Of a stretch of DNA of 64,000 bases, positions 1-64,000 are shown one piece after another. How positions within the stretch are numbered: position 1 is the stretch's first letter; each line of letters opens with the position of its first letter. Source of the stretch: an uncultured Bdellovibrionales bacterium (GTDB taxonomy: Bacteria; Patescibacteriota; Minisyncoccia; Moranbacterales; DUUL01); contig CAYQVD010000004.1 in assembly GCA_964421125.1 (NCBI GenBank), forward strand, positions 930 through 64,929, given 5' to 3'. The notes under the pieces were generated by a model that was not told where the DNA came from, made no database searches, and saw only the letters and a list, made by a program, of their open reading frames with translations. The position numbers and the translations under genes are program-made.

Positions 1-371
1 TACGGCAACAGTGCATCTTGTTGTGCCTTGTTCCAACGATGAATCTCATCAATAAAAAGAATTGTTTTTTTGCCTTCTTTTTGATCTTTAATAGCTTGAT
101 CAACAATTTCTAAAAGCATCTTTTTTCCACTAGTAACCGCACTGAGATGAACAAATTCAGAATTTGTTTTTTTAGCAATAATATTTGCCAATGTAGTCTT
201 TCCACTTCCTGGAGGTCCCCAAAAAATCATCGAGGGAACGTTGTCATTTTCAATCGCTTGTTTCAAAAAAGAACTCTTCCCCATTAATTCATCTTGACCA
301 ACAAAATCACTCAGCTTTTGAGGCCTGATCTTATCTGCAAGTGGTGAATTTTGTTGAATTTCTTGTTTCAT
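1..371 (-). CDS. rarA: Replication-associated recombination protein A (RarA/MgsA) AAA+ ATPase, N-terminal part; the 3' end of the gene runs off the window start
   Basis: The reverse-strand translation from ATG at 369-371 reads MKQEIQQNSPLADKIRPQKLSDFVGQDELMG...MIFWGPPGSGKTTLANIIAKK...HLSAVTSGKKMLLEIVDQA...ILFIDEIHRWNKAQQDALLP. It has the Walker A motif and the RarA-type N-terminus. Confidence 0.8.
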   Translation of the reverse strand, partial: MKQEIQQNSPLADKIRPQKLSDFVGQDELMGKSSFLKQAIENDNVPSMIFWGPPGSGKTTLANIIAKKTNSEFVHLSAVTSGKKMLLEIVDQAIKDQKEGKKTILFIDEIHRWNKAQQDALLP

Positions 372-477
372 ATGTATTATACTAACATTTCTAAACAATT
401 AATGCATTTTTAGACTTTTTTGTAAATAAAAAACCAAAATAATATATTCCGGTTTTCATAAAAATCTAATATAAATA

Positions 478-1692
478 CTATCTCAACGAAAGGCTCAGTT
501 TATTATGCGCGATACTTAAGAAAATTGAAAATACTGCCCCGAAAAGGAAAAGCCAATTAAGAGACAGGTAAAAAGACATTACCAGAACAATAGTTATCAT
601 AAAGATTCTCCCAAGAGAAAGTGAAATATTTCGAAAAATATTAAACTCATCAATAAGATGTTTTTGATCTTTTGCTTTTTCATAAATAAAAGTATCTAGT
701 GGAACTCGATAAAAAACCTGACTAATCCTATGAAAGGCATCTACTATAAAAACATGAAAAGCTGTTAAGACAAAAATCTTCAAAATCCAACAAATCGCAT
801 AAAAAATACCTCCAAATTTAAATAAACTATCTTGAAGTTTTCCTTTTTGATCAGCATACTTGCCTGCAATAAGTTGCATAATAATTGTCACCGCAACAAC
901 TAAAGTCGAAATAATACCAATTTTCAAATAATCTCCATTTAATAATTGAAAAATAAAAATTGGCCAAAGGATTCCCCCAATAATACCTTCTGCTCCATCT
1001 GCGAAGAAAATAGCTGCAGCAGTCCGGTTCTCTTTATTAAAAACTTTTTTAATTGTCTTTAGTCTTCCCCAACTAAATTTTTCCTTAGTTCTTGGCACAA
1101 AGATTAAAGGAATTATAGAAAGTGCAAAAACTAAAACTCCAACTAAGAACAAAAGATTAAAGCCATATTCAACAATAACAAGTCCTGCAACAATTGGAGT
1201 AATAATACTAATAATACTCAAAACTGAATCCATAAAACTCAATTCTTTTGCCCGATCCTTCTTACTTGTGAATTTTGCCATATCGACATTATAAGGAGTC
1301 CAGTATAAAAATCTCCAAAGACTAATTGAGACAATAATTAATGGAAGTAAATAAAAAAGATTATTCTCATTAAGAAAAAATAAACCTACATAAAAAAGAA
1401 CTGCAGCTAAAGCACTAAACCTCAACGCTCTTCTAAATCCAATCTTATTTAAAAGAGGAGATGCTACTAAAAGAAAAATTAAATAAACAAGGTAAGTTGC
1501 TAAATAGTAACCGGCAACCATTGCAACGTTTTCCTTAAAAATTGTATACAAAAAAATTGGCAAAAAGACTGCGAAAAGACCTGTGGCCACGCTTGAAATA
1601 ACTTGATTATAAAAAAGTGCCATAAATCCACGTGAAAGTTTTCCTTCAAAATATTTCACATGATGATGCGCAGAAGGAGTATGATAGTGCAT
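478..1692 (-). CDS. MFS-type polytopic membrane transporter
   Basis: 404 aa with about 12 hydrophobic segments and an MFS-like layout. Confidence 0.55.
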   Translation of the reverse strand: MHYHTPSAHHHVKYFEGKLSRGFMALFYNQVISSVATGLFAVFLPIFLYTIFKENVAMVAGYYLATYLVYLIFLLVASPLLNKIGFRRALRFSALAAVLFYVGLFFLNENNLFYLLPLIIVSISLWRFLYWTPYNVDMAKFTSKKDRAKELSFMDSVLSIISIITPIVAGLVIVEYGFNLLFLVGVLVFALSIIPLIFVPRTKEKFSWGRLKTIKKVFNKENRTAAAIFFADGAEGIIGGILWPIFIFQLLNGDYLKIGIISTLVVAVTIIMQLIAGKYADQKGKLQDSLFKFGGIFYAICWILKIFVLTAFHVFIVDAFHRISQVFYRVPLDTFIYEKAKDQKHLIDEFNIFRNISLSLGRIFMITIVLVMSFYLSLNWLFLFGAVFSIFLSIAHNKLSLSLR

Positions 1693-1723
1693 TTATTTTT
1701 TATTTTTACGAATTTAAAAAATG

Positions 1724-1796
1724 TGGGCCCGGCAGGGTTCGAACCTGCGACCAAGAGATTATGAGTCCCCTGCTCTACCACTGAGCTACGGGCCCG
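1724..1796 (-). tRNA. tRNA-Met (anticodon CAT; elongator Met, or lysidine-modified Ile2, cannot be distinguished)
   Basis: The reverse complement folds as a cloverleaf: GGGCCCG acceptor, GCTCAGTGGTAGAGC D-arm, CUCAUAA anticodon loop, GTTCGAA T-loop. Confidence 0.85.
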
Positions 1797-1880
1797 CTTG
1801 CCCAAATAACTAATATAATTATTGGAGCGGATTTCTGAAGAACTATAATTAAATATAATCAATTAAAAGACTTCAGTCAA

Positions 1881-2666
1881 TTACTCTTCCTCTAAAGACA
1901 AAGGATTTTTCGGTAAACTTTCCCAAAGTAAATCAAAAGTCAGTCTTTGAAGATCCACCAACTCTTTTGACTCAACAACAACTGCCATTTTTTCTTCCCA
2001 AGATGCAATCAGCATCTTGTTATTATAAATATTAATCTCTGGAGAAAAACTCATTTTATCTTCCGGTAAAAACCTTGTATCTCTCATTTCTTCTTGATTA
2101 CGTTTTGCTGTTTCAACAGAAAGCTTATTCTGTGGAATAATTGCTTTAATAAAAATCTTCTTTCCAGCTCTCCTTTTAAAATATTCCGGGAAAAATCCAG
2201 GTAATCCCTTATTCATCGTTTCTACATTAGCATAAGCCAAAATAATGTCTTTTGAAATTAATGTGTCTTCATATGCCTCTCTCATCCCCTTTTCTCCTTC
2301 AAAGAACTGAACTTTAGGCTTATTGGCTGAATAGATATTTTGTAAAGAAATCAACTGTGGCATCAATTCTGTCACTTTTTCTTTTTGTTTTTCTATTTTT
2401 TTAACACTTTCTTCTTTTTCCCTATCTAAATAGGTTACTAAATGTTTTGGATCAAGCGCATTAAAAAAAGTTGATGCGCCTTTTTTATACTTACTAATCA
2501 ACCCTCTCTGCAAAAGAGCATCACAAATATCATAGATAGTAGTCCTATTTAAGCCCGTTTTCCTTGATAAATCCTTAGCTTTCGCCGATCCTAACTCAAC
2601 TAAGCCCAAATAAACTTGGGTTTCTTTTTCTGAAAAATTAAGTTGTTTTAATAGTTTTTCTAGCAT
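1881..2666 (-). CDS. TrmB-like winged-HTH transcriptional regulator (paralog 1 of 6 in the window)
   Basis: The N-terminus ETQVYLGLVELGSAKAKDLSRKTGLNRTTIYDICDALLQRGLI matches the TrmB wHTH. The C-terminal domain is shared with the ORFs at 42634, 48558, 55687 and 63395. Confidence 0.7.
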   Translation of the reverse strand: MLEKLLKQLNFSEKETQVYLGLVELGSAKAKDLSRKTGLNRTTIYDICDALLQRGLISKYKKGASTFFNALDPKHLVTYLDREKEESVKKIEKQKEKVTELMPQLISLQNIYSANKPKVQFFEGEKGMREAYEDTLISKDIILAYANVETMNKGLPGFFPEYFKRRAGKKIFIKAIIPQNKLSVETAKRNQEEMRDTRFLPEDKMSFSPEINIYNNKMLIASWEEKMAVVVESKELVDLQRLTFDLLWESLPKNPLSLEEE

Positions 2667-2678
2667 ATTCTATTAATT

Positions 2679-2933
2679 TTACCCAATTAAATAAGCTTTG
2701 AGTCTCTTTTTGATAAACATCGTCCCGTGATAAGTTTTTAAATACTTTTCACGACGTGTAGCATCTTGTTGATTTAAACAGGCTTCATAATAAATCAATT
2801 TTAAAGGTCTTCTGTTTTTTGTAGAGTTAACTTCTCCTTTCACGTGCAACTCAAATCTTAATTTTAAATTTCTAGTATATCCAATATATCTTTTTCCATC
2901 TTTCTTACTTAAAAGTACATATACATAATACAT
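2679..2933 (-). CDS. GIY-YIG nuclease-family small protein
   Basis: 84 aa starting MYYVYVLLSKKDGKRYIGYTRNLKLRFELH, which matches GIY..YIG.T.NL..R...H. Confidence 0.75.
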   Translation of the reverse strand: MYYVYVLLSKKDGKRYIGYTRNLKLRFELHVKGEVNSTKNRRPLKLIYYEACLNQQDATRREKYLKTYHGTMFIKKRLKAYLIG

Positions 2934-3070
2934 ACCAGGGGGAATTTAAAATTATTTAATCGGGTGTTGTGGATATTACTTCGACAAAATAAGTATATTA
3001 AATAAAGGCTTAATTGTCAATTTTATTCACTTAATCAATGCACCCTCCGACATAATTTTACAATTTAGTA

Positions 3071-3107
3071 TATACTAATTTATTACGATGAAATAGTTTC
3101 ATTGTAA
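3071..3107 (+). promoter_or_regulatory. Putative -10 element (TATACT, 3071-3076) followed by the 25-bp near-perfect palindrome TTACGATGAAATAGTTTCATTGTAA (3083-3107). Candidate operator or leader hairpin for the 3145 cassette
   Basis: The palindrome is seen directly. Nearly the same 40 nt recur at 43571-43610. A related GTTAC-N17-GTAAC motif occurs at 56603-56629 and 8702-8728. Confidence 0.45.
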
Positions 3108-3144
3108 TGATAAACAAACAAGTTCTTTAAAAAAGGAGAAAACA

Positions 3145-3837
3145 ATGAATATTCTCATTATCGAAGATAACGAAAATCATATTGAAGATGCAAAAGCAAT
3201 TTTTGGCGAAAACATTGAAATTGCAAAAAACTTGGATGAAGCATGGGAAAAGTTAAGAAAAAATGAATACGATGGAGTAATTTCCGATATATTCTTCTCA
3301 AAGGGAGAATGTAAATCAATTTTTTCTGATGAACACCCAGATTTTGACATCATCACAAGCATGCAATGCCAATATATCCTTGCTGGATATGGAGCAGAAA
3401 ATGATTATGCATTGGGCGCAGATGCTGACGCAAGAGAGTGGTGGATAAAAGTTCTCAGGGAAGTTGAAAAGTGGAATGGATTCAGTGGATATGAACTTCC
3501 TCCAGCAGGGGTCTTGGTTCTCAATCACTGTATCAAACACAACATCCCGATCGTGATGAACACAGACATCAAACATCATGGCTTATCAATTGCTCCAGTT
3601 GAAAGATTATGCATAAACCTCCAAATCCCCGTTATTTGCGAATACGAAGGGAAAAAGCAGTGGAAAGAAGCTCTTGAATATCTCAAAGAAGAACTTCATC
3701 CAGATACAGAAACCATTGCTCACCGCCAAAAACGCCGATCAGAGAAATATGAAACCAAAAATTCTTACAATGGAGGAATTAGAATGAACATATTAAGACA
3801 CCTAATAGAAAGAGAGAAAGAAATTGATTTCTCCTAA
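3145..3837 (+). CDS. Receiver (CheY-like) domain protein with a C-terminal extension; orphan, no kinase nearby
   Basis: MNILIIEDNENH..., ...YDGVISDIFF (Asp-pocket position), ...IPIVMNTD. There is an RBS AAGGAGAA upstream. Confidence 0.6.
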   Translation: MNILIIEDNENHIEDAKAIFGENIEIAKNLDEAWEKLRKNEYDGVISDIFFSKGECKSIFSDEHPDFDIITSMQCQYILAGYGAENDYALGADADAREWWIKVLREVEKWNGFSGYELPPAGVLVLNHCIKHNIPIVMNTDIKHHGLSIAPVERLCINLQIPVICEYEGKKQWKEALEYLKEELHPDTETIAHRQKRRSEKYETKNSYNGGIRMNILRHLIEREKEIDFS

Positions 3838-3838
3838 A

Positions 3839-3961
3839 CATCCGGGAAGTTGCAAAACATTGCGACTTCCCAATTCTCTCGGCTTTATTTGAATTGTTCA
3901 AGCGAGCCCGAGTAGAATTAAAGAATGTACTTTAAAAACTGAATATATAAAGGAGATAGAA
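3839..3961 (+). repeat. Intercistronic structured repeat copy R1 (~110 nt): hairpin GGGAAGTTGC..GCGACTTCCC, then a CTCGG..CCGAG stem, then A-rich spacer and RBS
   Basis: About 108 nt are nearly identical to 4313-4420. A diverged copy with compensatory stem changes lies at 57058-57181. Confidence 0.7.
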
Positions 3962-4303
3962 ATGACTAATGGAACTTTATTATTAGTAAGTGACAAAGAA
4001 AAAGAAATTGCAATTAACGAATTATTAGACTGCGTCGGTAAAATTACAACTGCTAAAAACAAGTTCCGTGCGCAGGAACTTCTTGAAAAAAATAATTTCA
4101 GTTTAGTAATAACTGGAAATGAAGAGTGGATGATTCGTATCGCCGGAAAAGCACTAGATCGAGAAACTCCTAAAATCATTGTATTTGAAAAATCGAAGAC
4201 TTGGCTGGGAGGATCCATTTTAGGTAAAACAGCAGGGATAGGAAAAATTCTTTGTAAAGAAAAAATGAGTTACAAAGAAGCATTGGAATTATTTCCTAAA
4301 TAA
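3962..4303 (+). CDS. Small pseudo-receiver-like protein (113 aa), hypothetical
   Basis: TLLLVSDKEKE...FSLVITGNEEW...PKIIVFEKSK resembles the receiver fold but lacks the phospho-acceptor Asp. The ORF is flanked by R1 and R2. Confidence 0.5.
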   Translation: MTNGTLLLVSDKEKEIAINELLDCVGKITTAKNKFRAQELLEKNNFSLVITGNEEWMIRIAGKALDRETPKIIVFEKSKTWLGGSILGKTAGIGKILCKEKMSYKEALELFPK

Positions 4304-4312
4304 TCACAAAAC

Positions 4313-4431
4313 CCGGGAAGTTGCAAAACATTGCGACTTCCCAATTCTCTCGGCTTTATTTGAATTGTTCAAGCGAGCCCGAGTAGAATTAAAGAATGTA
4401 CTTTAAAAACTGAATATATAAGGAGTGGGAA
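4313..4431 (+). repeat. Intercistronic structured repeat copy R2; followed only by an 8-codon ORF remnant (MKYIRLSL*)
   Basis: Direct repeat of R1, including the RBS and start-codon context. Confidence 0.7.
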
Positions 4432-4560
4432 ATGAAATATATACGTTTAAGCTTATAGGGAGAGATAAATGAAAAGCATGCTCACCATACCTTCTTATTT
4501 ATAAGGATACATGGAGATAACGAAATATTAGTACCATATGAAATATCTTTAGAGAAAAAA

Positions 4561-4743
4561 ATGGTTTCTGCGGCTCATTATTTACATTATAATTTGTCCT
4601 TAGAGAAAAATGAAAGCGTTGAGATTAACTGTGACATATATTTCCTTCTTGATAATGGCAAAGCAATAAAAGAATATCTCGAAAAAATGGGAATAAAGGT
4701 GACAATGAAGTTACCAAAACAAACTACTTTCTATTCTCGTTAA
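4561..4743 (+). CDS. Hypothetical small protein (60 aa)
   Basis: ORF closed by a terminator-like hairpin; no recognisable domain. Confidence 0.3.
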   Translation: MVSAAHYLHYNLSLEKNESVEINCDIYFLLDNGKAIKEYLEKMGIKVTMKLPKQTTFYSR

Positions 4744-4750
4744 ATCAAAA

Positions 4751-4784
4751 GGCAACGATCAAACCTGATCACTGCCTTTTTTCT
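4751..4784 (+). terminator. Rho-independent terminator-like hairpin with T-tract
   Basis: GGCAACGATCA..TGATCACTGCC stem (two internal mismatches) followed by TTTTTTC. Confidence 0.45.
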
Positions 4785-5049
4785 TTGGTTTTTTTGTTTT
4801 TATAATCCTCAAACTTTATAAAGTTTGTCAATTTAACAAAACCTTACAAAGTTTCATTATTTTCTTAATAATTTCAACTCTATATAAATTACAAAAGATA
4901 AACCGTCAATATGTGACCTGCCTTAGAAATCTATCCTCAATAAAACAAGAAATTATTTGATTAACAAGCCAATGTCAATACTTCTTTCACATAATATTTC
5001 CCTTTGATCTTTTCTTCTTCCTTTCTTTTTTTTATTTTTCTTTAATTTT

Positions 5050-5331
5050 CTATATCTTCAAATCCGAATATTCTCGCAGAGTTTTTAGTGTCGCTTGCAC
5101 TGTCTCGTTTTCCGCGTTTAAAAGTTTTACGTTTTTGAATTTTTCGGCAATTTTTGTGATCACTTCATCTGCCCAAGATGGAGCAATGACTTTTACACCA
5201 GAAAAATCAATTTCAATTTCTTCGTCTTCTTTGAGATCTTTTAAATTATAAGCAGAGATTGCCAAAAATGCCTCTCTTCCAGCCGGACGAGAGACTAAGA
5301 CGTCACCAATTTTTTTAAGTTCAATTCTCAT
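5050..5331 (-). CDS. STAS-like (DUF4325-type) small protein; putative anti-sigma-antagonist-like partner
   Basis: 93 aa; ...VLVSRPAGREAFLAISAY...IEIDFSGVKVIAPSWADEVI... resembles STAS/DUF4325. It sits 4 bp downstream of the GHKL ATPase gene. Confidence 0.5.
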   Translation of the reverse strand: MRIELKKIGDVLVSRPAGREAFLAISAYNLKDLKEDEEIEIDFSGVKVIAPSWADEVITKIAEKFKNVKLLNAENETVQATLKTLREYSDLKI

Positions 5332-5335
5332 AAAA

Positions 5336-5938
5336 TTATAAAGTTATTATTGCTAAGCATCCTTCAATATTTTCCGCATTTTTTTCTATTTTCATTTGAT
5401 CATTAAGCTCCGCTCTAGCAGTTCCACTAAAAAAGTTTAAATGCATTTTTTTGTTTTTTATATTTTCCCTTACAAATTTTAAGCCATTGCCACGTTTTTC
5501 TGGTGCTCGTCCGGAAATTCTTTCTGTAAAAGCAACTTTCAATGCCTCTTGGTCATTTTCTATTTCCGATTTTACTTTTTTAAGCGTGCTAAAAATTCCC
5601 TGACCTCTATCAGCTAAAATTATTTCCACTTTATCCTCAGAAAAAAAATAACTAAAAAATATTCCAGGAATATCTTTCCAGTTTCCGATATTATGATCAA
5701 AAGAATTATTGGCAATTTCACCAACCACAGCAGAAACAATTGAAGCATCCTCTTCTCTTTTTTCAAAAAGATTCTTAATCATTTGATTGAACCTTACCTC
5801 AAAAACATCTCTTGTAGAACAGTAAAATTCACCAACAACATTAATCTTACCAGCCTCAGCCATTATCCATTCATAAGCTACTTTTTCTTGTGAATTTTCC
5901 ATACTTTGATTATAAACTATCCGAAAACTAAAAGTCAA
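5336..5938 (-). CDS. GHKL-family ATPase (HATPase_c), anti-sigma regulatory factor / Ser-protein-kinase-like
   Basis: N-box-like GEIANNSFDHN and G1-box ADRGQGI; 200 aa. Confidence 0.6.
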   Translation of the reverse strand: MTFSFRIVYNQSMENSQEKVAYEWIMAEAGKINVVGEFYCSTRDVFEVRFNQMIKNLFEKREEDASIVSAVVGEIANNSFDHNIGNWKDIPGIFFSYFFSEDKVEIILADRGQGIFSTLKKVKSEIENDQEALKVAFTERISGRAPEKRGNGLKFVRENIKNKKMHLNFFSGTARAELNDQMKIEKNAENIEGCLAIITL

Positions 5939-5945
5939 AAATTTT

Positions 5946-7445
5946 TTATTTCACGTAATACTTCCCTTTTGTCTCTTCTTCTTCCTTTTTCTGTTCTTCT
6001 TTGATTTTCTTTTTTGCTAGGAACCGAAGAGATTGCAAATCTTCTTTTCGAAGTTCTTCCACTCGCTTCATTAATCCTTCCTTTTCATTCAGCTCTGGCT
6101 TCTCAATCACTTCTGCCAAAAGCACATCCAGGATTGCACCAATTTCTCGACTCGGTTTAAAATTCATTTCAGTAATCATAATATCTCCATTAAGCTTTAG
6201 TTGCTTAACAGAAATCGGATCCTTAGAAACTTTCTCTACCATATATTTAAAATGTCGAAGTCGGTACGGCACCGCCTTTGGCACACCACTTCCTAATCGA
6301 TCTGCAATTCTAACATCAATCAAGTCATTAATATTTTCTAATCCCACTTTTCGAATCACTTTTCGCACTCCCGCTTCACCAACTTCATCCACATTATAAT
6401 AAAACATATGATTTTTCACTAATAAAACGGTTTTTTCAATAATTTTCCGTGGATATTTCATTCTATTCATAATTCGATCCACAATTTTTGCTCCTCCATA
6501 TTCATGTCCATAAAAAGTTGCCATTTCCCCTTCTCCTCTTTTTGAATTTGGTTTTCCAATATCATGAAAAAAAGATGCTAACCGCACTTCCAATTTTTCT
6601 GATGGACATTTCTTAAGACTTGCCAACATATGTGCATAAACCGTGTTGTATGGACCATAATAATGATGACGATTTTGTTTCACACCAATTGTTTCAATCA
6701 CTTCTGGAATAAATTGATCCATTAATTTACTTTTAATCAACAACTCAACTCCCTTGCTTGGATTTTGAGAAATAATAATTTTATCAAATTCATCCCGAAT
6801 CCGCTCTTGTGAAATATGTTGCAAGTTTTTTGAATTTTTTTCAATTGACACAAATGTCTTCTTTTCAATCTCAAATCCGATTTGAACTGAAAATCGAATC
6901 GCTCGCATCATTCGAAGCGCATCTTCATTGAATCGCTCATCTGGCTCACCAACCGCTCGAATAACTTTGCTCTCTAAGTCTTTTTGTCCATTAAACAGAT
7001 CAACAATCTCTTTTTGATTCCCTTTCTCATCCAATTCAATTGCCATTGCATTTACTGTGAAATCCCTTCGACTCAAATCTTCTTCTAAAGTTTCTGCAAA
7101 CTGCACTTCATCTGGATGACGCTTATCTGAATAAGTCGATTCAATTCGATAAGTAGTTATTTCAATATTTGGCCCATCAACAGTTTCTTCTTGCTCTGTT
7201 TTAATATATTTTAAAGGAACCATTACTGTTCCAAAACTATTTTCGTATTTCCCATCTGGAATTATTTTCAATAGCTCTTCTGGTTTAGCATTCGTTGTAA
7301 CATCCCAGTCTTTTGGCTCCCCTCCCAACAACAAATCACGCACACAACCACCAACTAGATATGATTCAAATCCAGCTTTTTTAATTTTATTCATAATAAT
7401 CAACACCGATTCCGATATTTTTTGACTTTTCATCAGGTTATCCAC
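5946..7445 (-). CDS. cca: CCA-adding tRNA nucleotidyltransferase / poly(A) polymerase family with C-terminal HD domain
   Basis: GFESYLVGGCVRDLLLGGEPKDWDVTT nucleotidyltransferase head; HD-like HDIGK further downstream. Confidence 0.8.
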   Translation of the reverse strand: MDNLMKSQKISESVLIIMNKIKKAGFESYLVGGCVRDLLLGGEPKDWDVTTNAKPEELLKIIPDGKYENSFGTVMVPLKYIKTEQEETVDGPNIEITTYRIESTYSDKRHPDEVQFAETLEEDLSRRDFTVNAMAIELDEKGNQKEIVDLFNGQKDLESKVIRAVGEPDERFNEDALRMMRAIRFSVQIGFEIEKKTFVSIEKNSKNLQHISQERIRDEFDKIIISQNPSKGVELLIKSKLMDQFIPEVIETIGVKQNRHHYYGPYNTVYAHMLASLKKCPSEKLEVRLASFFHDIGKPNSKRGEGEMATFYGHEYGGAKIVDRIMNRMKYPRKIIEKTVLLVKNHMFYYNVDEVGEAGVRKVIRKVGLENINDLIDVRIADRLGSGVPKAVPYRLRHFKYMVEKVSKDPISVKQLKLNGDIMITEMNFKPSREIGAILDVLLAEVIEKPELNEKEGLMKRVEELRKEDLQSLRFLAKKKIKEEQKKEEEETKGKYYVK

Positions 7446-7516
7446 AACTAGTTAATCCTTTAAATAAAGGTTTACATAATAATAGTACACTATCCACAGA
7501 TTATCAACTTATTTGT
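7441..7516 (+). promoter_or_regulatory. DnaA-box module copy 1: TTATCCACA ... CTATCCACAGATTATCAAC
   Basis: Two consensus-like DnaA boxes about 50 bp apart. The whole ~75-bp module recurs at 9221-9300. Confidence 0.55.
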
Positions 7517-8548
7517 TTATAACTCTTCCTCCTTATTATCAACATCCTCCTTTTTAACAGACAAAAGATCTGGATATTCAATCGCCATTTGAGTAAACTT
7601 ATCTATTTGATAAACCTCGTTCACTTCAACTTGAAAAATAATATCATTAAAATCATGTTTCATCTGATTTATCAACCCTCTTAACGCTTTTCGATCCTTA
7701 ATTTCAATATCCAACATAAGTTGCCAATTCCCCATCACTTTCACATAATTAACAATATTTGGATGTTTCACACAAAATTGATACAAAGACTCCACTTTTT
7801 CTTTGTTAAATTGTTTTATCTTAAATAAAACTCGAAACATTCTTAATCCAATAGATTGATAGTTTAAAGTAAATGTTGTTTTTGTAATAATTCCCTTTTT
7901 AATCATTTTTGTATAACTCCTATGAACAACCCCTGTTGTCACGCCCAAAACCTTTGCCATTTCTGAAAACTCCATTCTCCCATCAATTTGAAGAAGTGAA
8001 ATAATTTTTTGATCTAATTCTGACAGTTTCACTACCTTTTTAAATCCCCCTGAAACACTAACGCTTTCTTCTTCGTTTTCTTTATTAAGAAAATACGATC
8101 GAGGAAATTTCAAAAATCCCAATCCAACCACAATCTCACTCATTGTGATGTATTTACCAAATTCACCAAAAACCTCTTGAAGAATTTTATTGTGACTAAA
8201 AACATCTTGGGCAATGATTGCAATAAAAGCATCTGCATAGCCATCACATCGAAAAATAATTGGGATATACTTATTTTCTTTTAATTTCAAAAACATCGCA
8301 TCTTGTTGATCTTTAGTGAGACCACTAAATTTCAACCAATATCCCCAAAAAAATGAATATCCCACTCGATCATAATCAATAAAAGCCCAAAAATGCTTAA
8401 TAACCTCTTCATCCCTAAATCTTGCCATATGATACTTTACTACTTGTGGAGAAGTTTTAATATTTCTAGCTATTTTTGAATAACTAGCTCTTCCATCTTT
8501 TTCAAGCTCAAATAGTATTTTTTTGTCTAAATCTGTTAATTTAACCAT
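7517..8548 (-). CDS. Tandem-duplicated Lrp/AsnC-type wHTH regulator (two HTH_AsnC-like modules in one 343-aa protein)
   Basis: The first module LDKKILFELEKDGRASYSKIARNIKTSPQVVKYHMARF is repeated as LDQKIISLLQIDGRMEFSEMAKVLGVTTGVVHRSYTKM. Confidence 0.55.
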   Translation of the reverse strand: MVKLTDLDKKILFELEKDGRASYSKIARNIKTSPQVVKYHMARFRDEEVIKHFWAFIDYDRVGYSFFWGYWLKFSGLTKDQQDAMFLKLKENKYIPIIFRCDGYADAFIAIIAQDVFSHNKILQEVFGEFGKYITMSEIVVGLGFLKFPRSYFLNKENEEESVSVSGGFKKVVKLSELDQKIISLLQIDGRMEFSEMAKVLGVTTGVVHRSYTKMIKKGIITKTTFTLNYQSIGLRMFRVLFKIKQFNKEKVESLYQFCVKHPNIVNYVKVMGNWQLMLDIEIKDRKALRGLINQMKHDFNDIIFQVEVNEVYQIDKFTQMAIEYPDLLSVKKEDVDNKEEEL

Positions 8549-8701
8549 TTTTCGATATTAATTTCACTAAATTTACAAAAATAACTGTTTTTAAAAACTT
8601 ATTATTTTTAAATAATTCTATTTTAATAACATCTTACACTACTTTTTAAAACTAATCAACAAAACTATTGAAATATTATCTATTCTATGCTATTATATCT
8701 C

Positions 8702-8728
8702 GTTACGATAAAATAGGTTCAAAGTAAC
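8702..8728 (+). promoter_or_regulatory. GTTACGATAAAATAGGTTCAAAGTAAC leader palindrome (family of 3083, 43586, 56603) upstream of the ORF at 8773
   Basis: GTTAC-N17-GTAAC preceded by TATTATAT; the downstream GAAAATTGAATAAAAGGAGAGGGAAATG is also conserved with the 43658 leader. Confidence 0.45.
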
Positions 8729-8772
8729 AACTTAAAGGAAGTTCATTGAAAATTGAATAAAAGGAGAGGGAA

Positions 8773-9153
8773 ATGAAAAAAAGAAATGAGTTATTAAAAT
8801 CCTTGGATAAAATTAATGGTGGAAGCGACTGGAAAGACATGCAATTTGAATTCTACTGCTTTTGGTCTAATAACCATACGTCCTCGGTCCCTCCTGGACA
8901 CATAGACACAAAAGAAGAAAATTTATTGAGAAATTTTGGTTTTGACCTAAATGCTCGTTTTATCTTCCATGTCAATTATGTAAGTTATGGTAGCATGGGA
9001 CATGAAAATTACACAGTTGCTCATATTGTCAGAAACGCGATTCTTGATCCAGAATATGACATGGAACAATTCCGAGAAGAATACACCAAAGGGAGTGATG
9101 GTTATACTTATTGTTCTACCTTCTCCATAACCATAAATCCTAAAACTTCTTAA
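8773..9153 (+). CDS. Hypothetical protein (126 aa)
   Basis: Strong RBS GGAGAGGG and the conserved leader; no recognisable domain. Confidence 0.5.
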   Translation: MKKRNELLKSLDKINGGSDWKDMQFEFYCFWSNNHTSSVPPGHIDTKEENLLRNFGFDLNARFIFHVNYVSYGSMGHENYTVAHIVRNAILDPEYDMEQFREEYTKGSDGYTYCSTFSITINPKTS

Positions 9154-9220
9154 TTTCTTATTACCAAAATCTTATCAAAAACCTACTAAAAACCTCTTTT
9201 ATTATCATGATTTCATTTTT

Positions 9221-9300
9221 TCTTAAGTTATCCACAAGGATTTAACCCTTTAAGTAAAGCTTTTTATGATAAACTTTTTCTATCCACAGATTGCTAACAG
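9221..9300 (+). promoter_or_regulatory. DnaA-box module copy 2: TTATCCACA ... CTATCCACAGATTGCTAAC
   Basis: Near-duplicate of 7441-7516 with the same box spacing and the shared CCTTTAA.TAAAG core. Confidence 0.55.
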
Positions 9301-9410
9301 AAACTATACAACTAAATACCTTTTTGTGCCCCCAGCAGAAATCCCTTATTCCCTGTCTGCCATTATTCAAATCTTAAACACAACTAAAATAAAGAAACTC
9401 CTCTAAAATG

Positions 9411-9482
9411 TGTCCTTGCCAGGAGTCGAACCTGAATCTAAAGTTTAGGAAACTCTTATTCTATCCATTGAACTACAAGGAC
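9411..9482 (-). tRNA. tRNA-Arg (anticodon CCT)
   Basis: The reverse complement GTCCTTGTAGTTCAATGGATAGAAT...UUCCUAA loop...GGTTCGACTCCTGGCAAGGACA folds as a cloverleaf. Confidence 0.75.
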
Positions 9483-9488
9483 TTGTTG

Positions 9489-9561
9489 TGGAGATAAGGA
9501 GATTTGAACTCCTGCCCTTTTCCGTGCCACGGAAACGCTCTACCAACTGAGCTATATCCCC
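9489..9561 (-). tRNA. tRNA-Ala (anticodon GGC) with the G3:U70 identity pair
   Basis: The reverse complement GGGGATATAGCTCAGTTGGTAGAGC...GUGGCAC loop...AGGAGTTCAAATCTCCTTATCTCCA folds as a cloverleaf. Acceptor position 3:70 is G:U. Confidence 0.75.
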
Positions 9562-9650
9562 AAATATTTATATAAAACAACAAACAAATTTCTAATTAAT
9601 CAAATCTCATTCTCCTTTGACGAAAATCAAATTACTAAAGTGTTAAAGGT

Positions 9651-10340
9651 TTAATTGAAACTAAAATTAATTAATATTTTATTTACAATATTAATATCCC
9701 AAAAAACATCAGAGGAAAAATAATCAATTCTACAAACCCCTTTGTAATCTTTCTTTTTTGATGGTTTTCCAATTGTGCGGGGATCAATTTGAACCTTGTA
9801 AAATTGTTCAAAAGAAATCTGGGTTATCTCTTGCCAAAATTTTTCTAACCCTAAGACATCTTGATTAAATCTACATTGTAATGTACACCTAAATTTTGAT
9901 TCGTCAATCTTATAACAATATCTTAAAAGTTTCAAGAATAATTTAATAATGTCTGGATTTGAATTTCCAAAAACCAATGCCCCATTCTCTCTTTTTCCTC
10001 CCTCACCTAAATATAAAACCGCTAAAGCAATTTTAGCAACATCAAAGTCTTTTATTTTAATATCTACTTGCTTATTTTTAAAGAAAAGTGAGTTTAAATA
10101 ATCCTGTTTCTTTTTTCTTTTTGAAATAATTGATTTTTTTCTAGCCTTCTTTAAATTCTTATTTACAATTAATCTTACTTTTTCCTTATAAAAAACAGGT
10201 AACACTAAGCCTTTGCACCAAGTTGACATCGTGCTTTTTGGTATCTCAATCCCAATACTTTTTTTTATTTCTGAATAAGTTAATCCTTTTTTTCTGAAAC
10301 TTATTATCTTTTCTTTAATTTCTTTTGTGTATTTTTTCAT
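9651..10340 (-). CDS. HTH-containing protein with a LAGLIDADG-like motif (LAVLYLGEGG); possible free-standing homing-endonuclease-like or DNA-binding protein
   Basis: N-terminal KIISFRKKGLTYSEIKKSIGI is HTH-like; LAVLYLGEGGKRENG resembles a single LAGLIDADG motif with an acidic Glu. The gene lies directly beside the palindrome array. Confidence 0.4.
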   Translation of the reverse strand: MKKYTKEIKEKIISFRKKGLTYSEIKKSIGIEIPKSTMSTWCKGLVLPVFYKEKVRLIVNKNLKKARKKSIISKRKKKQDYLNSLFFKNKQVDIKIKDFDVAKIALAVLYLGEGGKRENGALVFGNSNPDIIKLFLKLLRYCYKIDESKFRCTLQCRFNQDVLGLEKFWQEITQISFEQFYKVQIDPRTIGKPSKKKDYKGVCRIDYFSSDVFWDINIVNKILINFSFN

Positions 10341-10496
10341 ATATTTATTTGTATTTATATTAATAATCGTACCATACAGTTATTACATGTGTCAACTTTT
10401 GTTCGAACTATTTTTATCACAAGCACCTTCATTGGTCAATTTATTATGCAATGTATATTGTATTATGTCAAGACCACTAATTTCCTCTCTTTAAAT

Positions 10497-11045
10497 TGTT
10501 TCACGTGAAACATTCTGAAATATAAAAATCCTCTTATTAAGGCCTTCAAAAATTAACAAATTTTTAAATTTTCCCTTTTTGTTTCACGTGAAACAATCTG
10601 AAATGTAAAAGCCTTAATAATAGGGGTTTTATAAATTAACAAACTTTTGAAACGCATGAAAATGTTTCACGTGAAACATTCTGAAATGGAAAAGCCTTAA
10701 TAATAGGGTATTGTAAATTAATAAACTTTTAAAGTATCCCTTTTTGTTTCACGTGAAACATTTCTTAGTTTTTAATTGCTGTTTTTTAATCTAAATTGTT
10801 TCACGTGAAACATTTTATAACGTTAAACATAAATAAAGATCCTTTCTTAAATGATCCTTTTTGTTTCACGTGAAACATTCTGAAAAAACCAAATAAAACC
10901 AACTAGCTATAAAGACCATGAGATAAGCATATCCAAAAGTTATCAAATTTTAAAAGGATTATAATTGTTTCACGTGAAACATTTTAATAATAACCTACTT
11001 GACAATTTCACCTCCCTTAAATGCTATAATGTTTCACGTGAAACA
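10497..11045. repeat. Array of 8 copies of the perfect 16-bp palindrome TGTTTCACGTGAAACA (at 10497, 10580, 10663, 10745, 10797, 10862, 10966, 11030); the first four sit in ~83-bp tandem units
   Basis: Every copy is identical. Flanking sequence is partly conserved between units: CCTTTTTGTTTCACGTGAAACATTCTGAAAT.GAAAAGCCTTAATAATAGGG..TAAATTAACAAAC. Confidence 0.9.
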
Positions 11046-11214
11046 TTTTGACTATATTAATATCTCTACCCCTTGACATAATTATATATTCGTGTTTTAA
11101 ATAATTTATTAGTCCTTTTCTACGTAATTTTACAAAGTCCCCCAATATTAACAAATGTATGCATTTGCTTAAAAAATAACTCTGTAGTTTCAGCCTATGG
11201 TTGATCACCCGAAA

Positions 11215-11260
11215 ACAAAAGTTATCCACACCCTCCACAGGATATCCACAAGTTCTGAAC
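11215..11260 (+). promoter_or_regulatory. DnaA boxes upstream of dnaA (GTTATCCACAC, GATATCCACAAG), probably within the dnaA promoter region
   Basis: Matches to TTATCCACA about 100 bp before the dnaA start. Confidence 0.6.
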
Positions 11261-11351
11261 ACTTACCTTGTTGCTTAGTTGTAGATAATAATATAAGATA
11301 TATAAATCAATTACTTAGGGGGTAATTTTTTTATTGTAAATACAAAAAGTT

Positions 11352-12761
11352 ATGACCCATGACGAATTTTGGCAGGCAGTTCTTGGAGAAATAGAGCTTT
11401 CCTTGTCAAAAGCAAGTTTCACAACTTGGTTTAAAAATACTTCAGTTAATCAAATCGGCGACTCCGAGTTTGTTTTGAATGTTCCAAATATTTTTGCTAA
11501 AGAATGGTTAGAAAAAAAATATCGAAAAAATATTCTGGATTCTGTTCAAAAATTTTACCCCAAAGTAACAAAGTTTTCTTGTTTAATCTCTGATAGTCAG
11601 GATTCTTCTCGAAGCATTGACTCTATTGTAAACTTAAAAACAAATCAGTCTCAACAACAAACAAATGCTTCTTCACAGCCACAACGAAATAAACTTAACA
11701 AACCTTCTTCAAAGCCTTTTGGAGGATTTTCTGTTAATAGTAACCTTAACAATCGATATGGCTTTAATTCTTTTGTAATTGGTTCCAATAATGAACTCGC
11801 TTATGCCGCTTGTCGATCAGTCGCGGAAAATCCAGGAAAAAATTATAATCCACTTTTTGTTTATGGGGGAGTAGGACTAGGAAAAACGCATCTTCTTCAA
11901 TCAACAGGGAGTGAGATTCTTCAAAATTTTCCTAATAAAAAAGTGAAGTATATTAGCATGGAAAGATTTGCTAATGAGCTTGTTACTGCAATTCAAACAT
12001 CAAAAGCTAAGAATTTTAAAAATGAATACATTCAACTCGACGTATTAATTATTGATGATGTTCAATTTCTTTCTAATAAAGAAAAGACTCAGGAAGAGTT
12101 TTTTCATGTATTCGAATCATTATATCAACTAGAAAAACAGATAATTATCAGTTCTGATCGACCACCAAAATCAATTCCAACCCTTGAAGATAGACTTCGT
12201 TCAAGATTTGAGGGAGGGATGATGGCTGATATTAGTAAGCCTGATTTAGAAACAAGAATGGCAATTATTAAAAAGAAATTGGCAGAAAAGAATTTCAAGC
12301 TAGACGAGGATATTATTATTTATTTAGCTGAAAATATCTATCATAACGTTCGAGAACTCGAAGGAGCTCTAAATAAAATAATTGTAACCTATCAACTAAA
12401 AAATTATCCTCCATCTCTTGAAAAAATAATGGGTCAAACAGAAGATGTTATATCAACTAATCGACAAAAAGATTTAAGCCCAGATAAAATTATCTGTTCT
12501 GTTGCAGAATTTTTTGATGTTAAAAAAGAAGAAATAATAGGTCGTTGCAGAAAAAAGAAAATTATTAAACCAAGACAACTTGCAATATACCTATTAAGGA
12601 CTGAATTAAACCTTTCTTTTCCTGAAATAGGGAAGGCAGTTGGTGGTCGAGATCACTCAACTGCTATTTATGCTTGTGGAAAAATTGAAAAAGAATTGGA
12701 GGGTAATAAAATTATGGAAGATCATTTAAAATTTATTAAGGAAAAATTTGTAGATTTTTAA
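11352..12761 (+). CDS. dnaA: Chromosomal replication initiator protein DnaA
   Basis: N-terminus WQAVLGEIELSLSKASFTTWFKNT, Walker A GGVGLGKTHLLQ, and the C-terminal DNA-binding region KPRQLAIYLLRTELNLSFPEIGKAVGGRDHSTAIYA. Confidence 0.95.
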   Translation: MTHDEFWQAVLGEIELSLSKASFTTWFKNTSVNQIGDSEFVLNVPNIFAKEWLEKKYRKNILDSVQKFYPKVTKFSCLISDSQDSSRSIDSIVNLKTNQSQQQTNASSQPQRNKLNKPSSKPFGGFSVNSNLNNRYGFNSFVIGSNNELAYAACRSVAENPGKNYNPLFVYGGVGLGKTHLLQSTGSEILQNFPNKKVKYISMERFANELVTAIQTSKAKNFKNEYIQLDVLIIDDVQFLSNKEKTQEEFFHVFESLYQLEKQIIISSDRPPKSIPTLEDRLRSRFEGGMMADISKPDLETRMAIIKKKLAEKNFKLDEDIIIYLAENIYHNVRELEGALNKIIVTYQLKNYPPSLEKIMGQTEDVISTNRQKDLSPDKIICSVAEFFDVKKEEIIGRCRKKKIIKPRQLAIYLLRTELNLSFPEIGKAVGGRDHSTAIYACGKIEKELEGNKIMEDHLKFIKEKFVDF

Positions 12762-12936
12762 TTTTTACGAAATACGAATTATTATTGCGATTTTAGAGAA
12801 TTATCAACAAGAGGACGTCTTAGTGGTTATACTAGAAGTTTTACTTAAATAGATGCCAGGAGGAATGGGGTTTATTTTAAATAAAATATAACTTAATTAA
12901 TAAATAACTTTAACAAATTAATTAATATAAAAATTT

Positions 12937-13521
12937 ATGAACAAAGAAACACCACAACAAGAAACTATTAAAGGTCAAAAAGAAGTCTCAATAGAAAACC
13001 AGGAAAAGATAGATTTAAAATGGAATATAGTAAATAACCCTAACTCTACTGAGGAATATCTTGAAGACATCACTGATTCTAATAAACAACTTGAACGGTA
13101 CCAAGAAAGAGGGAACGGATTTAGACATCTCAGTATTTTTAAAGAAAATATTAATCAGGGAGAAATGATAAAGGAAGTGCTTAATGAAAATGGTGATAAG
13201 GATAAGTTTAATGAGGTTGATGAAAATTTACAAAATTATAAAGAAAAACTAAAAGAGACAGTTGATATAATTGCAAAAAAATGGGAAGACGATTTAAATA
13301 TGGGGCGATTAATGATTTTAGAAGAATTATATACAACTTTAGAGGATAATAAAGAAGCACAAAAATTTAAAGAAATGTTTGAAGAAAAAAGGAGACCAAA
13401 GGATTTAGTTAAAAATGAGGATGTGGTAGATAAAAAACCAAAACTGATTGATTATTCAGCCCAAGAACAAGAGGATAAACAGCAGACAGAAGAAATAAAA
13501 AAGAAGATAGATGAATTATAA
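12937..13521 (+). CDS. Acidic, Lys/Glu-rich hypothetical protein inserted between dnaA and dnaN
   Basis: 194 aa, low complexity, predicted coiled coil. Confidence 0.5.
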   Translation: MNKETPQQETIKGQKEVSIENQEKIDLKWNIVNNPNSTEEYLEDITDSNKQLERYQERGNGFRHLSIFKENINQGEMIKEVLNENGDKDKFNEVDENLQNYKEKLKETVDIIAKKWEDDLNMGRLMILEELYTTLEDNKEAQKFKEMFEEKRRPKDLVKNEDVVDKKPKLIDYSAQEQEDKQQTEEIKKKIDEL

Positions 13522-13589
13522 CTTATTAAATTTATAATTTAATATCCTGTTAACAACCTGTGAATTAGATGTTAAGGATGTTAATTAAA

Positions 13590-13796
13590 ATGTTAATAAG
13601 TTATCCAAAAACTACTCTACTTTACTATTAATAAGTTATCAACATTAATATTTAATACTTTTAAACTTTTTTATCCCCAAGTTTTAATGCTAATTATATT
13701 TATAAATAAAGGATTTTTATAACTTATTAACATAAAAGTTTATAGTAGTAATAATAGTATTTAATAATATATATAATTTATATAACTATACACACC
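13590..13796 (+). promoter_or_regulatory. Putative oriC core: DnaA-box-like sites (TTATCCAAA, TTATCAACA, TTATCCCCA) followed by an extremely AT-rich unwinding element just upstream of dnaN
   Basis: The boxes lie at about 13597, 13627 and 13671. Positions 13680-13795 are more than 85% A+T, and the region sits in the canonical dnaA-dnaN position. Confidence 0.55.
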
Positions 13797-14945
13797 ATGA
13801 AATTTACTTGTAAAACAAATAATTTAAAAGAAGCAGTTAGTAAAGTTGAAAGAATTGTTTCTAAACAAACAACCTTACCAATTTTAGCTAATATTTTAAT
13901 TAAAACAGAAAAAGGAAGGTTGTTAATTGGAGCAACTAATCTTGAAATAGCAATTCGTTCTTATGTGGGAGCTAAAATTGAAAAAGAAGGAGAAATAACT
14001 ATTCCAGCTAGAATATTAAGTGGTTTTTTAACTAGCATTAGAGATGATACTGTAAAATGTGAGTTAAGTGGAACAGAATTAAAGGTTAATTCTGAAAATC
14101 ATAAAATTAAAATAAAGGGGATGGAAGCAAAGGATTTTCCAATTATTCCTCAAGTGCCAAGTGAGTATTTTATTAAAATAAATTCTAATAATTTTAATAA
14201 AGCAATTCCAGGATTATTAGTTTCAGTTGCTCATAATGATACTAGACAGGAATTAAATGGGATATTAATTAAGTTTTCGTTGAAGGAAATTGTTTTTGCT
14301 TCAACAGATAGTTTTCGATTAACTGAAACTAAAATTGAATTACCAGAAGAGGCAATAGGTGAGGATTATGAGGTTTTTATAAATAATACACCGTCAATTA
14401 TTATTCCTTATTTAACTCTTTCTGAATTACAGAGAATTATTGAAGATGGTGAGTTTGAATTAATAATTAGTCAAAATCAATTATTTATTAAAAATGATTC
14501 AGTTAATTTAATTTCAAGGCTAATTAATGGAAGTTATCCAGAATATAATCAGGTTTTACCAGAAAAATATGAAATAGAAGCTAGGATTAATAAAAGCGAA
14601 TTTTTAAATGCTCTTAAAATTGCTTCGTTAGTAGCATCGGTTAATAATGGTGAAGTTAAAATTAGTAATTCTAAGAATAATAAATTTTTAAAAATATCCG
14701 CTGAGTCAGTTGATTCAGGAGAAAATATTTCTAAAATTGAGGCTGAGATAAGTGGTCCAGAATTTGAAGTTATATTTAATTGTCGTTATTTATTAGAAGG
14801 ATTGAATATAGTTGAATCAGATGTTGATAATATTTTATTGAAGTTAAATCCTAGTAAATCACCAGTTATGATTAGAGGATTGAAATCTGAAAAAGAGGAA
14901 GATGAAAAATTTTCTTATGTGATTATGCCTATAATTAAAGGATAA
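13797..14945 (+). CDS. dnaN: DNA polymerase III beta sliding clamp
   Basis: 382 aa; the opening MKFTCKTNNLKEAVSKVERIVSKQTTLPILANILIKTEKGRLLIGATNLEIAIRSYV is typical of DnaN. Confidence 0.9.
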   Translation: MKFTCKTNNLKEAVSKVERIVSKQTTLPILANILIKTEKGRLLIGATNLEIAIRSYVGAKIEKEGEITIPARILSGFLTSIRDDTVKCELSGTELKVNSENHKIKIKGMEAKDFPIIPQVPSEYFIKINSNNFNKAIPGLLVSVAHNDTRQELNGILIKFSLKEIVFASTDSFRLTETKIELPEEAIGEDYEVFINNTPSIIIPYLTLSELQRIIEDGEFELIISQNQLFIKNDSVNLISRLINGSYPEYNQVLPEKYEIEARINKSEFLNALKIASLVASVNNGEVKISNSKNNKFLKISAESVDSGENISKIEAEISGPEFEVIFNCRYLLEGLNIVESDVDNILLKLNPSKSPVMIRGLKSEKEEDEKFSYVIMPIIKG

Positions 14946-14951
14946 TTTATA

Positions 14952-15257
14952 ATGTGGCAAACATTTCAAGGGGCATTAGAGCGAAAAGTTAAATTAACAG
15001 GGAGGGGTATTGGGAAAAAGAAACAGAGAATTGATAAATATGTTATTGAAAAGGCTTTTCGAGAAGTTTTATTAGAGCAATTTGGTGAAATTGGTTTAAG
15101 TTCTGTTAATTTAGAGATTAAAGATCAAAATAATGTGAGAGCGAAGTGCAGAAGTTCTGTTTGGAAAAGCGAATTGAGAATGAAAAAAATGAGTTTAATG
15201 AAAATGATTAATGATAAAATAGGAGATAAAATTATTAAGAATATTATTATTGCCTAA
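14952..15257 (+). CDS. DUF721 / DciA-like small protein
   Basis: W near the N-terminus and ...SSVNLEIKDQNNVRAKCRSSVWKSELRMKKMSLMKMINDKIGDKIIKNII match the DUF721 pattern. It lies immediately after dnaN. Confidence 0.55.
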   Translation: MWQTFQGALERKVKLTGRGIGKKKQRIDKYVIEKAFREVLLEQFGEIGLSSVNLEIKDQNNVRAKCRSSVWKSELRMKKMSLMKMINDKIGDKIIKNIIIA

Positions 15258-15261
15258 AGTA

Positions 15262-16887
15262 ATGTTAGATAAAGTTAAGAAAACGATAAGTTTTTTAGAG
15301 AATAGTCTTAAGGGGGGATTAACACTTTGGATAGTCTCCTTTTTTAGTGTTATTATTGCAAGACTTATTATTGAAGGATTCCTTTTTGGATTTAAAAATC
15401 AAACTTTTGAAGAGTTTGTAATTTGTTTTTTGCATACTTTTTTGTTTTTTCTTTTAACTTATTTAGTTTTTTTAATTTATATTCATTTTACAATAGGGAA
15501 TGATTTTAAAAAAACTGCTAGTATTTTATTGTGGGGTTTTTGGATAATAATATTTCCTCCTATAATTGATAAAATATATTTTAAAGATAGAATGTTTTTC
15601 GATTTTTATCTTTTTGATGGAGTTAGGGGTCTTTTTGAAAAATTTATTTCATTTTTTGGTGATAATATATCAATAGGGATAACTCTTGGACCTCGAATCC
15701 AAGTAGTTTTAGTGCTTATTCTTCTAGGTTTTTATTTTTTTTACTATAAAAGAAGTTGGTTTAAAACGGTATTTTTTGTTTTTGGAGCTTATTGTCTATT
15801 TTTCATTTTAGCTTCTATTCCGAGTATTATTGTTTTAATTGGAACGATTTTTGGAGAAAAAAACGTTTTAGAAATCACTTATAATGAGGTTTCCGCAATG
15901 TTTTTATCTCCATTGAGATATTTTTCTCATGAAGGGGTTTCTTTTATTTCCTTCATGGGATATAAACTTTCATTTTTTTATATAATATTATTGTTTATTA
16001 TTATTAGTTTAATGCAGTATTTTATTAATAAGGAAAAATTTTTAGCAATTTTAAAAAATATTCGGTATCCTCAAATGATTTTTAACTTCGGATTATTTTT
16101 TATTGGAATGAGCTTGGGCGCTTTTTATTTTCCAGAGTATTTTAAATTGGGATTTTTCCCAATTTTAGCTGTTTTAAATTTATTAATAGCAATTTTATTT
16201 ATTTGGCTTTTCTCAGTAGTAGTAAATGATATTTTTGATTTAAATATTGATAAGATGACAAATCAGAAACGTCCCTTAGTTAAAGGAGTTTTTAGTGAAA
16301 AAGAATATTGGGAATTGGGATTTATTTTTCTTTTAATTGCATTTATTTCTTCGTTATTAATTGGATCTAAATTTTTTATTATCATAATTGTGTATACTAT
16401 TTTAACTTGGGTTTATTCATCTCCACCTTTTCGGTTAAAGAAATTTTTTCCAATTTCTCTTATTATTGCTTCTTTCTCTTCGTTACTTTTTTTAATAATG
16501 GGATATATTTTAATTTCTAAAGAACAATCACTAGTTGAATTTCCTTGGAGAATATTTTGGTTTTTATTTATCGCTTATTGTTTAATTATTCCAATTAAAG
16601 ATCTTAAGGATATTGAAAGTGATCGAAGATTTGGGATTAAAACATTACCAGTCTTATTTGGTGAAAAAAATACAAGATTTATTTTGGCAGTATTGGTATT
16701 TTTTTGTTATACATTTTCTATTTATGTGATTAGTGAAAAAGAGTTATTAATACCAGCAGTATTATTTGGAGGAATTAGTTTTTGGAAAATAGTTAATAAA
16801 AAAATACCTACCTCTTGTTTAAATTGGTGGCTTTTAGGCTTGGTTTCTGTGTATGGATTATTCATTATAAGTTTCATGTTTTTATAA
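15262..16887 (+). CDS. Polytopic membrane protein with a C-terminal UbiA-family prenyltransferase domain fused to an N-terminal ~300-aa membrane domain
   Basis: NDIFDLNIDKMTNQKRPLVKG matches the UbiA NDxxDxxxD motif. The ATG at 15262 is preferred over the upstream TTG at 15250. Confidence 0.6.
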   Translation: MLDKVKKTISFLENSLKGGLTLWIVSFFSVIIARLIIEGFLFGFKNQTFEEFVICFLHTFLFFLLTYLVFLIYIHFTIGNDFKKTASILLWGFWIIIFPPIIDKIYFKDRMFFDFYLFDGVRGLFEKFISFFGDNISIGITLGPRIQVVLVLILLGFYFFYYKRSWFKTVFFVFGAYCLFFILASIPSIIVLIGTIFGEKNVLEITYNEVSAMFLSPLRYFSHEGVSFISFMGYKLSFFYIILLFIIISLMQYFINKEKFLAILKNIRYPQMIFNFGLFFIGMSLGAFYFPEYFKLGFFPILAVLNLLIAILFIWLFSVVVNDIFDLNIDKMTNQKRPLVKGVFSEKEYWELGFIFLLIAFISSLLIGSKFFIIIIVYTILTWVYSSPPFRLKKFFPISLIIASFSSLLFLIMGYILISKEQSLVEFPWRIFWFLFIAYCLIIPIKDLKDIESDRRFGIKTLPVLFGEKNTRFILAVLVFFCYTFSIYVISEKELLIPAVLFGGISFWKIVNKKIPTSCLNWWLLGLVSVYGLFIISFMFL

Positions 16888-16902
16888 ATAATTTTAAAAT
16901 AA

Positions 16903-17742
16903 ATGAATATAAAAAAAATTATTGAATATTATAATCAATGTGAAATTGATTATTCTTTATTCTGGGGACTTAAAAAAAATCTTTCAATGCACATGGGGTA
17001 TTGGGATGATACTACTAAAAATTTATCTCAAGCATTGTTACGTGAAAATCAAATATTAGCAGAGATAGCAGAAATTAAAAAAAGTGATCTTGTTTTAGAT
17101 GCTGGTTGTGGGGTTGGTGGTGGAGTGATTTATCTTGCTGAAAAAGTTGGTTGTAATGTTGTAGGTATTTCAATAGTTGATAAACAAATAGAAAAAGCTC
17201 GATTAAATGCAATAAAAATTGGTGTTTTCGATAAAACAAATTTCAAAACTGTAGATTTTGTAAAGACTGGTCTTCCGGATAATTCATTTGATGTAGTTTG
17301 GGCAATTGAAAGTGTTTGTTACGCAAATGATAAAAAGGACTTTATTCAAGAGGCGTATAGAGTTTTAAAAAAGGGAGGAAGACTTGTAGTTGCCGATGCA
17401 TTTGCCCTTGACAATTTAACTGAAAAACAAAAAAAATATCTTTCGGAAACAGCAAGGGGATGGATGCTTGATGATTTTTGTAATAAAAATTATTTTCAAA
17501 AATCCTTACAGAAAATTGGATTTAGTAATATTTTATTTAAGGATATAACGAAAAATATCATGCCTTCTTCAAGAAGATTGTATATACTCTCTTTTCCTGG
17601 TATTATTTTTGGTAAAATATTAAATAAAATAAAATTTAGGAGTAAGATACAGATGGGGAACATTTGGGCTGCTCACTATCAATACAAGGCTCTTAAGGAA
17701 GGAAGTGGACAATATGGTATTTTTTATGCAATTAAAAAATAA
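16903..17742 (+). CDS. Class I SAM-dependent methyltransferase
   Basis: VLDAGCGVGGGVIYLA (motif I) and ...LKKGGRLVVAD. Confidence 0.75.
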   Translation: MNIKKIIEYYNQCEIDYSLFWGLKKNLSMHMGYWDDTTKNLSQALLRENQILAEIAEIKKSDLVLDAGCGVGGGVIYLAEKVGCNVVGISIVDKQIEKARLNAIKIGVFDKTNFKTVDFVKTGLPDNSFDVVWAIESVCYANDKKDFIQEAYRVLKKGGRLVVADAFALDNLTEKQKKYLSETARGWMLDDFCNKNYFQKSLQKIGFSNILFKDITKNIMPSSRRLYILSFPGIIFGKILNKIKFRSKIQMGNIWAAHYQYKALKEGSGQYGIFYAIKK

Positions 17743-17865
17743 TAAAAAAAGAATATAAGATTAGAATGTTGGAAGATGTTTATTTATAAAAAAAGAATAT
17801 TTTTTGTTTGCTAATATTACAAAAGTAATTTATAATATGAAAAGACTTGTATTATAGAAATATAA

Positions 17866-18906
17866 ATGGAAAAGAAAAATAAAAAACAAGAACGACAATT
17901 ATTATTTAATAAGATTGCAATCTTTTTTGCGATTATGTTTTTGGCTTGGTTTAATTTGTCAAGGGCGGATATTAATGGTCTTAATGTTTTTCAAGATAAG
18001 GATCAAGATGGTATTTCTGATAAAGAAGAATATTCTTATGGAACAGATCCAGAGAAAAAAGATACTGATGGAGATGGTTATTCTGATAAGGTTGAAATTG
18101 AAAGTGGATATGATCCACTAAAACCTGCTCCAGGAGATAAGTTAATTGCGGATAAAGAGACCCAGGTCTTAGGAGATAACGATGTTAATCTTACAGAAGA
18201 GTTTTTTGAAGAAATTAAAAACGAAGAATTTGGTGAGGCGGCGATTTTAAATGAATTAATAACCACAGGAGATGTTACTGAAGAAGAATTAAGTGAATTA
18301 TATTCTGAAAGTGGAGGAGAAGGTGATTTAAGTGAGATTATTAATGGATTAGCTGATGAAAATTTAACCAAAGAAATAGAAGTTGAAATTTCCGAGGATG
18401 ATATAAAGATTCTGTCTAAGCCAGAAGGAGAAGAAGATGAGGTGAGACAAGTCGAAAAAGAGCAAATAGAAGGATACATGAGTTCAATTTTATATATTTT
18501 AGCAGTAAATCGTCCTTTTGAATTAGATGATATTAGTGATTTACCTAGTAAGATATCAGATTATATTTTTCAAATTGAAGGTGATATTGAAGGAGGAAAT
18601 TTAAAGGAGATACAAGAATATAAAAACACAATAAAAGAAACATTTGAACAAATCAAAAAACTTGAAGCCCCATATGTTTTAGTGGAACAGCATTTATCCA
18701 TTTTAAATATTTATCAAATTTTTTACAATGAAATTGATGAAATGAAACTATTAAGTGATGATGACCCTCTTACGCTTTTAGTTTATGCTGGAAAAATAGA
18801 AGGACTTTTTTTTGAACTTGAGCTTGTTCAACAAGAAATACAAGAAGTTTTAGATGAATATGAAATAGACTCCTTTGATTTATCATCAGTGGCTGATAAT
18901 TTTTAA
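17866..18906 (+). CDS. Secreted acidic protein with thrombospondin-type-3-like Ca-binding repeats (DKDQDGISDKEE / DTDGDGYSDKVE)
   Basis: N-terminal signal/TM segment, DxDxDG repeats, and Glu/Asp-rich remainder. Confidence 0.55.
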   Translation: MEKKNKKQERQLLFNKIAIFFAIMFLAWFNLSRADINGLNVFQDKDQDGISDKEEYSYGTDPEKKDTDGDGYSDKVEIESGYDPLKPAPGDKLIADKETQVLGDNDVNLTEEFFEEIKNEEFGEAAILNELITTGDVTEEELSELYSESGGEGDLSEIINGLADENLTKEIEVEISEDDIKILSKPEGEEDEVRQVEKEQIEGYMSSILYILAVNRPFELDDISDLPSKISDYIFQIEGDIEGGNLKEIQEYKNTIKETFEQIKKLEAPYVLVEQHLSILNIYQIFYNEIDEMKLLSDDDPLTLLVYAGKIEGLFFELELVQQEIQEVLDEYEIDSFDLSSVADNF

Positions 18907-18949
18907 GGATTTTTGGTAAATAAATTTATTAAAAGATTTATCTTAAGGA

Positions 18950-19882
18950 ATGTTAAATAAAAGTAAAAAAACTTTAATTATATTTTTAATAGCAATATTT
19001 TTTGTTTTTAATTTTAATATTAAAAAAGTCAATGCGGGAGGATTGTGGTTTGAGTCGATTGCAGCCGAAATAATGCATGAAACTTGGGCGGAACTGTCAG
19101 AACAAATTAAAGGGATATTTATTGCAAAACTTAAGCAAGAAGGACTGAAGGCCTTTGCTAATACAGTTAGGGGTGAAGCAGATGATCAGTTAATTACTAA
19201 TTTTAATTCCTATTTAAGTGGTGAAGTTAAAAATGAAACAGAAGATTATGTAACTAATCTTTATGCAACAGTAGCAGATAGAGATAGTGGGGGTGATTAT
19301 ACTGATATGGCAAGAGGAATAACGCAAAAGGCTATTCAAAACGATTTATCTTCTGAAGTAGGGGGATCAGAAATAGAAAATATACTTAATCCGGGTGCTA
19401 ACGTGAAAGAAGATCTTTTTAAAGCATCTTCTGGGGGAGGAGTTGAAGTTATCCCTCGGATATTAGGTGATAGAGAAAATTTATATGGAAGATTTATGGG
19501 TGAAGCTACAAATATAAGTAATACCAGAGAAGTTATTAAAGAAGCGAAGATAACGGAGGCAACTGGACATGGCTACAGGGGAAATGGAGAGGTTTCTGGA
19601 GAAGTACTTGCTAGTAAGGTTGCTAAAGCAGAGACACTACAACAAGACTTGATTGCTAATGCGACAACTGCTGGAGAGATAGCAGCAATAATGGGAACGG
19701 AATTTGATCCATCGGAGATATTAGCAGCATCTTTAAGATCAGGGAAAGAGGCTTTAAGGAGCCTGGCAAAAGGAGCTTTAGGACCTCTTTATAAAGGTGT
19801 TGCAGGAGTAACAGGTTTGCAGGCTGTAGATGCAATAGCAGGAGGAAATTATTCAGGAATGGGATCTGTTTCATTTCAATAA
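18950..19882 (+). CDS. Secreted Gly/Ala-rich hypothetical protein
   Basis: Signal peptide ...KKVNA|GG; no recognisable domain. Confidence 0.5.
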   Translation: MLNKSKKTLIIFLIAIFFVFNFNIKKVNAGGLWFESIAAEIMHETWAELSEQIKGIFIAKLKQEGLKAFANTVRGEADDQLITNFNSYLSGEVKNETEDYVTNLYATVADRDSGGDYTDMARGITQKAIQNDLSSEVGGSEIENILNPGANVKEDLFKASSGGGVEVIPRILGDRENLYGRFMGEATNISNTREVIKEAKITEATGHGYRGNGEVSGEVLASKVAKAETLQQDLIANATTAGEIAAIMGTEFDPSEILAASLRSGKEALRSLAKGALGPLYKGVAGVTGLQAVDAIAGGNYSGMGSVSFQ

Positions 19883-20047
19883 TAAGGTTTAATGCAAAAA
19901 TTTAAAATAAAAAATCATTATTTTAAAAACAAGCAATTTTTAAGCAGTTGTTATTTTTTAATGAGTAATTATATTTTTAAAATTAAAAAAACAATAGAAG
20001 ACAGATTGTTTCTGTTTTATTTTAAGTTAGAAAATTTTACTGGAAAG

Positions 20048-22057
20048 ATGAGAAATAAAAAAACAATTAGTTTTGTGGCTTCATTTTTTTTATTACTTAT
20101 ACCATTTTTTTCTTTTGCAACAGAAGAGGGAGTCAAGGCTCCTGACTTATTGGAAGAACCTACCGGTGGCTTTTGGGGAAATATGTTTTTTAAAGGAACG
20201 CTTACTATTTTTTATTTAATATTCAAACTTATTGCATATATTTATTTTTTCTTTTTAAAAATTTTAGATTTTACGATATCTGGTAGATTATTTGATGATG
20301 TTTTTTTCTCCCCAACATCTTTAGTTGTTTTAAATACTTCATGGGCAGTTATTCGTGATTTTTTTAATTTATTTTTTATTCTTATTATAGTTTTTATTGC
20401 AATTTCAATCATTTTGGGAATTGATAAATATAATGATAAAAAATTAATTTTTAGAGTGATAATGGCAGCAGTTTTGGTAAATTTTTCAAAAGCAATTTCT
20501 TTAGTGATTATTGATATTTCACAATTAACTATGGGATTTTTTAGTCAAGCAATTACTTTGGTTGGGAATAATTTCATTAATGTTTTTGCTGATAAGCTTA
20601 GTATGGGAAAGGTATTAGGAGGCTTTCCATTTGACAATTCCGCTACTTTTTTTGTTGCATTATTGATATCAATTATTTTTTTGTTTTGTTTGACAGTTTT
20701 AATAGGAATTTTAGCGATAGCTATGGTAATTCGTTTAGTGGCTTTTTGGGTTTTAGTGATTCTTTCTCCAATGGCTATGTTTGGACTTTCTCTTCCGGGA
20801 ACTGCAATTGGAAAGTTAACAAAAAAATGGTTTGAAAAAATGGTTTCATGGGCATTTTTTGGTCCGTTAATGATGTTTTTTTTATGGTTAGCTTTGATAG
20901 TGGTTAGTACGGCTTCAGCGGCTATAACTAGTGGCGATGCTGGTATGTTTGGATCGGTATCCGTTGGTGTTAATCAAAAGGCCTTAGAACAAATGATTTC
21001 TGAAGTTTTAAAAATGCTAATTCCTTTTATCGCAGGAGCTTATTTGCTTTGGTATGGATTTGATCAATCCAGAACATTGTCTCAAGGAGCGGCAAGTGCA
21101 GTTATAGGGTGGGGAGGGGAAAATATGAGTAAATGGGGAAAAACAGCTGCTAAGGGAGTTGGTTATACCGCAGCAGCTCCTCTTGTTGCAGCAGGGGCAG
21201 TAGGAGCTTATGGAGCGAATATGGCGGCAGGAGGAAGTAAAAATCCTCTTAGATTAAAAGAGGATTTAAAAGCTAGATATGAAGGAACAAAAAATCGTGT
21301 AAAAAATTCAAAAATAGTTAAGCCTTTTACAAAAGAAGAAAGAGAAAAAGACTATAAAAATAAAGTTGCTAGGTATTCTGGTGAAACAGAAGAACTTGAA
21401 CGAAGTGTAAATAATGAGGAAGTGAAAAAACTTGAAGAGGATAAGTCTCTTACTAAGGATGATGCTATGTCAAAAATGAATAACACAAGGGCCAGTAAAG
21501 AATCAAGAGTTGCAGCAGCAATGTATTTATCAAAAAAAGGATTTTTAAATAAAGGAAAAGAGCATTCAGCGGCTGAGGAGGCGATGAAATTAACAGGAAA
21601 TAATTCACTCAAGGATACTTTTGATAAAAATTCAAAAGATAAAAATTCTCTTGGTAGATACGAAAGTAATATTAATAAACAAAAAGCTATTGTTAAAAAG
21701 GAAGGGGTAATTACAAATGAAAAGCAGATTGGAATAGAAGCGGAAAACCGTGCAAAGTCTGAAGTTAAAAAAGATATAGACAAAAAATCTCTTGATGACA
21801 TATTAAAAATGGATAAAGAGCTTCTTGAGGATAAAGAAATTTTTGATCATATTAAAAAGATGGGATTTGATCTTAATAATGCTGTTAAAAAAGGCAATAA
21901 GAACTTAACAGGAAAAAAGGCAAGAGCAATTAGAGGGAATCTTAATCTACAAGAAGATAAAAAAACAGTTAAGAATATAAGAACTCATTCTGATGTACAA
22001 AGAGACTTAAGACTTAGAAATGACAAAGAGATAAAAAAACATTTTCCTGAAAAATAA
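20048..22057 (+). CDS. VirB6/TrbL/PrgH-like polytopic membrane protein with a charged C-terminal tail (T4SS channel-component candidate)
   Basis: Signal peptide plus about 8 TM segments, then a ~280-aa Lys/Glu-rich tail. It lies upstream of the PrgI-like and VirB4 genes. The likely start is ATG at 20048 (MRNKKTISFVASFF...) rather than the track's 19892. Confidence 0.5.
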   Translation: MRNKKTISFVASFFLLLIPFFSFATEEGVKAPDLLEEPTGGFWGNMFFKGTLTIFYLIFKLIAYIYFFFLKILDFTISGRLFDDVFFSPTSLVVLNTSWAVIRDFFNLFFILIIVFIAISIILGIDKYNDKKLIFRVIMAAVLVNFSKAISLVIIDISQLTMGFFSQAITLVGNNFINVFADKLSMGKVLGGFPFDNSATFFVALLISIIFLFCLTVLIGILAIAMVIRLVAFWVLVILSPMAMFGLSLPGTAIGKLTKKWFEKMVSWAFFGPLMMFFLWLALIVVSTASAAITSGDAGMFGSVSVGVNQKALEQMISEVLKMLIPFIAGAYLLWYGFDQSRTLSQGAASAVIGWGGENMSKWGKTAAKGVGYTAAAPLVAAGAVGAYGANMAAGGSKNPLRLKEDLKARYEGTKNRVKNSKIVKPFTKEEREKDYKNKVARYSGETEELERSVNNEEVKKLEEDKSLTKDDAMSKMNNTRASKESRVAAAMYLSKKGFLNKGKEHSAAEEAMKLTGNNSLKDTFDKNSKDKNSLGRYESNINKQKAIVKKEGVITNEKQIGIEAENRAKSEVKKDIDKKSLDDILKMDKELLEDKEIFDHIKKMGFDLNNAVKKGNKNLTGKKARAIRGNLNLQEDKKTVKNIRTHSDVQRDLRLRNDKEIKKHFPEK

Positions 22058-22063
22058 AAATAT

Positions 22064-23107
22064 ATGAAAATAAATAAATTACAACTTAATCCTGTTTTTG
22101 CGAGAATTAATAGTGATGACAAAGTTGATGGAGATGAGTTTGAGATATGGTATGAAGAAAAATTTCAAAAAGCTTCGCTTGAAGTGAGACTTGGAATTGG
22201 TGGTGACACGGTAGAAGAAGAAATTCAAAAAATTTGTGAGAAATTTGGGATTTCTGATTGGCAGAAAATTGGATATACAGCCAGGATAATTAGAGATATT
22301 TTTTGTGATGATCTCAAAGAAGACGGAATAAAAAAGATAGCAATTGAGAATATTAATATTGAAAAAGCTGATTTAGCAGTTTTTCTTCAGTTAATTAAAG
22401 AAATAGTAAAAAAAATTAAACAAGCTGGAGAAAAAGAATATACTGAAATAATTGATAAATTAACACTAAAGGAAGCAGTGAGGCTATATCCAGAAATTCA
22501 AAAACAACAAATTTCAGAGAAAGCATTGAGACCTGAAGGTAGCGAATATTTAGTGGCGGGTAATGTAAAAAATTGGTTAACAAATTATTTTCAAGAAGTA
22601 GGGGGGAATAAGCATAGTTCTCTTGAAAGAAGTGATTATTTGTTTAAATCAAAGAGCGTTAAGGGTTTAGATCAAGATGAAATAGAGAATCTAGGAGTGA
22701 TTTTAAAAGCCTTTGATGATGATTCTCTTGTGGCAGTTGACAAGGAATTTAAGGAGATTGATTTTAACGAAAGTAGAGCGTTGGATAATGGGAAAAGAAA
22801 ATTAAATGGTATTATGAAAAGTTATGATAATAACTTGGAAAATGATTTAGTTGAAAATAAAGGAATAGAAAGAATTTCAAAACAACCTGAATATAATTTA
22901 AAACAAAAAGATAAATTTGAAAAAATTGAGAGTACTCCTAGGTTTGAAGTGGACGGAAATTCCAAAAAAAATAATTCAGAAATTCCAAGTAATAATGTCA
23001 TTAGTCTTAAACAAACAGATCCGAATCTTCAGGTAGAAAAAAAAGAAAAGAAAAAAAGTAGAAGTGAAAACGATCAAAATGTTTTAGATTTGAGTGATTT
23101 TGTATAA
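22064..23107 (+). CDS. Hypothetical soluble protein within the T4SS-like cluster
   Basis: 347-aa ORF lying between the VirB6-like and PrgI-like genes; no recognisable domain. Confidence 0.5.
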   Translation: MKINKLQLNPVFARINSDDKVDGDEFEIWYEEKFQKASLEVRLGIGGDTVEEEIQKICEKFGISDWQKIGYTARIIRDIFCDDLKEDGIKKIAIENINIEKADLAVFLQLIKEIVKKIKQAGEKEYTEIIDKLTLKEAVRLYPEIQKQQISEKALRPEGSEYLVAGNVKNWLTNYFQEVGGNKHSSLERSDYLFKSKSVKGLDQDEIENLGVILKAFDDDSLVAVDKEFKEIDFNESRALDNGKRKLNGIMKSYDNNLENDLVENKGIERISKQPEYNLKQKDKFEKIESTPRFEVDGNSKKNNSEIPSNNVISLKQTDPNLQVEKKEKKKSRSENDQNVLDLSDFV

Positions 23108-23119
23108 GCAAATAATAAA

Positions 23120-23521
23120 ATGCGTTATCAAGTCCCACAATTTATTGATATAGAAGACAAAATTGCTTTTCAGTTAACCGCTAAGCAATTGGGTTGGTTT
23201 GCTATTGGTGGAGTAATGCTATTTGTTCTTTGGACTTTTGTTTCGTTTGTCCTGTTTGTTGTTTTTGGCATTATGATCATTGGTGCCTCAGCTGGATTAG
23301 CCTTTGTTAAGATTAATGGAGCGTCGTTATTAGAATATCTTGGTAATAGTTCAACATTTTTTTTCAAACCAAGAATTTTTATTTGGAGAAAAACAGTTAG
23401 TTCTGCAGAAGGTTTATATCAAAAAGCTAGCCCTAATTTACAGAAAAATAATAAAACAAGAGTAAAAAAGAAAAAAATTGAAGATTTAGACAAAATAGTA
23501 AACATTCTTAATTCACAGTAA
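23120..23521 (+). CDS. PrgI-family / VirB3-like small membrane protein
   Basis: MRYQVPQFIDIEDKIAFQLTAKQLGWFAIGG followed by two TM segments is the typical PrgI opening and architecture. Confidence 0.5.
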   Translation: MRYQVPQFIDIEDKIAFQLTAKQLGWFAIGGVMLFVLWTFVSFVLFVVFGIMIIGASAGLAFVKINGASLLEYLGNSSTFFFKPRIFIWRKTVSSAEGLYQKASPNLQKNNKTRVKKKKIEDLDKIVNILNSQ

Positions 23522-23538
23522 CTTTAAAGTTAACGGTT

Positions 23539-24216
23539 ATGCAAGAAAATAAAAACAAAGATAAATATCCATCCTTTCAGGATCAAATGGATATTGCTGA
23601 AATAAAAGAAAATGCAGTTGTCTTAAAAGATGGTTCTTTGAGAGCAGTTCTAGCTGTTTCTGCGATTAATTTTGATTTAAAATCTGACCAAGAACAAGAA
23701 GGACTAATTTTTGCTTATCAAGGATTTTTAAATGCTTTTGATTTCCCTTTTCAAATAGTTGTTTCTTCAAAGAAATTTGATGTTGATCCATATTTATCAA
23801 TGTTGAAAAGAAAAGGTCGAACAGAAACAAATGAATTACTTCGAAGACAAATAGAGGATTATACAACTTTTGTTGGTGAATTAGTTGGAATGGCTAATAT
23901 TATGACTAAACTTTTTTATATTATTATTCCTTTTTACTCAATAGAAAATAAACAAAAAGGATTTTTAAGTAAGATTTCTTCTACTATTAATCCAAGAAAA
24001 ACTATCTATCAAAAAAACGAAGATTTTGAAACATATAAAAATCAACTTTTTCAAAGAGTTGATCAAATAAGTGAAACATTATCTGGCACAGGTGTTAAAA
24101 TGGTTCCACTTAGCACAGAAGAATTAATTGAACTTTTTTATAATTCATATAATCCATCTGAATTTGAGTATGTAAAAATGGAGGATTTAAATAAAATGGA
24201 ATTGGAGAAGAAGTAA
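23539..24216 (+). CDS. Hypothetical T4SS-associated protein
   Basis: 225-aa ORF lying between the PrgI-like and VirB4 genes; any resemblance to a VirB4 N-terminal domain is speculative. Confidence 0.45.
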   Translation: MQENKNKDKYPSFQDQMDIAEIKENAVVLKDGSLRAVLAVSAINFDLKSDQEQEGLIFAYQGFLNAFDFPFQIVVSSKKFDVDPYLSMLKRKGRTETNELLRRQIEDYTTFVGELVGMANIMTKLFYIIIPFYSIENKQKGFLSKISSTINPRKTIYQKNEDFETYKNQLFQRVDQISETLSGTGVKMVPLSTEELIELFYNSYNPSEFEYVKMEDLNKMELEKK

Positions 24217-24234
24217 AAATAAGAAATAATTAAG

Positions 24235-26085
24235 ATGTTCAAGTTATCTAAAAAGAAAAAAGAAAATAAAGAAAAGCAACAAATTGCTCAAGTTCCGAAT
24301 ATTAATAAGAATGATATTCAAGAGCAAAATAGAATTTACAGAGAAGGTCTAGTCAGGGTTTTAGATTTTATTGCTCCTTCAGCTTTAGCTATTTCTTCTT
24401 CTAATATTCAAATTGGAGAAGTTTATTGTCGAACGTTGTTTATAACAGCTTATCCAAAAATTTTACCAATTGGATGGATGGGGGGGATTATTTCCTTGGA
24501 TTTGCCAATGGATATATCTATTTTTGTTCACCCAATTGAAACTGTTAAGATAATGAAGTCTTTGCGAAAAAAAACCACTCAAATTCAATCAGAGCTTGAC
24601 ATCGAATCAAAAAAGGGATTAACCCGTAATCCAATGCTTGAAATGGCGTATAGAAATGTAGAAGAATTAAGAGATAAATTGCAAGAAGGAGTTGAAAAGT
24701 TTTTTAAGATGGGCGTTTATGTAAATGTTTTTGGAAAAAGTTCTGAAAAGCTTGATAAAAATGCTTCATATCTAATCACAACTCTTGAGTCACAATCAAT
24801 TTATGCGAAAAAATCAATTTTTCGGATGAAAGAAGGTTTTGACTCATGTTTACCATTATGTACGGATAAGCTTATGACTGGAATTGATTTTAATACAGCA
24901 CCTTTATCAACTTCATTTCCTTTTATTTCTGCTGATGTGACTTCTAATGAAGGAATTTTGTATGGAGTAAATAAGCACAATAATTCTTTGATTCTTTTTG
25001 ATCGTTTTACAATGGAAAATGCCAATATGGTAGTTTTTGCAAAATCTGGAGCTGGTAAAAGTTATGCGATTAAATTAGAATTATTACGTTCATTAATGCT
25101 TGGAACGAGTGTTATTGTCATTGATCCAGAAGACGAGTATCGATATTTAGCAGAGGCAGTAGATGGAAGTTTTATAAAAATTTCTCTTAACTCTCCTCAT
25201 CATGTTAATCCTTTTCAGTTAGCTATTGAAAAAGGTGTTGATATAAGCGAATTATTGAGATCTAATATCGCTAATTTACTTGGTCTTTTTAAGTTAATGC
25301 TTGGAAGTATAACCCCAGAAGAAAGCGCTGTTCTTGAGAGAGCGATTAGGGAAGTTTATGCATCAAGAGATATCTCAGAAAAAACTTCGCCAGAAAGATT
25401 AGCGGGGATTACCATGCCAATTTTATCTGATTTATATGAAGTTTTGAGAAATATGCAAGGCTCAGAGGATTTAGCAATTAGACTAGAAAAATATACAAAA
25501 GGAGTCTTTTCGGGGTTCTTAAATCATCCATCAAATATATCACTTAATAATCAGTTAGTAGTTTTTAACATTAGAGACCTTGAGGAAGAATTGAGACCAA
25601 TTGCTATGTATCTAATTTTACATCATATTTGGAATGAAATTCGAGTAGATATTAAAAAACGAATAATTGTGGTTGATGAAGCTTGGGTAATGATGGAACA
25701 TGAAGCTGCTGCAAAATTCTTATATTCAATTGCAAAAAGAGTTAGAAAATATTATGGAGGATTAACTACTATAACTCAAGATATTTCCGATTTTATGTCT
25801 TCAAAATATGGAAAACCAATTGTTTCAAATTCTTCTATGCAACTTCTTATGAAACAATCACAATCTTCGATTGATGTAGTGGCTAATACATTTTATTTAA
25901 CAGATAGAGAAAAATATCTTTTAATGAATAGTGGAGTAGGGGAAGGGATCTTTTTCGCTGGTTCTAAGCGAGCTGCAATTCAGGTGGTGGCTTCGTATAA
26001 TGAGGATAAACTTGTGACAACTGATCCAGCACAGCGCTTAGAAATGAAAAAAGAAGAAGTTTCTGATGAGATTGAATTACTTTAA
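24235..26085 (+). CDS. virB4: VirB4/TrsE/PrgJ-family type IV secretion ATPase
   Basis: ...DFIAPSALAISSSNIQIGEVYCRTLFITAYPKILPIGWMGG..., Walker A FAKSGAGKSY, Walker B IVVDEAWVMM, and ...TTITQDISDF. Confidence 0.85.
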   Translation: MFKLSKKKKENKEKQQIAQVPNINKNDIQEQNRIYREGLVRVLDFIAPSALAISSSNIQIGEVYCRTLFITAYPKILPIGWMGGIISLDLPMDISIFVHPIETVKIMKSLRKKTTQIQSELDIESKKGLTRNPMLEMAYRNVEELRDKLQEGVEKFFKMGVYVNVFGKSSEKLDKNASYLITTLESQSIYAKKSIFRMKEGFDSCLPLCTDKLMTGIDFNTAPLSTSFPFISADVTSNEGILYGVNKHNNSLILFDRFTMENANMVVFAKSGAGKSYAIKLELLRSLMLGTSVIVIDPEDEYRYLAEAVDGSFIKISLNSPHHVNPFQLAIEKGVDISELLRSNIANLLGLFKLMLGSITPEESAVLERAIREVYASRDISEKTSPERLAGITMPILSDLYEVLRNMQGSEDLAIRLEKYTKGVFSGFLNHPSNISLNNQLVVFNIRDLEEELRPIAMYLILHHIWNEIRVDIKKRIIVVDEAWVMMEHEAAAKFLYSIAKRVRKYYGGLTTITQDISDFMSSKYGKPIVSNSSMQLLMKQSQSSIDVVANTFYLTDREKYLLMNSGVGEGIFFAGSKRAAIQVVASYNEDKLVTTDPAQRLEMKKEEVSDEIELL

Positions 26086-26134
26086 GTTACGATAAGAATC
26101 TTTATAAAAAAAGAATGTTATAAGGGAAATTTAA

Positions 26135-26812
26135 ATGAAAGCAAAAATATTAAATAAAAAAAATCAATTTTATGTAACATTATTAATTAGTGTTATTATT
26201 ATTGGTTTGCAATGGTTATTAATGAGAGATGTTAAAACTAATGGCGTTTGGGAATGGCTTCTTTCTTCTCTTTTTTTGTTTTTTATTTTACCAATAATCG
26301 TTATTAAATTTTATTTTAAAGAAAATCTTTCTAGTTTTCATTTATCTTTTAATTTTGGATTACGAGAAATTTTAACTACATTAATTTCTGGAGGAATTTT
26401 TATTGGAATATTTTTGTTATTAATGGTAAAATTTAGTTGGTATGAAAATTTCCCTTTTTCAGATTTTTACTTAGGAGATAAAAACGTTTTTCTTTTTATT
26501 TGTTTTTTAATTTCTCCATTAGTTATTTTTTTTAGACAATTTTTCTTTTTGGGATTTTTGTTAAAATCAGCTGAAAAAGTAGTTGGAGCATGGAGGGGTG
26601 TGATAATTTTTTTTATTTTTCTTTTTCTTGCATTTTTTATATCGGGAAAAGATTTTTCAGTTGTGGTTTTTTCTTTAACTTTATTTGTGAATATTTTTCT
26701 TGCATGGTTAGTTTTAAGAACGAGAACAGTCATTTTAACATCTTTGGTTGCTTGGATTATTAGTATGGTAATTGATTTTACTATTTTTTATCAGATAAGT
26801 CTTATTAGATAA
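26135..26812 (+). CDS. Polytopic membrane protein, possibly a degenerate CPBP/Abi-like protein
   Basis: About 6 TM segments; no clear catalytic motifs. Confidence 0.4.
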   Translation: MKAKILNKKNQFYVTLLISVIIIGLQWLLMRDVKTNGVWEWLLSSLFLFFILPIIVIKFYFKENLSSFHLSFNFGLREILTTLISGGIFIGIFLLLMVKFSWYENFPFSDFYLGDKNVFLFICFLISPLVIFFRQFFFLGFLLKSAEKVVGAWRGVIIFFIFLFLAFFISGKDFSVVVFSLTLFVNIFLAWLVLRTRTVILTSLVAWIISMVIDFTIFYQISLIR

Positions 26813-26824
26813 TATGATATATAA

Positions 26825-29800
26825 ATGAAAACAAAAATTAAAAAAATATTAAGCATTTTTCTTGTTATTTTTCTTTTTATTCCATATATTTCTTTGGCTG
26901 AAAGTTTTGGTATTAGCGGAGGCAATCTTGATTCTCTTGGCACTCTAGGTAGTGTTGGTAGTCTAGGTAGTCTTTTGGGTATTAGTAGTGTTAGCGAATT
27001 TGTAACGCAAGGATCAGCTACAGTAGAAGATCGCTATGGGTTTGATAAAAATATGATGCGTCGGGCTCAGCAAAAAGAAGATGTTCCAACGGCTGAAATA
27101 AATTTTAGCAACACTTCTCCTGAAGAAGGGGATTTTGTTTCTGCCACAGCTTATTCACAAAGATTCAAAAATGTTGCTGAAGATCTTTATTATACTTGGT
27201 ATATTGTTCATGTTGATCAAAAGGGAGATTATGTTGATTCTTCTGGTAATAAAATTATCAAGGACTGTGATGAAGAAGAAGACAAAGAAGAGTGTAAGGA
27301 GTGGAATGAGTCTGCGGTGATTGAAAAAGGAAAAGTGGAAGCGATGGGAAGAATTGCAAGAGGGGATTTTGATCCTGCCCTTTTTGGGGTGGATTATGAT
27401 GCAATTGTTAATCAAGGGGTCAATAACGATGGCACTGTGTATATTGATGATGATGATGGTTTTTATACCCCCTTTGGCGGAAGAGAAGGGGTTGGAGGAA
27501 GAGATGGTGACCGTGATGAAATTGGAGGGATTGGTTCATATGAGACAGAAGACGAAAACATGAAAGACAAAAAAAGAGGAATTGTTCGAGGTGATCGAAT
27601 TACCCGTTGTTATCGACACAATTTTGGAAATGTTTCAGGTGGAGTAGAAGATGTGGATTCAGGAAAGGATTTAATTGTTGAATGTAAGCATAAGTTTGCA
27701 GATCCTGATTATTTAGAAGATTATAGTGGGTATAAAGAAATGGGTGACACGATTAAGAAATACACTATTTCATGTGTTAATCCAGGAAAAATAGGAGACA
27801 ATAAGTTTGATGAAGAAGATGAGGCTTGTTGGAGATTGAATCCAAATAGCGCAGATACTGACGGGGATGGTTTCGTGGATGAAGCAGATCTAGCAGGGGT
27901 AGGTCAGTCAACTTTTTCTTGGAGATACAAAGAAGGGGATCGGGTTGGAGTGATTATTGAAGGAACATCAATGACGGCTATAAATGATGATGGCTCTATT
28001 CCAGATGAAGAAAGTGATTATAAAGATGAAATAGCAGAAACAGCTGGTATTCAAGAAGAAGAAAATACTTTATATATAGGAGGAGGATTTATTGAAAAAG
28101 CTTCTCTTGTTGTGGCTATAAGAGAGATTTTTAATAGAGAATTTGATTCTGCTTCTTGGAATTCTGCAAATGACGAGACGAATATTGAAGATCTTATTGA
28201 AGCAATTGATTCAGCTGGAGTTACAAAAACCGGAGGAATTATTAATGCAGAGGAATTAGAAGAAGCGCTTCATGACGGAAAAACTATTAGTAGTCTTCAA
28301 AGAGAATTTTCTAATAATCATATGGAAGTGGATGATTATATGAATGATGATTATATTGAAATAACAGGTCAGTTTAGTGCAAAAGATCTTTTCTTAACTT
28401 TAGCAGGGTATTTTCGTATAAATCAATATGAACTGAGAGATATTATTATGGATCAATCTTTAGGAGTCCAATTAGAAATTGCTGAAAAAATAATTCCCAG
28501 ACTTTATAATATGTATGATTGGACATTGATGACAGAAGCAGAGGCATTGCAAACATTAGAGGACGATGTTTGGTATTGTAATTCTTGTGGAGGACCATAT
28601 GAAATCACCTCCTTTCTTTTTGAATATTGGTCAGGAACAGACAAAAACGATCCAGAGGAATACTATGAACTTACTCAAGAAGATATAAATGGCTGGTATT
28701 TTAATGAATTAGTTTTAGGAGATGCAGGATATAATCCTCTTATAACAACTCCTCAGTATCCATATGCCGTGTCAATTCCTGTTGATAGTGTTTATCATTT
28801 TTTTGAAGATGGAATTAATATGTTTAGTACTAGTTTAGTGCAGACTTCATCTGAAGTAGAAACGACTCTTGAAGATGGTCTTCATGCAGCTTTTATTTCG
28901 AGTTCAAGCGGTTCTTCTCAGGATGATTTAGAAGACGACTTAGCAGAATTTGATTCAAAAAGTGCGTCGAGTGCTTATTATAAGATAATGTGGGCAGGAT
29001 TGGGTATTTGTTCAAAGGAGAATGATGAAGATGATGAGGGTGGTTTAGATGGAAATGAATGTGCAAAAAATCCTGAGGATTATTATGAGAACAAGAATTA
29101 TGAAGATTATGACATGGATGAGAATCCAGAGGATGGAAGTAAATATGACCCAACAGAATATGGCTTTAATTATTTAGAAACTAGACCTGTTCTTCTAAAA
29201 GAAGCTGAAACTCTTAAAACAGCACTAATTTATTCCCCAAGAAATCCTTTGTATGATGATCTAAATCCATTTCTTTCTGATACGATAACTATTTATTCAC
29301 AACTTGAGGACGCAACAGTGGATAGTAATTTTGTTCATTATGATTGGGAGATATATAAATGTAGTAGCTTAAATGATGATACTTGTACGGAAAGTGATGC
29401 TAATTGGCTTACGAAGAAATGTGCAGGTTCAACAGGAAAGGTTCTAGGTCTTTCTTTAGAAGAGTGTACAGAAAAAAGTACGGGGACAATAGAGAATGTA
29501 ACAATGTTTACGTCTGATTCACTTGCTTCGGGAATGGGTGTTTCTAGTATTAGTTTTACTCCTAATGGATATTATTCTAATGAATATGAAACAGGTAATT
29601 TATTGACAGATGACAGTGAGGGAAAACTTTTCTTTAAAATTGCCTTAAAAACAAAAGAGTTGAATTCTTCTGATACAATGGCACTTTCAACTACTATGAT
29701 TCAAGTGGACAAAAAAGATCTTAAGATAGAATTTTACAAAACACGTAAAAATAGTGACGGAGAATTTACTTATCTAGATGAAAAAGAAGCTGAAATGGAG

Positions 29801-30721
29801 ATTTGTAATGATGGATTCTATAGTCTTCTTTGCCCGGTTTATCCTTTTCAGTTATTAGCAGCTAAAGTGGCTCATGATGACGATGAAAAAATTCATGGTT
29901 ATTTTTGGGAGATAGACGGAGAAAGAATCGATGCTCCTCAGAATTGTGAAGGAGATGGCTGTAATCAGGACAAGGAGGATGCTTTAATTTATTTTCCAAT
30001 AACAAGAGCTTTTGAAGATATACAGGAAATAACATTAAATGTTCAAGTAGAAAAGACGTTTAATTCAGGAAAGGAGAGTGTAATTAAAAACTTAACTACA
30101 ACGAGATATATTTCAGTTAAGAATCCAATGGCTTTTATTAAATCAGAACCTCCTTATTCAGCTTGGAGTAGGGTTGAAAGAGATCCTGATTATAGTGGAG
30201 ATTATGTAAATATCTTTTATACTAATCCGGGCAAAAGAGTTGAATTTCGAGCTGATTTAGTCCCTTCTTATCTTGATCTAAATAATGATGAAGTTAGTTT
30301 AATATGGTCTCTGAATGGAAAAAAGGTTGATGAATATTTTATTGAGAATAATCCAGAGTTAGATGTTTTTGTTAATGAAGATAAAATTTCTTTTATTATA
30401 CCTAGTGTTGATTTTAAAGGAATGACGTTAGGAGTTAATGTAATTAAGCAACTTTCTAATAATGAAGATATAACTACTGCGTGGGGGGTCAATATTGGAA
30501 AAGATAAGTTAGAGGATTTTTCTTCTATTTCAATTAGGCCAGATTTATCAGCTTTAAATATAACTGGAGATATTGGTTCAGTGAAAATGTTTTTTGCTTC
30601 TACTGTTAAAAATGCACCGGAATATATTTTGTTTTCTTTGAAATTATCAGTGATTATTATGTTGATATGGGGTGCGTTATTTGGGTCAACAATTTTCTTG
30701 AATACTTATAAAAAAGATTAA
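26825..30721 (+). CDS. Giant (1298 aa) secreted acidic surface protein with a C-terminal TM anchor and TSP3-like Ca-binding motifs
   Basis: Signal peptide, NPNSADTDGDGFVDEADLAGV, many Cys residues, Asp/Glu-rich, C-terminal hydrophobic segment ...LKLSVIIMLIWGALFG. Confidence 0.7.
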   Translation: MKTKIKKILSIFLVIFLFIPYISLAESFGISGGNLDSLGTLGSVGSLGSLLGISSVSEFVTQGSATVEDRYGFDKNMMRRAQQKEDVPTAEINFSNTSPEEGDFVSATAYSQRFKNVAEDLYYTWYIVHVDQKGDYVDSSGNKIIKDCDEEEDKEECKEWNESAVIEKGKVEAMGRIARGDFDPALFGVDYDAIVNQGVNNDGTVYIDDDDGFYTPFGGREGVGGRDGDRDEIGGIGSYETEDENMKDKKRGIVRGDRITRCYRHNFGNVSGGVEDVDSGKDLIVECKHKFADPDYLEDYSGYKEMGDTIKKYTISCVNPGKIGDNKFDEEDEACWRLNPNSADTDGDGFVDEADLAGVGQSTFSWRYKEGDRVGVIIEGTSMTAINDDGSIPDEESDYKDEIAETAGIQEEENTLYIGGGFIEKASLVVAIREIFNREFDSASWNSANDETNIEDLIEAIDSAGVTKTGGIINAEELEEALHDGKTISSLQREFSNNHMEVDDYMNDDYIEITGQFSAKDLFLTLAGYFRINQYELRDIIMDQSLGVQLEIAEKIIPRLYNMYDWTLMTEAEALQTLEDDVWYCNSCGGPYEITSFLFEYWSGTDKNDPEEYYELTQEDINGWYFNELVLGDAGYNPLITTPQYPYAVSIPVDSVYHFFEDGINMFSTSLVQTSSEVETTLEDGLHAAFISSSSGSSQDDLEDDLAEFDSKSASSAYYKIMWAGLGICSKENDEDDEGGLDGNECAKNPEDYYENKNYEDYDMDENPEDGSKYDPTEYGFNYLETRPVLLKEAETLKTALIYSPRNPLYDDLNPFLSDTITIYSQLEDATVDSNFVHYDWEIYKCSSLNDDTCTESDANWLTKKCAGSTGKVLGLSLEECTEKSTGTIENVTMFTSDSLASGMGVSSISFTPNGYYSNEYETGNLLTDDSEGKLFFKIALKTKELNSSDTMALSTTMIQVDKKDLKIEFYKTRKNSDGEFTYLDEKEAEMEICNDGFYSLLCPVYPFQLLAAKVAHDDDEKIHGYFWEIDGERIDAPQNCEGDGCNQDKEDALIYFPITRAFEDIQEITLNVQVEKTFNSGKESVIKNLTTTRYISVKNPMAFIKSEPPYSAWSRVERDPDYSGDYVNIFYTNPGKRVEFRADLVPSYLDLNNDEVSLIWSLNGKKVDEYFIENNPELDVFVNEDKISFIIPSVDFKGMTLGVNVIKQLSNNEDITTAWGVNIGKDKLEDFSSISIRPDLSALNITGDIGSVKMFFASTVKNAPEYILFSLKLSVIIMLIWGALFGSTIFLNTYKKD

Positions 30722-30757
30722 TAAAAAATGAGAAATATTTTATACTAGTTTTAATTT

Positions 30758-31876
30758 ATGACAAAAAAAATTTTTATTATTTCTTCTATTCTTTTTTTAA
30801 TTGCTGGGATTTATTTATTTGTTCAGTTTTTTTTGTTTCAAGAGAAGCCTATTATTCATGAGAATAAAACAAAGGATGATTTAAGCGTATTAAGCAATAA
30901 AGAAAATAGTCTTGATAAAAAGATAGAGAGAGTTATTAAAGAGGAGGTAGTAACTCCCTTAATGGATGTTTCTGGTAATAAAATTTTATACTTTAATCAA
31001 GGTAATTTTCTTTTATCAAACTTGAAAGGTACTGTAAAGTCATCAATAGGTGCCTATCCATTTAATGTGTTGGAAGAAATAAAATGGTCTTCAGATAATA
31101 ATCAGGCAATTATCAAAGATGCTGATAAATATTACATTTTTGATATTAGCAGTTTAGACGCAAAACCTTTTAAGTCAGATGCAGATAATCTTATTTGGGG
31201 AAGTAAAAAAGACCAGGTTATTTATAAGTTTTATGACTCAAATTCTCAGAAGCGATCATTAAATATTGCTGATTCAAGTGGGGCAAGTTGGGAAGAGATT
31301 ACAGAAATTCCTTTTCGTTATGCTGAAATAGAAGTAAATTCAAAAGATAAAAAAGTGGCTCTTTTTTCTTTGCCGAAAGCTTCTCAGGAAACACAGCTTT
31401 TTATTGTGGATTTATTAAAAAAGGAGAAAAGAGAAATTGAAAAGAAGTATAAGGGAGCAGATTATCGATGGTCACCAAATGGAGAAAAACTTCTTTTTTC
31501 TTATACAAAAGATAGCGGAAAAACTAGCTTAGCTATTTTAAATATTAATGATGAAAGTGTTTCAGAATTGAATTTTCCAGGATTAGTAGATAAGTGCGTT
31601 TGGCTAAGTGATTCAATCGGTATTTATTGTGCTAATCTTACTTATAGTGATACAGAAGTTGTTCTTCCTGACGACTGGGAGTCTGGAAAAATATCTTCAT
31701 CAGATACTTTTTGGAAAATAGATACTGTTAAGGGAGAACAAAAAAGAATTCTTGAGTTAAATGAAATAAATGAAAATGTTGATGCAACTTCTTTGTTTAT
31801 GGATAAAGATGAAAAGATTCTGTTTTTTGTAGATAAAAAAACTAATAATTTATTTAGAATTAAACTAGAAAACTAG
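30758..31876 (+). CDS. N-terminally anchored TolB-like/PD40 beta-propeller-like protein
   Basis: N-terminal TM segment; ...YRWSPNGEKLLFSYTKDSGKTSLAILNIND... is PD40-like. Confidence 0.5.
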   Translation: MTKKIFIISSILFLIAGIYLFVQFFLFQEKPIIHENKTKDDLSVLSNKENSLDKKIERVIKEEVVTPLMDVSGNKILYFNQGNFLLSNLKGTVKSSIGAYPFNVLEEIKWSSDNNQAIIKDADKYYIFDISSLDAKPFKSDADNLIWGSKKDQVIYKFYDSNSQKRSLNIADSSGASWEEITEIPFRYAEIEVNSKDKKVALFSLPKASQETQLFIVDLLKKEKREIEKKYKGADYRWSPNGEKLLFSYTKDSGKTSLAILNINDESVSELNFPGLVDKCVWLSDSIGIYCANLTYSDTEVVLPDDWESGKISSSDTFWKIDTVKGEQKRILELNEINENVDATSLFMDKDEKILFFVDKKTNNLFRIKLEN

Positions 31877-31888
31877 AAAACTAGAAAA

Positions 31889-33124
31889 CTAGAAAAGTAG
31901 AAGTATAAACCAAAACAAAAGAGTAGTATCGTTGTGCCAAATTGTTGTGTCGAAAATTCCGTGGATAAGGAAATAAATTAATATAGTAAAAGCCAAGAGT
32001 ATTTCTGGCTTTTTTTGTTGTTTATTTGAAAATAGTTTTATAATAACTAAGATAAAAAAAGAGATAAAAGCGATAACTCCAAGCTCAAGATAAATATGAA
32101 GAAAATTATTATGGGCGTGAGGGACTGCCCATTGTGGATAGGGATCGAAATATTTTTGATTATTTAAGTAAAAAAATTGGAAATTTCCAGGACCGATTCC
32201 CCATGGGGAATTATTTTTAGCGATTTTTTCACTAGATTGGTAGATTGCAATTCTGGAATCAAAAGAGGATGTTTGAAGAGAGGGAATGTAGGCTAATTTA
32301 TTGGTAAAAAAAGAAGTGTTTAATATTATTAGTGTGGAAGTAAAGATTAATAATAAAATAAAAATTTTTAATGCTTTGGTTAAAATAAAGCTTTTTTTTC
32401 TTAATAGGTATAAAAAAATTATTGATATTAATATTGCAATGATTGCTCCAAATGATTTTGTAAAAATAAAACTTATTATTAAAAAAATAAGGATTAGTAT
32501 TATCAAACAGAAAGATTCTTTTTCCGATAGAAATTTTTTATTCAAGGATTTTTTGTAAAATAACATCCAAATTCCAATTATTATTGCTGGTGATAGAACC
32601 ATTGCAAGGTGATTTGGTGAATCATAAAAGAGAGATAGTCTTTTGTCAAAAGTGAGGTTATTTGTAATAATAGTTATCATTCCAAGAATTGAAATAATGC
32701 CCGTGGAGATAAGAAAACTTTTCCAAAGGTCGAAACTTTTAATGAATGCTTTGCTGATAAAAAAAGAGGTAAATATTGAAAAAATGATTGGTAGTATTAT
32801 AAAGCTTTTTATGAGTCCAAGACTATTTGTCCAGTCGGAGGCTGATAAATTAATAATCCATGCAATAATTGCACTAAATATAAATAATACTAAAAATATG
32901 AGAATTAATAAATGTTTTTTTGTCCAATAATTCCAAAAATCAGTGGTCCATTTTTTTATTATTAAAACATAAAGACTAGCAATAATAGTTCCTATCAGAA
33001 GGATATCAAGAAAGTTAATGCTGGCATTTTTAAAAATTGAAATACGCCATAAAAAAGCGAAAGAAAGTAAAAAGGGGAGGTAAAAAAAGATTTTTAAATT
33101 AAGATTTTTCATTAGGAATGGCAA
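31889..33124 (-). CDS. O-antigen-ligase-like (Wzy_C) polytopic membrane protein
   Basis: About 10 TM segments with a periplasmic loop containing ...HAHNNFLHIYLELG (the Wzy_C-like H...N.. motif). Confidence 0.5.
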   Translation of the reverse strand: MPFLMKNLNLKIFFYLPFLLSFAFLWRISIFKNASINFLDILLIGTIIASLYVLIIKKWTTDFWNYWTKKHLLILIFLVLFIFSAIIAWIINLSASDWTNSLGLIKSFIILPIIFSIFTSFFISKAFIKSFDLWKSFLISTGIISILGMITIITNNLTFDKRLSLFYDSPNHLAMVLSPAIIIGIWMLFYKKSLNKKFLSEKESFCLIILILIFLIISFIFTKSFGAIIAILISIIFLYLLRKKSFILTKALKIFILLLIFTSTLIILNTSFFTNKLAYIPSLQTSSFDSRIAIYQSSEKIAKNNSPWGIGPGNFQFFYLNNQKYFDPYPQWAVPHAHNNFLHIYLELGVIAFISFFILVIIKLFSNKQQKKPEILLAFTILIYFLIHGIFDTTIWHNDTTLLFWFILLLF

Positions 33125-34361
33125 GAAAAATTAAAATTAAGGGGAAAATTCTTATAGAATAAAAAGGTGTTTCAAAAAGGGAAAAAATAAAGAGTATAAT
33201 AAAAAAAGAGATGATTATATTATTTAAATTAGAAGCATTATTTTTTTTGTGAAGAGAGGAATGTGAAAAAACTGCAACAAAAATTAATAATAATAGAATT
33301 ATTGATAAAATGCCAATTTCTGAGCCGAAATCAAGAAAGAGATTATGAGCATAAATTGGTTCACGAAAGGATGATGATGGTTTGATGTGATAGGAAAAAT
33401 TTCCAATACCAACTCCATTCCAAGGATGTTTTTTAATTAGATCTATTGATTTTCCCCACATCTCAAGTCTTCCTTGATTTGACCCTTCGTTTAAATTGAA
33501 AGAAGAGTTAAATCTTTTGGAAACAGGATTGGGTGTTATGATTATAGCTAATATTAAAAATAATCCAAACAAATAAATCCAAATATTTTTCTTTTGCTTA
33601 ATTGCTTGGCTTAATTCTGTTATCCCGAGGATTATTAAAAATATAAGTACTGCTAGGTAACTAGATCTACTAAAGCTTAACATAATAGCGATTAACTGAA
33701 AAAGAGCAATTATTAGGTAGATTTTGTTTTTTGTTTTTTTAAAGAAGTACCAAGAGACTGGTATGGAAAGTGCGATAAAAAGACTGAAAAGATGAGGATC
33801 AGGAAATGTTCCAAAAGCTCTTAGTATTGTTTCCCCATTTATATTTACTAGCCAGCTAGAATATTGATGAACGGTTTCTGCAAAATTTTTCCCCAGAAAG
33901 AATCGACTGTTTACTTGCCATAGATTTAGTGAGGTACTTATTCCAACGATAAATTGTAATAAAAATTGAAATATTCCTAGAATTGCCTGAACAAGACTTG
34001 TTGCTAGAATTATTTTTAAAAAAGCGTTTTTTGAGAGATTTTTTTTAAATAAATCAAAAGCTACAAGATAAACTGGAAAGATGGAAAAAATAAAAAGAAT
34101 TTTTCTCCAAGCCCTTTGTTGTTCTGTAGCCCAGAAAATAGAAAGGAAAATAAGTGTTAAAAAAAGAATAAGGAATAAAAATCGAGGTCTAGTATCAATA
34201 AATATTTTTTTATAAAAGAAGGATTCTCCTATCCAAATTAAAAAAAGAATAGGAATAATAACTCTAATTAGACTTAGATCAATCCCGGAAACAGGATTAA
34301 TGGCAAAGCTAAAGGGAAGAACGACTATAGTAACTAGAAAGATTATTTTAGATATTCTCAT
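33099..34361 (-). CDS. O-antigen-ligase-like polytopic membrane protein (second copy)
   Basis: ...YAHNLFLDFGSEIG loop motif; about 10 TM segments. Confidence 0.5.
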   Translation of the reverse strand: MRISKIIFLVTIVVLPFSFAINPVSGIDLSLIRVIIPILFLIWIGESFFYKKIFIDTRPRFLFLILFLTLIFLSIFWATEQQRAWRKILFIFSIFPVYLVAFDLFKKNLSKNAFLKIILATSLVQAILGIFQFLLQFIVGISTSLNLWQVNSRFFLGKNFAETVHQYSSWLVNINGETILRAFGTFPDPHLFSLFIALSIPVSWYFFKKTKNKIYLIIALFQLIAIMLSFSRSSYLAVLIFLIILGITELSQAIKQKKNIWIYLFGLFLILAIIITPNPVSKRFNSSFNLNEGSNQGRLEMWGKSIDLIKKHPWNGVGIGNFSYHIKPSSSFREPIYAHNLFLDFGSEIGILSIILLLLIFVAVFSHSSLHKKNNASNLNNIIISFFIILFIFSLFETPFYSIRIFPLILIFLAIPNEKS

Positions 34362-34365
34362 TTTA

Positions 34366-35130
34366 TTAATGGCCTTTAGTGATTTTTCTGATTATTCTTA
34401 ATAAATATTGTTGAAATAAATTATGATGTTTTTGAAAAAAAAGATCTTGTGACTTATAATAGTGATTTTTCTGACCTTTTTTATTATTCCAGCTTTTTCC
34501 GTCGTGATGAAGAACTTTGAAATCAGGATAAAAAAGAATTTTTTTATTCTGTTCTTTAATTCTTAAACAAAGATCTTGATCTTCAAAATACATAAAAAAG
34601 GTTTCATCAAATCCTCCTACTTTAATAAATTGTTTTCTTGAAATTAAAAGTGTTGTTCCAGAAACCCAGTCGACGCTGACGGGGTTTTTTTTATTCCAAG
34701 ATTTTTTAATTGTGTTGCGAAAAAGAATTTGTGAAAGAGAGGTTTTTTTGCCACTAGTCCAGGGTTGAGCTCTTTTTGTAGAATTTTGAATTATTTGTGG
34801 TCCTATTGTAGCAATTTTTTTATTTTTTTGAAGAAATTTAATTGCTTTTTCTAGTGAATTATCAATAAATTCAAGATCAGGATTAACAAATAGAAGCCAT
34901 TCTTTTTTGGCATTATGAGCGCCGACATTACTAGCTGCCCCGAATCCAATATTTTCCCCTTTATGGATAATATTAGTTCGAACCAAATGATTATCTATTT
35001 TAAGTCTCTTTTTATCGTTATTTACAATGATTAATTCGATTTTATTTGTATCGAGATGTTTTTTAATAGAAGTGATAAGTTTTTCCAAATAGTTTTTGCT
35101 ATTGTAGTTGACTGTAATAATAGATATCAT
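34366..35130 (-). CDS. Family 2 glycosyltransferase
   Basis: MISIITVNYNSKNYLEKLI..., the DxD-like ...NPDLEFID, and ...FYPDFKVLHH. Confidence 0.75.
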   Translation of the reverse strand: MISIITVNYNSKNYLEKLITSIKKHLDTNKIELIIVNNDKKRLKIDNHLVRTNIIHKGENIGFGAASNVGAHNAKKEWLLFVNPDLEFIDNSLEKAIKFLQKNKKIATIGPQIIQNSTKRAQPWTSGKKTSLSQILFRNTIKKSWNKKNPVSVDWVSGTTLLISRKQFIKVGGFDETFFMYFEDQDLCLRIKEQNKKILFYPDFKVLHHDGKSWNNKKGQKNHYYKSQDLFFQKHHNLFQQYLLRIIRKITKGH

Positions 35131-35258
35131 GAAAATTGTATTATTTATTCCTATATATTAGTTTACTAGTAAACTAGCTTATTTTCAAATAATATATATT
35201 TATATTGAGAAAAAAAAGAATACATGTTAAAATAAAAAAAATAATTTAATTAAAAATT

Positions 35259-35981
35259 ATGCCAAAAAAGAAGATAAAGATAAAAATAAATCACGACACT
35301 CTTTTTTCTGATGTAACAAAAAAACAAAAAGATGATGCGGTTGAGACTATTATTGAAGCCTCTTGTCCGCGAAAGAGTTTTTTCGTTATGACAACAATTT
35401 CTGCGATTATTTGTACTTTAGGGATTATGACAAATAATGCAGCAATAATAATTGGAGCAATGTTGGTGGCTCCAATGCTTTCTTCAATATTAGCTATTTC
35501 CCTGGGAGTGGGGATGGGAGATTTTAAATTGATATATCGATCATTAAATGTGATTTTAAAGGCAGTTGTTCTCGCGATAGGATTTTCTTTTTTAATCTCT
35601 CTAATGTTGGATAAACCAGCGGAATTTAATCATGAAATGTTGCTTCGAATTAAGGTGTCTACAGAAACACTAATAATTGCTCTTGTAGCAGGTATAGCAG
35701 CTTCTCTTTCTATGATTAGACATGAACTTCGACAATATCTTGCAGGAACAGTTATTGCTGTAGCGTTGATTCCACCTCTTTCAATGAGTGCAATTGCCTT
35801 ACGAATGTTTGAATTTCAAGTGTTTTATAATTCCCTAATGGTTTTCGTTTTTAATCTCATTGGGATTGTTCTTTCTTCATTGCTTGTCTTTTCGTTGACT
35901 AAGTTCTACACTTCTCAGGATAAGGTTGTGGAGGAATTGAAAGAAGAGGGAGATTTACTAGGAAAAGAAGAGAACGTGTAA
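35259..35981 (+). CDS. DUF389-family membrane protein
   Basis: ...IIGAMLVAPMLSSILAISLG... hydrophobic core typical of DUF389. Confidence 0.5.
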   Translation: MPKKKIKIKINHDTLFSDVTKKQKDDAVETIIEASCPRKSFFVMTTISAIICTLGIMTNNAAIIIGAMLVAPMLSSILAISLGVGMGDFKLIYRSLNVILKAVVLAIGFSFLISLMLDKPAEFNHEMLLRIKVSTETLIIALVAGIAASLSMIRHELRQYLAGTVIAVALIPPLSMSAIALRMFEFQVFYNSLMVFVFNLIGIVLSSLLVFSLTKFYTSQDKVVEELKEEGDLLGKEENV

Positions 35982-35998
35982 AAAGGGAAAATAATTTT

Positions 35999-37444
35999 AT
36001 GAAGAAAAGAAGATATTTTACTACCACATTGCCATATGTAAATGCTCATCCTCACATTGGGCATGCAAGAGAATTCGTCCAAACGGATGTTTTTTGTCGT
36101 TTTTATCAAGAAAGGGGATTTGAGACTTTTTTAAATACAGGAACAGATGAGCATGGCCTAAAGATTTATCGAAAGGCTCAAGAAGAGGGCTTAGATGTTA
36201 AGGACTATGGAAGAATTCAATCACAGTACTTTATTAATCTAGCTGAAAGTCTCAATATGAAATGTGATGCATTTATTAGAACGTCTGATGAAAAACACAC
36301 TAAAGCAGTTCAGGAATTTTGGGAAAGATGTGATGATAATGGGTATATTTACAAAAAGGAATATAAAGTTAAATATTGTGTTGGTTGTGAGTTGGAGAAA
36401 ACTGATTCTGAGTTAGTTGATGGATTTTGTCCGGATCATCCAGGTCAGGAGATAGAAATTATTGAAGAAGAAAACTACTTCTTTAAATTTTCAGCATTTG
36501 AAAAAAAATTATTGGATTTTTATAAAGAAAATCCTGATTTTGTTAAACCAGAAAAGAGATTTAGAGAGATTATTTCTTTTGTTGAAGGAGGACTTAAGGA
36601 TTTTAGTATTTCTCGTGTGAAAGAAAAGATGCCTTGGGGAATTGAGGTTCCAGGAGATTCAGGTCAGGTTATGTATGTTTGGTTTGATGCATTGGTAAAT
36701 TATATTTCAACAATTGATTGGCCTCAGGATCAAGAAAATTTTGAGAAATGGTGGCCAGCAACTCAATTCTGTGGAAAAGATAATCTTCGTCAACAAACTG
36801 CAATGTGGCAGGCAATGTTGATGGCGGCCGATTTACCTGAGTCTAAAAAGATTTATGTAAATGGCTTTGTGAATGTAGATGGTAAAAAGATGAGTAAATC
36901 AATTGGAAATGTAATAGATCCTACTGATATGATTGAGAAATTTGGAACGGATGCTACGAGATATTTACTAGTTTCAATTGGGAGTTTTGGAGAGGATTCT
37001 GATACGAGCTGGGAAAAGTTAACTGAAAAATATAATGCAGATCTTGCAAATGGTATTGGAAATCTAGTTTCTAGAATTGTAACTTTGTATCAAAAAACTG
37101 AGAACAATCTTCTTAATGAAGAAGATGTTTTATTGAGAATAAAAGATCAATCTAAAGATGAGATCATCAAATTATTAGAAGAAGGGAAATTAGAAAATAT
37201 TCTTACTTCAATTAGAATTAGAATTGCTTATTTAGACGGAAAAATTGAAAAAACAAAGCCTTGGGAGTTGATAAAGACTGATATCGAGCTTTTTGAAAAA
37301 GAAATGACAGAATTAATAAATGTTTTATATGAAATTGCTCTAATGATAAAACCTTTTATGCCAGAAACTTCAGAAAAAATTCAAAAAAGCTTAAAGGATA
37401 AAGAAAAAGTAAATTTATTTCCTCGATTTGTAGTGAAAAATTAA
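35999..37444 (+). CDS. metG: Methionyl-tRNA synthetase (short form)
   Basis: HIGH motif NAHPHIGHA, KMSKS motif KMSKSIGN, and Cys knuckles CVGCELE / CPDHPG. Confidence 0.9.
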   Translation: MKKRRYFTTTLPYVNAHPHIGHAREFVQTDVFCRFYQERGFETFLNTGTDEHGLKIYRKAQEEGLDVKDYGRIQSQYFINLAESLNMKCDAFIRTSDEKHTKAVQEFWERCDDNGYIYKKEYKVKYCVGCELEKTDSELVDGFCPDHPGQEIEIIEEENYFFKFSAFEKKLLDFYKENPDFVKPEKRFREIISFVEGGLKDFSISRVKEKMPWGIEVPGDSGQVMYVWFDALVNYISTIDWPQDQENFEKWWPATQFCGKDNLRQQTAMWQAMLMAADLPESKKIYVNGFVNVDGKKMSKSIGNVIDPTDMIEKFGTDATRYLLVSIGSFGEDSDTSWEKLTEKYNADLANGIGNLVSRIVTLYQKTENNLLNEEDVLLRIKDQSKDEIIKLLEEGKLENILTSIRIRIAYLDGKIEKTKPWELIKTDIELFEKEMTELINVLYEIALMIKPFMPETSEKIQKSLKDKEKVNLFPRFVVKN

Positions 37445-37534
37445 TAAACATTCATTTTACTTGAAACAGTTCCTGTAACTAGTAGTCGTAAGGACGGACG
37501 TAAGTACGTACGTCATTACGAAATAAAATTTAAA

Positions 37535-38689
37535 ATGAAAAAACAAAATAGAAAAAGACAAAACTTGTTTTTACTAAGACTACGACAGACAAAACAATTC
37601 AAAACAATTCTCATTCTAATAATATTTTTTAGTTTTTTTGGGTTGGTGAAAAGTTCTAATGCGGTTTGTCCTGATCCGTATCCAGACGGAATGATATTTT
37701 GTGACGACTACGAAGACTGGGTCTGGGAAGAAATGCTTAATCCTGACACCGGAGAAGAAACAGGAGAATATACATGGGTTCACAATAAATATTATTCAAC
37801 ATCGTATGCAGAGTGGTACGGCAGTTTTCAGGCACACAATTTTAGATCAACAGATGCTTATAGCGGAGAATATTCTTTTAATAAAGATTTTCATAGACCG
37901 TATTATCATGCAACAACTATAGGTTTAACTGGACTGGGATATGGAAACACTGAAAACTTCAATCTAGCAGACGCGATGGATGGAGAAACCCAAGCATATT
38001 TCAAATGGCAACAAAAATTCGAAGAAGATATTGATTGGAGTGCAGGTTCTCAGCATAAATTATTATATATCAATTATCAGAATCAGGGTGATTTTGTATA
38101 TGTAATAAACATCGGTGGACCTAATAGTTTCCATGTAACTGTTAGTCCTCAAACACCTTATGAGGCAACTCTCTCTCATTACGCACATTATGATTATTCA
38201 GACTCACTTGATGATGACCAATGGCACACATATGAAGTGTATTTGGATTGGACAAGTACAGAAGTCCCTGTTATGTATTTTAGTAATGGCAATGTAGAAC
38301 CTGAGGTATCAGATGGATTCCATGGCAATTATATTCAAGGAATGACCTCAGGTGCTAGAGGATATATTCAAAACATAGATGTCACATCAGGAAGCTTTGC
38401 GGGAGGTGATGCTATGGGAACATTTCAGCTTCTTTCGGTTACAGGTGAATTTGAAGATGGTGAATCCATGCTAAATAATGGGCTAGGTGTCGATAATTTT
38501 GCGACAGTCGTTCATTCCCCAATAAATAGCGGAACCTGTTGGGCAAAAATTGATGGGAATATATTATCAAGTAGCATCGGCAGTTGCTATATAAGAGATT
38601 CAGATGAACCTGGAGATGACTTGGTTAAATTTTCTTTTCCTGCTAATTGCCCTCCTGCTGGAGAAAAACCAGGAATCGCAAATGAATAG
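37535..38689 (+). CDS. Secreted hypothetical protein
   Basis: Signal peptide; no recognisable domain. Confidence 0.5.
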   Translation: MKKQNRKRQNLFLLRLRQTKQFKTILILIIFFSFFGLVKSSNAVCPDPYPDGMIFCDDYEDWVWEEMLNPDTGEETGEYTWVHNKYYSTSYAEWYGSFQAHNFRSTDAYSGEYSFNKDFHRPYYHATTIGLTGLGYGNTENFNLADAMDGETQAYFKWQQKFEEDIDWSAGSQHKLLYINYQNQGDFVYVINIGGPNSFHVTVSPQTPYEATLSHYAHYDYSDSLDDDQWHTYEVYLDWTSTEVPVMYFSNGNVEPEVSDGFHGNYIQGMTSGARGYIQNIDVTSGSFAGGDAMGTFQLLSVTGEFEDGESMLNNGLGVDNFATVVHSPINSGTCWAKIDGNILSSSIGSCYIRDSDEPGDDLVKFSFPANCPPAGEKPGIANE

Positions 38690-38810
38690 GTGGATGACTT
38701 GGAAGTCTGGAACGAGCTTCCTGATTCTGACACCACTCCATCATCATATCCAACAAATTTGATTGTTAATTAATTTAGATTTATAAATTAAGATTTTTAA
38801 TAAAAAATAA

Positions 38811-39602
38811 ATGATAGATACACATACACATTTGGATTTTGAGAATTTTAATGAAGATCGAGATGATGTTATTGAAAATTTCTTTAAAGATAACGGGAGG
38901 GCAATTGTAAGTATTGGTGTTAATGAAGAGCGAATTCAAAAAACAATTGAAATTTCTAAAGAATATAAAAACGTGTTTGTTTCAGTTGGTTTTCATCCAG
39001 AAGAAATTGAAAATCTTGAGAATTTTGATGATATCGAAAAGTATCTTAAAAAAGTTATCAAGGAAAATGATAAAGTTGTTGCAATTGGTGAAATTGGTTT
39101 GGATTATTTTCATTCGAAAAAAGAATCAGAACATCAAAAACAAAAAGAGCTTTTTGAGATTCAATTAAAATTAGCTAAAGAGTTAAGTCTACCGGTAGTG
39201 GTGCATTGTCGGGACGCTTATGCTGATATGTTTGAGATTCTATCCAAAGAAGAATATCTAGAAATTTCAAAAGTTTTACATTGTTATTGCGGGGAGCCAG
39301 AGCATACTAAAAGGTTTTCTGAGCTTAAAAATTTAATGTTTTCTTTTACAGGGAATATTACATTTGTTAAAGATGACAATTTTTTATTAGAGTCTTTAAA
39401 AATGATTCCAATAGAAAAAATTATGACAGAAACCGATTGTCCTTTTCTTGCGCCTGTTCCACAAAGAGGAAAAAGAAATGAGCCAAAATTTGTTCGATAT
39501 GTTATTGAAAAAATAGCAGAAGTAAAAAAAATAAGCGCAGAGAAGGTTGAACAACAAGCTGATCAAAATGCAATTGATTTTTTTAAATTAGATATTTCTT
39601 AG
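38811..39602 (+). CDS. tatD: TatD-family metal-dependent hydrolase
   Basis: MIDTHTHLDF..., ...GEIGLDYF..., ...VVVHCRDA.... Confidence 0.8.
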   Translation: MIDTHTHLDFENFNEDRDDVIENFFKDNGRAIVSIGVNEERIQKTIEISKEYKNVFVSVGFHPEEIENLENFDDIEKYLKKVIKENDKVVAIGEIGLDYFHSKKESEHQKQKELFEIQLKLAKELSLPVVVHCRDAYADMFEILSKEEYLEISKVLHCYCGEPEHTKRFSELKNLMFSFTGNITFVKDDNFLLESLKMIPIEKIMTETDCPFLAPVPQRGKRNEPKFVRYVIEKIAEVKKISAEKVEQQADQNAIDFFKLDIS

Positions 39603-39670
39603 AGAGTGGACAAGATAAAATGTTTATTTTCTTTTGATTATGGACTACTAAGTGAGTGAGAGGAGTTGAG

Positions 39671-39768
39671 AATGTAGAATCTTTATTTTTTTCACTGAAT
39701 TTATTTTTGCTAATTCAAAGTCTTTCTTTTTAATATCATTACGTTCAAAAAATAAAGATTCTACATTT
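39671..39768. repeat. Palindromic intergenic element A: conserved core (TTTTCACTGAATTTAT ... TCTTTCTTTTTAATATCATTACGTTCAAAAAATAA) flanked by 17-bp inverted repeats (AATGTAGAATCTTTATT / AATAAAGATTCTACATT)
   Basis: Copies with the same core but different, self-complementary outer arms lie at 41781-41909 and 42517-42621. Confidence 0.75.
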
Positions 39769-39865
39769 CATAATATTAGAGATAAATTTAAGGGAGTTGT
39801 TATAAAAAAACAAAAAGCTTATTCATATGAATAAGCTTTTTTGTATATTAAAGTGCTGTGTATTG

Positions 39866-41659
39866 TTAAATTTTTCTTTTAATTTCTTCTTCTTTGTAGC
39901 AAAGAAGGGAGTCTCCGACTTCTATTTTTTCTTTTCCATTAAAAGTAATTCCGCATTCTAGTCCAGATTTTACTTCTGCGACCTCTTCTTTGTTTTGTTG
40001 AAGTTGAACAAGTTCTCCTACTCCAATATGAATTTTTTCGCGAAGGATTTCCATTTTTTCTCCTTTTATAATTTTCCCATCATTAACTTTTCCTCCAATA
40101 ATCATTTGACCTTTTCCACTCTTGAAAATTGCTAAAACTTTCATTCTTCCAAGGTCAGTTCTTTTTATTTCAGGCTCAAGTAATTCTGACATTTCATTTT
40201 TAATATCTTCAACAAGTTCATAGATAACATTATATGATTTTACTTTTACATTGCTATCTTGGGCTATTCTTGTTGCAATAGATGTTGGGAAAACATTAAA
40301 TCCATAAACAAGAGCTGTTCCTGATTGAGCAGCCTTGATATCTGATTCAGTGATGAACCCAACTCCATTTTTAACAATGTCAATTTGAATTTCGTCTGAA
40401 GGTAGGGATTGTAGTATTTGGACAACTGCTTCAAGTGATCCTTGGACATCTGTTTTGAGGACTATTGATAGCTTTGTCTTTTTGGTTTCATCAATATTTC
40501 TAATAAGTTGCTTTGAACTTAAATTCATCAATCCAACAAGTGAATCATTATCAATTCCTTGAAATTGCTTTATTTTTCTTTTTAATTCTGCTTTGTTGGT
40601 TTCCACTCTAAAGACATCATTGCTTTCAGGGGACTTTGGAAGTCCTATTATTGTTACTGGAGTAGACGGACCAGCTTCTTTAATTGTTTTGCCAGTATAA
40701 TCTTCCATGCTTCTTGCTCGTCCAATAATTTTTCCAATAATGATATCATCTCCAACCTTTAGCGTTCCGGTTTTTATTAAAATTGTTGCAACTGGACCGC
40801 GCTGAGGATCTTTGTGAGACTCTAATACGATTCCAATAGCTCCTTTTTTTGCATCAGATTTAAAATCGTGAATATCTGAAACTAGGAGAAGTGTATCTAA
40901 AAGTTCATCAAGTCCCGTGTCATTTTTAGCAGAGATTTCATTAAAAGGTGTATCTCCTCCGTATCCTTCAACAAGTAATCCTATTTCAGCTAATTCTTGT
41001 TTAACTCGGTTAGCATTAGCCTCTGGTTTGTCGATTTTATTTATTGCTACAACTGTAGGAATTTTATTTTCAGTTAAAAACTTAACAACTTCTTTTGTTT
41101 GTGGTTTTACTCCATCATCTGCTGCAACAACAAGAATGGTAATATCAGCAATAGCTGCTCCTCTTTGTCTCATTGCCTGAAAGGCTTCATGCCCAGGAGT
41201 GTCAATGAATGTTATTAAGCGATCTTTTTTCTTTACTTGATAAGCATTGATGTGCTGAGTGATTCCTCCCGATTCTCCTTCGGCAATGTGGGCCTTTCTG
41301 AGCGTATCTAGCAGAGTTGTTTTCCCATGATCAACATGACCAAGAATGGTCACAATTGGTGGTCGGAAGGTAAGATCTTCTTCTTTTGCTTCTTCCTGTA
41401 ATTCTTTTTTAAGGTTTTCTATTGTAAAGATCTCACTGTTTTCTTGTATAACTTCTTGTTCTGCAATAAATCCAAGTTCTTCGCTGATAATATAAGCAGT
41501 TTCAAAATCAATCGTATCATTAAGATTTGCGATTATCCCGTTTTCCATTAATTTTTTCAATACTTCGGCAATTCCCAAGTCTAATCTATCTGAAAGTTCC
41601 TTAACTGTTAGTTGAGATGGAAGAGAAACTGGCTTTTTTTCTACTTGTTCTTCTGTCAT
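39866..41659 (-). CDS. infB: Translation initiation factor IF-2 (short N-terminus)
   Basis: GHVDHGKTTLLD, DTPGHEAF, NKIDK, and a C-terminal beta-barrel domain. Confidence 0.9.
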   Translation of the reverse strand: MTEEQVEKKPVSLPSQLTVKELSDRLDLGIAEVLKKLMENGIIANLNDTIDFETAYIISEELGFIAEQEVIQENSEIFTIENLKKELQEEAKEEDLTFRPPIVTILGHVDHGKTTLLDTLRKAHIAEGESGGITQHINAYQVKKKDRLITFIDTPGHEAFQAMRQRGAAIADITILVVAADDGVKPQTKEVVKFLTENKIPTVVAINKIDKPEANANRVKQELAEIGLLVEGYGGDTPFNEISAKNDTGLDELLDTLLLVSDIHDFKSDAKKGAIGIVLESHKDPQRGPVATILIKTGTLKVGDDIIIGKIIGRARSMEDYTGKTIKEAGPSTPVTIIGLPKSPESNDVFRVETNKAELKRKIKQFQGIDNDSLVGLMNLSSKQLIRNIDETKKTKLSIVLKTDVQGSLEAVVQILQSLPSDEIQIDIVKNGVGFITESDIKAAQSGTALVYGFNVFPTSIATRIAQDSNVKVKSYNVIYELVEDIKNEMSELLEPEIKRTDLGRMKVLAIFKSGKGQMIIGGKVNDGKIIKGEKMEILREKIHIGVGELVQLQQNKEEVAEVKSGLECGITFNGKEKIEVGDSLLCYKEEEIKRKI

Positions 41660-41780
41660 ATAAAGTTTATTTAATTACTCTTCTTTATATCAGGTTATCA
41701 GTCTAAAGTCAAAAAAAGTCCCTAATTACGGGAAATTTTAATGTACTTGAACGGAAGTAGTGAAATTTGATAGAATTAAA

Positions 41781-41909
41781 ATTAAGTATATTTATTTTTT
41801 CACTGAATTTATCTTTCTTTTATAATAAATTAGTGGTTTTCTAGGGGGTTTTATGACTCTTGAGTCTTTCTTTTTAATATCATTACGTTCAAAAATAAAC
41901 ATACTTAAT
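41781..41909. repeat. Palindromic intergenic element B (same core as A; outer arms ATTAAGTATATTTATTTTTT / AAAAATAAACATACTTAAT)
   Basis: Seen directly; lies between the infB start and the stop of the upstream gene. Confidence 0.75.
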
Positions 41910-41966
41910 TTCAATTCTACTTTTAAAGGGGTAGTAAACAGAGAGGTAAGAGATATTTTGTGACTA

Positions 41967-42470
41967 TTAAAGATTCTTTTTAATCTTCTGGTTATTTTTA
42001 TCTATAGAAGCTGTTTTTATCGCTTGTTTTTCCTCTTCAGTTAAAGGATATTTAGCAGATGCTCCTTTTTGGATTGATTTTGAATAAATTCTAACCCCAT
42101 CTCTTGAATAAAGGGATGAAATAACGACTCCGTTGTCGTCTCCGTCTAAGAGTGCTAATGAAAAACTTTGATCTCCTCCGATGTCTCGAAAGGGATTAAA
42201 TCGAATAAAGCCGGTTTTATGAATTCCCTTAAGGGCAAGGGATTGAATTTTAGAAGTAATTTCATAGAGATCATGAACCTCCTCGTCTAGTTTTTCAGTT
42301 TTTTGGTTATTTGATAAGACGATTTTTTCAAGATCTTTTCCGTTTTTTCCCTTGAAAAGAATTGTTTGTTTCTTTTGAAGTTGAGATATTTTGATTTGCA
42401 GAAAAATTACCCAAAATAAAAGAATTACAATTCCTCCTGCTAGAATATATATAATATTTGAATTTTCCAT
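41967..42470 (-). CDS. DUF4446-like protein with an N-terminal TM helix
   Basis: ...GFIRFNPFRDIGGDQSFSLALLDGDDNGVVISSLYSRDGVRIYSKSI... matches the DUF4446 signature as recalled. Confidence 0.5.
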   Translation of the reverse strand: MENSNIIYILAGGIVILLFWVIFLQIKISQLQKKQTILFKGKNGKDLEKIVLSNNQKTEKLDEEVHDLYEITSKIQSLALKGIHKTGFIRFNPFRDIGGDQSFSLALLDGDDNGVVISSLYSRDGVRIYSKSIQKGASAKYPLTEEEKQAIKTASIDKNNQKIKKNL

Positions 42471-42516
42471 TGTTTTTGCTTAATATTCTAATAGTTACTC
42501 ATGAGTACTAAATGTG

Positions 42517-42621
42517 TACAAAGATAAAATATTTATTTATTTTCACTGAATTTAATCCTGGTAACTTTAGGCCTCATTTCTTGATATCATTATGTTCAAA
42601 AAATAACTATTTTATCTTTGT
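42517..42621. repeat. Palindromic intergenic element C (same core as A and B; outer arms ACAAAGATAAAATATTTATTTATTTT / AAAAAATAACTATTTTATCTTTGT)
   Basis: Seen directly. Confidence 0.7.
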
Positions 42622-42633
42622 GTTTATCTTAGT

Positions 42634-43422
42634 TTATTCTATCTTATCGGTCGTATTTTGCAAATCTTTTTCTTGGAAATTCTTGGTTTCTGGTAGAAGA
42701 TTCCACATCACTTCAAAGATAGACTTAATTCCTTCAAAAATTTTTGAACTTTCAATGATAATCCCCAAGTCTTCTTTGTATGAAATTATTCCTAGTTTTG
42801 TCTTCCCGTAAATTTTTATTTCTAAATCAAGTCCAGAAAAGGCATTATCTGCGGAAAATTTTGTTTTAGTGATTCCTTTTTCTTTTATATCTTGAGCAAA
42901 GACTCTGTTTTCGGGGGAGTCAGGGACAATAGCTCTGGCCCAAATTTTTTTATTAATTCTTTCGGGCAAGTAATGTTTCCAGAAGTATTCTTCACCAAGA
43001 TTAATGTATGGATAAGGATACCAAGTCAGGATTTCCTGGTTACTATAGCGTAATGTGTCCTCAAAAACTTCTTTAACTCCAGTTAATCCCTCGAAATACC
43101 TTATTTTTGGCTTTTTATCAAGTAAGTTCATTATTGAGAGCAGTTCAGGCATGGTTTCTTCAAGCGTCTTTTTTTTAGTCTCCAGTGACTCAATGAGTTT
43201 TTGGGGGTTTTCTGCTAGGAAAATCGGCTTTTTCCCGCGGTTTGTTTGGCTTATTATTCCTTTTTTCTTAAGGTTTTCAAGGACATCATAGACAGTAGAA
43301 CGCTTGATTCCTGATTTTTGGACAATTTTAGCAATACTGGCTTCACCAAGTTCCATGATCGCTAAATAGACTTTAGCTTCTTTTTCTTCTAGCCCTGCAT
43401 CAATAAGTTTTTGAATAAGCAT
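42634..43422 (-). CDS. TrmB-like wHTH regulator (paralog 2)
   Basis: KEAKVYLAIMELGEASIAKIVQKSGIKRSTVYDVLENLKKKGII; C-terminal domain conserved with the other paralogs. Confidence 0.7.
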   Translation of the reverse strand: MLIQKLIDAGLEEKEAKVYLAIMELGEASIAKIVQKSGIKRSTVYDVLENLKKKGIISQTNRGKKPIFLAENPQKLIESLETKKKTLEETMPELLSIMNLLDKKPKIRYFEGLTGVKEVFEDTLRYSNQEILTWYPYPYINLGEEYFWKHYLPERINKKIWARAIVPDSPENRVFAQDIKEKGITKTKFSADNAFSGLDLEIKIYGKTKLGIISYKEDLGIIIESSKIFEGIKSIFEVMWNLLPETKNFQEKDLQNTTDKIE

Positions 43423-43573
43423 GGTTTTTGTTAAAAATAACGCTTTTTGCGTCGTTATTACTAGTATAGCATATATTGCTAAATTTGTCTATAGATAAAG
43501 CGTTTCCAATATCTTCCTAAACTTTTAAATAGGCTTGTTTGACATAACTATTGCCAAATGGGTCATTTTGTTG

Positions 43574-43610
43574 TATACTAATTTATTACGATGAAATAGC
43601 TTTATTGTAA
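43574..43610 (+). promoter_or_regulatory. TATACT -10-like element followed by the palindrome TTACGATGAAATAGCTTTATTGTAA (second copy of the 3071-3107 element)
   Basis: GTATACTAATTTATTACGATGAAATAG is identical to the 3069-3095 region. Confidence 0.45.
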
Positions 43611-43657
43611 GAAGAGGAAGATAGTTCGTTGAAAATTGAAGATAAGGGAGAGGGGAA

Positions 43658-44218
43658 ATGTTTGGAAAAATAAATAAAGTAGAAAGATTTGTTGCTATCA
43701 AAGATGCAAAACATAACATGCTTTATCACAGAATTAGCCCAAGATTTTATATGAACATTAGAAAAGCAATGTTAGGTGATAAGGAGTGGAATCAAGTCTT
43801 TGATGAAGCTTCTTTTGATGAGTGTATCAGGTTTTTGAAAATGGATCTTTATGAGAATGGGAATGTTAATTCCTATGCTATTGAAAAAATGATCGAGATT
43901 ATTTCTGAAGAAAAAGGAGAAAAGAAGTTTTGGTTGTTAGTGAAGGCAACTCCTTTTCTTCAAAGACGAAGTGACTATGGAGGGTGGCAATATATCACTC
44001 AAGAAGCCAGGGAAGTGTTAATGGCTATTTATTGGGAAATTGAAAGTGCTCCTAATTATTCAATTTTTCTTTGGGCTTCTGATGAAAATAATCATCGAGC
44101 TTGTGGAAACATTCCTTTTATGAAGGCAATTAACCAGAAAGTACGAAAGCTTTCAGGAAACAAGGCTTTTAAAATTAAATATTTAAAGGAGGGAAAGAAA
44201 AAATTTCGGATGAAATAA
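43658..44218 (+). CDS. Hypothetical protein (186 aa), divergent from TrmB-like paralog 2
   Basis: RBS GGGAGAGGGG; no recognisable domain. Confidence 0.5.
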   Translation: MFGKINKVERFVAIKDAKHNMLYHRISPRFYMNIRKAMLGDKEWNQVFDEASFDECIRFLKMDLYENGNVNSYAIEKMIEIISEEKGEKKFWLLVKATPFLQRRSDYGGWQYITQEAREVLMAIYWEIESAPNYSIFLWASDENNHRACGNIPFMKAINQKVRKLSGNKAFKIKYLKEGKKKFRMK

Positions 44219-44257
44219 AAGGTGAAAGCAAGTCTGTCTAGAAAATTTGCTAACTAA

Positions 44258-44304
44258 AAAACCGAGCCAAGTTTGTTATCATACAAACTTGGCTCTTTTA
44301 TTTT
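44258..44304 (+). terminator. Rho-independent terminator
   Basis: ACCGAGCCAAGTTTGT..ACAAACTTGGCTC stem followed by TTTTATTTTT. Confidence 0.7.
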
Positions 44305-44423
44305 TCGTGGAAAGTCTTGAAAAAAAGAATTATTTAATATAGTATTAGTTTTAGTTTAGTTAATGTTTTTGTATTGAAAGAATCTTTTCTAAAAACTAAT
44401 AACTATAAGCTAAAAACTAAAAA

Positions 44424-44497
44424 GGGTGATTAGCTCAGTTGGTTAGAGCGCTTGCTCGACACGCAAGAGGTCAGTGGTTCAAATCCTCTATCACCCA
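44424..44497 (+). tRNA. tRNA-Val (anticodon GAC); the anticodon loop reads UCGACAC, so position 33 is C rather than U
   Basis: GGGTGAT acceptor, GCTCAGTTGGTTAGAGC D-arm, CTTGC/GCAAG anticodon stem, TTCAAAT T-loop. Confidence 0.7.
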
Positions 44498-44503
44498 CAA
44501 ATG

Positions 44504-44535
44504 AAAAAACGCCTTTTTTGAAGGCGTTTTTGTAT
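44504..44535. terminator. Bidirectional rho-independent terminator between tRNA-Val and xerC
   Basis: AAAACGCCTT TTTTG AAGGCGTTTT with A-tract and T-tract flanks. Confidence 0.7.
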
Positions 44536-44544
44536 ATTTCAAGT

Positions 44545-45489
44545 TTATTTTCTCTTAGAATATTTTTCATAAACTTCTTTTAGTTTTTCATTGGTGACAT
44601 GGGTGTAGATTTGGGTAGTGCTGATGGAGCTGTGGCCAAGCAGGGATTGAACGCTTCGAATGTCAGCGCCATTTTGAAGAAGATTTGTGGCGAAGCTGTG
44701 ACGAAGAACGTGAGGGGTAACCTTTTTGAGAATACCGGCTTTGGCGGTGTATTTTTTTATCATTCTTTGTATTGATCGAGGAGTGAGACGCAAGTTTGAG
44801 TGCTCGCCGGGATTTTTAACGATTCTAACAAAAAGAGCGGGGTCAACATCGGTTCTTTTTTCGAGATATTTCTGAATGATGTCTCGAGCCTCTTCTGAAA
44901 TAAAAACAATTCTAATTTTTGAGCCTTTTCCTATCACGGAAAATTCTCTCTTTTTTAAATTAATTTGATCACGGTTTAACCTTGTTAATTCAGAAATTCG
45001 AAGTCCAGAAGAAAACAAGAGAATTAGAATGGCTTTATCTCTTTTTTGAGCCAGGGCTTCTCCGTCGGCAGATTTGATTATTTCTCGAACTTCTTCAATA
45101 GTGAGAAAATCAATTACACGGTCTTTCGTTTTTGCTAGTTCAATTTTTTCTGGAGCAAGTGATTTAATATTTTTTTTAGTAAGATACCCCAAAAAACCTC
45201 TTAGTGCGATAATGTAATAATTTTGAGTTCTGTGAGTGATTAATTTTTTATGAGGTCCCTTTTGACGGCTTAAAGAAACTCTGAATTTATGAACAATTTC
45301 TTCTGTGATTTCTTCTGGATTTTTTAGTTTTGACCATTTTAAAAATTTTAAAAGATAGCGATCATAGTTTTCAATTGTTTTTGGAGAACGATTTTTATCT
45401 ACTTCTAAATATTCTAGGAAATCAGTCTTTAATTTTTGTAAATTATTCATTGAAAAATGATATTTTTTATGATACACTCTTTTTACCAT
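44545..45489 (-). CDS. xerC: Tyrosine site-specific recombinase, XerC/XerD-like
   Basis: C-terminal HVLRHSFATNLLQNGADIRSVQSLLGHSSISTTQIYTHV (R..H..Y triad) and a Xer-type N-terminus. Confidence 0.8.
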   Translation of the reverse strand: MVKRVYHKKYHFSMNNLQKLKTDFLEYLEVDKNRSPKTIENYDRYLLKFLKWSKLKNPEEITEEIVHKFRVSLSRQKGPHKKLITHRTQNYYIIALRGFLGYLTKKNIKSLAPEKIELAKTKDRVIDFLTIEEVREIIKSADGEALAQKRDKAILILLFSSGLRISELTRLNRDQINLKKREFSVIGKGSKIRIVFISEEARDIIQKYLEKRTDVDPALFVRIVKNPGEHSNLRLTPRSIQRMIKKYTAKAGILKKVTPHVLRHSFATNLLQNGADIRSVQSLLGHSSISTTQIYTHVTNEKLKEVYEKYSKRK

Positions 45490-45590
45490 AAATTCAGGCT
45501 TTTCGCAAAGAGCTGATAAAATATTGACAAAAATTGACTAGATTGCTATGATTATCTCTGTTTTATGATTCGATTTATTATTCAATATGA

Positions 45591-46880
45591 TTGTCGATTG
45601 ATGAGAGTTTTCTTCTAGGGAGTTCTCTCTATAGATTGGTAATTAAAGAAGGAAATAAAGCCATTAAACGCTTTAATTTTAAAAAATTCGAAAAAACTGA
45701 AGAAAAAAAAAGGGGAAGGATAATAAAAGAAAAAGCTACTGATTTTTATCAGATAGTTATTGGATTTCTTTTAAGAGTAGAGAAAAAAATAATAGCGATT
45801 ATTAAGCGCAACAAGACCAAAGTTTTGTTGGATTTTTTTAGAAAAAATTCAGCAGTTTTAGTTGTTGTGGTTGTTTCTATTTTAGTTATTGCTGGAAATA
45901 TAAATATAGAAAAAGATCATAATAGTTTTTTATTTGATTACTTCAGTGATTCAACAAATAATATGAGTAAGATTCAACATCGAGTGGAAAGTCAAACTCA
46001 TCAAATTAATTTAACAATGGCGTCGCTTGTTCTAGCTGATTCAAGTGATCAAGAAGATATTTCCGATTTAATAATTAAGGATGGAAATTTAAATCAAAAT
46101 CAAATGCAACATCAGGTTTTAACAGCTTCTGCTGCGCCGGATGCTAAGAAATTATTGAGCGAGGGAGCTGATGTAGCTGTTTATGAAGTTCAAAAAGGGG
46201 ATACAGTGAGTACGATTGCTGATGACTTTGAAGTTACAACTAATACTCTTTTGTGGGCGAATGATATTGATGATCCTGACATGATTAAGCCGGGAGATAA
46301 GATTTTTGTTCTGCCTATTACTGGATTGAAGCATATTGTTAAAAGTGGTGATAATATTAAAGCAATCGCCAAGGAATACGAAGCAGATGAAAAAAGAATT
46401 ATTGCCTTTAACGAACTTCCAGCAGATGGAGCACTTAAGGTTGGTGAGGAGATAATAATTCCTGGTGGAGAAAAAGATGAACCGGTTCCAGTAATTCAAC
46501 AAAGAGATTATTATAGTTCTGATGTTACAAGTGATTCCAGTAGAGGACCTTCTGTTATTGATAAGAATCCAAAAGGTGGACACTCTTTTCCTTATGGATA
46601 TTGTACTTGGTATGTAGCTTCTAAAAAATATGTTCCATGGGGTGGGAATGCAGGTACTTGGCTTTATAACGCTAGAGCATATGGAGCGAAAACTGGCAAG
46701 AAACCAAAGAAGGGAGCAATTCTTGTGACCAATGAGAGTTGGTATGGTCATGTTGCTATTGTAGAAAAAATTAAAGGAAGTTCGATTACAATTTCTGAGA
46801 TGAATTATAAAGGATTTGGAAAAATTAGTTCACGAACACTTTCAACAAAGAGTTCTGTGATTAAAGGCTATATATATTAA
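45591..46880 (+). CDS. Two LysM repeats plus a C-terminal CHAP-domain peptidoglycan hydrolase (start uncertain)
   Basis: LysM motifs YEVQKGDTVSTIADDF and IVKSGDNIKAIAKEY; CHAP signature GYCTWYVASK...GHVAIVEKI. Confidence 0.75.
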   Translation: MSIDESFLLGSSLYRLVIKEGNKAIKRFNFKKFEKTEEKKRGRIIKEKATDFYQIVIGFLLRVEKKIIAIIKRNKTKVLLDFFRKNSAVLVVVVVSILVIAGNINIEKDHNSFLFDYFSDSTNNMSKIQHRVESQTHQINLTMASLVLADSSDQEDISDLIIKDGNLNQNQMQHQVLTASAAPDAKKLLSEGADVAVYEVQKGDTVSTIADDFEVTTNTLLWANDIDDPDMIKPGDKIFVLPITGLKHIVKSGDNIKAIAKEYEADEKRIIAFNELPADGALKVGEEIIIPGGEKDEPVPVIQQRDYYSSDVTSDSSRGPSVIDKNPKGGHSFPYGYCTWYVASKKYVPWGGNAGTWLYNARAYGAKTGKKPKKGAILVTNESWYGHVAIVEKIKGSSITISEMNYKGFGKISSRTLSTKSSVIKGYIY

Positions 46881-46924
46881 AAAAATCAAAACTTAAAAAT
46901 CAAATATCAAAATTAATGATAAAT

Positions 46925-46953
46925 AAAATCGCCTTAAGGCGATTTTATTTTTA
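46925..46953. terminator. Bidirectional terminator hairpin AAAATCGCCTT/AAGGCGATTTT
   Basis: Perfect 11-bp inverted repeat with flanking T-tracts. Confidence 0.65.
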
Positions 46954-47009
46954 TTTAGTAACCCGTTTTATTTTTTAGTATTTTATTAGAGATAAATTAT
47001 TTAGTTTTT

Positions 47010-48539
47010 TTAATTTTCTTCCCGGAAGCGATATTGGATGGCTTCGGCGAGGTGGGGGACTTGAATGTTTTCTGATTTTTCTAAATCAGCAATTGTTCTG
47101 GCGACTTTTAGAAGACGATGATAGGCACGAGGGGAAAGATTCATTTTGTCTATTGCATTACGCAGTAGATTTTTTTCTTCAATTCCAATTTTGCAAAACT
47201 CTCGAATATGCTTATTTTCCATTTCTGAGTTTAATAAAACAGAAGAATTATTAAATCTTTGGAGTTGAATTTCTCTTGTTTCAAGAATTCTTTGGCGAGC
47301 ATTTTCACTTTTTTCTGATAATTCATCTTGAGAAAGTTTTTCAAATTTTATTAATGGAACTTCGATGTGAAGATCAATTCGGTCCATAATTGGTCCGGAT
47401 ATTTTTCTTTTATAACGAGATATTTGGACTGGAGTGCAAGTGCATTGTTTTTGAGGGCTGGAAGCATTTCCACATGGGCATGGATTCATAGCGGCAATTA
47501 GAATGAAATTAGCAGGAAAAGTGAGGCTTCCTTGGGCTCGTGCAATTGAAACTTTTCCGTCTTCAAGTGGTTGACGAAGATTTTCAATTACTTCTCGAGA
47601 AAATTCTGGAAATTCATCTAAAAATAAAACACCTCTGTTGGCTAGTGAGATCTCTCCTGGTTTCGGGAATGATCCACCCCCGACTAGTGAAACTGCTGAG
47701 GCACTGTGATGCGGACTTCTGAAAGGGCGATTGAAGATTAATGGTTTTTCTGCATTGGTGAGTCCAGCGATTGAATAGAGTTTAGTGACTTCGAATGATT
47801 CTTCTTTTGTCATTGGTGACATAATTGAACAAACAGATTTTGCTAACATTGTTTTTCCTGACCCTGGAGGTCCGGAAAGAATAATATTATGGCCACCGGC
47901 CACAGCGATCTCCAAGGCTCTTTTTGCATGTTCTTGACCTTTTATAAAACAAAAATCAAAAGGATTATCAATAGGTTTTAGATTTTCTTGAGAAAAACTT
48001 TTTTTCTTAAGAGGTTTGATAGGAATTTTTCCATCCAGTATTTCAAAGATATGCTTTAGACTTTTTATTGGGATTATATTAATTTCTTCTACAAAATTTG
48101 CTTCTTCTGCAACTTCAGCAGGGAGGAATATGTTTTTTATTCCTTTATCTTTCAATGAAAGCGTAATTGGGAGAACACCTTTAATTCTTCGAAGGTCTCC
48201 GTTAAGAGCAAGTTCTCCTAAAAAGACAGAATCTTTTGGAATTTTTGAAAGTTGTTCTGATGCTAACAAAAAACCAATAGCGATTGGCAGATCAAAAGCT
48301 GGTCCTTCTTTTTTAAGGTCAGCTGGAGCAAGATTAACGGTGATTCTTCCGAAAAAATGAGGTGGACGAAGATCGGAATTTTTAATAGCGCTGGAAACTC
48401 GATCTTTTGCTTCTTTGACAGCGGTGTCAGGAAGTCCAACAATATTAAAAACCGGTTGTCCCGGTGATGTGTCCACTTCCACTTCAATTATTTTTCCTTC
48501 CATTCCAAATGTAGTTGCTGAAAAAACTTTTGATGCCAT
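47010..48539 (-). CDS. comM: YifB/ComM-family Mg-chelatase-like AAA+ ATPase
   Basis: GPPGSGKTMLAK Walker A and ...VLFLDEFPEF... Walker B. Confidence 0.85.
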   Translation of the reverse strand: MASKVFSATTFGMEGKIIEVEVDTSPGQPVFNIVGLPDTAVKEAKDRVSSAIKNSDLRPPHFFGRITVNLAPADLKKEGPAFDLPIAIGFLLASEQLSKIPKDSVFLGELALNGDLRRIKGVLPITLSLKDKGIKNIFLPAEVAEEANFVEEINIIPIKSLKHIFEILDGKIPIKPLKKKSFSQENLKPIDNPFDFCFIKGQEHAKRALEIAVAGGHNIILSGPPGSGKTMLAKSVCSIMSPMTKEESFEVTKLYSIAGLTNAEKPLIFNRPFRSPHHSASAVSLVGGGSFPKPGEISLANRGVLFLDEFPEFSREVIENLRQPLEDGKVSIARAQGSLTFPANFILIAAMNPCPCGNASSPQKQCTCTPVQISRYKRKISGPIMDRIDLHIEVPLIKFEKLSQDELSEKSENARQRILETREIQLQRFNNSSVLLNSEMENKHIREFCKIGIEEKNLLRNAIDKMNLSPRAYHRLLKVARTIADLEKSENIQVPHLAEAIQYRFREEN

Positions 48540-48557
48540 TTTTATTTTAATAAAATA

Positions 48558-49310
48558 TTAATAACTTTTTATTTTTACTTTGGGCAAATTATCCCACAAA
48601 AGTTCAAAAATTGTTCTTAGTGTTTTATGGATTTCTGCTCCTTCAATAATAATTCCTATCTCTTCTCTCGAAGACATTAAGGCAACTTTTTGATGACCAT
48701 AAATATTAATTTCAACAGAAAAGGGATATTTTTTAGCATCAATTAATTTTGATGTACGTAACTGTTTTTGGTCTTTGTCGAAAAAGTTTTTCTCAATTAT
48801 TCCAGTTTTAGTCATAATTGCACGTACTCGTAAACCTTTTTCTATTCTTTTTTTAAGATAATCATTTGTCCAATCGATTCCCAAAACATTTACTACGTCT
48901 TCTGAGGCGAATGCTAACATTTCTCCGGAGTAACTTAGTGTATCCGTATAAACTTCCCTAAGACCGTTTTTTCCTTCATAAAATCTAATTTTTGGTCTTA
49001 TTCCTTTAATATTATACATGGATTTTAATATAGGCAACATTTCATCGAGTATTCTCTCTTTTTCAATTACTTCTTTCTTTATTTTTTCTGGATTTTCTGC
49101 TACAAAAAAACGCCTTTTTTCTTTAAAAGTCTCATAAATGAAATTTTCTTTTTTTAGATTAACTAAAATGTCATAACAAGTCGTTCTCTTCACTTCTGAT
49201 TTTTTGGCGATTTCAATAACTGTTCCGCTACCTAATTCTAAAACAGCTAAATAAATATTTGCTTTTTTTCCTTCAAGATCAAATTTTTTCAGAAAATCTT
49301 TTATTTGCAT
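48558..49310 (-). CDS. TrmB-like wHTH regulator (paralog 3)
   Basis: KKANIYLAVLELGSGTVIEIAKKSEVKRTTCYDILVNLKKENFI. Confidence 0.7.
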   Translation of the reverse strand: MQIKDFLKKFDLEGKKANIYLAVLELGSGTVIEIAKKSEVKRTTCYDILVNLKKENFIYETFKEKRRFFVAENPEKIKKEVIEKERILDEMLPILKSMYNIKGIRPKIRFYEGKNGLREVYTDTLSYSGEMLAFASEDVVNVLGIDWTNDYLKKRIEKGLRVRAIMTKTGIIEKNFFDKDQKQLRTSKLIDAKKYPFSVEINIYGHQKVALMSSREEIGIIIEGAEIHKTLRTIFELLWDNLPKVKIKSY

Positions 49311-49454
49311 AGTGGAGTCTTTTATGAATAGATGACGACATAATTCGTCAACATTTATATTATATTATAAAAACATATTTTGTCAATAAAATGCGTAAAT
49401 AAAGGGTAATTTAAAAAAATTACAAAAACTTTTTTAATTGTATAACGTTAATTA

Positions 49455-49483
49455 TTGACATAAATTAGGAATTATTATAGAAT
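49455..49483 (+). promoter_or_regulatory. Sigma70-like promoter: TTGACA, 17-bp spacer, TAGAAT
   Basis: Spacing counted directly in the sequence. Confidence 0.5.
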
Positions 49484-49543
49484 TAGTAACTGAAATTGAA
49501 AAGCACATTGATAATTTAATAAGATAAGAAAAGGAGGTAACAT

Positions 49544-49984
49544 ATGATTGATGTTAAAGAGGTAAGAAAAAAAACGGCAAAAGCTTTATCTAAAAAAAAA
49601 CAAAAAGATAAAATTGAAAAAGAAGAAAAGAAAAAACAACAGAAACAGCTAAATAGTACTTATCGAAAATTAGGAAAAAAGATGGCTGATGAATTACTTC
49701 CATCTTTAGAAGCTAAAATAATAGAAGAAGCTGAAAACGGATATTCTAATACTGACTTAGAAGTTCTTTCTTGTGAAGGAGCGCATGAATACCTTTCAAA
49801 AAATAGCGAAAAATATCGTGTTGCTAAATTTGCGGCAGAAATCCTGGTTAAATATGAAAAAAGTAAGGGGATGTCTTCAAATGTAAACTTTTATAACTAT
49901 CCTAACAAAGAATTTGATGGATGGAGTATGGTTAAGTATACTAGTGGTTATGTGACAAAAATAGAAGTTTCTGTGAGTTGGTAA
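49544..49984 (+). CDS. Hypothetical protein with a Lys-rich N-terminus
   Basis: RBS AAGGAGGT; no recognisable domain. Confidence 0.5.
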   Translation: MIDVKEVRKKTAKALSKKKQKDKIEKEEKKKQQKQLNSTYRKLGKKMADELLPSLEAKIIEEAENGYSNTDLEVLSCEGAHEYLSKNSEKYRVAKFAAEILVKYEKSKGMSSNVNFYNYPNKEFDGWSMVKYTSGYVTKIEVSVSW

Positions 49985-50141
49985 TCAAATATGCAAAATT
50001 AACTTGCCATTTTTGGAAAGAGTCTCTGTTAGTATAATCGTTTTTAAAAGTATCTTAAGTTGTTGGTTATTTATTTGCTCACTATGGAATAAGAAAATTT
50101 TTATATAATGATTAACTAAAGCAAAAGGAGGAGAGAAAGTC

Positions 50142-50591
50142 ATGGCTAAAATATTAGGCAAAAGTAAATTAGATGATTTGCACAGAGCAATTTCTTCTAG
50201 CGGCAAATTAACAGTAATAACAAAAAAACAGGGGAATGGTCAGGAAATAATTGTTGAGGAAAAAAAGTTAAGGATGGTTTTTATTAAAAAACTTGTAAAA
50301 AATAATCCTGAATTAATTAACATGCCTCAAGGAAAAGAGAATCTAACTGCTCTACACAAAGCAGTACAAAGAAAAGATATTAAGTTGCTCGATTTTTTTA
50401 TTAACAATGGGGGAAATCTTATGAAAGTCGATAAATATGATCGTACTGCTTTGGATATTGCTAATAATAATCACGGAGGCAAAAAAATTGATAAAGATAT
50501 TATGAAACTTTTTGTTTCGACCATAAAAAATAAAAAAGAATCATCAGAAGATGGGTGTTCTCTTTGGCCTCTTTTATTGTTTTTTTTATAG
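50142..50591 (+). CDS. Ankyrin-repeat protein
   Basis: ...NLTALHKAVQRKDIKLLDFFINNGGNLMKVDKYDRTALDIANNNHGG shows two ankyrin-repeat consensus units. Confidence 0.6.
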   Translation: MAKILGKSKLDDLHRAISSSGKLTVITKKQGNGQEIIVEEKKLRMVFIKKLVKNNPELINMPQGKENLTALHKAVQRKDIKLLDFFINNGGNLMKVDKYDRTALDIANNNHGGKKIDKDIMKLFVSTIKNKKESSEDGCSLWPLLLFFL

Positions 50592-50640
50592 CAGATTAAA
50601 CAGGTTGTAAAAGTATAGAAAAAAATTAATGATAAATAAC

Positions 50641-50674
50641 TATGTAAATTAAGAAGCGCTTGAAAAATTTGGCG
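50641..50674 (+). terminator. Rho-independent terminator
   Basis: AAGAAGCGC..GCGCTTCTT stem followed by TT. Confidence 0.6.
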
Positions 50675-50782
50675 CTTCTTTTAATTTGGACAAGTGTTGA
50701 TTTTTTATAATTATATGCTAGACTTTGAGAAGTTTTCAATCAACTAGTTAACTGCAAAAGGTTATTTGTTAATTGTTGACAC

Positions 50783-51092
50783 GCCGGGGTAGCTCAGTGG
50801 TAGAGCAAAGGACTGGTTTTCGGTCCACTTCAGAGTAATCTGTTGTTAAAAATTGGGTGAATTCGGGGAAACCTAAGTTTGTTTAAACAAATAAGGCAAT
50901 CCCGAGCCAAGCTTCAAAGGGCTTTGTTTTTGAAGAAGGTGTAGAGACTAGCAGGTGAGTCCCAACAATAATCTTGCATAAGCGCCCAACTCCTATTAGT
51001 TAAATAGGATGATGAGATAGTCCAATCTTTTAGGAAACTTTAAGGCAAACAGGAAAATCCTTGTGTCGAGAGTTCAATTCTCTCCCCCGGCA
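50783..51092 (+). tRNA. tRNA-Phe (anticodon GAA) interrupted in the anticodon loop by a group I intron. Exon 1 is 50783-50814 and exon 2 is 51053-51092
   Basis: Joined exons give GCCGGGGTAGCTCAGTGGTAGAGCAAAGGACU|GAAAAUCCUUGUGUCGAGAGUUCAAUUCUCUCCCCCGGCA. This matches bacterial tRNA-Phe in its anticodon loop (ours CUGAAAA, 32C; E. coli UUGAAAA) and in the variable loop GUGUC. Confidence 0.75.
50815..51052 (+). ncRNA. Group I self-splicing intron (~238 nt, no ORF)
   Basis: P1 forms between the exon end GGACU and the internal guide GGUCC, with a U.G pair at the 5' splice site. A P7-like pairing is present (GACUAG at 50946 with UAGUC at 51018). The element CGGGGAAACC is present, the terminal G precedes exon 2, and the exons rejoin into a canonical tRNA. 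Confidence 0.65.
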
Positions 51093-51253
51093 CTAAATTA
51101 TTGTGGAGCAGAAATAGCTGTTTAAAGAGTTTCAGTAGCAGTTGATTCGCGCCGTATGGGTGGGCAATTTTCTTTTTCAGCACCATTAAAAAATCAAAGT
51201 TCATTTAAATAGGCTAATGTTAAGCGGGCCTGTCCGCCGAAGCGTAGCGAAAG

Positions 51254-51325
51254 GCGGGTGTAGTATAATGGTTATTACATCAGGTTGCCAATCTGAATAC
51301 GGCGGTTCGATTCCGCTCACCCGCT
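51254..51325 (+). tRNA. tRNA-Gly (anticodon GCC)
   Basis: GCGGGTG acceptor, UUGCCAA anticodon loop, GGCGG TTCGATT CCGCT T-arm. Confidence 0.75.
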
Positions 51326-51335
51326 CACTTTTACA

Positions 51336-51364
51336 AAAAACACTCAGATGAGTGTTTTTTGTTT
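51336..51364 (+). terminator. Rho-independent terminator after tRNA-Gly
   Basis: ACACTCAGATGAGTGT hairpin followed by TTTTTTGTTTT. Confidence 0.75.
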
Positions 51365-51412
51365 TATAGTATAGTATTATTTTGTTTTACTGAAACCATA
51401 ATTACTGCGTAT

Positions 51413-52546
51413 TTACTTTTTAAAATAATTTTTTCCGTAATTTTCATAGTATTTGAAAATTTCCGGAATTGCCAGCCATTTATCTGACTGGAAACGAAGA
51501 TCTTCTGAAACTTTTAAGCGCTCATTTACTGGCAATTGCATGTGGTAGCAAGTTGTCAGTATTCCATCGGCGTCCATTCTTACTCGGTTAATAAAGTCTC
51601 CGGGAAAAGGATATGCTCCCAGAAAAAGATTGGGAGCGAGTTGGCGAATTAAAAATCCTTCATCTAAATCAGTAATCAAATCTGAAAACTCCAGGTTGGA
51701 AAAATATTTTTTCCATATTACGTGCAGAAGATTTGGAGAAAGAAAATCAACTTTAATCAAAACCTTGGTTTGCAGAGTTTTAGTTTGTAAATCTTCAATT
51801 AATTTTATCAGCAAAGAATCACTATCGCTTTTTCCTTCAAGGGTACATCTTGTAAAAAAGACCATTGGCAAGTTGAGATTTGAAATGTCATTGATTGTTT
51901 GAAAAGGATCGACACCATTTTTAACGAGAATGCAAGAAGCAGTGGCCTTAACATTATTCTCATTTAACATTTTAGCAGCTTTCAGTGATGCTGGGTAATT
52001 CTTTTTTTCGCCGATACTAAAATCTGTAAGAATATTGTTTTTTGCTAAATAAACAGCAATATCCTTGGTTAAATTTATGCCATTAGTAATAATGGCTTTG
52101 CGGGGAGCTTGCACCATTTCTAGAACGTTACGGGTGCGGTTCCATGTTTCAAGCGGTTCCATGCCAACGATGGCAAAATCAACCGCCTGAAGTTTATTGC
52201 TGACAGAAGAGAGTTCTTTTTCAGTGGGAAGGCTTTTGATCTGCATATTGCGTTTTCGTAAGTAGCAATGTCGGCATCCCAAAGAACATTGATTATTTGA
52301 AAAGGCTGAAACGCTCATGTTCAACGGAATGTTTTGTATGGTGGAGAAAAAATCAGTCCAAGACATTTTTTTGTTTGCTGTCATGAGAGTTGCTTTCTGA
52401 AAATTTTCATTTGGCTTCGTGAGTGAAGCTTTCTCTGTCAGCAGTTCTTTGCTTCCTTCTATTCCTAATGCCATAATATCATCTCCTTTCCTTTCTTGAT
52501 TATATGAATAAAGTATTCCTTTGCTTCCTTCAAATCCTACTGCCAT
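51413..52546 (-). CDS. Radical SAM protein of unknown function (CxxxCxxC motif CSLGCRHC); start ambiguous
   Basis: The C-x3-C-x2-C motif is followed by about 300 aa, with no SPASM-type Cys cluster. Two alternative RBS-supported starts (52546, 52474) result from a ~35-bp direct duplication of the start region. The track's start at 52618 would overlap the divergent promoter. Confidence 0.55.
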   Translation of the reverse strand: MAVGFEGSKGILYSYNQERKGDDIMALGIEGSKELLTEKASLTKPNENFQKATLMTANKKMSWTDFFSTIQNIPLNMSVSAFSNNQCSLGCRHCYLRKRNMQIKSLPTEKELSSVSNKLQAVDFAIVGMEPLETWNRTRNVLEMVQAPRKAIITNGINLTKDIAVYLAKNNILTDFSIGEKKNYPASLKAAKMLNENNVKATASCILVKNGVDPFQTINDISNLNLPMVFFTRCTLEGKSDSDSLLIKLIEDLQTKTLQTKVLIKVDFLSPNLLHVIWKKYFSNLEFSDLITDLDEGFLIRQLAPNLFLGAYPFPGDFINRVRMDADGILTTCYHMQLPVNERLKVSEDLRFQSDKWLAIPEIFKYYENYGKNYFKK

Positions 52547-52611
52547 AGTATCTTCTCCTATTATTAAATGTTTTTTCAAGGAACTAACTGTATGCAATAT
52601 AGTATGTAGAA

Positions 52612-52649
52612 TTGACAAGAATGTAAAAAAATGTACAATTTATGTACAT
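52612..52649 (+). promoter_or_regulatory. Promoter (TTGACA, 16-bp spacer, TACAAT) overlapped by the inverted repeat ATGTACA-N5-TGTACAT (candidate autoregulatory operator); it implies a near-leaderless mRNA for the 52650 ORF
   Basis: Spacing counted directly; the palindrome spans 52631-52649. Confidence 0.5.
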
Positions 52650-53336
52650 ATGAAAAAGAATCAATTAAAATCTAGTGAATATCTTGTCTTAACTTCAACT
52701 GAAGAAAAAATCGTTTTTCTTTTGGAATCACAACATAAAAAAATGTCAATTTCAGAAATTTCAAAAGAAGTTCAGCTTGCTCGATCTAGCATTTATCGAT
52801 CAATAAGGTCATTGATTAATAAAGAAGTTGTAATAAAAGAACAATTTAAATATTTTTTGACTTTGGATGGTTTAGTGCAAAGTAAGAAATATGTCTTTAA
52901 AGAAAAGATAGAGGATCTTTTGAAAGAAATGCTTAGTTTAAAAAAAGGAGAAATTATTTATTCAATAGAATCTGATGAGGAAATAGAATATCTTTTTAAA
53001 AAAGAGAAGGGTCTTTTAAATTGGCAAAAAAATATTGCCGATAAAGGTATAGTTCTCAAGGGAATAGGAAGTATTAGGGCGTTGTCTTTTTTTAGAAGTA
53101 TTCAGAGTAAAAATTTAAATGCTCAAATAAAAAGAAGAAGCGGTTCTGCGAGATTTATAGTTGAAACTCTCTCTGGCCCTTGTATATTAGTTTCTTTTCG
53201 AAGTTCAATTATATTTTTTTCAAGAAAAAATAAATATTTTTATCGTATAGATGATATTAATGTTTCACGATTTATACAAATTGTTATTGAGACGCTTTAT
53301 TTAAATCTTCAGTATGAACCATTAGTTATTAATTAG
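52650..53336 (+). CDS. TrmB-like wHTH regulator (paralog 6, plus strand), divergent from the radical SAM gene
   Basis: SSEYLVLTSTEEKIVFLLESQHKKMSISEISKEVQLARSSIYRSIRSLINKEVV. Confidence 0.55.
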   Translation: MKKNQLKSSEYLVLTSTEEKIVFLLESQHKKMSISEISKEVQLARSSIYRSIRSLINKEVVIKEQFKYFLTLDGLVQSKKYVFKEKIEDLLKEMLSLKKGEIIYSIESDEEIEYLFKKEKGLLNWQKNIADKGIVLKGIGSIRALSFFRSIQSKNLNAQIKRRSGSARFIVETLSGPCILVSFRSSIIFFSRKNKYFYRIDDINVSRFIQIVIETLYLNLQYEPLVIN

Positions 53337-53518
53337 TTTTGACTATAAATAAAATTGAACTATACTTAAAACTAACAGATTAAGTAACACAAAAAGAAGA
53401 TTCTTATTTAATTATATTTATGGTATAATAAGTTTGATCAGAAAATTTTAAATAAAAACTATTAAAAATTAAAAATCTTGTGAAACAATTTGCTTCTTAA
53501 ATTAAAAATTGAAGATTT

Positions 53519-54520
53519 TTGCTTCACTGGTCAAGTAAAAAAATGATTGCACTGAACGAAAAAGTTAAAAAAGCTTTTAAAATAGTGGGGGTAATAGTAG
53601 TGTTGTTAATTCTGTGGGGAATTTATAGTCTTTTTACGGGAGGTGAAAATAGGTTAGGCTCCTCATCTTATGAAACAGGACTTTCTTCTTCTGATCGAAG
53701 TGTGAATATTAGTGCTCCTCTTGTTGCTATCCCTGAAATGGTACAAAAAAGTCATCAAACAGATTCAATGGAGTTAGTGGAAGGTAATTTTATTGAAGAT
53801 AGAGTTGGTAGTGCAATTCCAGTTGATAAAAAGGTTATTAAAAATGGAAATCTTAGTTTGAAAATTGAAAAAACAGAAGAAGCGGCGGAAGAAATTTCTC
53901 AGATTATAAAAGGTCAAGGAGGTGAAATATTTTCTACTAATTTTTATGAAAGAGTGAAGGGACAGAAAAGTGGAAATATGACAGTAAAGGTTCCAGTTCA
54001 AAAATTTGAAGAAACTATTGGAAAAGTAAAAGAGATAGCTACGCAGGTTATTTCAGAATCAACTACTGGTCAAGATGTGACGGAGCAATATGTTGATCTT
54101 CAAATTCAAGCTAAGAATAAGAGGGCAGAGGAAGAAAGTTTTGTAAAAATTCTTGATCGAGCAGGAGAAATTGATGATGTATTAGCGGTCACTAAACAAA
54201 TCTCGAGAGTGAGAGGTGAAATCGAAAGATTAGAAGGCAGAATTAAGGTTATGGATTCTCAGACGGATATGTCCACAATCACAATTAGTTTGAGTGAGGA
54301 TATTGAGATAGCACCAATTAGTAATGATTGGCGACCATGGCAAGTAGTTAAGAAATCTTTTAGTGAATTAGTTGATAGCATGCAAGGATTTATTAATGGA
54401 GTAATTCATTTTGTTATTGTGACACTTCCATCGTTGATCATTTTTTTGTTGATTGTTTGGATTGTGTGGAGTGTTGGAAAGAGAATTTTCAAGAAAATAT
54501 TTGGCAAGAAAGCTGAATAG
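53519..54520 (+). CDS. Membrane-anchored hypothetical protein (N- and C-terminal TM helices, coiled-coil middle), DUF4349-like layout
   Basis: Hydrophobic segments at residues ~20-40 and ~300-320; no recognisable domain. Confidence 0.45.
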   Translation: MLHWSSKKMIALNEKVKKAFKIVGVIVVLLILWGIYSLFTGGENRLGSSSYETGLSSSDRSVNISAPLVAIPEMVQKSHQTDSMELVEGNFIEDRVGSAIPVDKKVIKNGNLSLKIEKTEEAAEEISQIIKGQGGEIFSTNFYERVKGQKSGNMTVKVPVQKFEETIGKVKEIATQVISESTTGQDVTEQYVDLQIQAKNKRAEEESFVKILDRAGEIDDVLAVTKQISRVRGEIERLEGRIKVMDSQTDMSTITISLSEDIEIAPISNDWRPWQVVKKSFSELVDSMQGFINGVIHFVIVTLPSLIIFLLIVWIVWSVGKRIFKKIFGKKAE

Positions 54521-54541
54521 AATTAAAGATTATCTTATTTT

Positions 54542-54572
54542 AAAACAAGGCCAATAGGGCCTTGTTTTTTTA
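54542..54572. terminator. Bidirectional terminator AAACAAGGCC AATAG GGCCTTGTTT
   Basis: Perfect 10-bp stem followed by a T-tract. Confidence 0.7.
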
Positions 54573-54591
54573 GCAACTAAGTATGAAGTCA

Positions 54592-55629
54592 TTATCTTAA
54601 GATGTCGACTATATTTTTTATACCCATTTTCTTCCAAGGTGTGTAAATAAGGTATGAGACTAAAGAATATTTTTTTGAAAGTGTTCTTGGGGTACAAATT
54701 GTGTTATAGGCATTAATGTCATCTTGAGTGAGTTGGGGGTTGTTTATATCTTGCTCATTCATGAGATAATGCATGATTGATTTTGGATTTTCGACATGTT
54801 CTTCAATTCCAAGGGAATGACCAAATTCGTGCATTAAAACGAGCAAAAGATCATCTTTCGCTTTGAATTGGAAAATTGTAATATTATCGAGAGGGGAAGT
54901 ATAAAGACCTTGAACAAAAGGTTGAGGTTCTCCATATTTTTCCTTGAAAGTTTCTAATTTTTCGTTGATATTATTAGATTGAAGGTTTAGTTGACTGGCA
55001 AGAGAATTGATTTTGTTAACTAAATCATTTATTTCATTGTTAAGATTTTCAAGTTTTTTTTGATCTTTTTCTAAGTCTTTTCTGTCATCCTTAAGGTCGT
55101 CATAAACATCTGGCGGAGCTCCTCCTTTTTTATTCCATTTTTCTATCGTCTTTTCATATTCCGAAACATTTTTTTCGAATTCTTTCAGGAGTTCATTGTA
55201 TTGGTTGGTTAATTTTTCATATTGAGATTGAAGGGAGTCATATTGTTGTTGAAGAGGTGCCTTGGTCTCTTCGTATTCTTCAATTCTTTCATCCAATGCC
55301 TGTCCTTCATAAGTCATTTCTTGTCGTTCGTCATAAAGTGTTTGTAGTTCAAAATCTGAATTTTGATCATAAATAAAAAGCTTCTTCCCAAGTGCTTTTT
55401 CCCAAAGAAGATGAGCTTTGAAGGTGGTTGCGAGGAAATCTGATTGAGAAACAGGAAAGCGTTCATCAATTTTTTCTAGTTTCCAGTGAATCGGCTCATC
55501 ACAACCTGGTTGTCCGGGAGGTAAAACGAAATATTTTGGTGCAGACTGAAGAGTAGTTGTGATTAACAGTACTCCAAAAATTAGAAGCATTCCCAATCGC
55601 CAATATTTTTTTAGAAAGTTTTTTATCAT
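54592..55629 (-). CDS. Secreted metzincin-like zinc metalloprotease with a coiled-coil middle region
   Basis: HEFGHSLGIEEH matches the HExxHxxGxxH metzincin motif; N-terminal signal/TM segment. Confidence 0.65.
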   Translation of the reverse strand: MIKNFLKKYWRLGMLLIFGVLLITTTLQSAPKYFVLPPGQPGCDEPIHWKLEKIDERFPVSQSDFLATTFKAHLLWEKALGKKLFIYDQNSDFELQTLYDERQEMTYEGQALDERIEEYEETKAPLQQQYDSLQSQYEKLTNQYNELLKEFEKNVSEYEKTIEKWNKKGGAPPDVYDDLKDDRKDLEKDQKKLENLNNEINDLVNKINSLASQLNLQSNNINEKLETFKEKYGEPQPFVQGLYTSPLDNITIFQFKAKDDLLLVLMHEFGHSLGIEEHVENPKSIMHYLMNEQDINNPQLTQDDINAYNTICTPRTLSKKYSLVSYLIYTPWKKMGIKNIVDILR

Positions 55630-55686
55630 GAGGTTATTATAGCATAGATTTCCTCCCTTAATATAAGGGAGGATTAAGGAGGGTTA

Positions 55687-56430
55687 TTAAAAAGAATTTT
55701 CATCTTCTTTTGCACCTTTCCATGCAAGCTTGAAAAGAAAGGTCATGTTTTTTGAAATTTCGGTGCTTTCGATGATTAGTCCGAGTTGTTCTGAAAAACT
55801 CATGAAAGCCACTTTGTTTTCATAAATATTCATTTCAATTGTGAAAGGAAAATCTTCTTTTGAGACAAGTCGAGTTTCTTTAATGTCTCTTAAGTCACCC
55901 TTCTTGTATTCAATTAGCTCTTCTGTGTCTGGCCCAATAGCCCGAACTGCAATTTGGGCTTTTTTTCTCTTGTCTCGATATTCATCAGCAAATTCTTGTC
56001 CAAGTTTTTTAATAATATTTTCTGTGACAAAAGCATAGAGATCTCCTCGGTATTTCAATGTATCTCGATAAACATCCTTGATTCCATTAATTCCTTCATA
56101 GTATCGAATAACAGGTTTTTCTCCGGATGTGTTCACTAAAGATTTTAAGGCTGGCATAAGAATCTCCAGTTTTTTTTGTTTTTCCTCAATAATTTTTTCA
56201 AGATTTTCTGGTTCTTCGGCGATAAACAAGCGTTTTTTGCCTTTTTTGGTTTGAGCAATCAAGCGTTTTTTTTCAAGTTCCGCCAAAACTTCATAAACAG
56301 TGGTTCTTTTGATGCCAGTTTTTCTTGATATTTCAATAACAGTCGATTGTCCCAGCTCCAAAAGGGCAATATAGGTTTCTGCTTGGTTATAATTCAGTCC
56401 AAATTGAGATAATTGTTCTGATATTTGCAT
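55687..56430 (-). CDS. TrmB-like wHTH regulator (paralog 4)
   Basis: NQAETYIALLELGQSTVIEISRKTGIKRTTVYEVLAELEKKRLI. Confidence 0.7.
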   Translation of the reverse strand: MQISEQLSQFGLNYNQAETYIALLELGQSTVIEISRKTGIKRTTVYEVLAELEKKRLIAQTKKGKKRLFIAEEPENLEKIIEEKQKKLEILMPALKSLVNTSGEKPVIRYYEGINGIKDVYRDTLKYRGDLYAFVTENIIKKLGQEFADEYRDKRKKAQIAVRAIGPDTEELIEYKKGDLRDIKETRLVSKEDFPFTIEMNIYENKVAFMSFSEQLGLIIESTEISKNMTFLFKLAWKGAKEDENSF

Positions 56431-56602
56431 GTTTTTGTTGTTAAAACATTAAAATGTCGTAAAAATATGACAACATTTATATTATATCATAATCACCATA
56501 AAAGTCAATTAAATAGGGCATTATTCAAAAGTTTAGAAACTTTTAAAACAGTCATAAGTCGTAAACGATTGACAAATACTTAAAATTGTGATATATTATA
56601 TT

Positions 56603-56629
56603 GTTACGATGAAGTTGTTTCAAAGTAAC
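56603..56629 (+). promoter_or_regulatory. GTTACGATGAAGTTGTTTCAAAGTAAC leader palindrome preceded by TATATTATAT
   Basis: Same GTTAC-N17-GTAAC architecture as 8702-8728 and related to 3083-3107. Confidence 0.45.
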
Positions 56630-56652
56630 AAGTAAAAAAAGTTCTTTAAATT

Positions 56653-57057
56653 ATGAAAAGGAGAGGGAAAATGTCAGAAGAAAAAAGAATGAAATTAACG
56701 GTGCCTGGTTGTCATAAGACTGAAATGATTACACACAGTCCAGTTTCCGAGAGTGTCTATAATTGGGGAGGTGGGTTTATTATTAAAACTTATGCAAAAA
56801 CTTCCTTTGGATCGGAAACTCTTAACGAGCAATTTTCGATTCTCTCTGACATGGTTATAGAAAATTCAAAAACTGGTGATTGTGAGGGCTGTGTCTGCAA
56901 TAATGATCAATGCAAAAGGTTACCGGGGCTTATTGATGCCGTTGTTAAAAATTTCTCTGGGACAGCTTGGTTTATAGACGTAACTAAGAAAAAAATTGTA
57001 AAAGTTGAAAATCGTGAGGAGGCGATCAATATTATGAGAAAAGTTGAGAAAAGTTAA
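56653..57057 (+). CDS. Hypothetical Cys-containing small protein (134 aa)
   Basis: RBS GGAGAGGG; no recognisable domain. Confidence 0.5.
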   Translation: MKRRGKMSEEKRMKLTVPGCHKTEMITHSPVSESVYNWGGGFIIKTYAKTSFGSETLNEQFSILSDMVIENSKTGDCEGCVCNNDQCKRLPGLIDAVVKNFSGTAWFIDVTKKKIVKVENREEAINIMRKVEKS

Positions 57058-57181
57058 AAAATCGGGAAGCTCTGCTTAATAAGCACCTTCCCAATTCTCT
57101 CGGGGTTATTTGAGTGGTTTAAATAGCTCCGAGTAGAGTTAAAGTTATTTGAAATTGAATATAAAAAAAAGGAGAAAGAAA
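57058..57181 (+). repeat. Intercistronic structured repeat copy R3 (diverged; GGGAAGCTCTGC..GCACCTTCCC hairpin, CTCGG..CCGAG stem, TTAAAG, RBS)
   Basis: About 70% identical to R1 and R2, with compensatory substitutions in both stems. Confidence 0.65.
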
Positions 57182-57593
57182 ATGAAACATAGATTAATGA
57201 TAGTGGAAGATCAATTAATTAATATGATTTGTGCATTAACTGCTTTTACTGAGATGATTGATATTGAGGTGGGCGATGTGCAAGGGACTGTTTTGGGTGC
57301 ATTGAAGATGATTGACGAGTTTTGTCCAATGATGGTCCTTAAATTCTATTCCAAATCTTAATGGCGGAGGGAGTGGAACTGAAATCGGAGAAGTTTTGAA
57401 AGCAAAAAATATCCCGTTTCTTTATGTGACAGGGGTTGGACCAAATCCGAGTCATGACTGTATTAACGCAGTCGAAATTCAAGATTCTGACTTCAAAACT
57501 CTTGAGAGATTTGAATGTGTTGATAAGAATCCTGAAATTTGGCAAAAGGGTTTTGAAATTTTAAAGGAAAGAATCAGAAGGGAGATTGAATAA
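57182..57593 (+). pseudogene. Receiver-like domain gene apparently disrupted by a +1 frameshift between 57333 and 57358 (alternatively two small ORFs)
   Basis: Frame A gives MKHRLMIVEDQLIN...DEFCPMMVL then stops; frame B continues ...NGGGSGTEIGEVLKAKNIPFLYVTGVG...KGFEILKERIRREIE, which is receiver-like (IPFLYVTG is close to the usual IPVIMLTA). Confidence 0.4.
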
Positions 57594-57595
57594 TC

Positions 57596-57637
57596 ATAAG
57601 CAGGAAGATATAAAATATTTTCCTGCTTATTTTTTAT
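57596..57637 (+). terminator. Rho-independent terminator
   Basis: AAGCAGGAA..TTCCTGCTT stem followed by ATTTTTTATTTT. Confidence 0.65.
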
Positions 57638-57697
57638 TTTCAATAAATAAGCTATACTTAGTATAGGTTTTTAAATGATAAATTATATATAGTATTT

Positions 57698-58825
57698 ATG
57701 GATAAATTTTTTAATAAAATTTTCAATAAGCCATCAAGTAAGATTGAGAAAGAAAAAGAAGAGGAGTTAAAGCTCAATCTTCTTATCTTTGATGATTCAG
57801 ATGATCAGGAGTATGCTTTTCATTTAGATTTTCAATTCAATGATAATGATGATTTTAAGACAAAGGCTGAAGTGGCAAGTAATGTTGATGAAATAATAAA
57901 AAAAGCGGAACAGGAGGAGTTAGATATTATTTTTATTTCAAATCCGGATTCGATAAATGAAAACTTGTTTAAGGGAATTGTAAAAATGAGAAATGATGTG
58001 AACGTGAAAAAGCAACCAATCGTTTTTATTATGACTAGTGATAAAAATAGAAGTGAAGTGGAGAGAATACAAAAGTATGCTACAGATATAATTGAATTGC
58101 CTCCATATATAAATCTTGAAAAACTTCCTAGTCAAATTAATTCTGTTCCAGGACTACTTGGATGGGTTGATGATGAATATGGTGAAAAGATGACAAGGAA
58201 TAAGATTTCTTTTTATAAGGAATATAAGGACAAGTTGATGGAGCGATCTGATTTTACAGCGGATACAGAAAAAGAGTTGGAAATTTTAGAAGAAATTTTT
58301 GAAAAAAATAATGTTAAAAAAGTTTTAGATGCTGGTGGTGGGGAAGGGAGAATTGCCGTTCCTCTAAGTGAGAATGATTATGAAGTAGTGAACATTGATT
58401 CTTCACAAAAACTTATTGAAAAGATGAATGAATCTCAAAGTGAAGTGATTGGAACGGTTGGTGATTTGAAAAAAATACCAATAGAAGCCGAAAGCCAAGA
58501 CGCGGTTACTTATAACTGGCATGTTTTTTGTGATATTCTGGGAAACAAAGGGAAGGAGGAAACGTTAGATGAAGCTCATCGTGTGCTTAAGAGTGGAGGT
58601 GTTATTGTTCTTGATATTCCAAATAGAGAAGGAGGGTCTTATGAGAAAGATGGGGTTTATGTTCAAAATCCTGGTGGAGAAAATATTTTCATTGGATATA
58701 CTCCAGGGGAAGATGAGATGAAAAAATATTTAGAAAATTCAAAATTTCAAGATATAGAAATTAAAAAATGGGAAACCAAAACTGGTTTCAAAAAAATTAC
58801 CTTTATCGCGAAAAAGATAGATTAA
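57698..58825 (+). CDS. Receiver-like N-terminal domain fused to a class I SAM-dependent methyltransferase
   Basis: LLIFDDSDD...LDIIFIS...PIVFIMTSDKN (receiver-like); VLDAGGGEGRIAV and VLKSGGVIVLD (methyltransferase motifs I and post-II). Confidence 0.65.
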   Translation: MDKFFNKIFNKPSSKIEKEKEEELKLNLLIFDDSDDQEYAFHLDFQFNDNDDFKTKAEVASNVDEIIKKAEQEELDIIFISNPDSINENLFKGIVKMRNDVNVKKQPIVFIMTSDKNRSEVERIQKYATDIIELPPYINLEKLPSQINSVPGLLGWVDDEYGEKMTRNKISFYKEYKDKLMERSDFTADTEKELEILEEIFEKNNVKKVLDAGGGEGRIAVPLSENDYEVVNIDSSQKLIEKMNESQSEVIGTVGDLKKIPIEAESQDAVTYNWHVFCDILGNKGKEETLDEAHRVLKSGGVIVLDIPNREGGSYEKDGVYVQNPGGENIFIGYTPGEDEMKKYLENSKFQDIEIKKWETKTGFKKITFIAKKID

Positions 58826-58963
58826 AATTAAAATTTTATTTGCACAAAAAGTTTTTGTTTAGATCTATGAGAGATTGACAAAACGATTTAGATGGTATAT
58901 AATAGATGTATTAAGTTTTGGGTGATTCGAATTTTTTCGGGTCGCCTTTTCGTTTGAAAAAAC

Positions 58964-59992
58964 ATGAAAATAAATAAAAATAAAAATTTAATAGCCTGTT
59001 TACTGGTAGTTTCTGGATTTCTATTCGGAAGTGTTTTTATTGCATCTGCGGCTTCTACTGATCTAATTGAAGATGGAATAATTAAGTTAGTAAATGAAGA
59101 GCGTGAAAACGAGGGACTTTCTGCTCTTGTAGAAAATGAACTTTTAAATGAGGCTGCAAAAATGAAAGCTCAGGATATTTTAGGAAATGATTACTTTGCT
59201 CACACTTCTCCTTCTGGAGTAGATCCATGGTATTGGTTTGAAGAAGTTGATTATGGGTATAAATATGCTGGAGAAAATCTTGCAATGGATTTTACAAGTG
59301 CTTCTTCTGTTCATAAAGCTTGGATGAAAAGCGAAACTCACAAAGAAAATATTATGTCTCCTAAATATCAAGAAATTGGAGTTATCGTGATGGATGGAAT
59401 TATTGATAAACATGAAACAAGAATTGCTGTTCAAATGTTTGGAGCGAAAATGGATGAGTCCGTTGGAATGAAAGAAATTTTTTCTGAAGAGGAATCTTCT
59501 ATTGAAATAATCGAAGTATCTGTTTCTCCTTGGCAAGCAAACGGGAAGGATGAAATGTTAGCTTTTGCTGAAATAGAAGGGGAGCCTGATAAAGTTGAGG
59601 CAATTATTGGAGATGATTATTACGAATTGGAAAAATTGCGAGAAGGAGTTTATATGAATTTAATTTATTTCGAAGAAGAAGATATAAAGGGACGAAAGAT
59701 TGCTATTAAAGCAACAGATAGTGATCAAAAGAGTGTTTCCAGGGAGGTTCCGAATTTTTTCCTTGATGATTATTTAGCTACGAAAAAAGAAAAAGGAGAT
59801 AATCAGGAAATGGTTGCATTAGCTGGAATTAATAGTAATGATGATGGGATTTTTGGAGGAATGTTTTCTAGTCAAAATAATATAATGTTGTTAGTGATGG
59901 GAATATTTATTCTTACAATTTTCAATGTCTGGTTCCTGGAAAAAGAAGAAGAGCGATTGCTGAGTTTCAAAGTGATGGAAGCGGTAAATTAA
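58964..59992 (+). CDS. CAP/SCP/PR-1-domain secreted protein with a C-terminal TM anchor
   Basis: YFAHTSPSGVDPWYWF...YAGENLAMDF...HKAWMKSETHKENIM CAP motifs, plus signal peptide. Confidence 0.7.
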   Translation: MKINKNKNLIACLLVVSGFLFGSVFIASAASTDLIEDGIIKLVNEERENEGLSALVENELLNEAAKMKAQDILGNDYFAHTSPSGVDPWYWFEEVDYGYKYAGENLAMDFTSASSVHKAWMKSETHKENIMSPKYQEIGVIVMDGIIDKHETRIAVQMFGAKMDESVGMKEIFSEEESSIEIIEVSVSPWQANGKDEMLAFAEIEGEPDKVEAIIGDDYYELEKLREGVYMNLIYFEEEDIKGRKIAIKATDSDQKSVSREVPNFFLDDYLATKKEKGDNQEMVALAGINSNDDGIFGGMFSSQNNIMLLVMGIFILTIFNVWFLEKEEERLLSFKVMEAVN

Positions 59993-60031
59993 ATTTAGTT
60001 TGTATAATTAATTAAATAATAAAACAAAAAA

Positions 60032-60673
60032 ATGAGTGAATCATTGGAGATTAAAAATGGGGTAGAGGATTACGAGGAAAGCAAAAAAGATTTACTAAAG
60101 AAGGATAGTGATCCAGATTTGGATTATTTAGCAAGTTCTTTTTCTGGCTTAGTTGAGAAAAAAGAGCTTGAAGAAATGTTGAATTCTACTGGTGACTTAG
60201 AGATAAGAAAAGACTTAAAAGATGATTTAGAAAAATTTAAAGAGATTATCAGAAGTTTAAAGGAAGATAATAAGGGAGAGAAAGCTGTTCTTGAATTTAT
60301 TAATAGTCCAGAAAAAATGAAAAATTTTCATGAGGGCTATTGTTCTATGGAAATTAATGGTACCTGGTTTAATCTTTATGTAAGTGGTGAGAAAACATTA
60401 AAACTTGGGATTAGAACGGATGCTTTTGTGGGAAATAGAGATGATAATCCTGAGCTAGGAACGGGTCATAATAATGCAGGATTTGGATTTTTAGAAATAA
60501 AAATTAAGGATGATGAGGTAGATAAAATTATTGAGGCAATTGAAGAAAGTGCTCATTTTAAATATGATGATCATAGCACTCACACAAAGGAATACGATGT
60601 GGTCTATGAGCAACAATCAAGAGCATGCGATGCTATAGATATGATTAAGGGGATTACCTATGAAACAGAATAA
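60032..60673 (+). CDS. Acidic hypothetical protein
   Basis: 213-aa ORF; no recognisable domain. Confidence 0.5.
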   Translation: MSESLEIKNGVEDYEESKKDLLKKDSDPDLDYLASSFSGLVEKKELEEMLNSTGDLEIRKDLKDDLEKFKEIIRSLKEDNKGEKAVLEFINSPEKMKNFHEGYCSMEINGTWFNLYVSGEKTLKLGIRTDAFVGNRDDNPELGTGHNNAGFGFLEIKIKDDEVDKIIEAIEESAHFKYDDHSTHTKEYDVVYEQQSRACDAIDMIKGITYETE

Positions 60674-61100
60674 TTATAATTCAATGGAAGCGGGATTAAC
60701 CTAGTTATTAAGATTAATTAATATAAAAACAAAAATAGTACCTTAAAACAAAAATACAACCAAACAAACCTGACCTTTATAGGTCTTGAAATTAAAACAA
60801 GATATCAATTTTGTTTAACATTAAGAGCAGAAATCTCTGTTCTTGTTCCGAAGATTTATTCTTTAGAACAAAAACCATTTACTATAAACTTCCCATTCAG
60901 GGGAGTTTTTAGTTATTTTAAAAGCTTGACATGGGATTCAATATATGCTATTCTTTTCTATTATCTCAATTCGTGAGATAATTTTTATTTCTCATTTATT
61001 GAGAAATAAATCTGTCTAGGAAGCTACTTTATTATTTTCTAAAAGTCAGAAGTAGTGTGTAGACAGGTCTCCTTGGAGACATAATACCTTAACATTTTTA

Positions 61101-61655
61101 ATGAAATTAGTTAGTACCCTGATAATCGCAAGATTATTGATAATAATTGCTTTCCCGGCATTTGCCATGGAAAGCGATTCAATGAAGACACTAACTGAAA
61201 CAAAAATTAAAAATCAAGAGATTATTGAAGTTTTTGAAAAAGATAGATTAGTTACTTTTTCTGATAGCATTTTGAAAAATCAACCGAATCCATCTCAAGA
61301 AAACCTTTCTGTTTTTAACACTAAGGTTAAGGGATATTCTTCTACTAAAACTGTCAGTGAGGCGGTTTATGGAAAGAAAATGGACATATTGGTTACTGGG
61401 TATTCATCTACGCCAGATCAATGTTGGGGAAACCCATTCATTACAGCCAGTGGTGCACGTGTTCACGTGGGAACCATGGCTTGCCCTCGAGAGTATGCTT
61501 TTGGGACAAAAATCGAAATTGACGGAATGGGAACTTATAGTTGTGAAGATCGTGGGGGAGCGATCAAGGGAAATCATTTCGACATGTGGTTTGAGTCTCG
61601 AGGAGAAGCTCTTCAATGGGGAAAGAGAACGGTTGAAGCTAGAATTATTCAATAA
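61101..61655 (+). CDS. Secreted 3D-domain (MltA/Rpf-like) protein
   Basis: ...GYSSTPDQCWGNPFITASGARVHVGTMACPREYAFGTKIEIDGMGTYSCEDRGGAIKGNHFDMWF matches the 3D-domain signature. Confidence 0.7.
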   Translation: MKLVSTLIIARLLIIIAFPAFAMESDSMKTLTETKIKNQEIIEVFEKDRLVTFSDSILKNQPNPSQENLSVFNTKVKGYSSTKTVSEAVYGKKMDILVTGYSSTPDQCWGNPFITASGARVHVGTMACPREYAFGTKIEIDGMGTYSCEDRGGAIKGNHFDMWFESRGEALQWGKRTVEARIIQ

Positions 61656-61660
61656 ATTAG

Positions 61661-61828
61661 TTAAGAGCCTGTTAAGAAAATCTTTTTTCTTATGCAATTT
61701 CCAAATTTAAGCTACAAGAAATTCATCACTCGTCAATATATCACCGATATATTTCCTCGTGCTTCATTCCTTTCACTTTAAATTTGAAAATTTCGTAACG
61801 AAAAAGATTTTCTTAACAGGCTCTGGGA
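61661..61828. repeat. Imperfect ~27-bp inverted repeat (TTAAGAGCCTGTTAAGAAAATCTTTT ... AAAAGATTTTCTTAACAGGCTCT) enclosing ~115 bp, followed by a terminator-like hairpin
   Basis: Seen directly downstream of the 3D-domain gene. Confidence 0.6.
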
Positions 61829-61952
61829 AAACCAGGCATTTCGCCCGGTTTTCTTTTTGAACTAGATTGACTTCGAACAATCTTGTTGTTATTATTCAAA
61901 AGTAGTTTTGGGTTAGCTTAATAGAGATGTTGTTTGTGTTAGCTGAATTATT

Positions 61953-62023
61953 GGTCGCGTGGCCGAGCGGTTAGGCAAGGGTTTGCAAAACCCTGTACTC
62001 CGGTTCAAATCCGGACGCGACCT
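61953..62023 (+). tRNA. tRNA-Cys (anticodon GCA)
   Basis: GGTCGCG acceptor, UUGCAAA anticodon loop, TCCGG TTCAAAT CCGGA T-arm. Confidence 0.75.
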
Positions 62024-62067
62024 CAAGTCAAGTTAATTGTAAAATGTGGAATGTAAGTTGTTATCAC

Positions 62068-62151
62068 GCCCGGGTGCTGGAATTGGTAGACAGTCTGGAC
62101 TTAAAATCCAGTGATCGTAAGGTCGTGCGGGTTCAAGTCCCGCCCCGGGCA
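62068..62151 (+). tRNA. tRNA-Leu (anticodon TAA) with long variable arm
   Basis: GCCCGGG acceptor, CUUAAAA anticodon loop, long variable arm TGATCGTAAGGTCGTG, GCGGG TTCAAGT CCCGC T-arm. Confidence 0.8.
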
Positions 62152-62157
62152 CATAAT

Positions 62158-62187
62158 TAAAACAGGCGATTTGCGCCTGTTTTTTGT
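62158..62187 (+). terminator. Rho-independent terminator after tRNA-Leu
   Basis: AACAGGCG ATTTG CGCCTGTT followed by TTTTG. Confidence 0.75.
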
Positions 62188-62228
62188 TATTTTCTTAGAT
62201 TCTATTCCAAATCTTAATTAAATAAAAA

Positions 62229-62822
62229 TTAATTTAAGATTTTTTCTTTCTCAATCAATTTCAGAACTCTAGGAATTTTTTTGAAATCCTTTAGTAGAGT
62301 TTCACGGAGATTACCGTTGTAAAGGGCGGCAGCGGGGTGATAGCAAGGGAAGAAGACAATTTTTTTGAGTGGAGGAAAAGGTTTTCGGAAAGCTCGGCCG
62401 TGAGCTTCGGAAATTCTTGCATTAGGTAGAAATATTTCAAGACTGTGGCGTCCAAGTGGAATGATTATTTTTGGTTGGATTATTTCTAGTTGTTTTTCAA
62501 GCCAAGGCCAACAAGCTTCTTTTTCTTTTGGGAGTGGATCACGATTATTAGGGGGACGACATTTTACGGTGTTAGCGATATAAATGTCTTCACGTTTAAG
62601 ATTAATTGAGGCGATTAATTCATCAAGAAATTTTCCAGCTGCACCAACAAAAGGGTGTCCAGTTTCATCTTCTTTTTTGCCAGGTCCTTCACCAATAAAC
62701 ATAATTTCAGCTGAAGCAGACCCTTCTCCTGGGACAACTTGATTGCAAGTTTTTCTTAAATCACATTGATTGCAAGTGGCCATTTGTTTGTTTAATTTTT
62801 CGAGTTGTTCTTTTTTGGTCAT
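62229..62822 (-). CDS. Family 4 uracil-DNA glycosylase (Fe-S type)
   Basis: ...CNQCDLRKTCNQVVPGEGSASAEIMFIGEGPGKKED...HPFVG. Confidence 0.8.
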   Translation of the reverse strand: MTKKEQLEKLNKQMATCNQCDLRKTCNQVVPGEGSASAEIMFIGEGPGKKEDETGHPFVGAAGKFLDELIASINLKREDIYIANTVKCRPPNNRDPLPKEKEACWPWLEKQLEIIQPKIIIPLGRHSLEIFLPNARISEAHGRAFRKPFPPLKKIVFFPCYHPAAALYNGNLRETLLKDFKKIPRVLKLIEKEKILN

Positions 62823-62884
62823 AATTATTACAATTTTATAATTTTTAATTTTATAAATAAATCTAAAATCTAAATTTTTAAATA

Positions 62885-63388
62885 TTAACTAAGATCGTCT
62901 ACTCTAATTAAACTAAATTTATTATTACTTGTTTCCCACACCGCAAAAGTTGGTAAGTAAATTTCTCCAGCAAGAGTTCCGGGGTTGAGCATTTTGCATT
63001 TTCCAAAATGTTGTTCCCACGGTTGATGAGTATGCCCATAGAAAACAAAAGAATATTTTCCGCTTTTAGCGAGTTTTCTGGCAATTTCAGGGAAGTGAAC
63101 GAATGCAATCTTTTTACCATCAATTTCAGTTTCACCAAACTTTTTATAAATAAAAGTATTTTTATATTTTTTTTGTGATTCAAGATTTCGCAAGTCGTCA
63201 TAGTCGGCATTACCAAAAGTGTAGTGAATGTCACCGGAAAAATTGTCATTCATAACATCCATCATTTCGAGTGATGCCATGTCTCCACAATGAATGATTG
63301 TTTCAATTTTTTCTTCCTTGCAGTAATTTAAAAATTTTCTAAGATTTTTTTCATTGCCGTGAGAATCAGATATAATTGCTATTTTCAT
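62885..63388 (-). CDS. YfcE-like metallophosphoesterase
   Basis: MKIAIISDSHGN..., ...IHCGDM..., ...GHTHQP. Confidence 0.75.
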   Translation of the reverse strand: MKIAIISDSHGNEKNLRKFLNYCKEEKIETIIHCGDMASLEMMDVMNDNFSGDIHYTFGNADYDDLRNLESQKKYKNTFIYKKFGETEIDGKKIAFVHFPEIARKLAKSGKYSFVFYGHTHQPWEQHFGKCKMLNPGTLAGEIYLPTFAVWETSNNKFSLIRVDDLS

Positions 63389-63394
63389 TGAGGT

Positions 63395-64000
63395 TTATGA
63401 TTTCTTACTTTGTTTCCATAGAATTTTAAAAATATTTTTCATCATTTCACTGTGTTCCGGGCTTTCAATTAAAAGTCCGAAATTTTCTTTTTCTGATGAT
63501 ATGTAGAATGTATTGTTATCATATATTATAAATGATTGGGAAAAATTAGCATCATTTTTGTTAGTATAGCGTAATTTTCGGAGTTGTTTATTATGTTTTG
63601 AAAAAACTTTATCTTCTTGGCTTGTTTGCGAACTTAGTCGGATGGTTTTAGTTTCAATTTTTTGATTAATTCTTTTAGAAACATAATCTTTAACAAAATC
63701 TATTCCCAGAATATTATAGAACTTCTTACTTGCCACAACTGCTAAAATTTCTTTTTTTTGGCATTTTAAAGAATCTAGTAATATATTTCTAATCCCTTCT
63801 TTATCGTCAATAAATTTTATATTTGGGACACTTTCACTTTTATTATTAAGTGCGTTTATTTCAGGAATGGCCATTTTTAAATATTTCTTTTTTTTGTCAA
63901 TATTTCTTTTTTGTCGTTCAAGAAACTTTTCAAGATTTTCCGGTTCTTCCATGACAAAGCGTTGATTGTATTTGCTTCCTGCGGTATGAACTAGCCCCTT
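63395..64000 (-). CDS. TrmB-like regulator (paralog 5); the N-terminal wHTH runs off the window end
   Basis: The reading frame stays open upstream of the Met at 63952 (...KGLVHTAGSKYNQRFVMEEPENLEKF...); the C-terminal domain aligns with the other paralogs. Confidence 0.6.
   Translation of the reverse strand, partial: KGLVHTAGSKYNQRFVMEEPENLEKFLERQKRNIDKKKKYLKMAIPEINALNNKSESVPNIKFIDDKEGIRNILLDSLKCQKKEILAVVASKKFYNILGIDFVKDYVSKRINQKIETKTIRLSSQTSQEDKVFSKHNKQLRKLRYTNKNDANFSQSFIIYDNNTFYISSEKENFGLLIESPEHSEMMKNIFKILWKQSKKS

Follow-up and report, generated by a model that had tools for sequence, protein, structure and literature searches.

A previously undescribed, small family of palindromic hairpin elements in a lineage of Patescibacteria

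Here we present a small, previously undescribed family of hairpin elements from a lineage of Patescibacteria, of which six distinct copies are known: at least four in the ~100 kb seen of one genome and two in the related MAG UBA2193. Three of them, designated A, B and C, lie around infB in the 64 kb window, as we call the whole stretch of DNA that was analysed. With moderate confidence, we interpret these three as a low-copy, lineage-restricted, non-autonomous palindromic repeat of the Correia (CREE), REPIN or ERIC kind, a kind of repeat that is itself already known. The stem and the two conserved blocks of the element are under purifying selection after placement, and on this reading the elements are not terminators, attenuators or sRNA genes. 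A full-text literature search returned no account of small interspersed repeats or MITEs in Patescibacteria/CPR genomes.

The host of the window is a Moranbacteria-like Patescibacterium, and its replication origin falls inside the window. The gene names given in the initial annotation (tatD, infB, DUF4446-like and TrmB-like) are borne out by Pfam, which identifies TatD, IF-2, DUF4446 and TrmB among the neighbouring genes. Since independent ENA, Logan and JGI assemblies are 100% identical over the element region, A, B and C are not an assembly artefact.

The three copies reported earlier are present at their places in the same orientation (+ strand) and share two common blocks, TTTTCACTGAATTT and ATATCATTAYGTTCAAAAA. 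Element A (39671..39767, + strand) has a 21-bp stem (39671-39691 / 39747-39767) around an asymmetric core (39692-39746) and occupies the 3' region of tatD, upstream of the bidirectional infB/tatD terminator (39812..39841, AAAAAGCTTATTCATATGAATAAGCTTTTT), which lies outside the element and is kept in relatives. Element B (41771..41919, + strand) was initially given bounds that are too narrow, complementarity spanning 41771-41919; its stem of ~29 bp (41771-41800 / 41890-41919) contains two A.C mismatches that are G.U on the minus strand. Its place is past the stop codon of DUF4446 and before the terminator of that gene, with the infB promoter downstream. That terminator (41711-41733) and promoter (TTGACT 41707-41712, 17-nt spacer, TATAAA 41684-41689) together occupy 41684..41733 of the minus strand, outside the element, and both are kept in relatives without B. 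Element C (42518..42621, + strand; stem 42518-42541 / 42598-42621, with 2 mismatches) begins 13 nt past the TrmB stop codon and ends 47 nt ahead of the DUF4446 start.

The invariant 5' block, TTTTCACTGAATTT(A), is located at 39689..39703 in A, 41797-41811 in B and 42540-42554 in C, and the invariant 3' block, TATCATTAYGTTCAAAAA, at 39734..39751, 41878-41895 and 42585-42602, respectively, all on the + strand. Within the window, the 15-mer TTTTCACTGAATTTA has exact matches only at 39689, 41797 and 42540, and the 18-mer TATCATTAYGTTCAAAAA only at 39734, 41878 and 42585. From the core quoted in the initial annotation, C deviates (TTTAA, CATTTCTTGATATCATTATG), and B is one A shorter in the A-run. 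The gap between blocks is exactly 32 nt in A, C and the three further copies described below, versus 68 nt in B (41811..41878, + strand), where a second, inverted 5' block, ATAAATTAGTG (41825-41835), accounts for part of the additional ~36 nt and pairs with CACTGAATTTAT to give a sub-hairpin. The unit as a whole is a single long hairpin: an asymmetric core of ~55 nt, with the invariant blocks CACTGAATTT and GATATCATTACGTTC 32 nt apart, sits on a conserved inner stem (TTTATTTTTTT/AAAAAATAAA), which continues into 10-20 AT-rich bp that vary between sublineages. Each copy is thereby closed by an AT-rich stem of 21-30 bp, of which the outer part is copy-variable; the inner 10-15 bp of the arms are common to all copies. 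Arm lengths and complementarities are 30 nt and 87% for A, 38 nt and 84% for B, and 24 nt and 92% for C. When the copies were folded, z-scores ranged from -3.2 to -7.2 on both strands.

Searches for further copies yielded three. The window genome has E ahead of proS, in its leader; UBA2193 has D in the leader of ileS, downstream of a T-box; and C2, with the same arms as C, is the ortholog of C in the UBA2193 lineage. C is the oldest copy. A profile HMM of the copies found none beyond A, B and C in the 64 kb window. Scanning genome contigs with the 3' block gave 65 loci, 64 of them chance matches, the true copy being only in UBA2193, and scanning metagenomes with both blocks gave 11 loci, with E as the only true copy. 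Nothing was detected outside the clade in 596 Gb of genomes and JGI metagenomes (one scan each, with the exact core pattern required), and scans of viral contigs and GenBank phages returned chance matches or none.

Comparison of element positions in related genomes revealed that sister lineages lack an element at the sites of A, B and E. A is absent from the orthologous site in L084, L088 and L091, and B in L080, L088, L090 and L091, with the terminator and promoter flanking these sites conserved where the elements are missing. In the UBA2193-like lineage, the proS leader has kept its promoter (TTGACA-17-TAAAAT) but has no E; conversely, the ileS leader of the window genome lacks D and keeps its T-box. 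The C site is empty in L088, which lacks the whole block of the 186-aa gene, TrmB and C. The empty A, B and E sites in sisters, together with the empty D site in the window genome, indicate recent insertion or duplication, and a fixed regulatory structure is not tenable for these copies. No precise empty site could be aligned among the available lineages, because the intergenic DNA between them is saturated.

These observations share some features with classic MITEs, namely insertion polymorphism between related genomes (for A, B, C, D and E) and terminal inverted repeats (arms of 21-38 nt, 84-92% complementary). The classic MITE signature is lacking, however: as the initial annotation had argued, the arms are non-identical; the copies are few; and none of A, B, C, C2, D and E has a visible target-site duplication next to its stem. 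Their flanks share no sequence, homology stopping at the element. No partner transposase was found in the ~100 kb of genome; the sole candidate for a parent IS is an IS3-like fragment, a transposase C-terminus directly past the window end, and its end sequence mismatches the element. The right flank of B looks similar to the IS3-like end (TCTACTTT(T)AAAGGG(G)TA), a resemblance that was lost in a 2-edit search. No Y1 (HUH)/RAYT gene was present in the 29 ORFs of the window that were scanned, roughly half of the >=90-aa total.

That the outer arms are different from copy to copy and still complementary inside each one was substantiated by covariation analysis. Changes on both sides were seen in 10 of 25 stem pairs across copies, and paired cells made up 89.8%, as against at most 56.5% with the partner slid, values reached by 0 of 500 shuffles. 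C and C2 are ~91% identical in the stem and blocks and ~45% in the middle, although the identity of their two lineages at the 4-fold sites of infB, TrmB and DUF4446 is 0.30-0.51, where 0.37 is the random level. Conservation of stem and blocks at saturated synonymous divergence, taken with the stem covariation, shows that the hairpin is selected, as was originally proposed.

Contrary to what had been thought, the arms are not strictly copy-specific. Although A and D belong to two genomes and lie at unrelated loci, they have common GAAT[G]TAGAAYC arms that differ by the gain or loss of one whole G:C pair, which implies that the arms travel with the element. A and B, on the other hand, have near-identical cores (43/46 in the blocks) and unrelated outer arms (15/24), so that simple copy-and-paste fails for this pair unless recombination or arm remodelling is invoked. 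In C2, two neighbouring changes (GTTC>GTGA) perfect the stem, and in B one T and one A are missing from paired runs. Several side observations were made in this connection: the motif TAGAA../..TTCTA occurs at the outer arm ends of A, D and B; L088 has an unoccupied hairpin, AAATTAGAA-CGC-TTCTAATTT, similar to the D arms; and the intergenic DNA of the genome is rich in long AT-rich palindromes. AT-rich palindromes at the relatives' empty A and D sites turned out to be unrelated extended terminator arms.

An RNA terminator or attenuator had been among the functions first proposed. In A, B and C, the stems consist almost wholly of A/T, with no G+C-rich stem, no T-run after the stems and no U-tract on the transcribed strand; the single terminator that a scan detected is 39812-39841, outside A, B and C, and true terminators and promoters adjoin the elements. 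With respect to transcription, A, D and E are in sense orientation and B, C and C2 in antisense, and there is no conserved inner fold on either strand; this mixture of orientations without a conserved inner fold argues against a strand-specific RNA gene. No Rfam 15 match, at gathering score or at E<=10, overlaps any element, and promoter sites are no more numerous than in shuffles. A candidate outward promoter (TTGCTA-N18-TAATAT) or extended -10 (TGATATCAT) is not conserved. Nor is there a credible small ORF: the shared frame FFTEF...FLISLRSK is without start codons, and an ORF confined to B (41853-41963, GGGGG-N4-ATG plus 36 codons) comes from the private insert and is not conserved.

These results bear directly on the view that the copies are paralogous structured RNAs, either cis-regulatory UTRs or sRNA genes, which are maintained by host selection alone and owe their distribution to old duplications and losses, not to mobility. 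The stem covariation, the conservation of C and C2 over saturated divergence and the location of every copy in a UTR of genes linked to translation (infB, proS, ileS and the tatD/metG operon) are in its favour, as is B, which folds 6.7 kcal/mol better on the transcribed strand, where G.U pairs replace its two mismatches. As a strand test, however, G.U pairs and folding energy are inconsistent between copies, with no consistent preference for the transcribed strand, and the transcribed strand of the element varies between copies, yet its asymmetric core is invariant. Given also that a conserved inner structure is absent on both strands, that Rfam and the promoter and terminator signals offer nothing above expectation and that the absence of A and B in four sister lineages would require several independent losses, we regard this explanation as unlikely.

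An alternative that takes the unrelated arms of A and B at face value is that only a core of ~77 nt, including the inner stem, is mobile, the arms being derived from the site, either from a pre-existing palindrome or by fold-back (hairpin-primed) copying of the flank. Arm changes that are symmetric, including whole base-pair indels, and the inverted duplication within B would fit such a process, and the shared outer-end motif, the abundance of AT-rich intergenic palindromes and the D-like hairpin of L088 can be counted for it as well. Against this, the simplest explanation for the common arms of A and D, whose sites are unrelated and lie in different genomes, is that arms are inherited together with the element, the arm sequences occur nowhere else in ~200 kb, and the empty orthologous sites are without a matching palindrome. 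We also know of no enzyme that moves a core and rebuilds an outer stem, and consider this alternative quite improbable.

Finally, a DNA-level site (a recombination site of the adjacent XerC/D-like integrase, a protein-binding locus or a cruciform) is very improbable, despite the tyrosine recombinase gene (44545-45489) and tRNA-Val 2 kb from C, the missing block of the 186-aa gene, TrmB and C in L088, what we take to be a similarity of the 3' block to the XerD half of dif (ATTATGTTAAAT) and the orientation-independence to be expected of a conserved core with such a function, since the integrase is kept in the element-free lineage L088, D and E are distant from any recombinase in the sequence examined, the blocks have no 11-6-11 dyad, copy-specific complementary arms would have no role in the binding of double-stranded DNA, and the 55-90 nt spacer presumably disfavours cruciform extrusion from double-stranded DNA. 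Likenesses of the 3' block to a Fur-box, a LexA-box, dif, the phiX174/pC194 nick sites and IS608 TTAC/TCAA were noted by eye and are too weak to be of use. The pattern is also the opposite of that of integron attC sites, in that the stem base is variable and the centre holds invariant blocks.

The non-autonomous repeat that we favour has its closest parallels among known palindromic repeats. CREE of Neisseria has inverted repeats around a directional core and is bound or cleaved in mRNA by RNase III (PMC2649163). Both CREE and the A-E family are ~100-155 bp long, with a directional conserved core inside inverted repeats, have length variants that arise through internal indels, differ in presence or absence between strains or lineages and are found, for the most part, within transcripts on the 5' or 3' side of genes; for A-E, this UTR placement is relative to mapped promoters and terminators. 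The two have no sequence similarity, and the A-E family, in a Patescibacterium host, has no visible TA target duplication, no evident IHF site or outward promoter, an outer half of the inverted repeat that is copy-variable, and a handful of copies as against >100 for CREE. Compensatory changes are also known from REPIN hairpins (PMC3116915). Like these RAYT-mobilised REP doublets, the A-E units are extragenic and non-autonomous, form one long hairpin in ssDNA or RNA and are without target-site duplication. Conservation is reversed, however: REPINs have invariant ends (REP 16-mers) and a variable spacer, whereas in A-E it is the outer stem that varies and the blocks of the loop that do not, at a copy number far below that of REPINs and with no Y1 transposase among the window ORFs scanned. 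ERIC, at ~127 bp, is an imperfectly palindromic sequence found in intergenic regions that are transcribed, with larger variants due to internal insertions at fixed positions; its evolution is slow, and a constraint on it as an RNA structure has been argued for. It is conserved over its whole length across genera, with no variable outer stem, and has no apparent sequence relationship to the A-E family.

In the A-E family, the whole hairpin is a new arrival at intergenic or UTR sites of housekeeping genes, dating from after close lineages split; it stands in either orientation, and its stem and blocks have subsequently been kept by purifying selection. The invariant blocks and inner stem may serve for recognition by a putative trans-acting enzyme that copies the element. 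Because every copy lies within a transcribed UTR, an AU-rich RNA duplex of 21-30 bp is predicted from either strand; by analogy with Correia elements, it would most plausibly be a determinant of mRNA processing or stability, for example as an RNase III substrate. Stem symmetry is probably aided by hairpin-templated (template-switch) mutation in addition to selection, and we count the GTTC>GTGA change in C2, the paired-run losses in B and the inverted 5' block of B as signs of such symmetrisation.

A bolder version, to which we give little credence, is that the conserved "loop" re-forms and symmetrises its own stem by fold-back, hairpin-templated synthesis, the copies being retained as RNase III or processing hairpins; to our knowledge, such regeneration has not been described as a mode of propagation for bacterial repeats. 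If true, an ultra-small CPR host would retain the copies in leader and trailer regions of genes for translation. CPR genomes are tiny and usually regarded as poor in mobile DNA. In the A-E family, ~100-bp hairpins have been gained recently in the leaders of essential genes (infB, proS, ileS), and with one old copy under clear purifying selection, the family provides, on the favoured reading as a non-autonomous repeat, a small, tractable case of a host-retained selfish repeat. The symmetric stem changes are a possible natural example of hairpin-templated mutation. Several contigs from three assemblies terminate within B, C or E, as is expected of a repeat, so that in practice these repeats interrupt metagenome assemblies of this Moranbacteria-like lineage.

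Elements A, B and C surround infB in one orientation (reading of 39500-42800; neighbouring gene identities checked with Pfam). Element A (39671-39767) is flanked by the tatD stop codon on one side and the tatD/infB bidirectional terminator on the other. Element B (41771-41919) separates the DUF4446 stop codon from the DUF4446 terminator and so precedes the infB promoter, and element C (42518-42621) is found 13 nt past the stop codon of a TrmB-like gene, with 47 nt remaining to the DUF4446 start. Each carries two invariant blocks, TTTTCACTGAATTT (5' block) followed after 32 nt (68 nt in B) by ATATCATTAYGTTCAAAAA (3' block), enclosed by arms that are complementary over 30 nt (87%, A), 38 nt (84%, B) and 24 nt (92%, C). 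All copies have TTTATTTTTT(T)/AAAAA(A)TAAA as their inner stem, and the outer 10-20 bp are variable. Folding of the copies, as suggested in the initial annotation, gave z-scores of -3.2 to -7.2 on both strands. Because the ENA, Logan and JGI assemblies are identical over this region, an assembly artefact is excluded; blocks, stems and independent assemblies establish the three like-oriented palindromes with a common core as real. Within the 64 kb, neither block has an exact copy beyond A, B and C, and a profile HMM built from the copies detected no diverged ones.

IF-2 homologs place the host within Patescibacteria, near Moranbacteria. A scan for the exact pattern, with each species represented by one genome, returned one true copy, D, in the MAG UBA2193, and a two-block scan of JGI metagenomes returned one more, E, in a proS leader. 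E was assigned to the window's own genome because it was assembled from the same samples as window-identical contigs. The viral and phage collections contained no copy, and Rfam gave no match to the elements. The wider search thus yielded further copies, but few and in one clade only; as judged by these scans, the family is rare and restricted to one small clade.

Orthologous sites were compared in relatives whose IF-2 is 83-88% identical. Sites A (tatD/infB) and B (DUF4446/infB), occupied in the window genome, are empty in the UBA2193 lineage and in the further relatives L088 and L091-93; beside the empty sites the DUF4446 terminator, the infB promoter (TTGACT-17-TATAAA) and the infB terminator are all conserved. 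Site C (TrmB/DUF4446) is occupied in the window genome and in the UBA2193 lineage, where the ortholog, C2, has the same arms, as expected of orthologs. L088 retains the final ~15 nt of TrmB and then just 45 nt to DUF4446, so its C site is empty. In the UBA2193 lineage, D separates the T-box terminator from the ileS start, and the syntenic ileS leader of the window genome bears the T-box without D. Conversely, the UBA2193-like lineage has a proS leader without E, with its promoter (TTGACA-17-TAAAAT) conserved. Copies were therefore gained in each lineage after the split, and by this comparison the element still duplicates or did so until recently. Contigs of several assemblies stop inside B, C or E, as expected of a repeat. 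The ileS-leader T-box riboswitch itself (AAGGTGGTACCACG, then a terminator) occurs in both lineages (L099 2781-3265 and, in UBA2193, L094 9483-10000).

Identity at 4-fold degenerate sites between the two lineages is 0.43 in infB, 0.51 in DUF4446 and 0.30 in TrmB, near the 0.37 expected from composition only, so neutral sites are saturated; intergenic flanks are unalignable. Across this distance C and C2 agree at 31/32 positions from the left arm through the 5' block and at 31/36 from the 3' block through the right arm, as against about 45% identity in the ~30 nt between them. Among six distinct copies, 10 of the 25 stem pairs are altered on both sides yet still paired; paired cells amount to 89.8%, against at most 56.5% with the partner slid, and none of 500 shuffles attained the observed values. 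Conservation and covariation together indicate that the stem and both blocks are constrained, which bears out the earlier proposal that the covarying arms reflect selection for a hairpin.

That the arms are specific to each copy, as also proposed, is true in part. A and B are identical at 43/46 positions in the blocks and at 15/24 in the outer arms, the latter being roughly what unrelated AT-rich DNA would give. However, A and D, at unrelated loci in two genomes, have common arms (GAAT[G]TAGAAYC / GRTTCTA[C]ATT) differing by one whole G:C pair, which means that arms travel with the element; C and C2 also agree, and B and E are alike over the first ~7 bp past the common stem. Relationships among the copies are thus mosaic by sequence, implying recombination between copies or wholesale arm remodelling.

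At the level of sequence, these comparisons show a hairpin unit of ~100 nt that has been copied into new UTR and intergenic positions in either orientation and whose stem and two loop blocks are maintained. A putative trans-acting enzyme would recognise the inner stem together with the invariant blocks, which would explain their conservation in both orientations. Given the symmetry of the stem, every transcript that runs through the element would contain an AU-rich duplex of 21-30 bp. For the host, the likeliest consequence would be an effect on mRNA processing or stability, by analogy with Correia elements, which RNase III binds or cuts (PMC2649163). Stem symmetry may be partly mutational, arising through hairpin-templated (template-switch) events. 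Such events fit what is seen in C2, where two neighbouring substitutions (GTTC>GTGA) make the stem pair perfectly, and in B, where one T and one A are missing from the paired runs and the private insert includes the 5' block in inverted form. Compensatory changes are common in REPIN hairpins too (PMC3116915). A less conventional alternative, which we consider improbable, holds that fold-back copying regenerates the stem and that the copies have been domesticated as processing sites.

Other readings fare worse than a copied hairpin unit. A strand-specific RNA function of the invariant, asymmetric core is unlikely: transcription has to read A, D and E in sense but B, C and C2 in antisense, and the transcribed strand has no consistent advantage in folding energy. 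Nor is the core structured: the copies have no inner secondary structure in common on either strand, a further point against a strand-specific RNA gene. A terminator role was abandoned, as terminator features are absent and no scan match fell on the elements; true terminators and promoters adjoin them. The distinction from a classic MITE drawn in the initial annotation stands, there being neither target-site duplication nor flank homology. A coding element was rejected for want of a conserved ORF.

The arm sequences do not recur elsewhere in the sequence examined, and the 29 window ORFs scanned include no partner transposase. Just past window position 64000, a contig end (L106 1-110) encodes the C-terminus of an IS3/rve-type transposase (...EYVRYYNQERYQWDLKKMTPVGYRNHLLEFAR*); this fragment ends in sequence that differs from the element. 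The break falls at one and the same site in three independent assemblies, so the genome probably has several copies of the IS.

The element most resembles CREE, REPIN and ERIC-type repeats in its architecture and genomic behaviour, but has no sequence relation to them. It differs from them in its very low copy number, in lacking target duplication, and in that its invariant part is the loop blocks, not the outer repeat. It is a new repeat family of a kind already known, and a literature search found no such repeat for Patescibacteria.

Several other features were recorded. At least eight copies of a perfect parS-type palindrome, TGTTTCACGTGAAACA, occupy ~560 bp (10490-11048) directly upstream of dnaA (11352-12761). 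With this array, dnaA and dnaN (13797-14945) all inside it, the window spans the replication origin; at 13518-13733 there are AT-rich repeats similar to DnaA boxes (TTATCCAAA, TTATCAACA). A tRNA gene at ~50782-51090 (5' exon GCCGGGGTAGCTCAGTGGTAGAGCA..., 3' exon ...GTCGAGAGTTCAATTCTCTCCCCCGGCA) is split by a group I intron (Rfam RF00028, 87.9 bits, 50805-51044), and ARAGORN misses this tRNA on the unspliced sequence. A very long imperfect palindrome (61664-61824; 79-nt arms, 78% complementarity, 3-nt loop), unrelated in sequence to the elements, separates a 3D-domain gene from tRNA-Cys. The 64 kb encodes five paralogous TrmB-family HTH proteins of ~250-270 aa (1881-2666, 42634-43422, 48558-49310, 52521-53336 and 55687-56430), and another lies near the UBA2193 ileS locus (L094 22406-23137). 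Elsewhere in the window's genome (L100 20010-21433), a bAvd accessory gene beside a reverse transcriptase (RVT_1) forms a diversity-generating retroelement signature.

At 43658-45489, tRNA-Val adjoins a XerC/D-like integrase; the adjacent block of a 186-aa gene, TrmB and element C is absent from L088, in which a second, partial tRNA-like copy, split by a GC-rich hairpin, comes after tRNA-Val (6922-7240), an arrangement that an integration or excision event may have left behind. The infB-tatD spacer varies among close strains (L080 4426-5247 versus L084 and window 39603-39865): an HD-domain gene (194 aa) present in L080-L082 is missing from L084 and the window. A 66-aa ORF called in this spacer, probably not a gene, falls on a long AT-rich palindrome.

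Follow-up and report, generated by a model that had tools for sequence, protein, structure and literature searches.

A compact group I intron without an ORF, of a known Patescibacteria class, splits a tRNA-Phe(GAA) gene at the 33/34 junction

Introduction

How does a tRNA gene whose two halves lie 238 nt apart give rise to a normal anticodon loop, and is an interruption directly 5′ of the anticodon of tRNA-Phe(GAA) as exceptional as it appears at first sight? Both questions are raised by positions 50783-51092 of the 64-kb stretch of DNA analyzed here in full (the window); all features described below lie on its + strand. A sequence-only reading of this locus had proposed a group I intron in the anticodon loop and had taken both the host tRNA and the insertion site to be unusual, on the premise that bacterial tRNA introns occur mainly in tRNA-Leu(UAA), tRNA-fMet, tRNA-Ile(CAU) and tRNA-Arg(CCU). 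The premise describes the state of the field before 2020 correctly and has since gone out of date: with Williams 2020 (bioRxiv 10.1101/2020.01.27.920355) the 4 tRNA/site classes known until then became 21. In that preprint the classical cyanobacterial initiator-tRNA intron, at position 33/34, is written fMet.2Ug, and the seed alignment includes an entry 'Mba55.Phe.2Ug'. The comparative sequence evidence assembled here points very strongly to a functional tRNA-Phe(GAA) gene in which an ORF-less group I ribozyme of 238 nt, a member of the Patescibacteria Phe.2Ug family, separates U33 from G34.

Results

Identification of the intron and of the split tRNA gene

One of the checks that the sequence-only reading had proposed for its intron was a search with the Rfam group I covariance model, RF00028 (Intron_gpI). 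This search returned a match at 50805-51044 that scored 87.9 bits, the gathering score being 50 (E 4.4e-21), and that was aligned over the full length of the model (positions 1-253 of 253), and it was the sole group I match in the 64-kb window even at E <= 1. An nhmmer profile of the Phe-intron family likewise gave a single match, the window intron, with an E-value of 2.8e-62. The covariance-model E-value, together with the homologues from over 100 further genomes, puts this identification far beyond chance. A group II intron and a bulge-helix-bulge (protein-spliced) intron were also considered; neither gave an Rfam match here, and the group I match was decisive. The intron itself (50815-51052) is a small, A+U-rich RNA of 40% G+C that holds no + strand ORF longer than 21 aa, in keeping with its earlier description as compact and ORF-less, and the missing ORF rules out a mobile intron bearing a homing endonuclease. 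Being ORF-less is the rule for bacterial tRNA introns according to Nakagawa et al. 2026 (PMC13011429).

When 50783-50814 was joined to 51053-51092, ARAGORN recognized the resulting 72-nt RNA as tRNA-Phe(gaa), with a 7-bp acceptor stem, the anticodon stem AAGGA/UCCUU, the anticodon loop CUGAAAA and the variable loop GUGUC, which is the canonical product that had been read by eye from the two segments. The 5′ exon (50783-50814, 32 nt) comprises tRNA positions 1-33, with position 17 absent, and ends with U33, the U-1 of the intron; its sequence is identical to that of the 5′ exon on contig L008 of the metagenome-assembled genome (MAG) UBA2193. The 3′ exon (51053-51092, 40 nt) comprises positions 34-73, from G34 A35 A36 to the discriminator A73, and the CCA end is not encoded in the gene. 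The spliced tRNA, as read from the sequence, carries U20, G44, U45, U59, U60 and A73, which reportedly match the recognition set of E. coli PheRS. A blastn comparison of the 72-nt tRNA with complete E. coli genomes gave no match at E 1e-5, a query of this length being too short to reach significance against 28 Gb.

By sequence alone the boundaries of the intron could slide by 1 base, because the intron and the 3′ exon each begin with G, and the mature tRNA would be the same in both cases. The rule that a U.G pair marks the 5′ splice site sets the splice sites at 50814/50815 and 51052/51053. An internal guide of 10 nt, UUUUC-GGUCC (50817-50826, intron nucleotides 3-12), is complementary to the ligated junction GGACU-GAAAA. 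[quoted passage not shown] The P1 helix with its splice-site wobble had been noticed in the letters of this one locus, and the wobble recurs in all 110 of the sequences aligned below. Together, guide and U.G rule fix the insertion at U33|G34 and turn the earlier estimate of about 238 nt into an exact length of 238 nt. The last intron nucleotide, read from the sequence as G at 51052, is the omega-G, again as the sequence-only reading had it.

ARAGORN in its default mode found 7 other tRNAs in the 64-kb window and missed the tRNA-Phe gene. The tRNA-Leu(UAA), tRNA-Arg(CCU) and tRNA-Met(CAU) genes of the window are uninterrupted. No second tRNA-Phe was found by ARAGORN within the 64-kb window, nor was there one in any of the at least 119 listed 8-kb loci used below for comparison.

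Relatives in Patescibacteria genomes

These loci come from a pattern scan of species-representative genomes for the P7 3′ strand AGTCC, followed by 8-38 nt and a G and then by the tRNA-Phe 3′ exon. Among the at least 119 loci so obtained, a split tRNA-Phe(GAA) could be rebuilt in 109 of the matches listed, and the arrangement is therefore present in at least 109 species-level genomes, with introns of 200-310 nt (median ~237); in most of the remaining listed loci the match lay near the end of the stored stretch, with the 5′ exon outside it. The window intron gave a significant blastn match to each of the other family members (109/109), and of 20 loci taken from across the taxonomic range, 16 had an RF00028 match that passed the gathering score where the intron was predicted.

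Record titles assign nearly all of the listed loci to Patescibacteria (CPR) MAGs, among them Moran-, Magasanik-, Falkow-, Uhr-, Peregrini-, Gracili-, Berkel-, Doudna- and Saccharibacteria, Microgenomatus and many Paceibacterota; the listed loci do not include the genome of the window itself. The closest of the matches listed, on contig L008 of UBA2193 (Patescibacteria group bacterium), has identical exons and is syntenic with the window; the two share 76-82% nucleotide identity, with 82% in the neighboring comM-like gene. Judged by these sequences, the window comes from a Patescibacteria (CPR) bacterium that has MAG UBA2193 as a relative. When phage genomes were searched with the intron, the only matches were to a 69-nt core at 76.8% identity in Vibrio phages, annotated 'hypothetical protein', and this search found no close phage relative.

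The class to which the window intron belongs has been described before. Table 1/S3 of Nakagawa et al. 2026 (PMC13011429) has an entry for Phe(GAA) 33/34 from GCA_016699995.1, a complete Doudnabacteria genome; this intron was detected by ARAGORN, by tFind and by the authors' own pipeline, and their tRNA census of that genome counts exactly one tRNA-Phe by each detection method. The same source gives this intron as the single case among 95 complete genomes and 33/34 in tRNA-fMet as a common intron site. The Mba55.Phe.2Ug entry of Williams 2020 likewise has core motifs in common with the window intron. The proposal that a Phe(GAA) host and a site 5′ of the anticodon are unusual thus does not hold: 33/34 is the classical fMet site, Phe.2Ug was catalogued in 2020, and at least 109 species carry the arrangement. 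The window intron is an ordinary orthologue of a published, widespread and already known Patescibacteria class.

Architecture and conservation of the ribozyme

A MAFFT alignment of 110 sequences, consisting of the window copy and 109 relatives, was used to count base pairs after a hand-drawn structure, the P3/P7 pseudoknot included, had been mapped onto it. Across the alignment 90.5% of cells were paired, compared with 75.1% in shuffles and with 31-50% when the partners were slid by 1-3 columns; double changes occurred in 42 of 57 pairs, and none of 500 shuffles reached any of the observed structure measures. The covariation is carried by P1, P2, P3, P4, P6, P6a and P7.1. P7 is 99.8% paired and essentially invariant. 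In P8, P9 and the distal part of P5 the length varies and the alignment is poor.

The guide follows its exons closely. All sequences (110/110) keep the U.G pair of P1, and the other P1 pairs show double changes; the 5′ exon end and guide occur as GGACU/GGUCC, GCCCU/GGGGC, nGCCU/GGGCn and GGAUU/GAUCC; in P10 the combinations are GAAAA/UUUUC and GAAGA with UCUUC or UCUUU. Every family member has a G in front of GAA, and as the omega-G was demanded by the search pattern, its universality is not independent evidence.

Downstream of the guide, P2 (50831-50842) is a CAGA/UCUG hairpin with a GUAA (GNRA) loop, in which 4/4 pairs show compensatory changes, 94.8% are paired and the loop G and A are invariant. 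The 5′ strand of P3, UUGGGUG (50853-50859), pairs with CGCCCAA (50983-50989) as part of the P3/P7 pseudoknot; this helix is 99.2% paired and has double changes in 4/7 pairs. Between the P3 strands lies the P4-P5-P6 domain (50863-50940), for which the count on 110 sequences gave 99.8% pairing in P4 (50863-50868/50900-50905), 97.9% in P6 (50906-50908/50938-50940) and 95.3% in P6a (50912-50918/50929-50935), where 7/7 pairs co-vary; above the base of P5 (50872-50874/50894-50896), the poorly aligned distal part is paired to 69.6%. The G-binding helix P7 is formed by GACUA (50946-50950), which is nearly invariant in the 110 sequences, and UAGUC (51018-51022), both strands being aligned to P7 of RF00028. 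The sequence-only reading had proposed a P7-like pairing of GACUAG with UAGUC; the GACUA/UAGUC part of it stands, and the last G of GACUAG is part of P7.1, the helix that follows.

P7.1 (50951-50977) occupies 27 nt between P7 and the 3′ strand of P3 and consists of the stem GCAGG/CUUGC, in which 5/5 pairs co-vary, and a 17-nt loop, UGAGUCCCAACAAUAAU, that is near-invariant in most Phe-intron family members of the 110-sequence alignment. In ~15% of the members of this alignment the P7-P3′ segment is built of two hairpins, GACUAUCCCnnnnGGGAGUAC and a second one, an arrangement that presumably resembles that of phage T4 td. The P8 hairpin UCCUAUU/AAUAGGA (50991-51009) appears in the MFE and centroid folds and its base pairs are conserved, with a distal part that is variable in length, poorly aligned and paired to 64.9%. 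P9 (51027-51044) is a hairpin capped by a GAAA loop and interrupted by an internal mismatch of 2 nt; it co-varies in the ~60 sequences in which it is present. Both L2 and L9 are thus GNRA loops, and both P2 and P9 of the window copy contain internal mismatches.

P1, P2, P3, P4, P5, P6a, P7.1, P8 and P9 all appear in the MFE and centroid folds. The predicted fold energy, however, is no better than that of shuffles (z = -0.91) and so speaks neither for nor against the intron, and the identification is for this reason based on the covariance model and the comparative data. Among the 109 relatives 77 columns are conserved to >=90%, and at each of them the window copy carries the consensus base (77/77), which places it joint first of the 110; because of this agreement the window intron looks functional. 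Viewed across the alignment, this comparative evidence indicates selection on the ribozyme fold and on the 33/34 junction.

Comparison with known introns and subgroup assignment

The Doudnabacteria Phe.2Ug intron of GCA_016699995.1 is alike in host tRNA, anticodon, 33/34 site, U-1, omega-G, core, P7.1 and phylum, with 72% identity to the window intron over 207 aligned positions (blastn E 8e-21). The two differ in that the window 5′ exon ends in GGACU and the other in CGCCU, with the guide changed to match, and in that the window intron has 238 nt and a P9 hairpin, whereas the other has 211 nt; species and lineage are different, and nothing categorical sets them apart. With host tRNA, site, homology and CPR host all in agreement, the window locus belongs, by its sequence, to the Phe.2Ug or Phe(GAA) 33/34 class.

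[quoted passage not shown] Overall identity between the validated tRNA-Asn intron and the window intron is 64%. In contrast to the window intron, these introns lie at 35/36 inside the anticodon, in other host tRNAs and with another guide sequence, and splicing has been demonstrated for them, whereas for the window Phe intron it is predicted. The cyanobacterial tRNA-fMet(CAU) intron (fMet.2Ug) shares the 33/34 insertion directly 5′ of the anticodon and differs in host tRNA and phylum. The classical, self-splicing IC3 introns of Anabaena/Nostoc tRNA-Leu(UAA), at 34/35, and Azoarcus tRNA-Ile(CAU), at 36/37, resemble the window intron in their location in the anticodon loop, their small size, the lack of an ORF and the logic of a guide shared by P1 and P10, and differ from it in site and host tRNA. 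Identity between the Anabaena tRNA-Leu intron and the window intron is 54.6%, concentrated in the P3-P4-P6-P7 core.

Relative both to RF00028 and to the Anabaena tRNA-Leu intron, the window intron has ~32 nt inserted between P7 and P3′. Because of this insertion we do not file it, on sequence grounds, as IC3; P7.1 is absent in the one IC3 member compared (Anabaena tRNA-Leu). Extra helices P7.1/P7.2 between P7 and P3′ are reportedly a criterion of subgroup IA. The window copy has such a helix in the P7.1 hairpin at 50951-50977, as a single hairpin without a separate P7.2, and by its sequence this insertion fits subgroup IA. Classical tRNA introns are marked as subgroup IC3 in Williams 2020 (bioRxiv 10.1101/2020.01.27.920355), and in the account of Nakagawa et al. 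2026 (PMC13011429) none of the Patescibacteria tRNA introns is assigned to IC and nearly all are assigned to IA.

Discussion

Proposed route to the mature tRNA

The tRNA-Gly(GCC) gene (51254-51326), found by ARAGORN and Rfam, lies 161 nt downstream of tRNA-Phe. Since the only terminator-like hairpin of the region (51333-51362) follows tRNA-Gly(GCC), the two tRNAs are probably co-transcribed, and the precursor would then be a Phe-Gly transcript; upstream of tRNA-Phe we found no convincing sigma-70-type promoter. [quoted passage not shown] An external guanosine held in P7 would attack after U33, and the freed 3′-OH of U33 would then attack after the omega-G (51052), so that U33 is linked to G34 and the intron is set free. 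Attack by guanosine followed by attack of the 3′-OH is standard group I chemistry. The predicted junction is GGACU-GAAAAUCC, and the product would have the normal anticodon loop CUGAAAA. We infer catalysis by the window intron from its class membership and from its spliced relatives.

Alternative readings

Could the tRNA or its boundaries be something else? In its intron mode (-i) ARAGORN does report for 50783-51093 a tRNA-Pro(GGG) with a 217-nt intron from position 35, i(35,217). We reject this call on the P1/P10 evidence: it disregards U-1, the omega-G and both pairings of the guide and leaves a 'tRNA' of ~94 nt, whereas a guide of 10 nt, which changes in step with the two exons across 110 sequences, pins the 33/34 junction, and the product spliced there is identical in sequence to intron-less tRNA-Phe genes. 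Miscalls of such genes by tRNA tools are documented (Nakagawa et al. 2026, PMC13011429), and the chance that the boundaries or the tRNA identity differ from those given here is in our view negligible. The intron-less genes came to light when metagenome contigs were scanned for the uninterrupted D-stem-to-T-stem sequence of the window tRNA-Phe: 18 contigs matched, and two of them (L125, L129) were identical over 72/72 nt. They belong to other, more distant organisms, because their flanks have in common with the window only tRNA genes and proteins at 37-55% identity. The mature tRNA therefore works without the intron in other organisms, and the distribution fits a sporadic, tolerated selfish or neutral element that is not a required part of the gene.

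The existence elsewhere of same-sequence tRNA-Phe genes without an intron also gives some room to the idea that the intron is real and dead, in other words that the locus is a tRNA-Phe pseudogene with a decayed or non-splicing intron and that an intact tRNA-Phe serves the cell from another place. The inspected portion of the genome is 64 kb, the other tRNA-Phe is not in that stretch, and the internal mismatches in P2 and P9 of the window copy might be taken as signs of decay. Against decay stand the consensus base at every highly conserved column and the perfect complementarity of the guide to both exons; moreover, since the exons are identical to those of L008 and to the intron-less genes, the window tRNA-Phe appears to be under selection. 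The complete genome with a Phe 33/34 intron, GCA_016699995.1, has no tRNA-Phe other than the split gene (Nakagawa et al. 2026, PMC13011429). We regard a dead intron as highly improbable. Less far-fetched, and still unlikely, is removal by the group I pathway that is not autonomous and needs a host protein chaperone or cofactor in the cell. Many group I introns are protein-dependent in vivo, and the window intron is small and A+U-rich with a predicted stability not above that of shuffles. The intron encodes no protein, however, its GNRA loops L2 and L9 are like those of compact, self-folding tRNA introns, and in vitro self-splicing has been demonstrated without protein for related Patescibacteria introns of the same architecture, those of tRNA-Asn and tRNA-Asp at 35/36 (Nakagawa et al. 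2026, PMC13011429).

The Phe 33/34 intron occurs in genomes labelled Paceibacteria, ABY1, Saccharimonadia, Microgenomatia, Doudna, Berkel, Peregrini and Gracilibacteria. A more speculative reading, which we hold to be very improbable, is that an ancient, CPR-wide intron has been retained as a guanosine/Mg2+-dependent gate on the supply of tRNA-Phe, with the P7.1 loop UGAGUCCCAACAAUAAU as a lineage-specific tertiary or protein contact; this could apply if the intron interrupts the only tRNA-Phe gene.

Implications

The preferred reading, a functional tRNA-Phe(GAA) gene interrupted by a Phe.2Ug intron, matters mostly for annotation, as ARAGORN misses the gene in default mode and misnames it as tRNA-Pro(GGG) in intron mode. 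Where tRNA finders miss or misname the gene in this way, automated annotation could report a genome without tRNA-Phe; once the group I intron at Phe 33/34 is recognized, the tRNA set is complete again. To what is published the locus makes a modest addition, in the evidence that the Phe 33/34 class is very widespread in Patescibacteria (at least 109 species here versus the single case in 95 complete genomes reported in 2026) and in the observation that the guide sequence tracks changes in the anticodon stem. The intron is most simply understood as a selfish or neutral element that its hosts tolerate and that is passed on largely by vertical inheritance.

Alternative P7-to-P3' architectures and a P6 extension in a few members

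Alignment of the 110 introns of the Phe 33/34 family (the window intron and 109 further loci, MAFFT) revealed that the segment from P7 to P3' (alignment columns ~231-298) takes two distinct forms, although all of these introns are orthologous. In the majority architecture, to which the window intron belongs, there is a single hairpin, whose 17-nt loop, UGAGUCCCAACAAUAAU, is almost invariant. The minority architecture, which accounts for ~15% of the alignment, consists of GACUAUCCCnnnnGGGAGUAC followed by a second hairpin, an arrangement that resembles P7.1/P7.2 of the phage T4 td intron; its members are L017, L019, L020, L037, L044, L047, L050, L057, L059, L063, L071, L084, L086, L089, L101, L102, L113 and L118. 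The L009 locus (~1585-1842) has a run of Ns within the intron, in the P7-to-P3' interval, and the L009 row therefore adds nothing to the P7.1 counts.

A ~55-nt extension of P6 (CCAAUCCUUCGC..GCAAGCAAGCC..GGCUUGCCUG..; alignment columns ~143-215) is confined to a few members drawn from both exon types, namely L005, L008, L044, L098, L112 and, in part, L105. The window intron lacks this extension, even though L008 (UBA2193), its closest syntenic relative among the matches listed, carries it. This distribution suggests that the module has been gained and lost, or swapped between introns.

Annotation and genomic context of the split tRNA-Phe

Within the 64-kb window, tRNA-Phe is the only split tRNA gene; tRNA-Leu(UAA) (62068-62152, + strand), tRNA-Arg(CCU) (9410-9482, - strand) and tRNA-Met(CAU) (1723-1795, - strand) are intact and have no intron. 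All three belong to tRNA types in which bacterial group I introns are classically found. In the window, the default mode of ARAGORN did not detect the split tRNA-Phe, and its intron mode named 50783-51093 tRNA-Pro(ggg), placing an intron of 217 nt at position 35. Given this miss and this misnaming, automated annotation could list tRNA-Phe as absent.

Just 3' of the pair formed by tRNA-Phe and tRNA-Gly(GCC), an ORF of 401 aa (51413-52618, - strand) contains a CxxxCxxC motif and matches radical SAM at 20.1 bits, under the curated cutoff of 29.5. Its 5' end is overlapped on the opposite strand by a TrmB-type HTH ORF (52521-53336, + strand), and another ORF of the TrmB family (48558-49310, - strand) is located upstream of tRNA-Phe. 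Elsewhere, L029 contains a c-di-GMP-I-GGC riboswitch match (6807-6897, - strand; 67.4 bits, gathering score 59), ~3 kb away from the split tRNA-Phe of that MAG.

Taxonomic labels and intron-less relatives

Patescibacteria-type split tRNA-Phe genes also occur in MAGs titled 'uncultured Gammaproteobacteria' or 'Bdellovibrionales' (L012, L021, L023, L028, L031, L061, L081, L082, L085, L090, L099 and L100). The introns of these 12 loci are 75-80% identical to the window intron, and the labels on these bins look doubtful.

Intron-less tRNA-Phe genes with the D-stem-to-T-stem sequence of the window gene were found in 18 metagenome contigs (L122-L139), two of which encode a tRNA identical to the mature window tRNA over 72/72 nt (L125, 2234-2305; L129, 1543-1614). 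Similarity between the flanks of these contigs and the window is limited to tRNA genes and to proteins with 37-55% identity; a DUF4349 protein, whose window counterpart lies at 53519-54520, adjoins the tRNA in L126 and L134. Intron presence or absence thus varies among relatives that have this mature tRNA in common.
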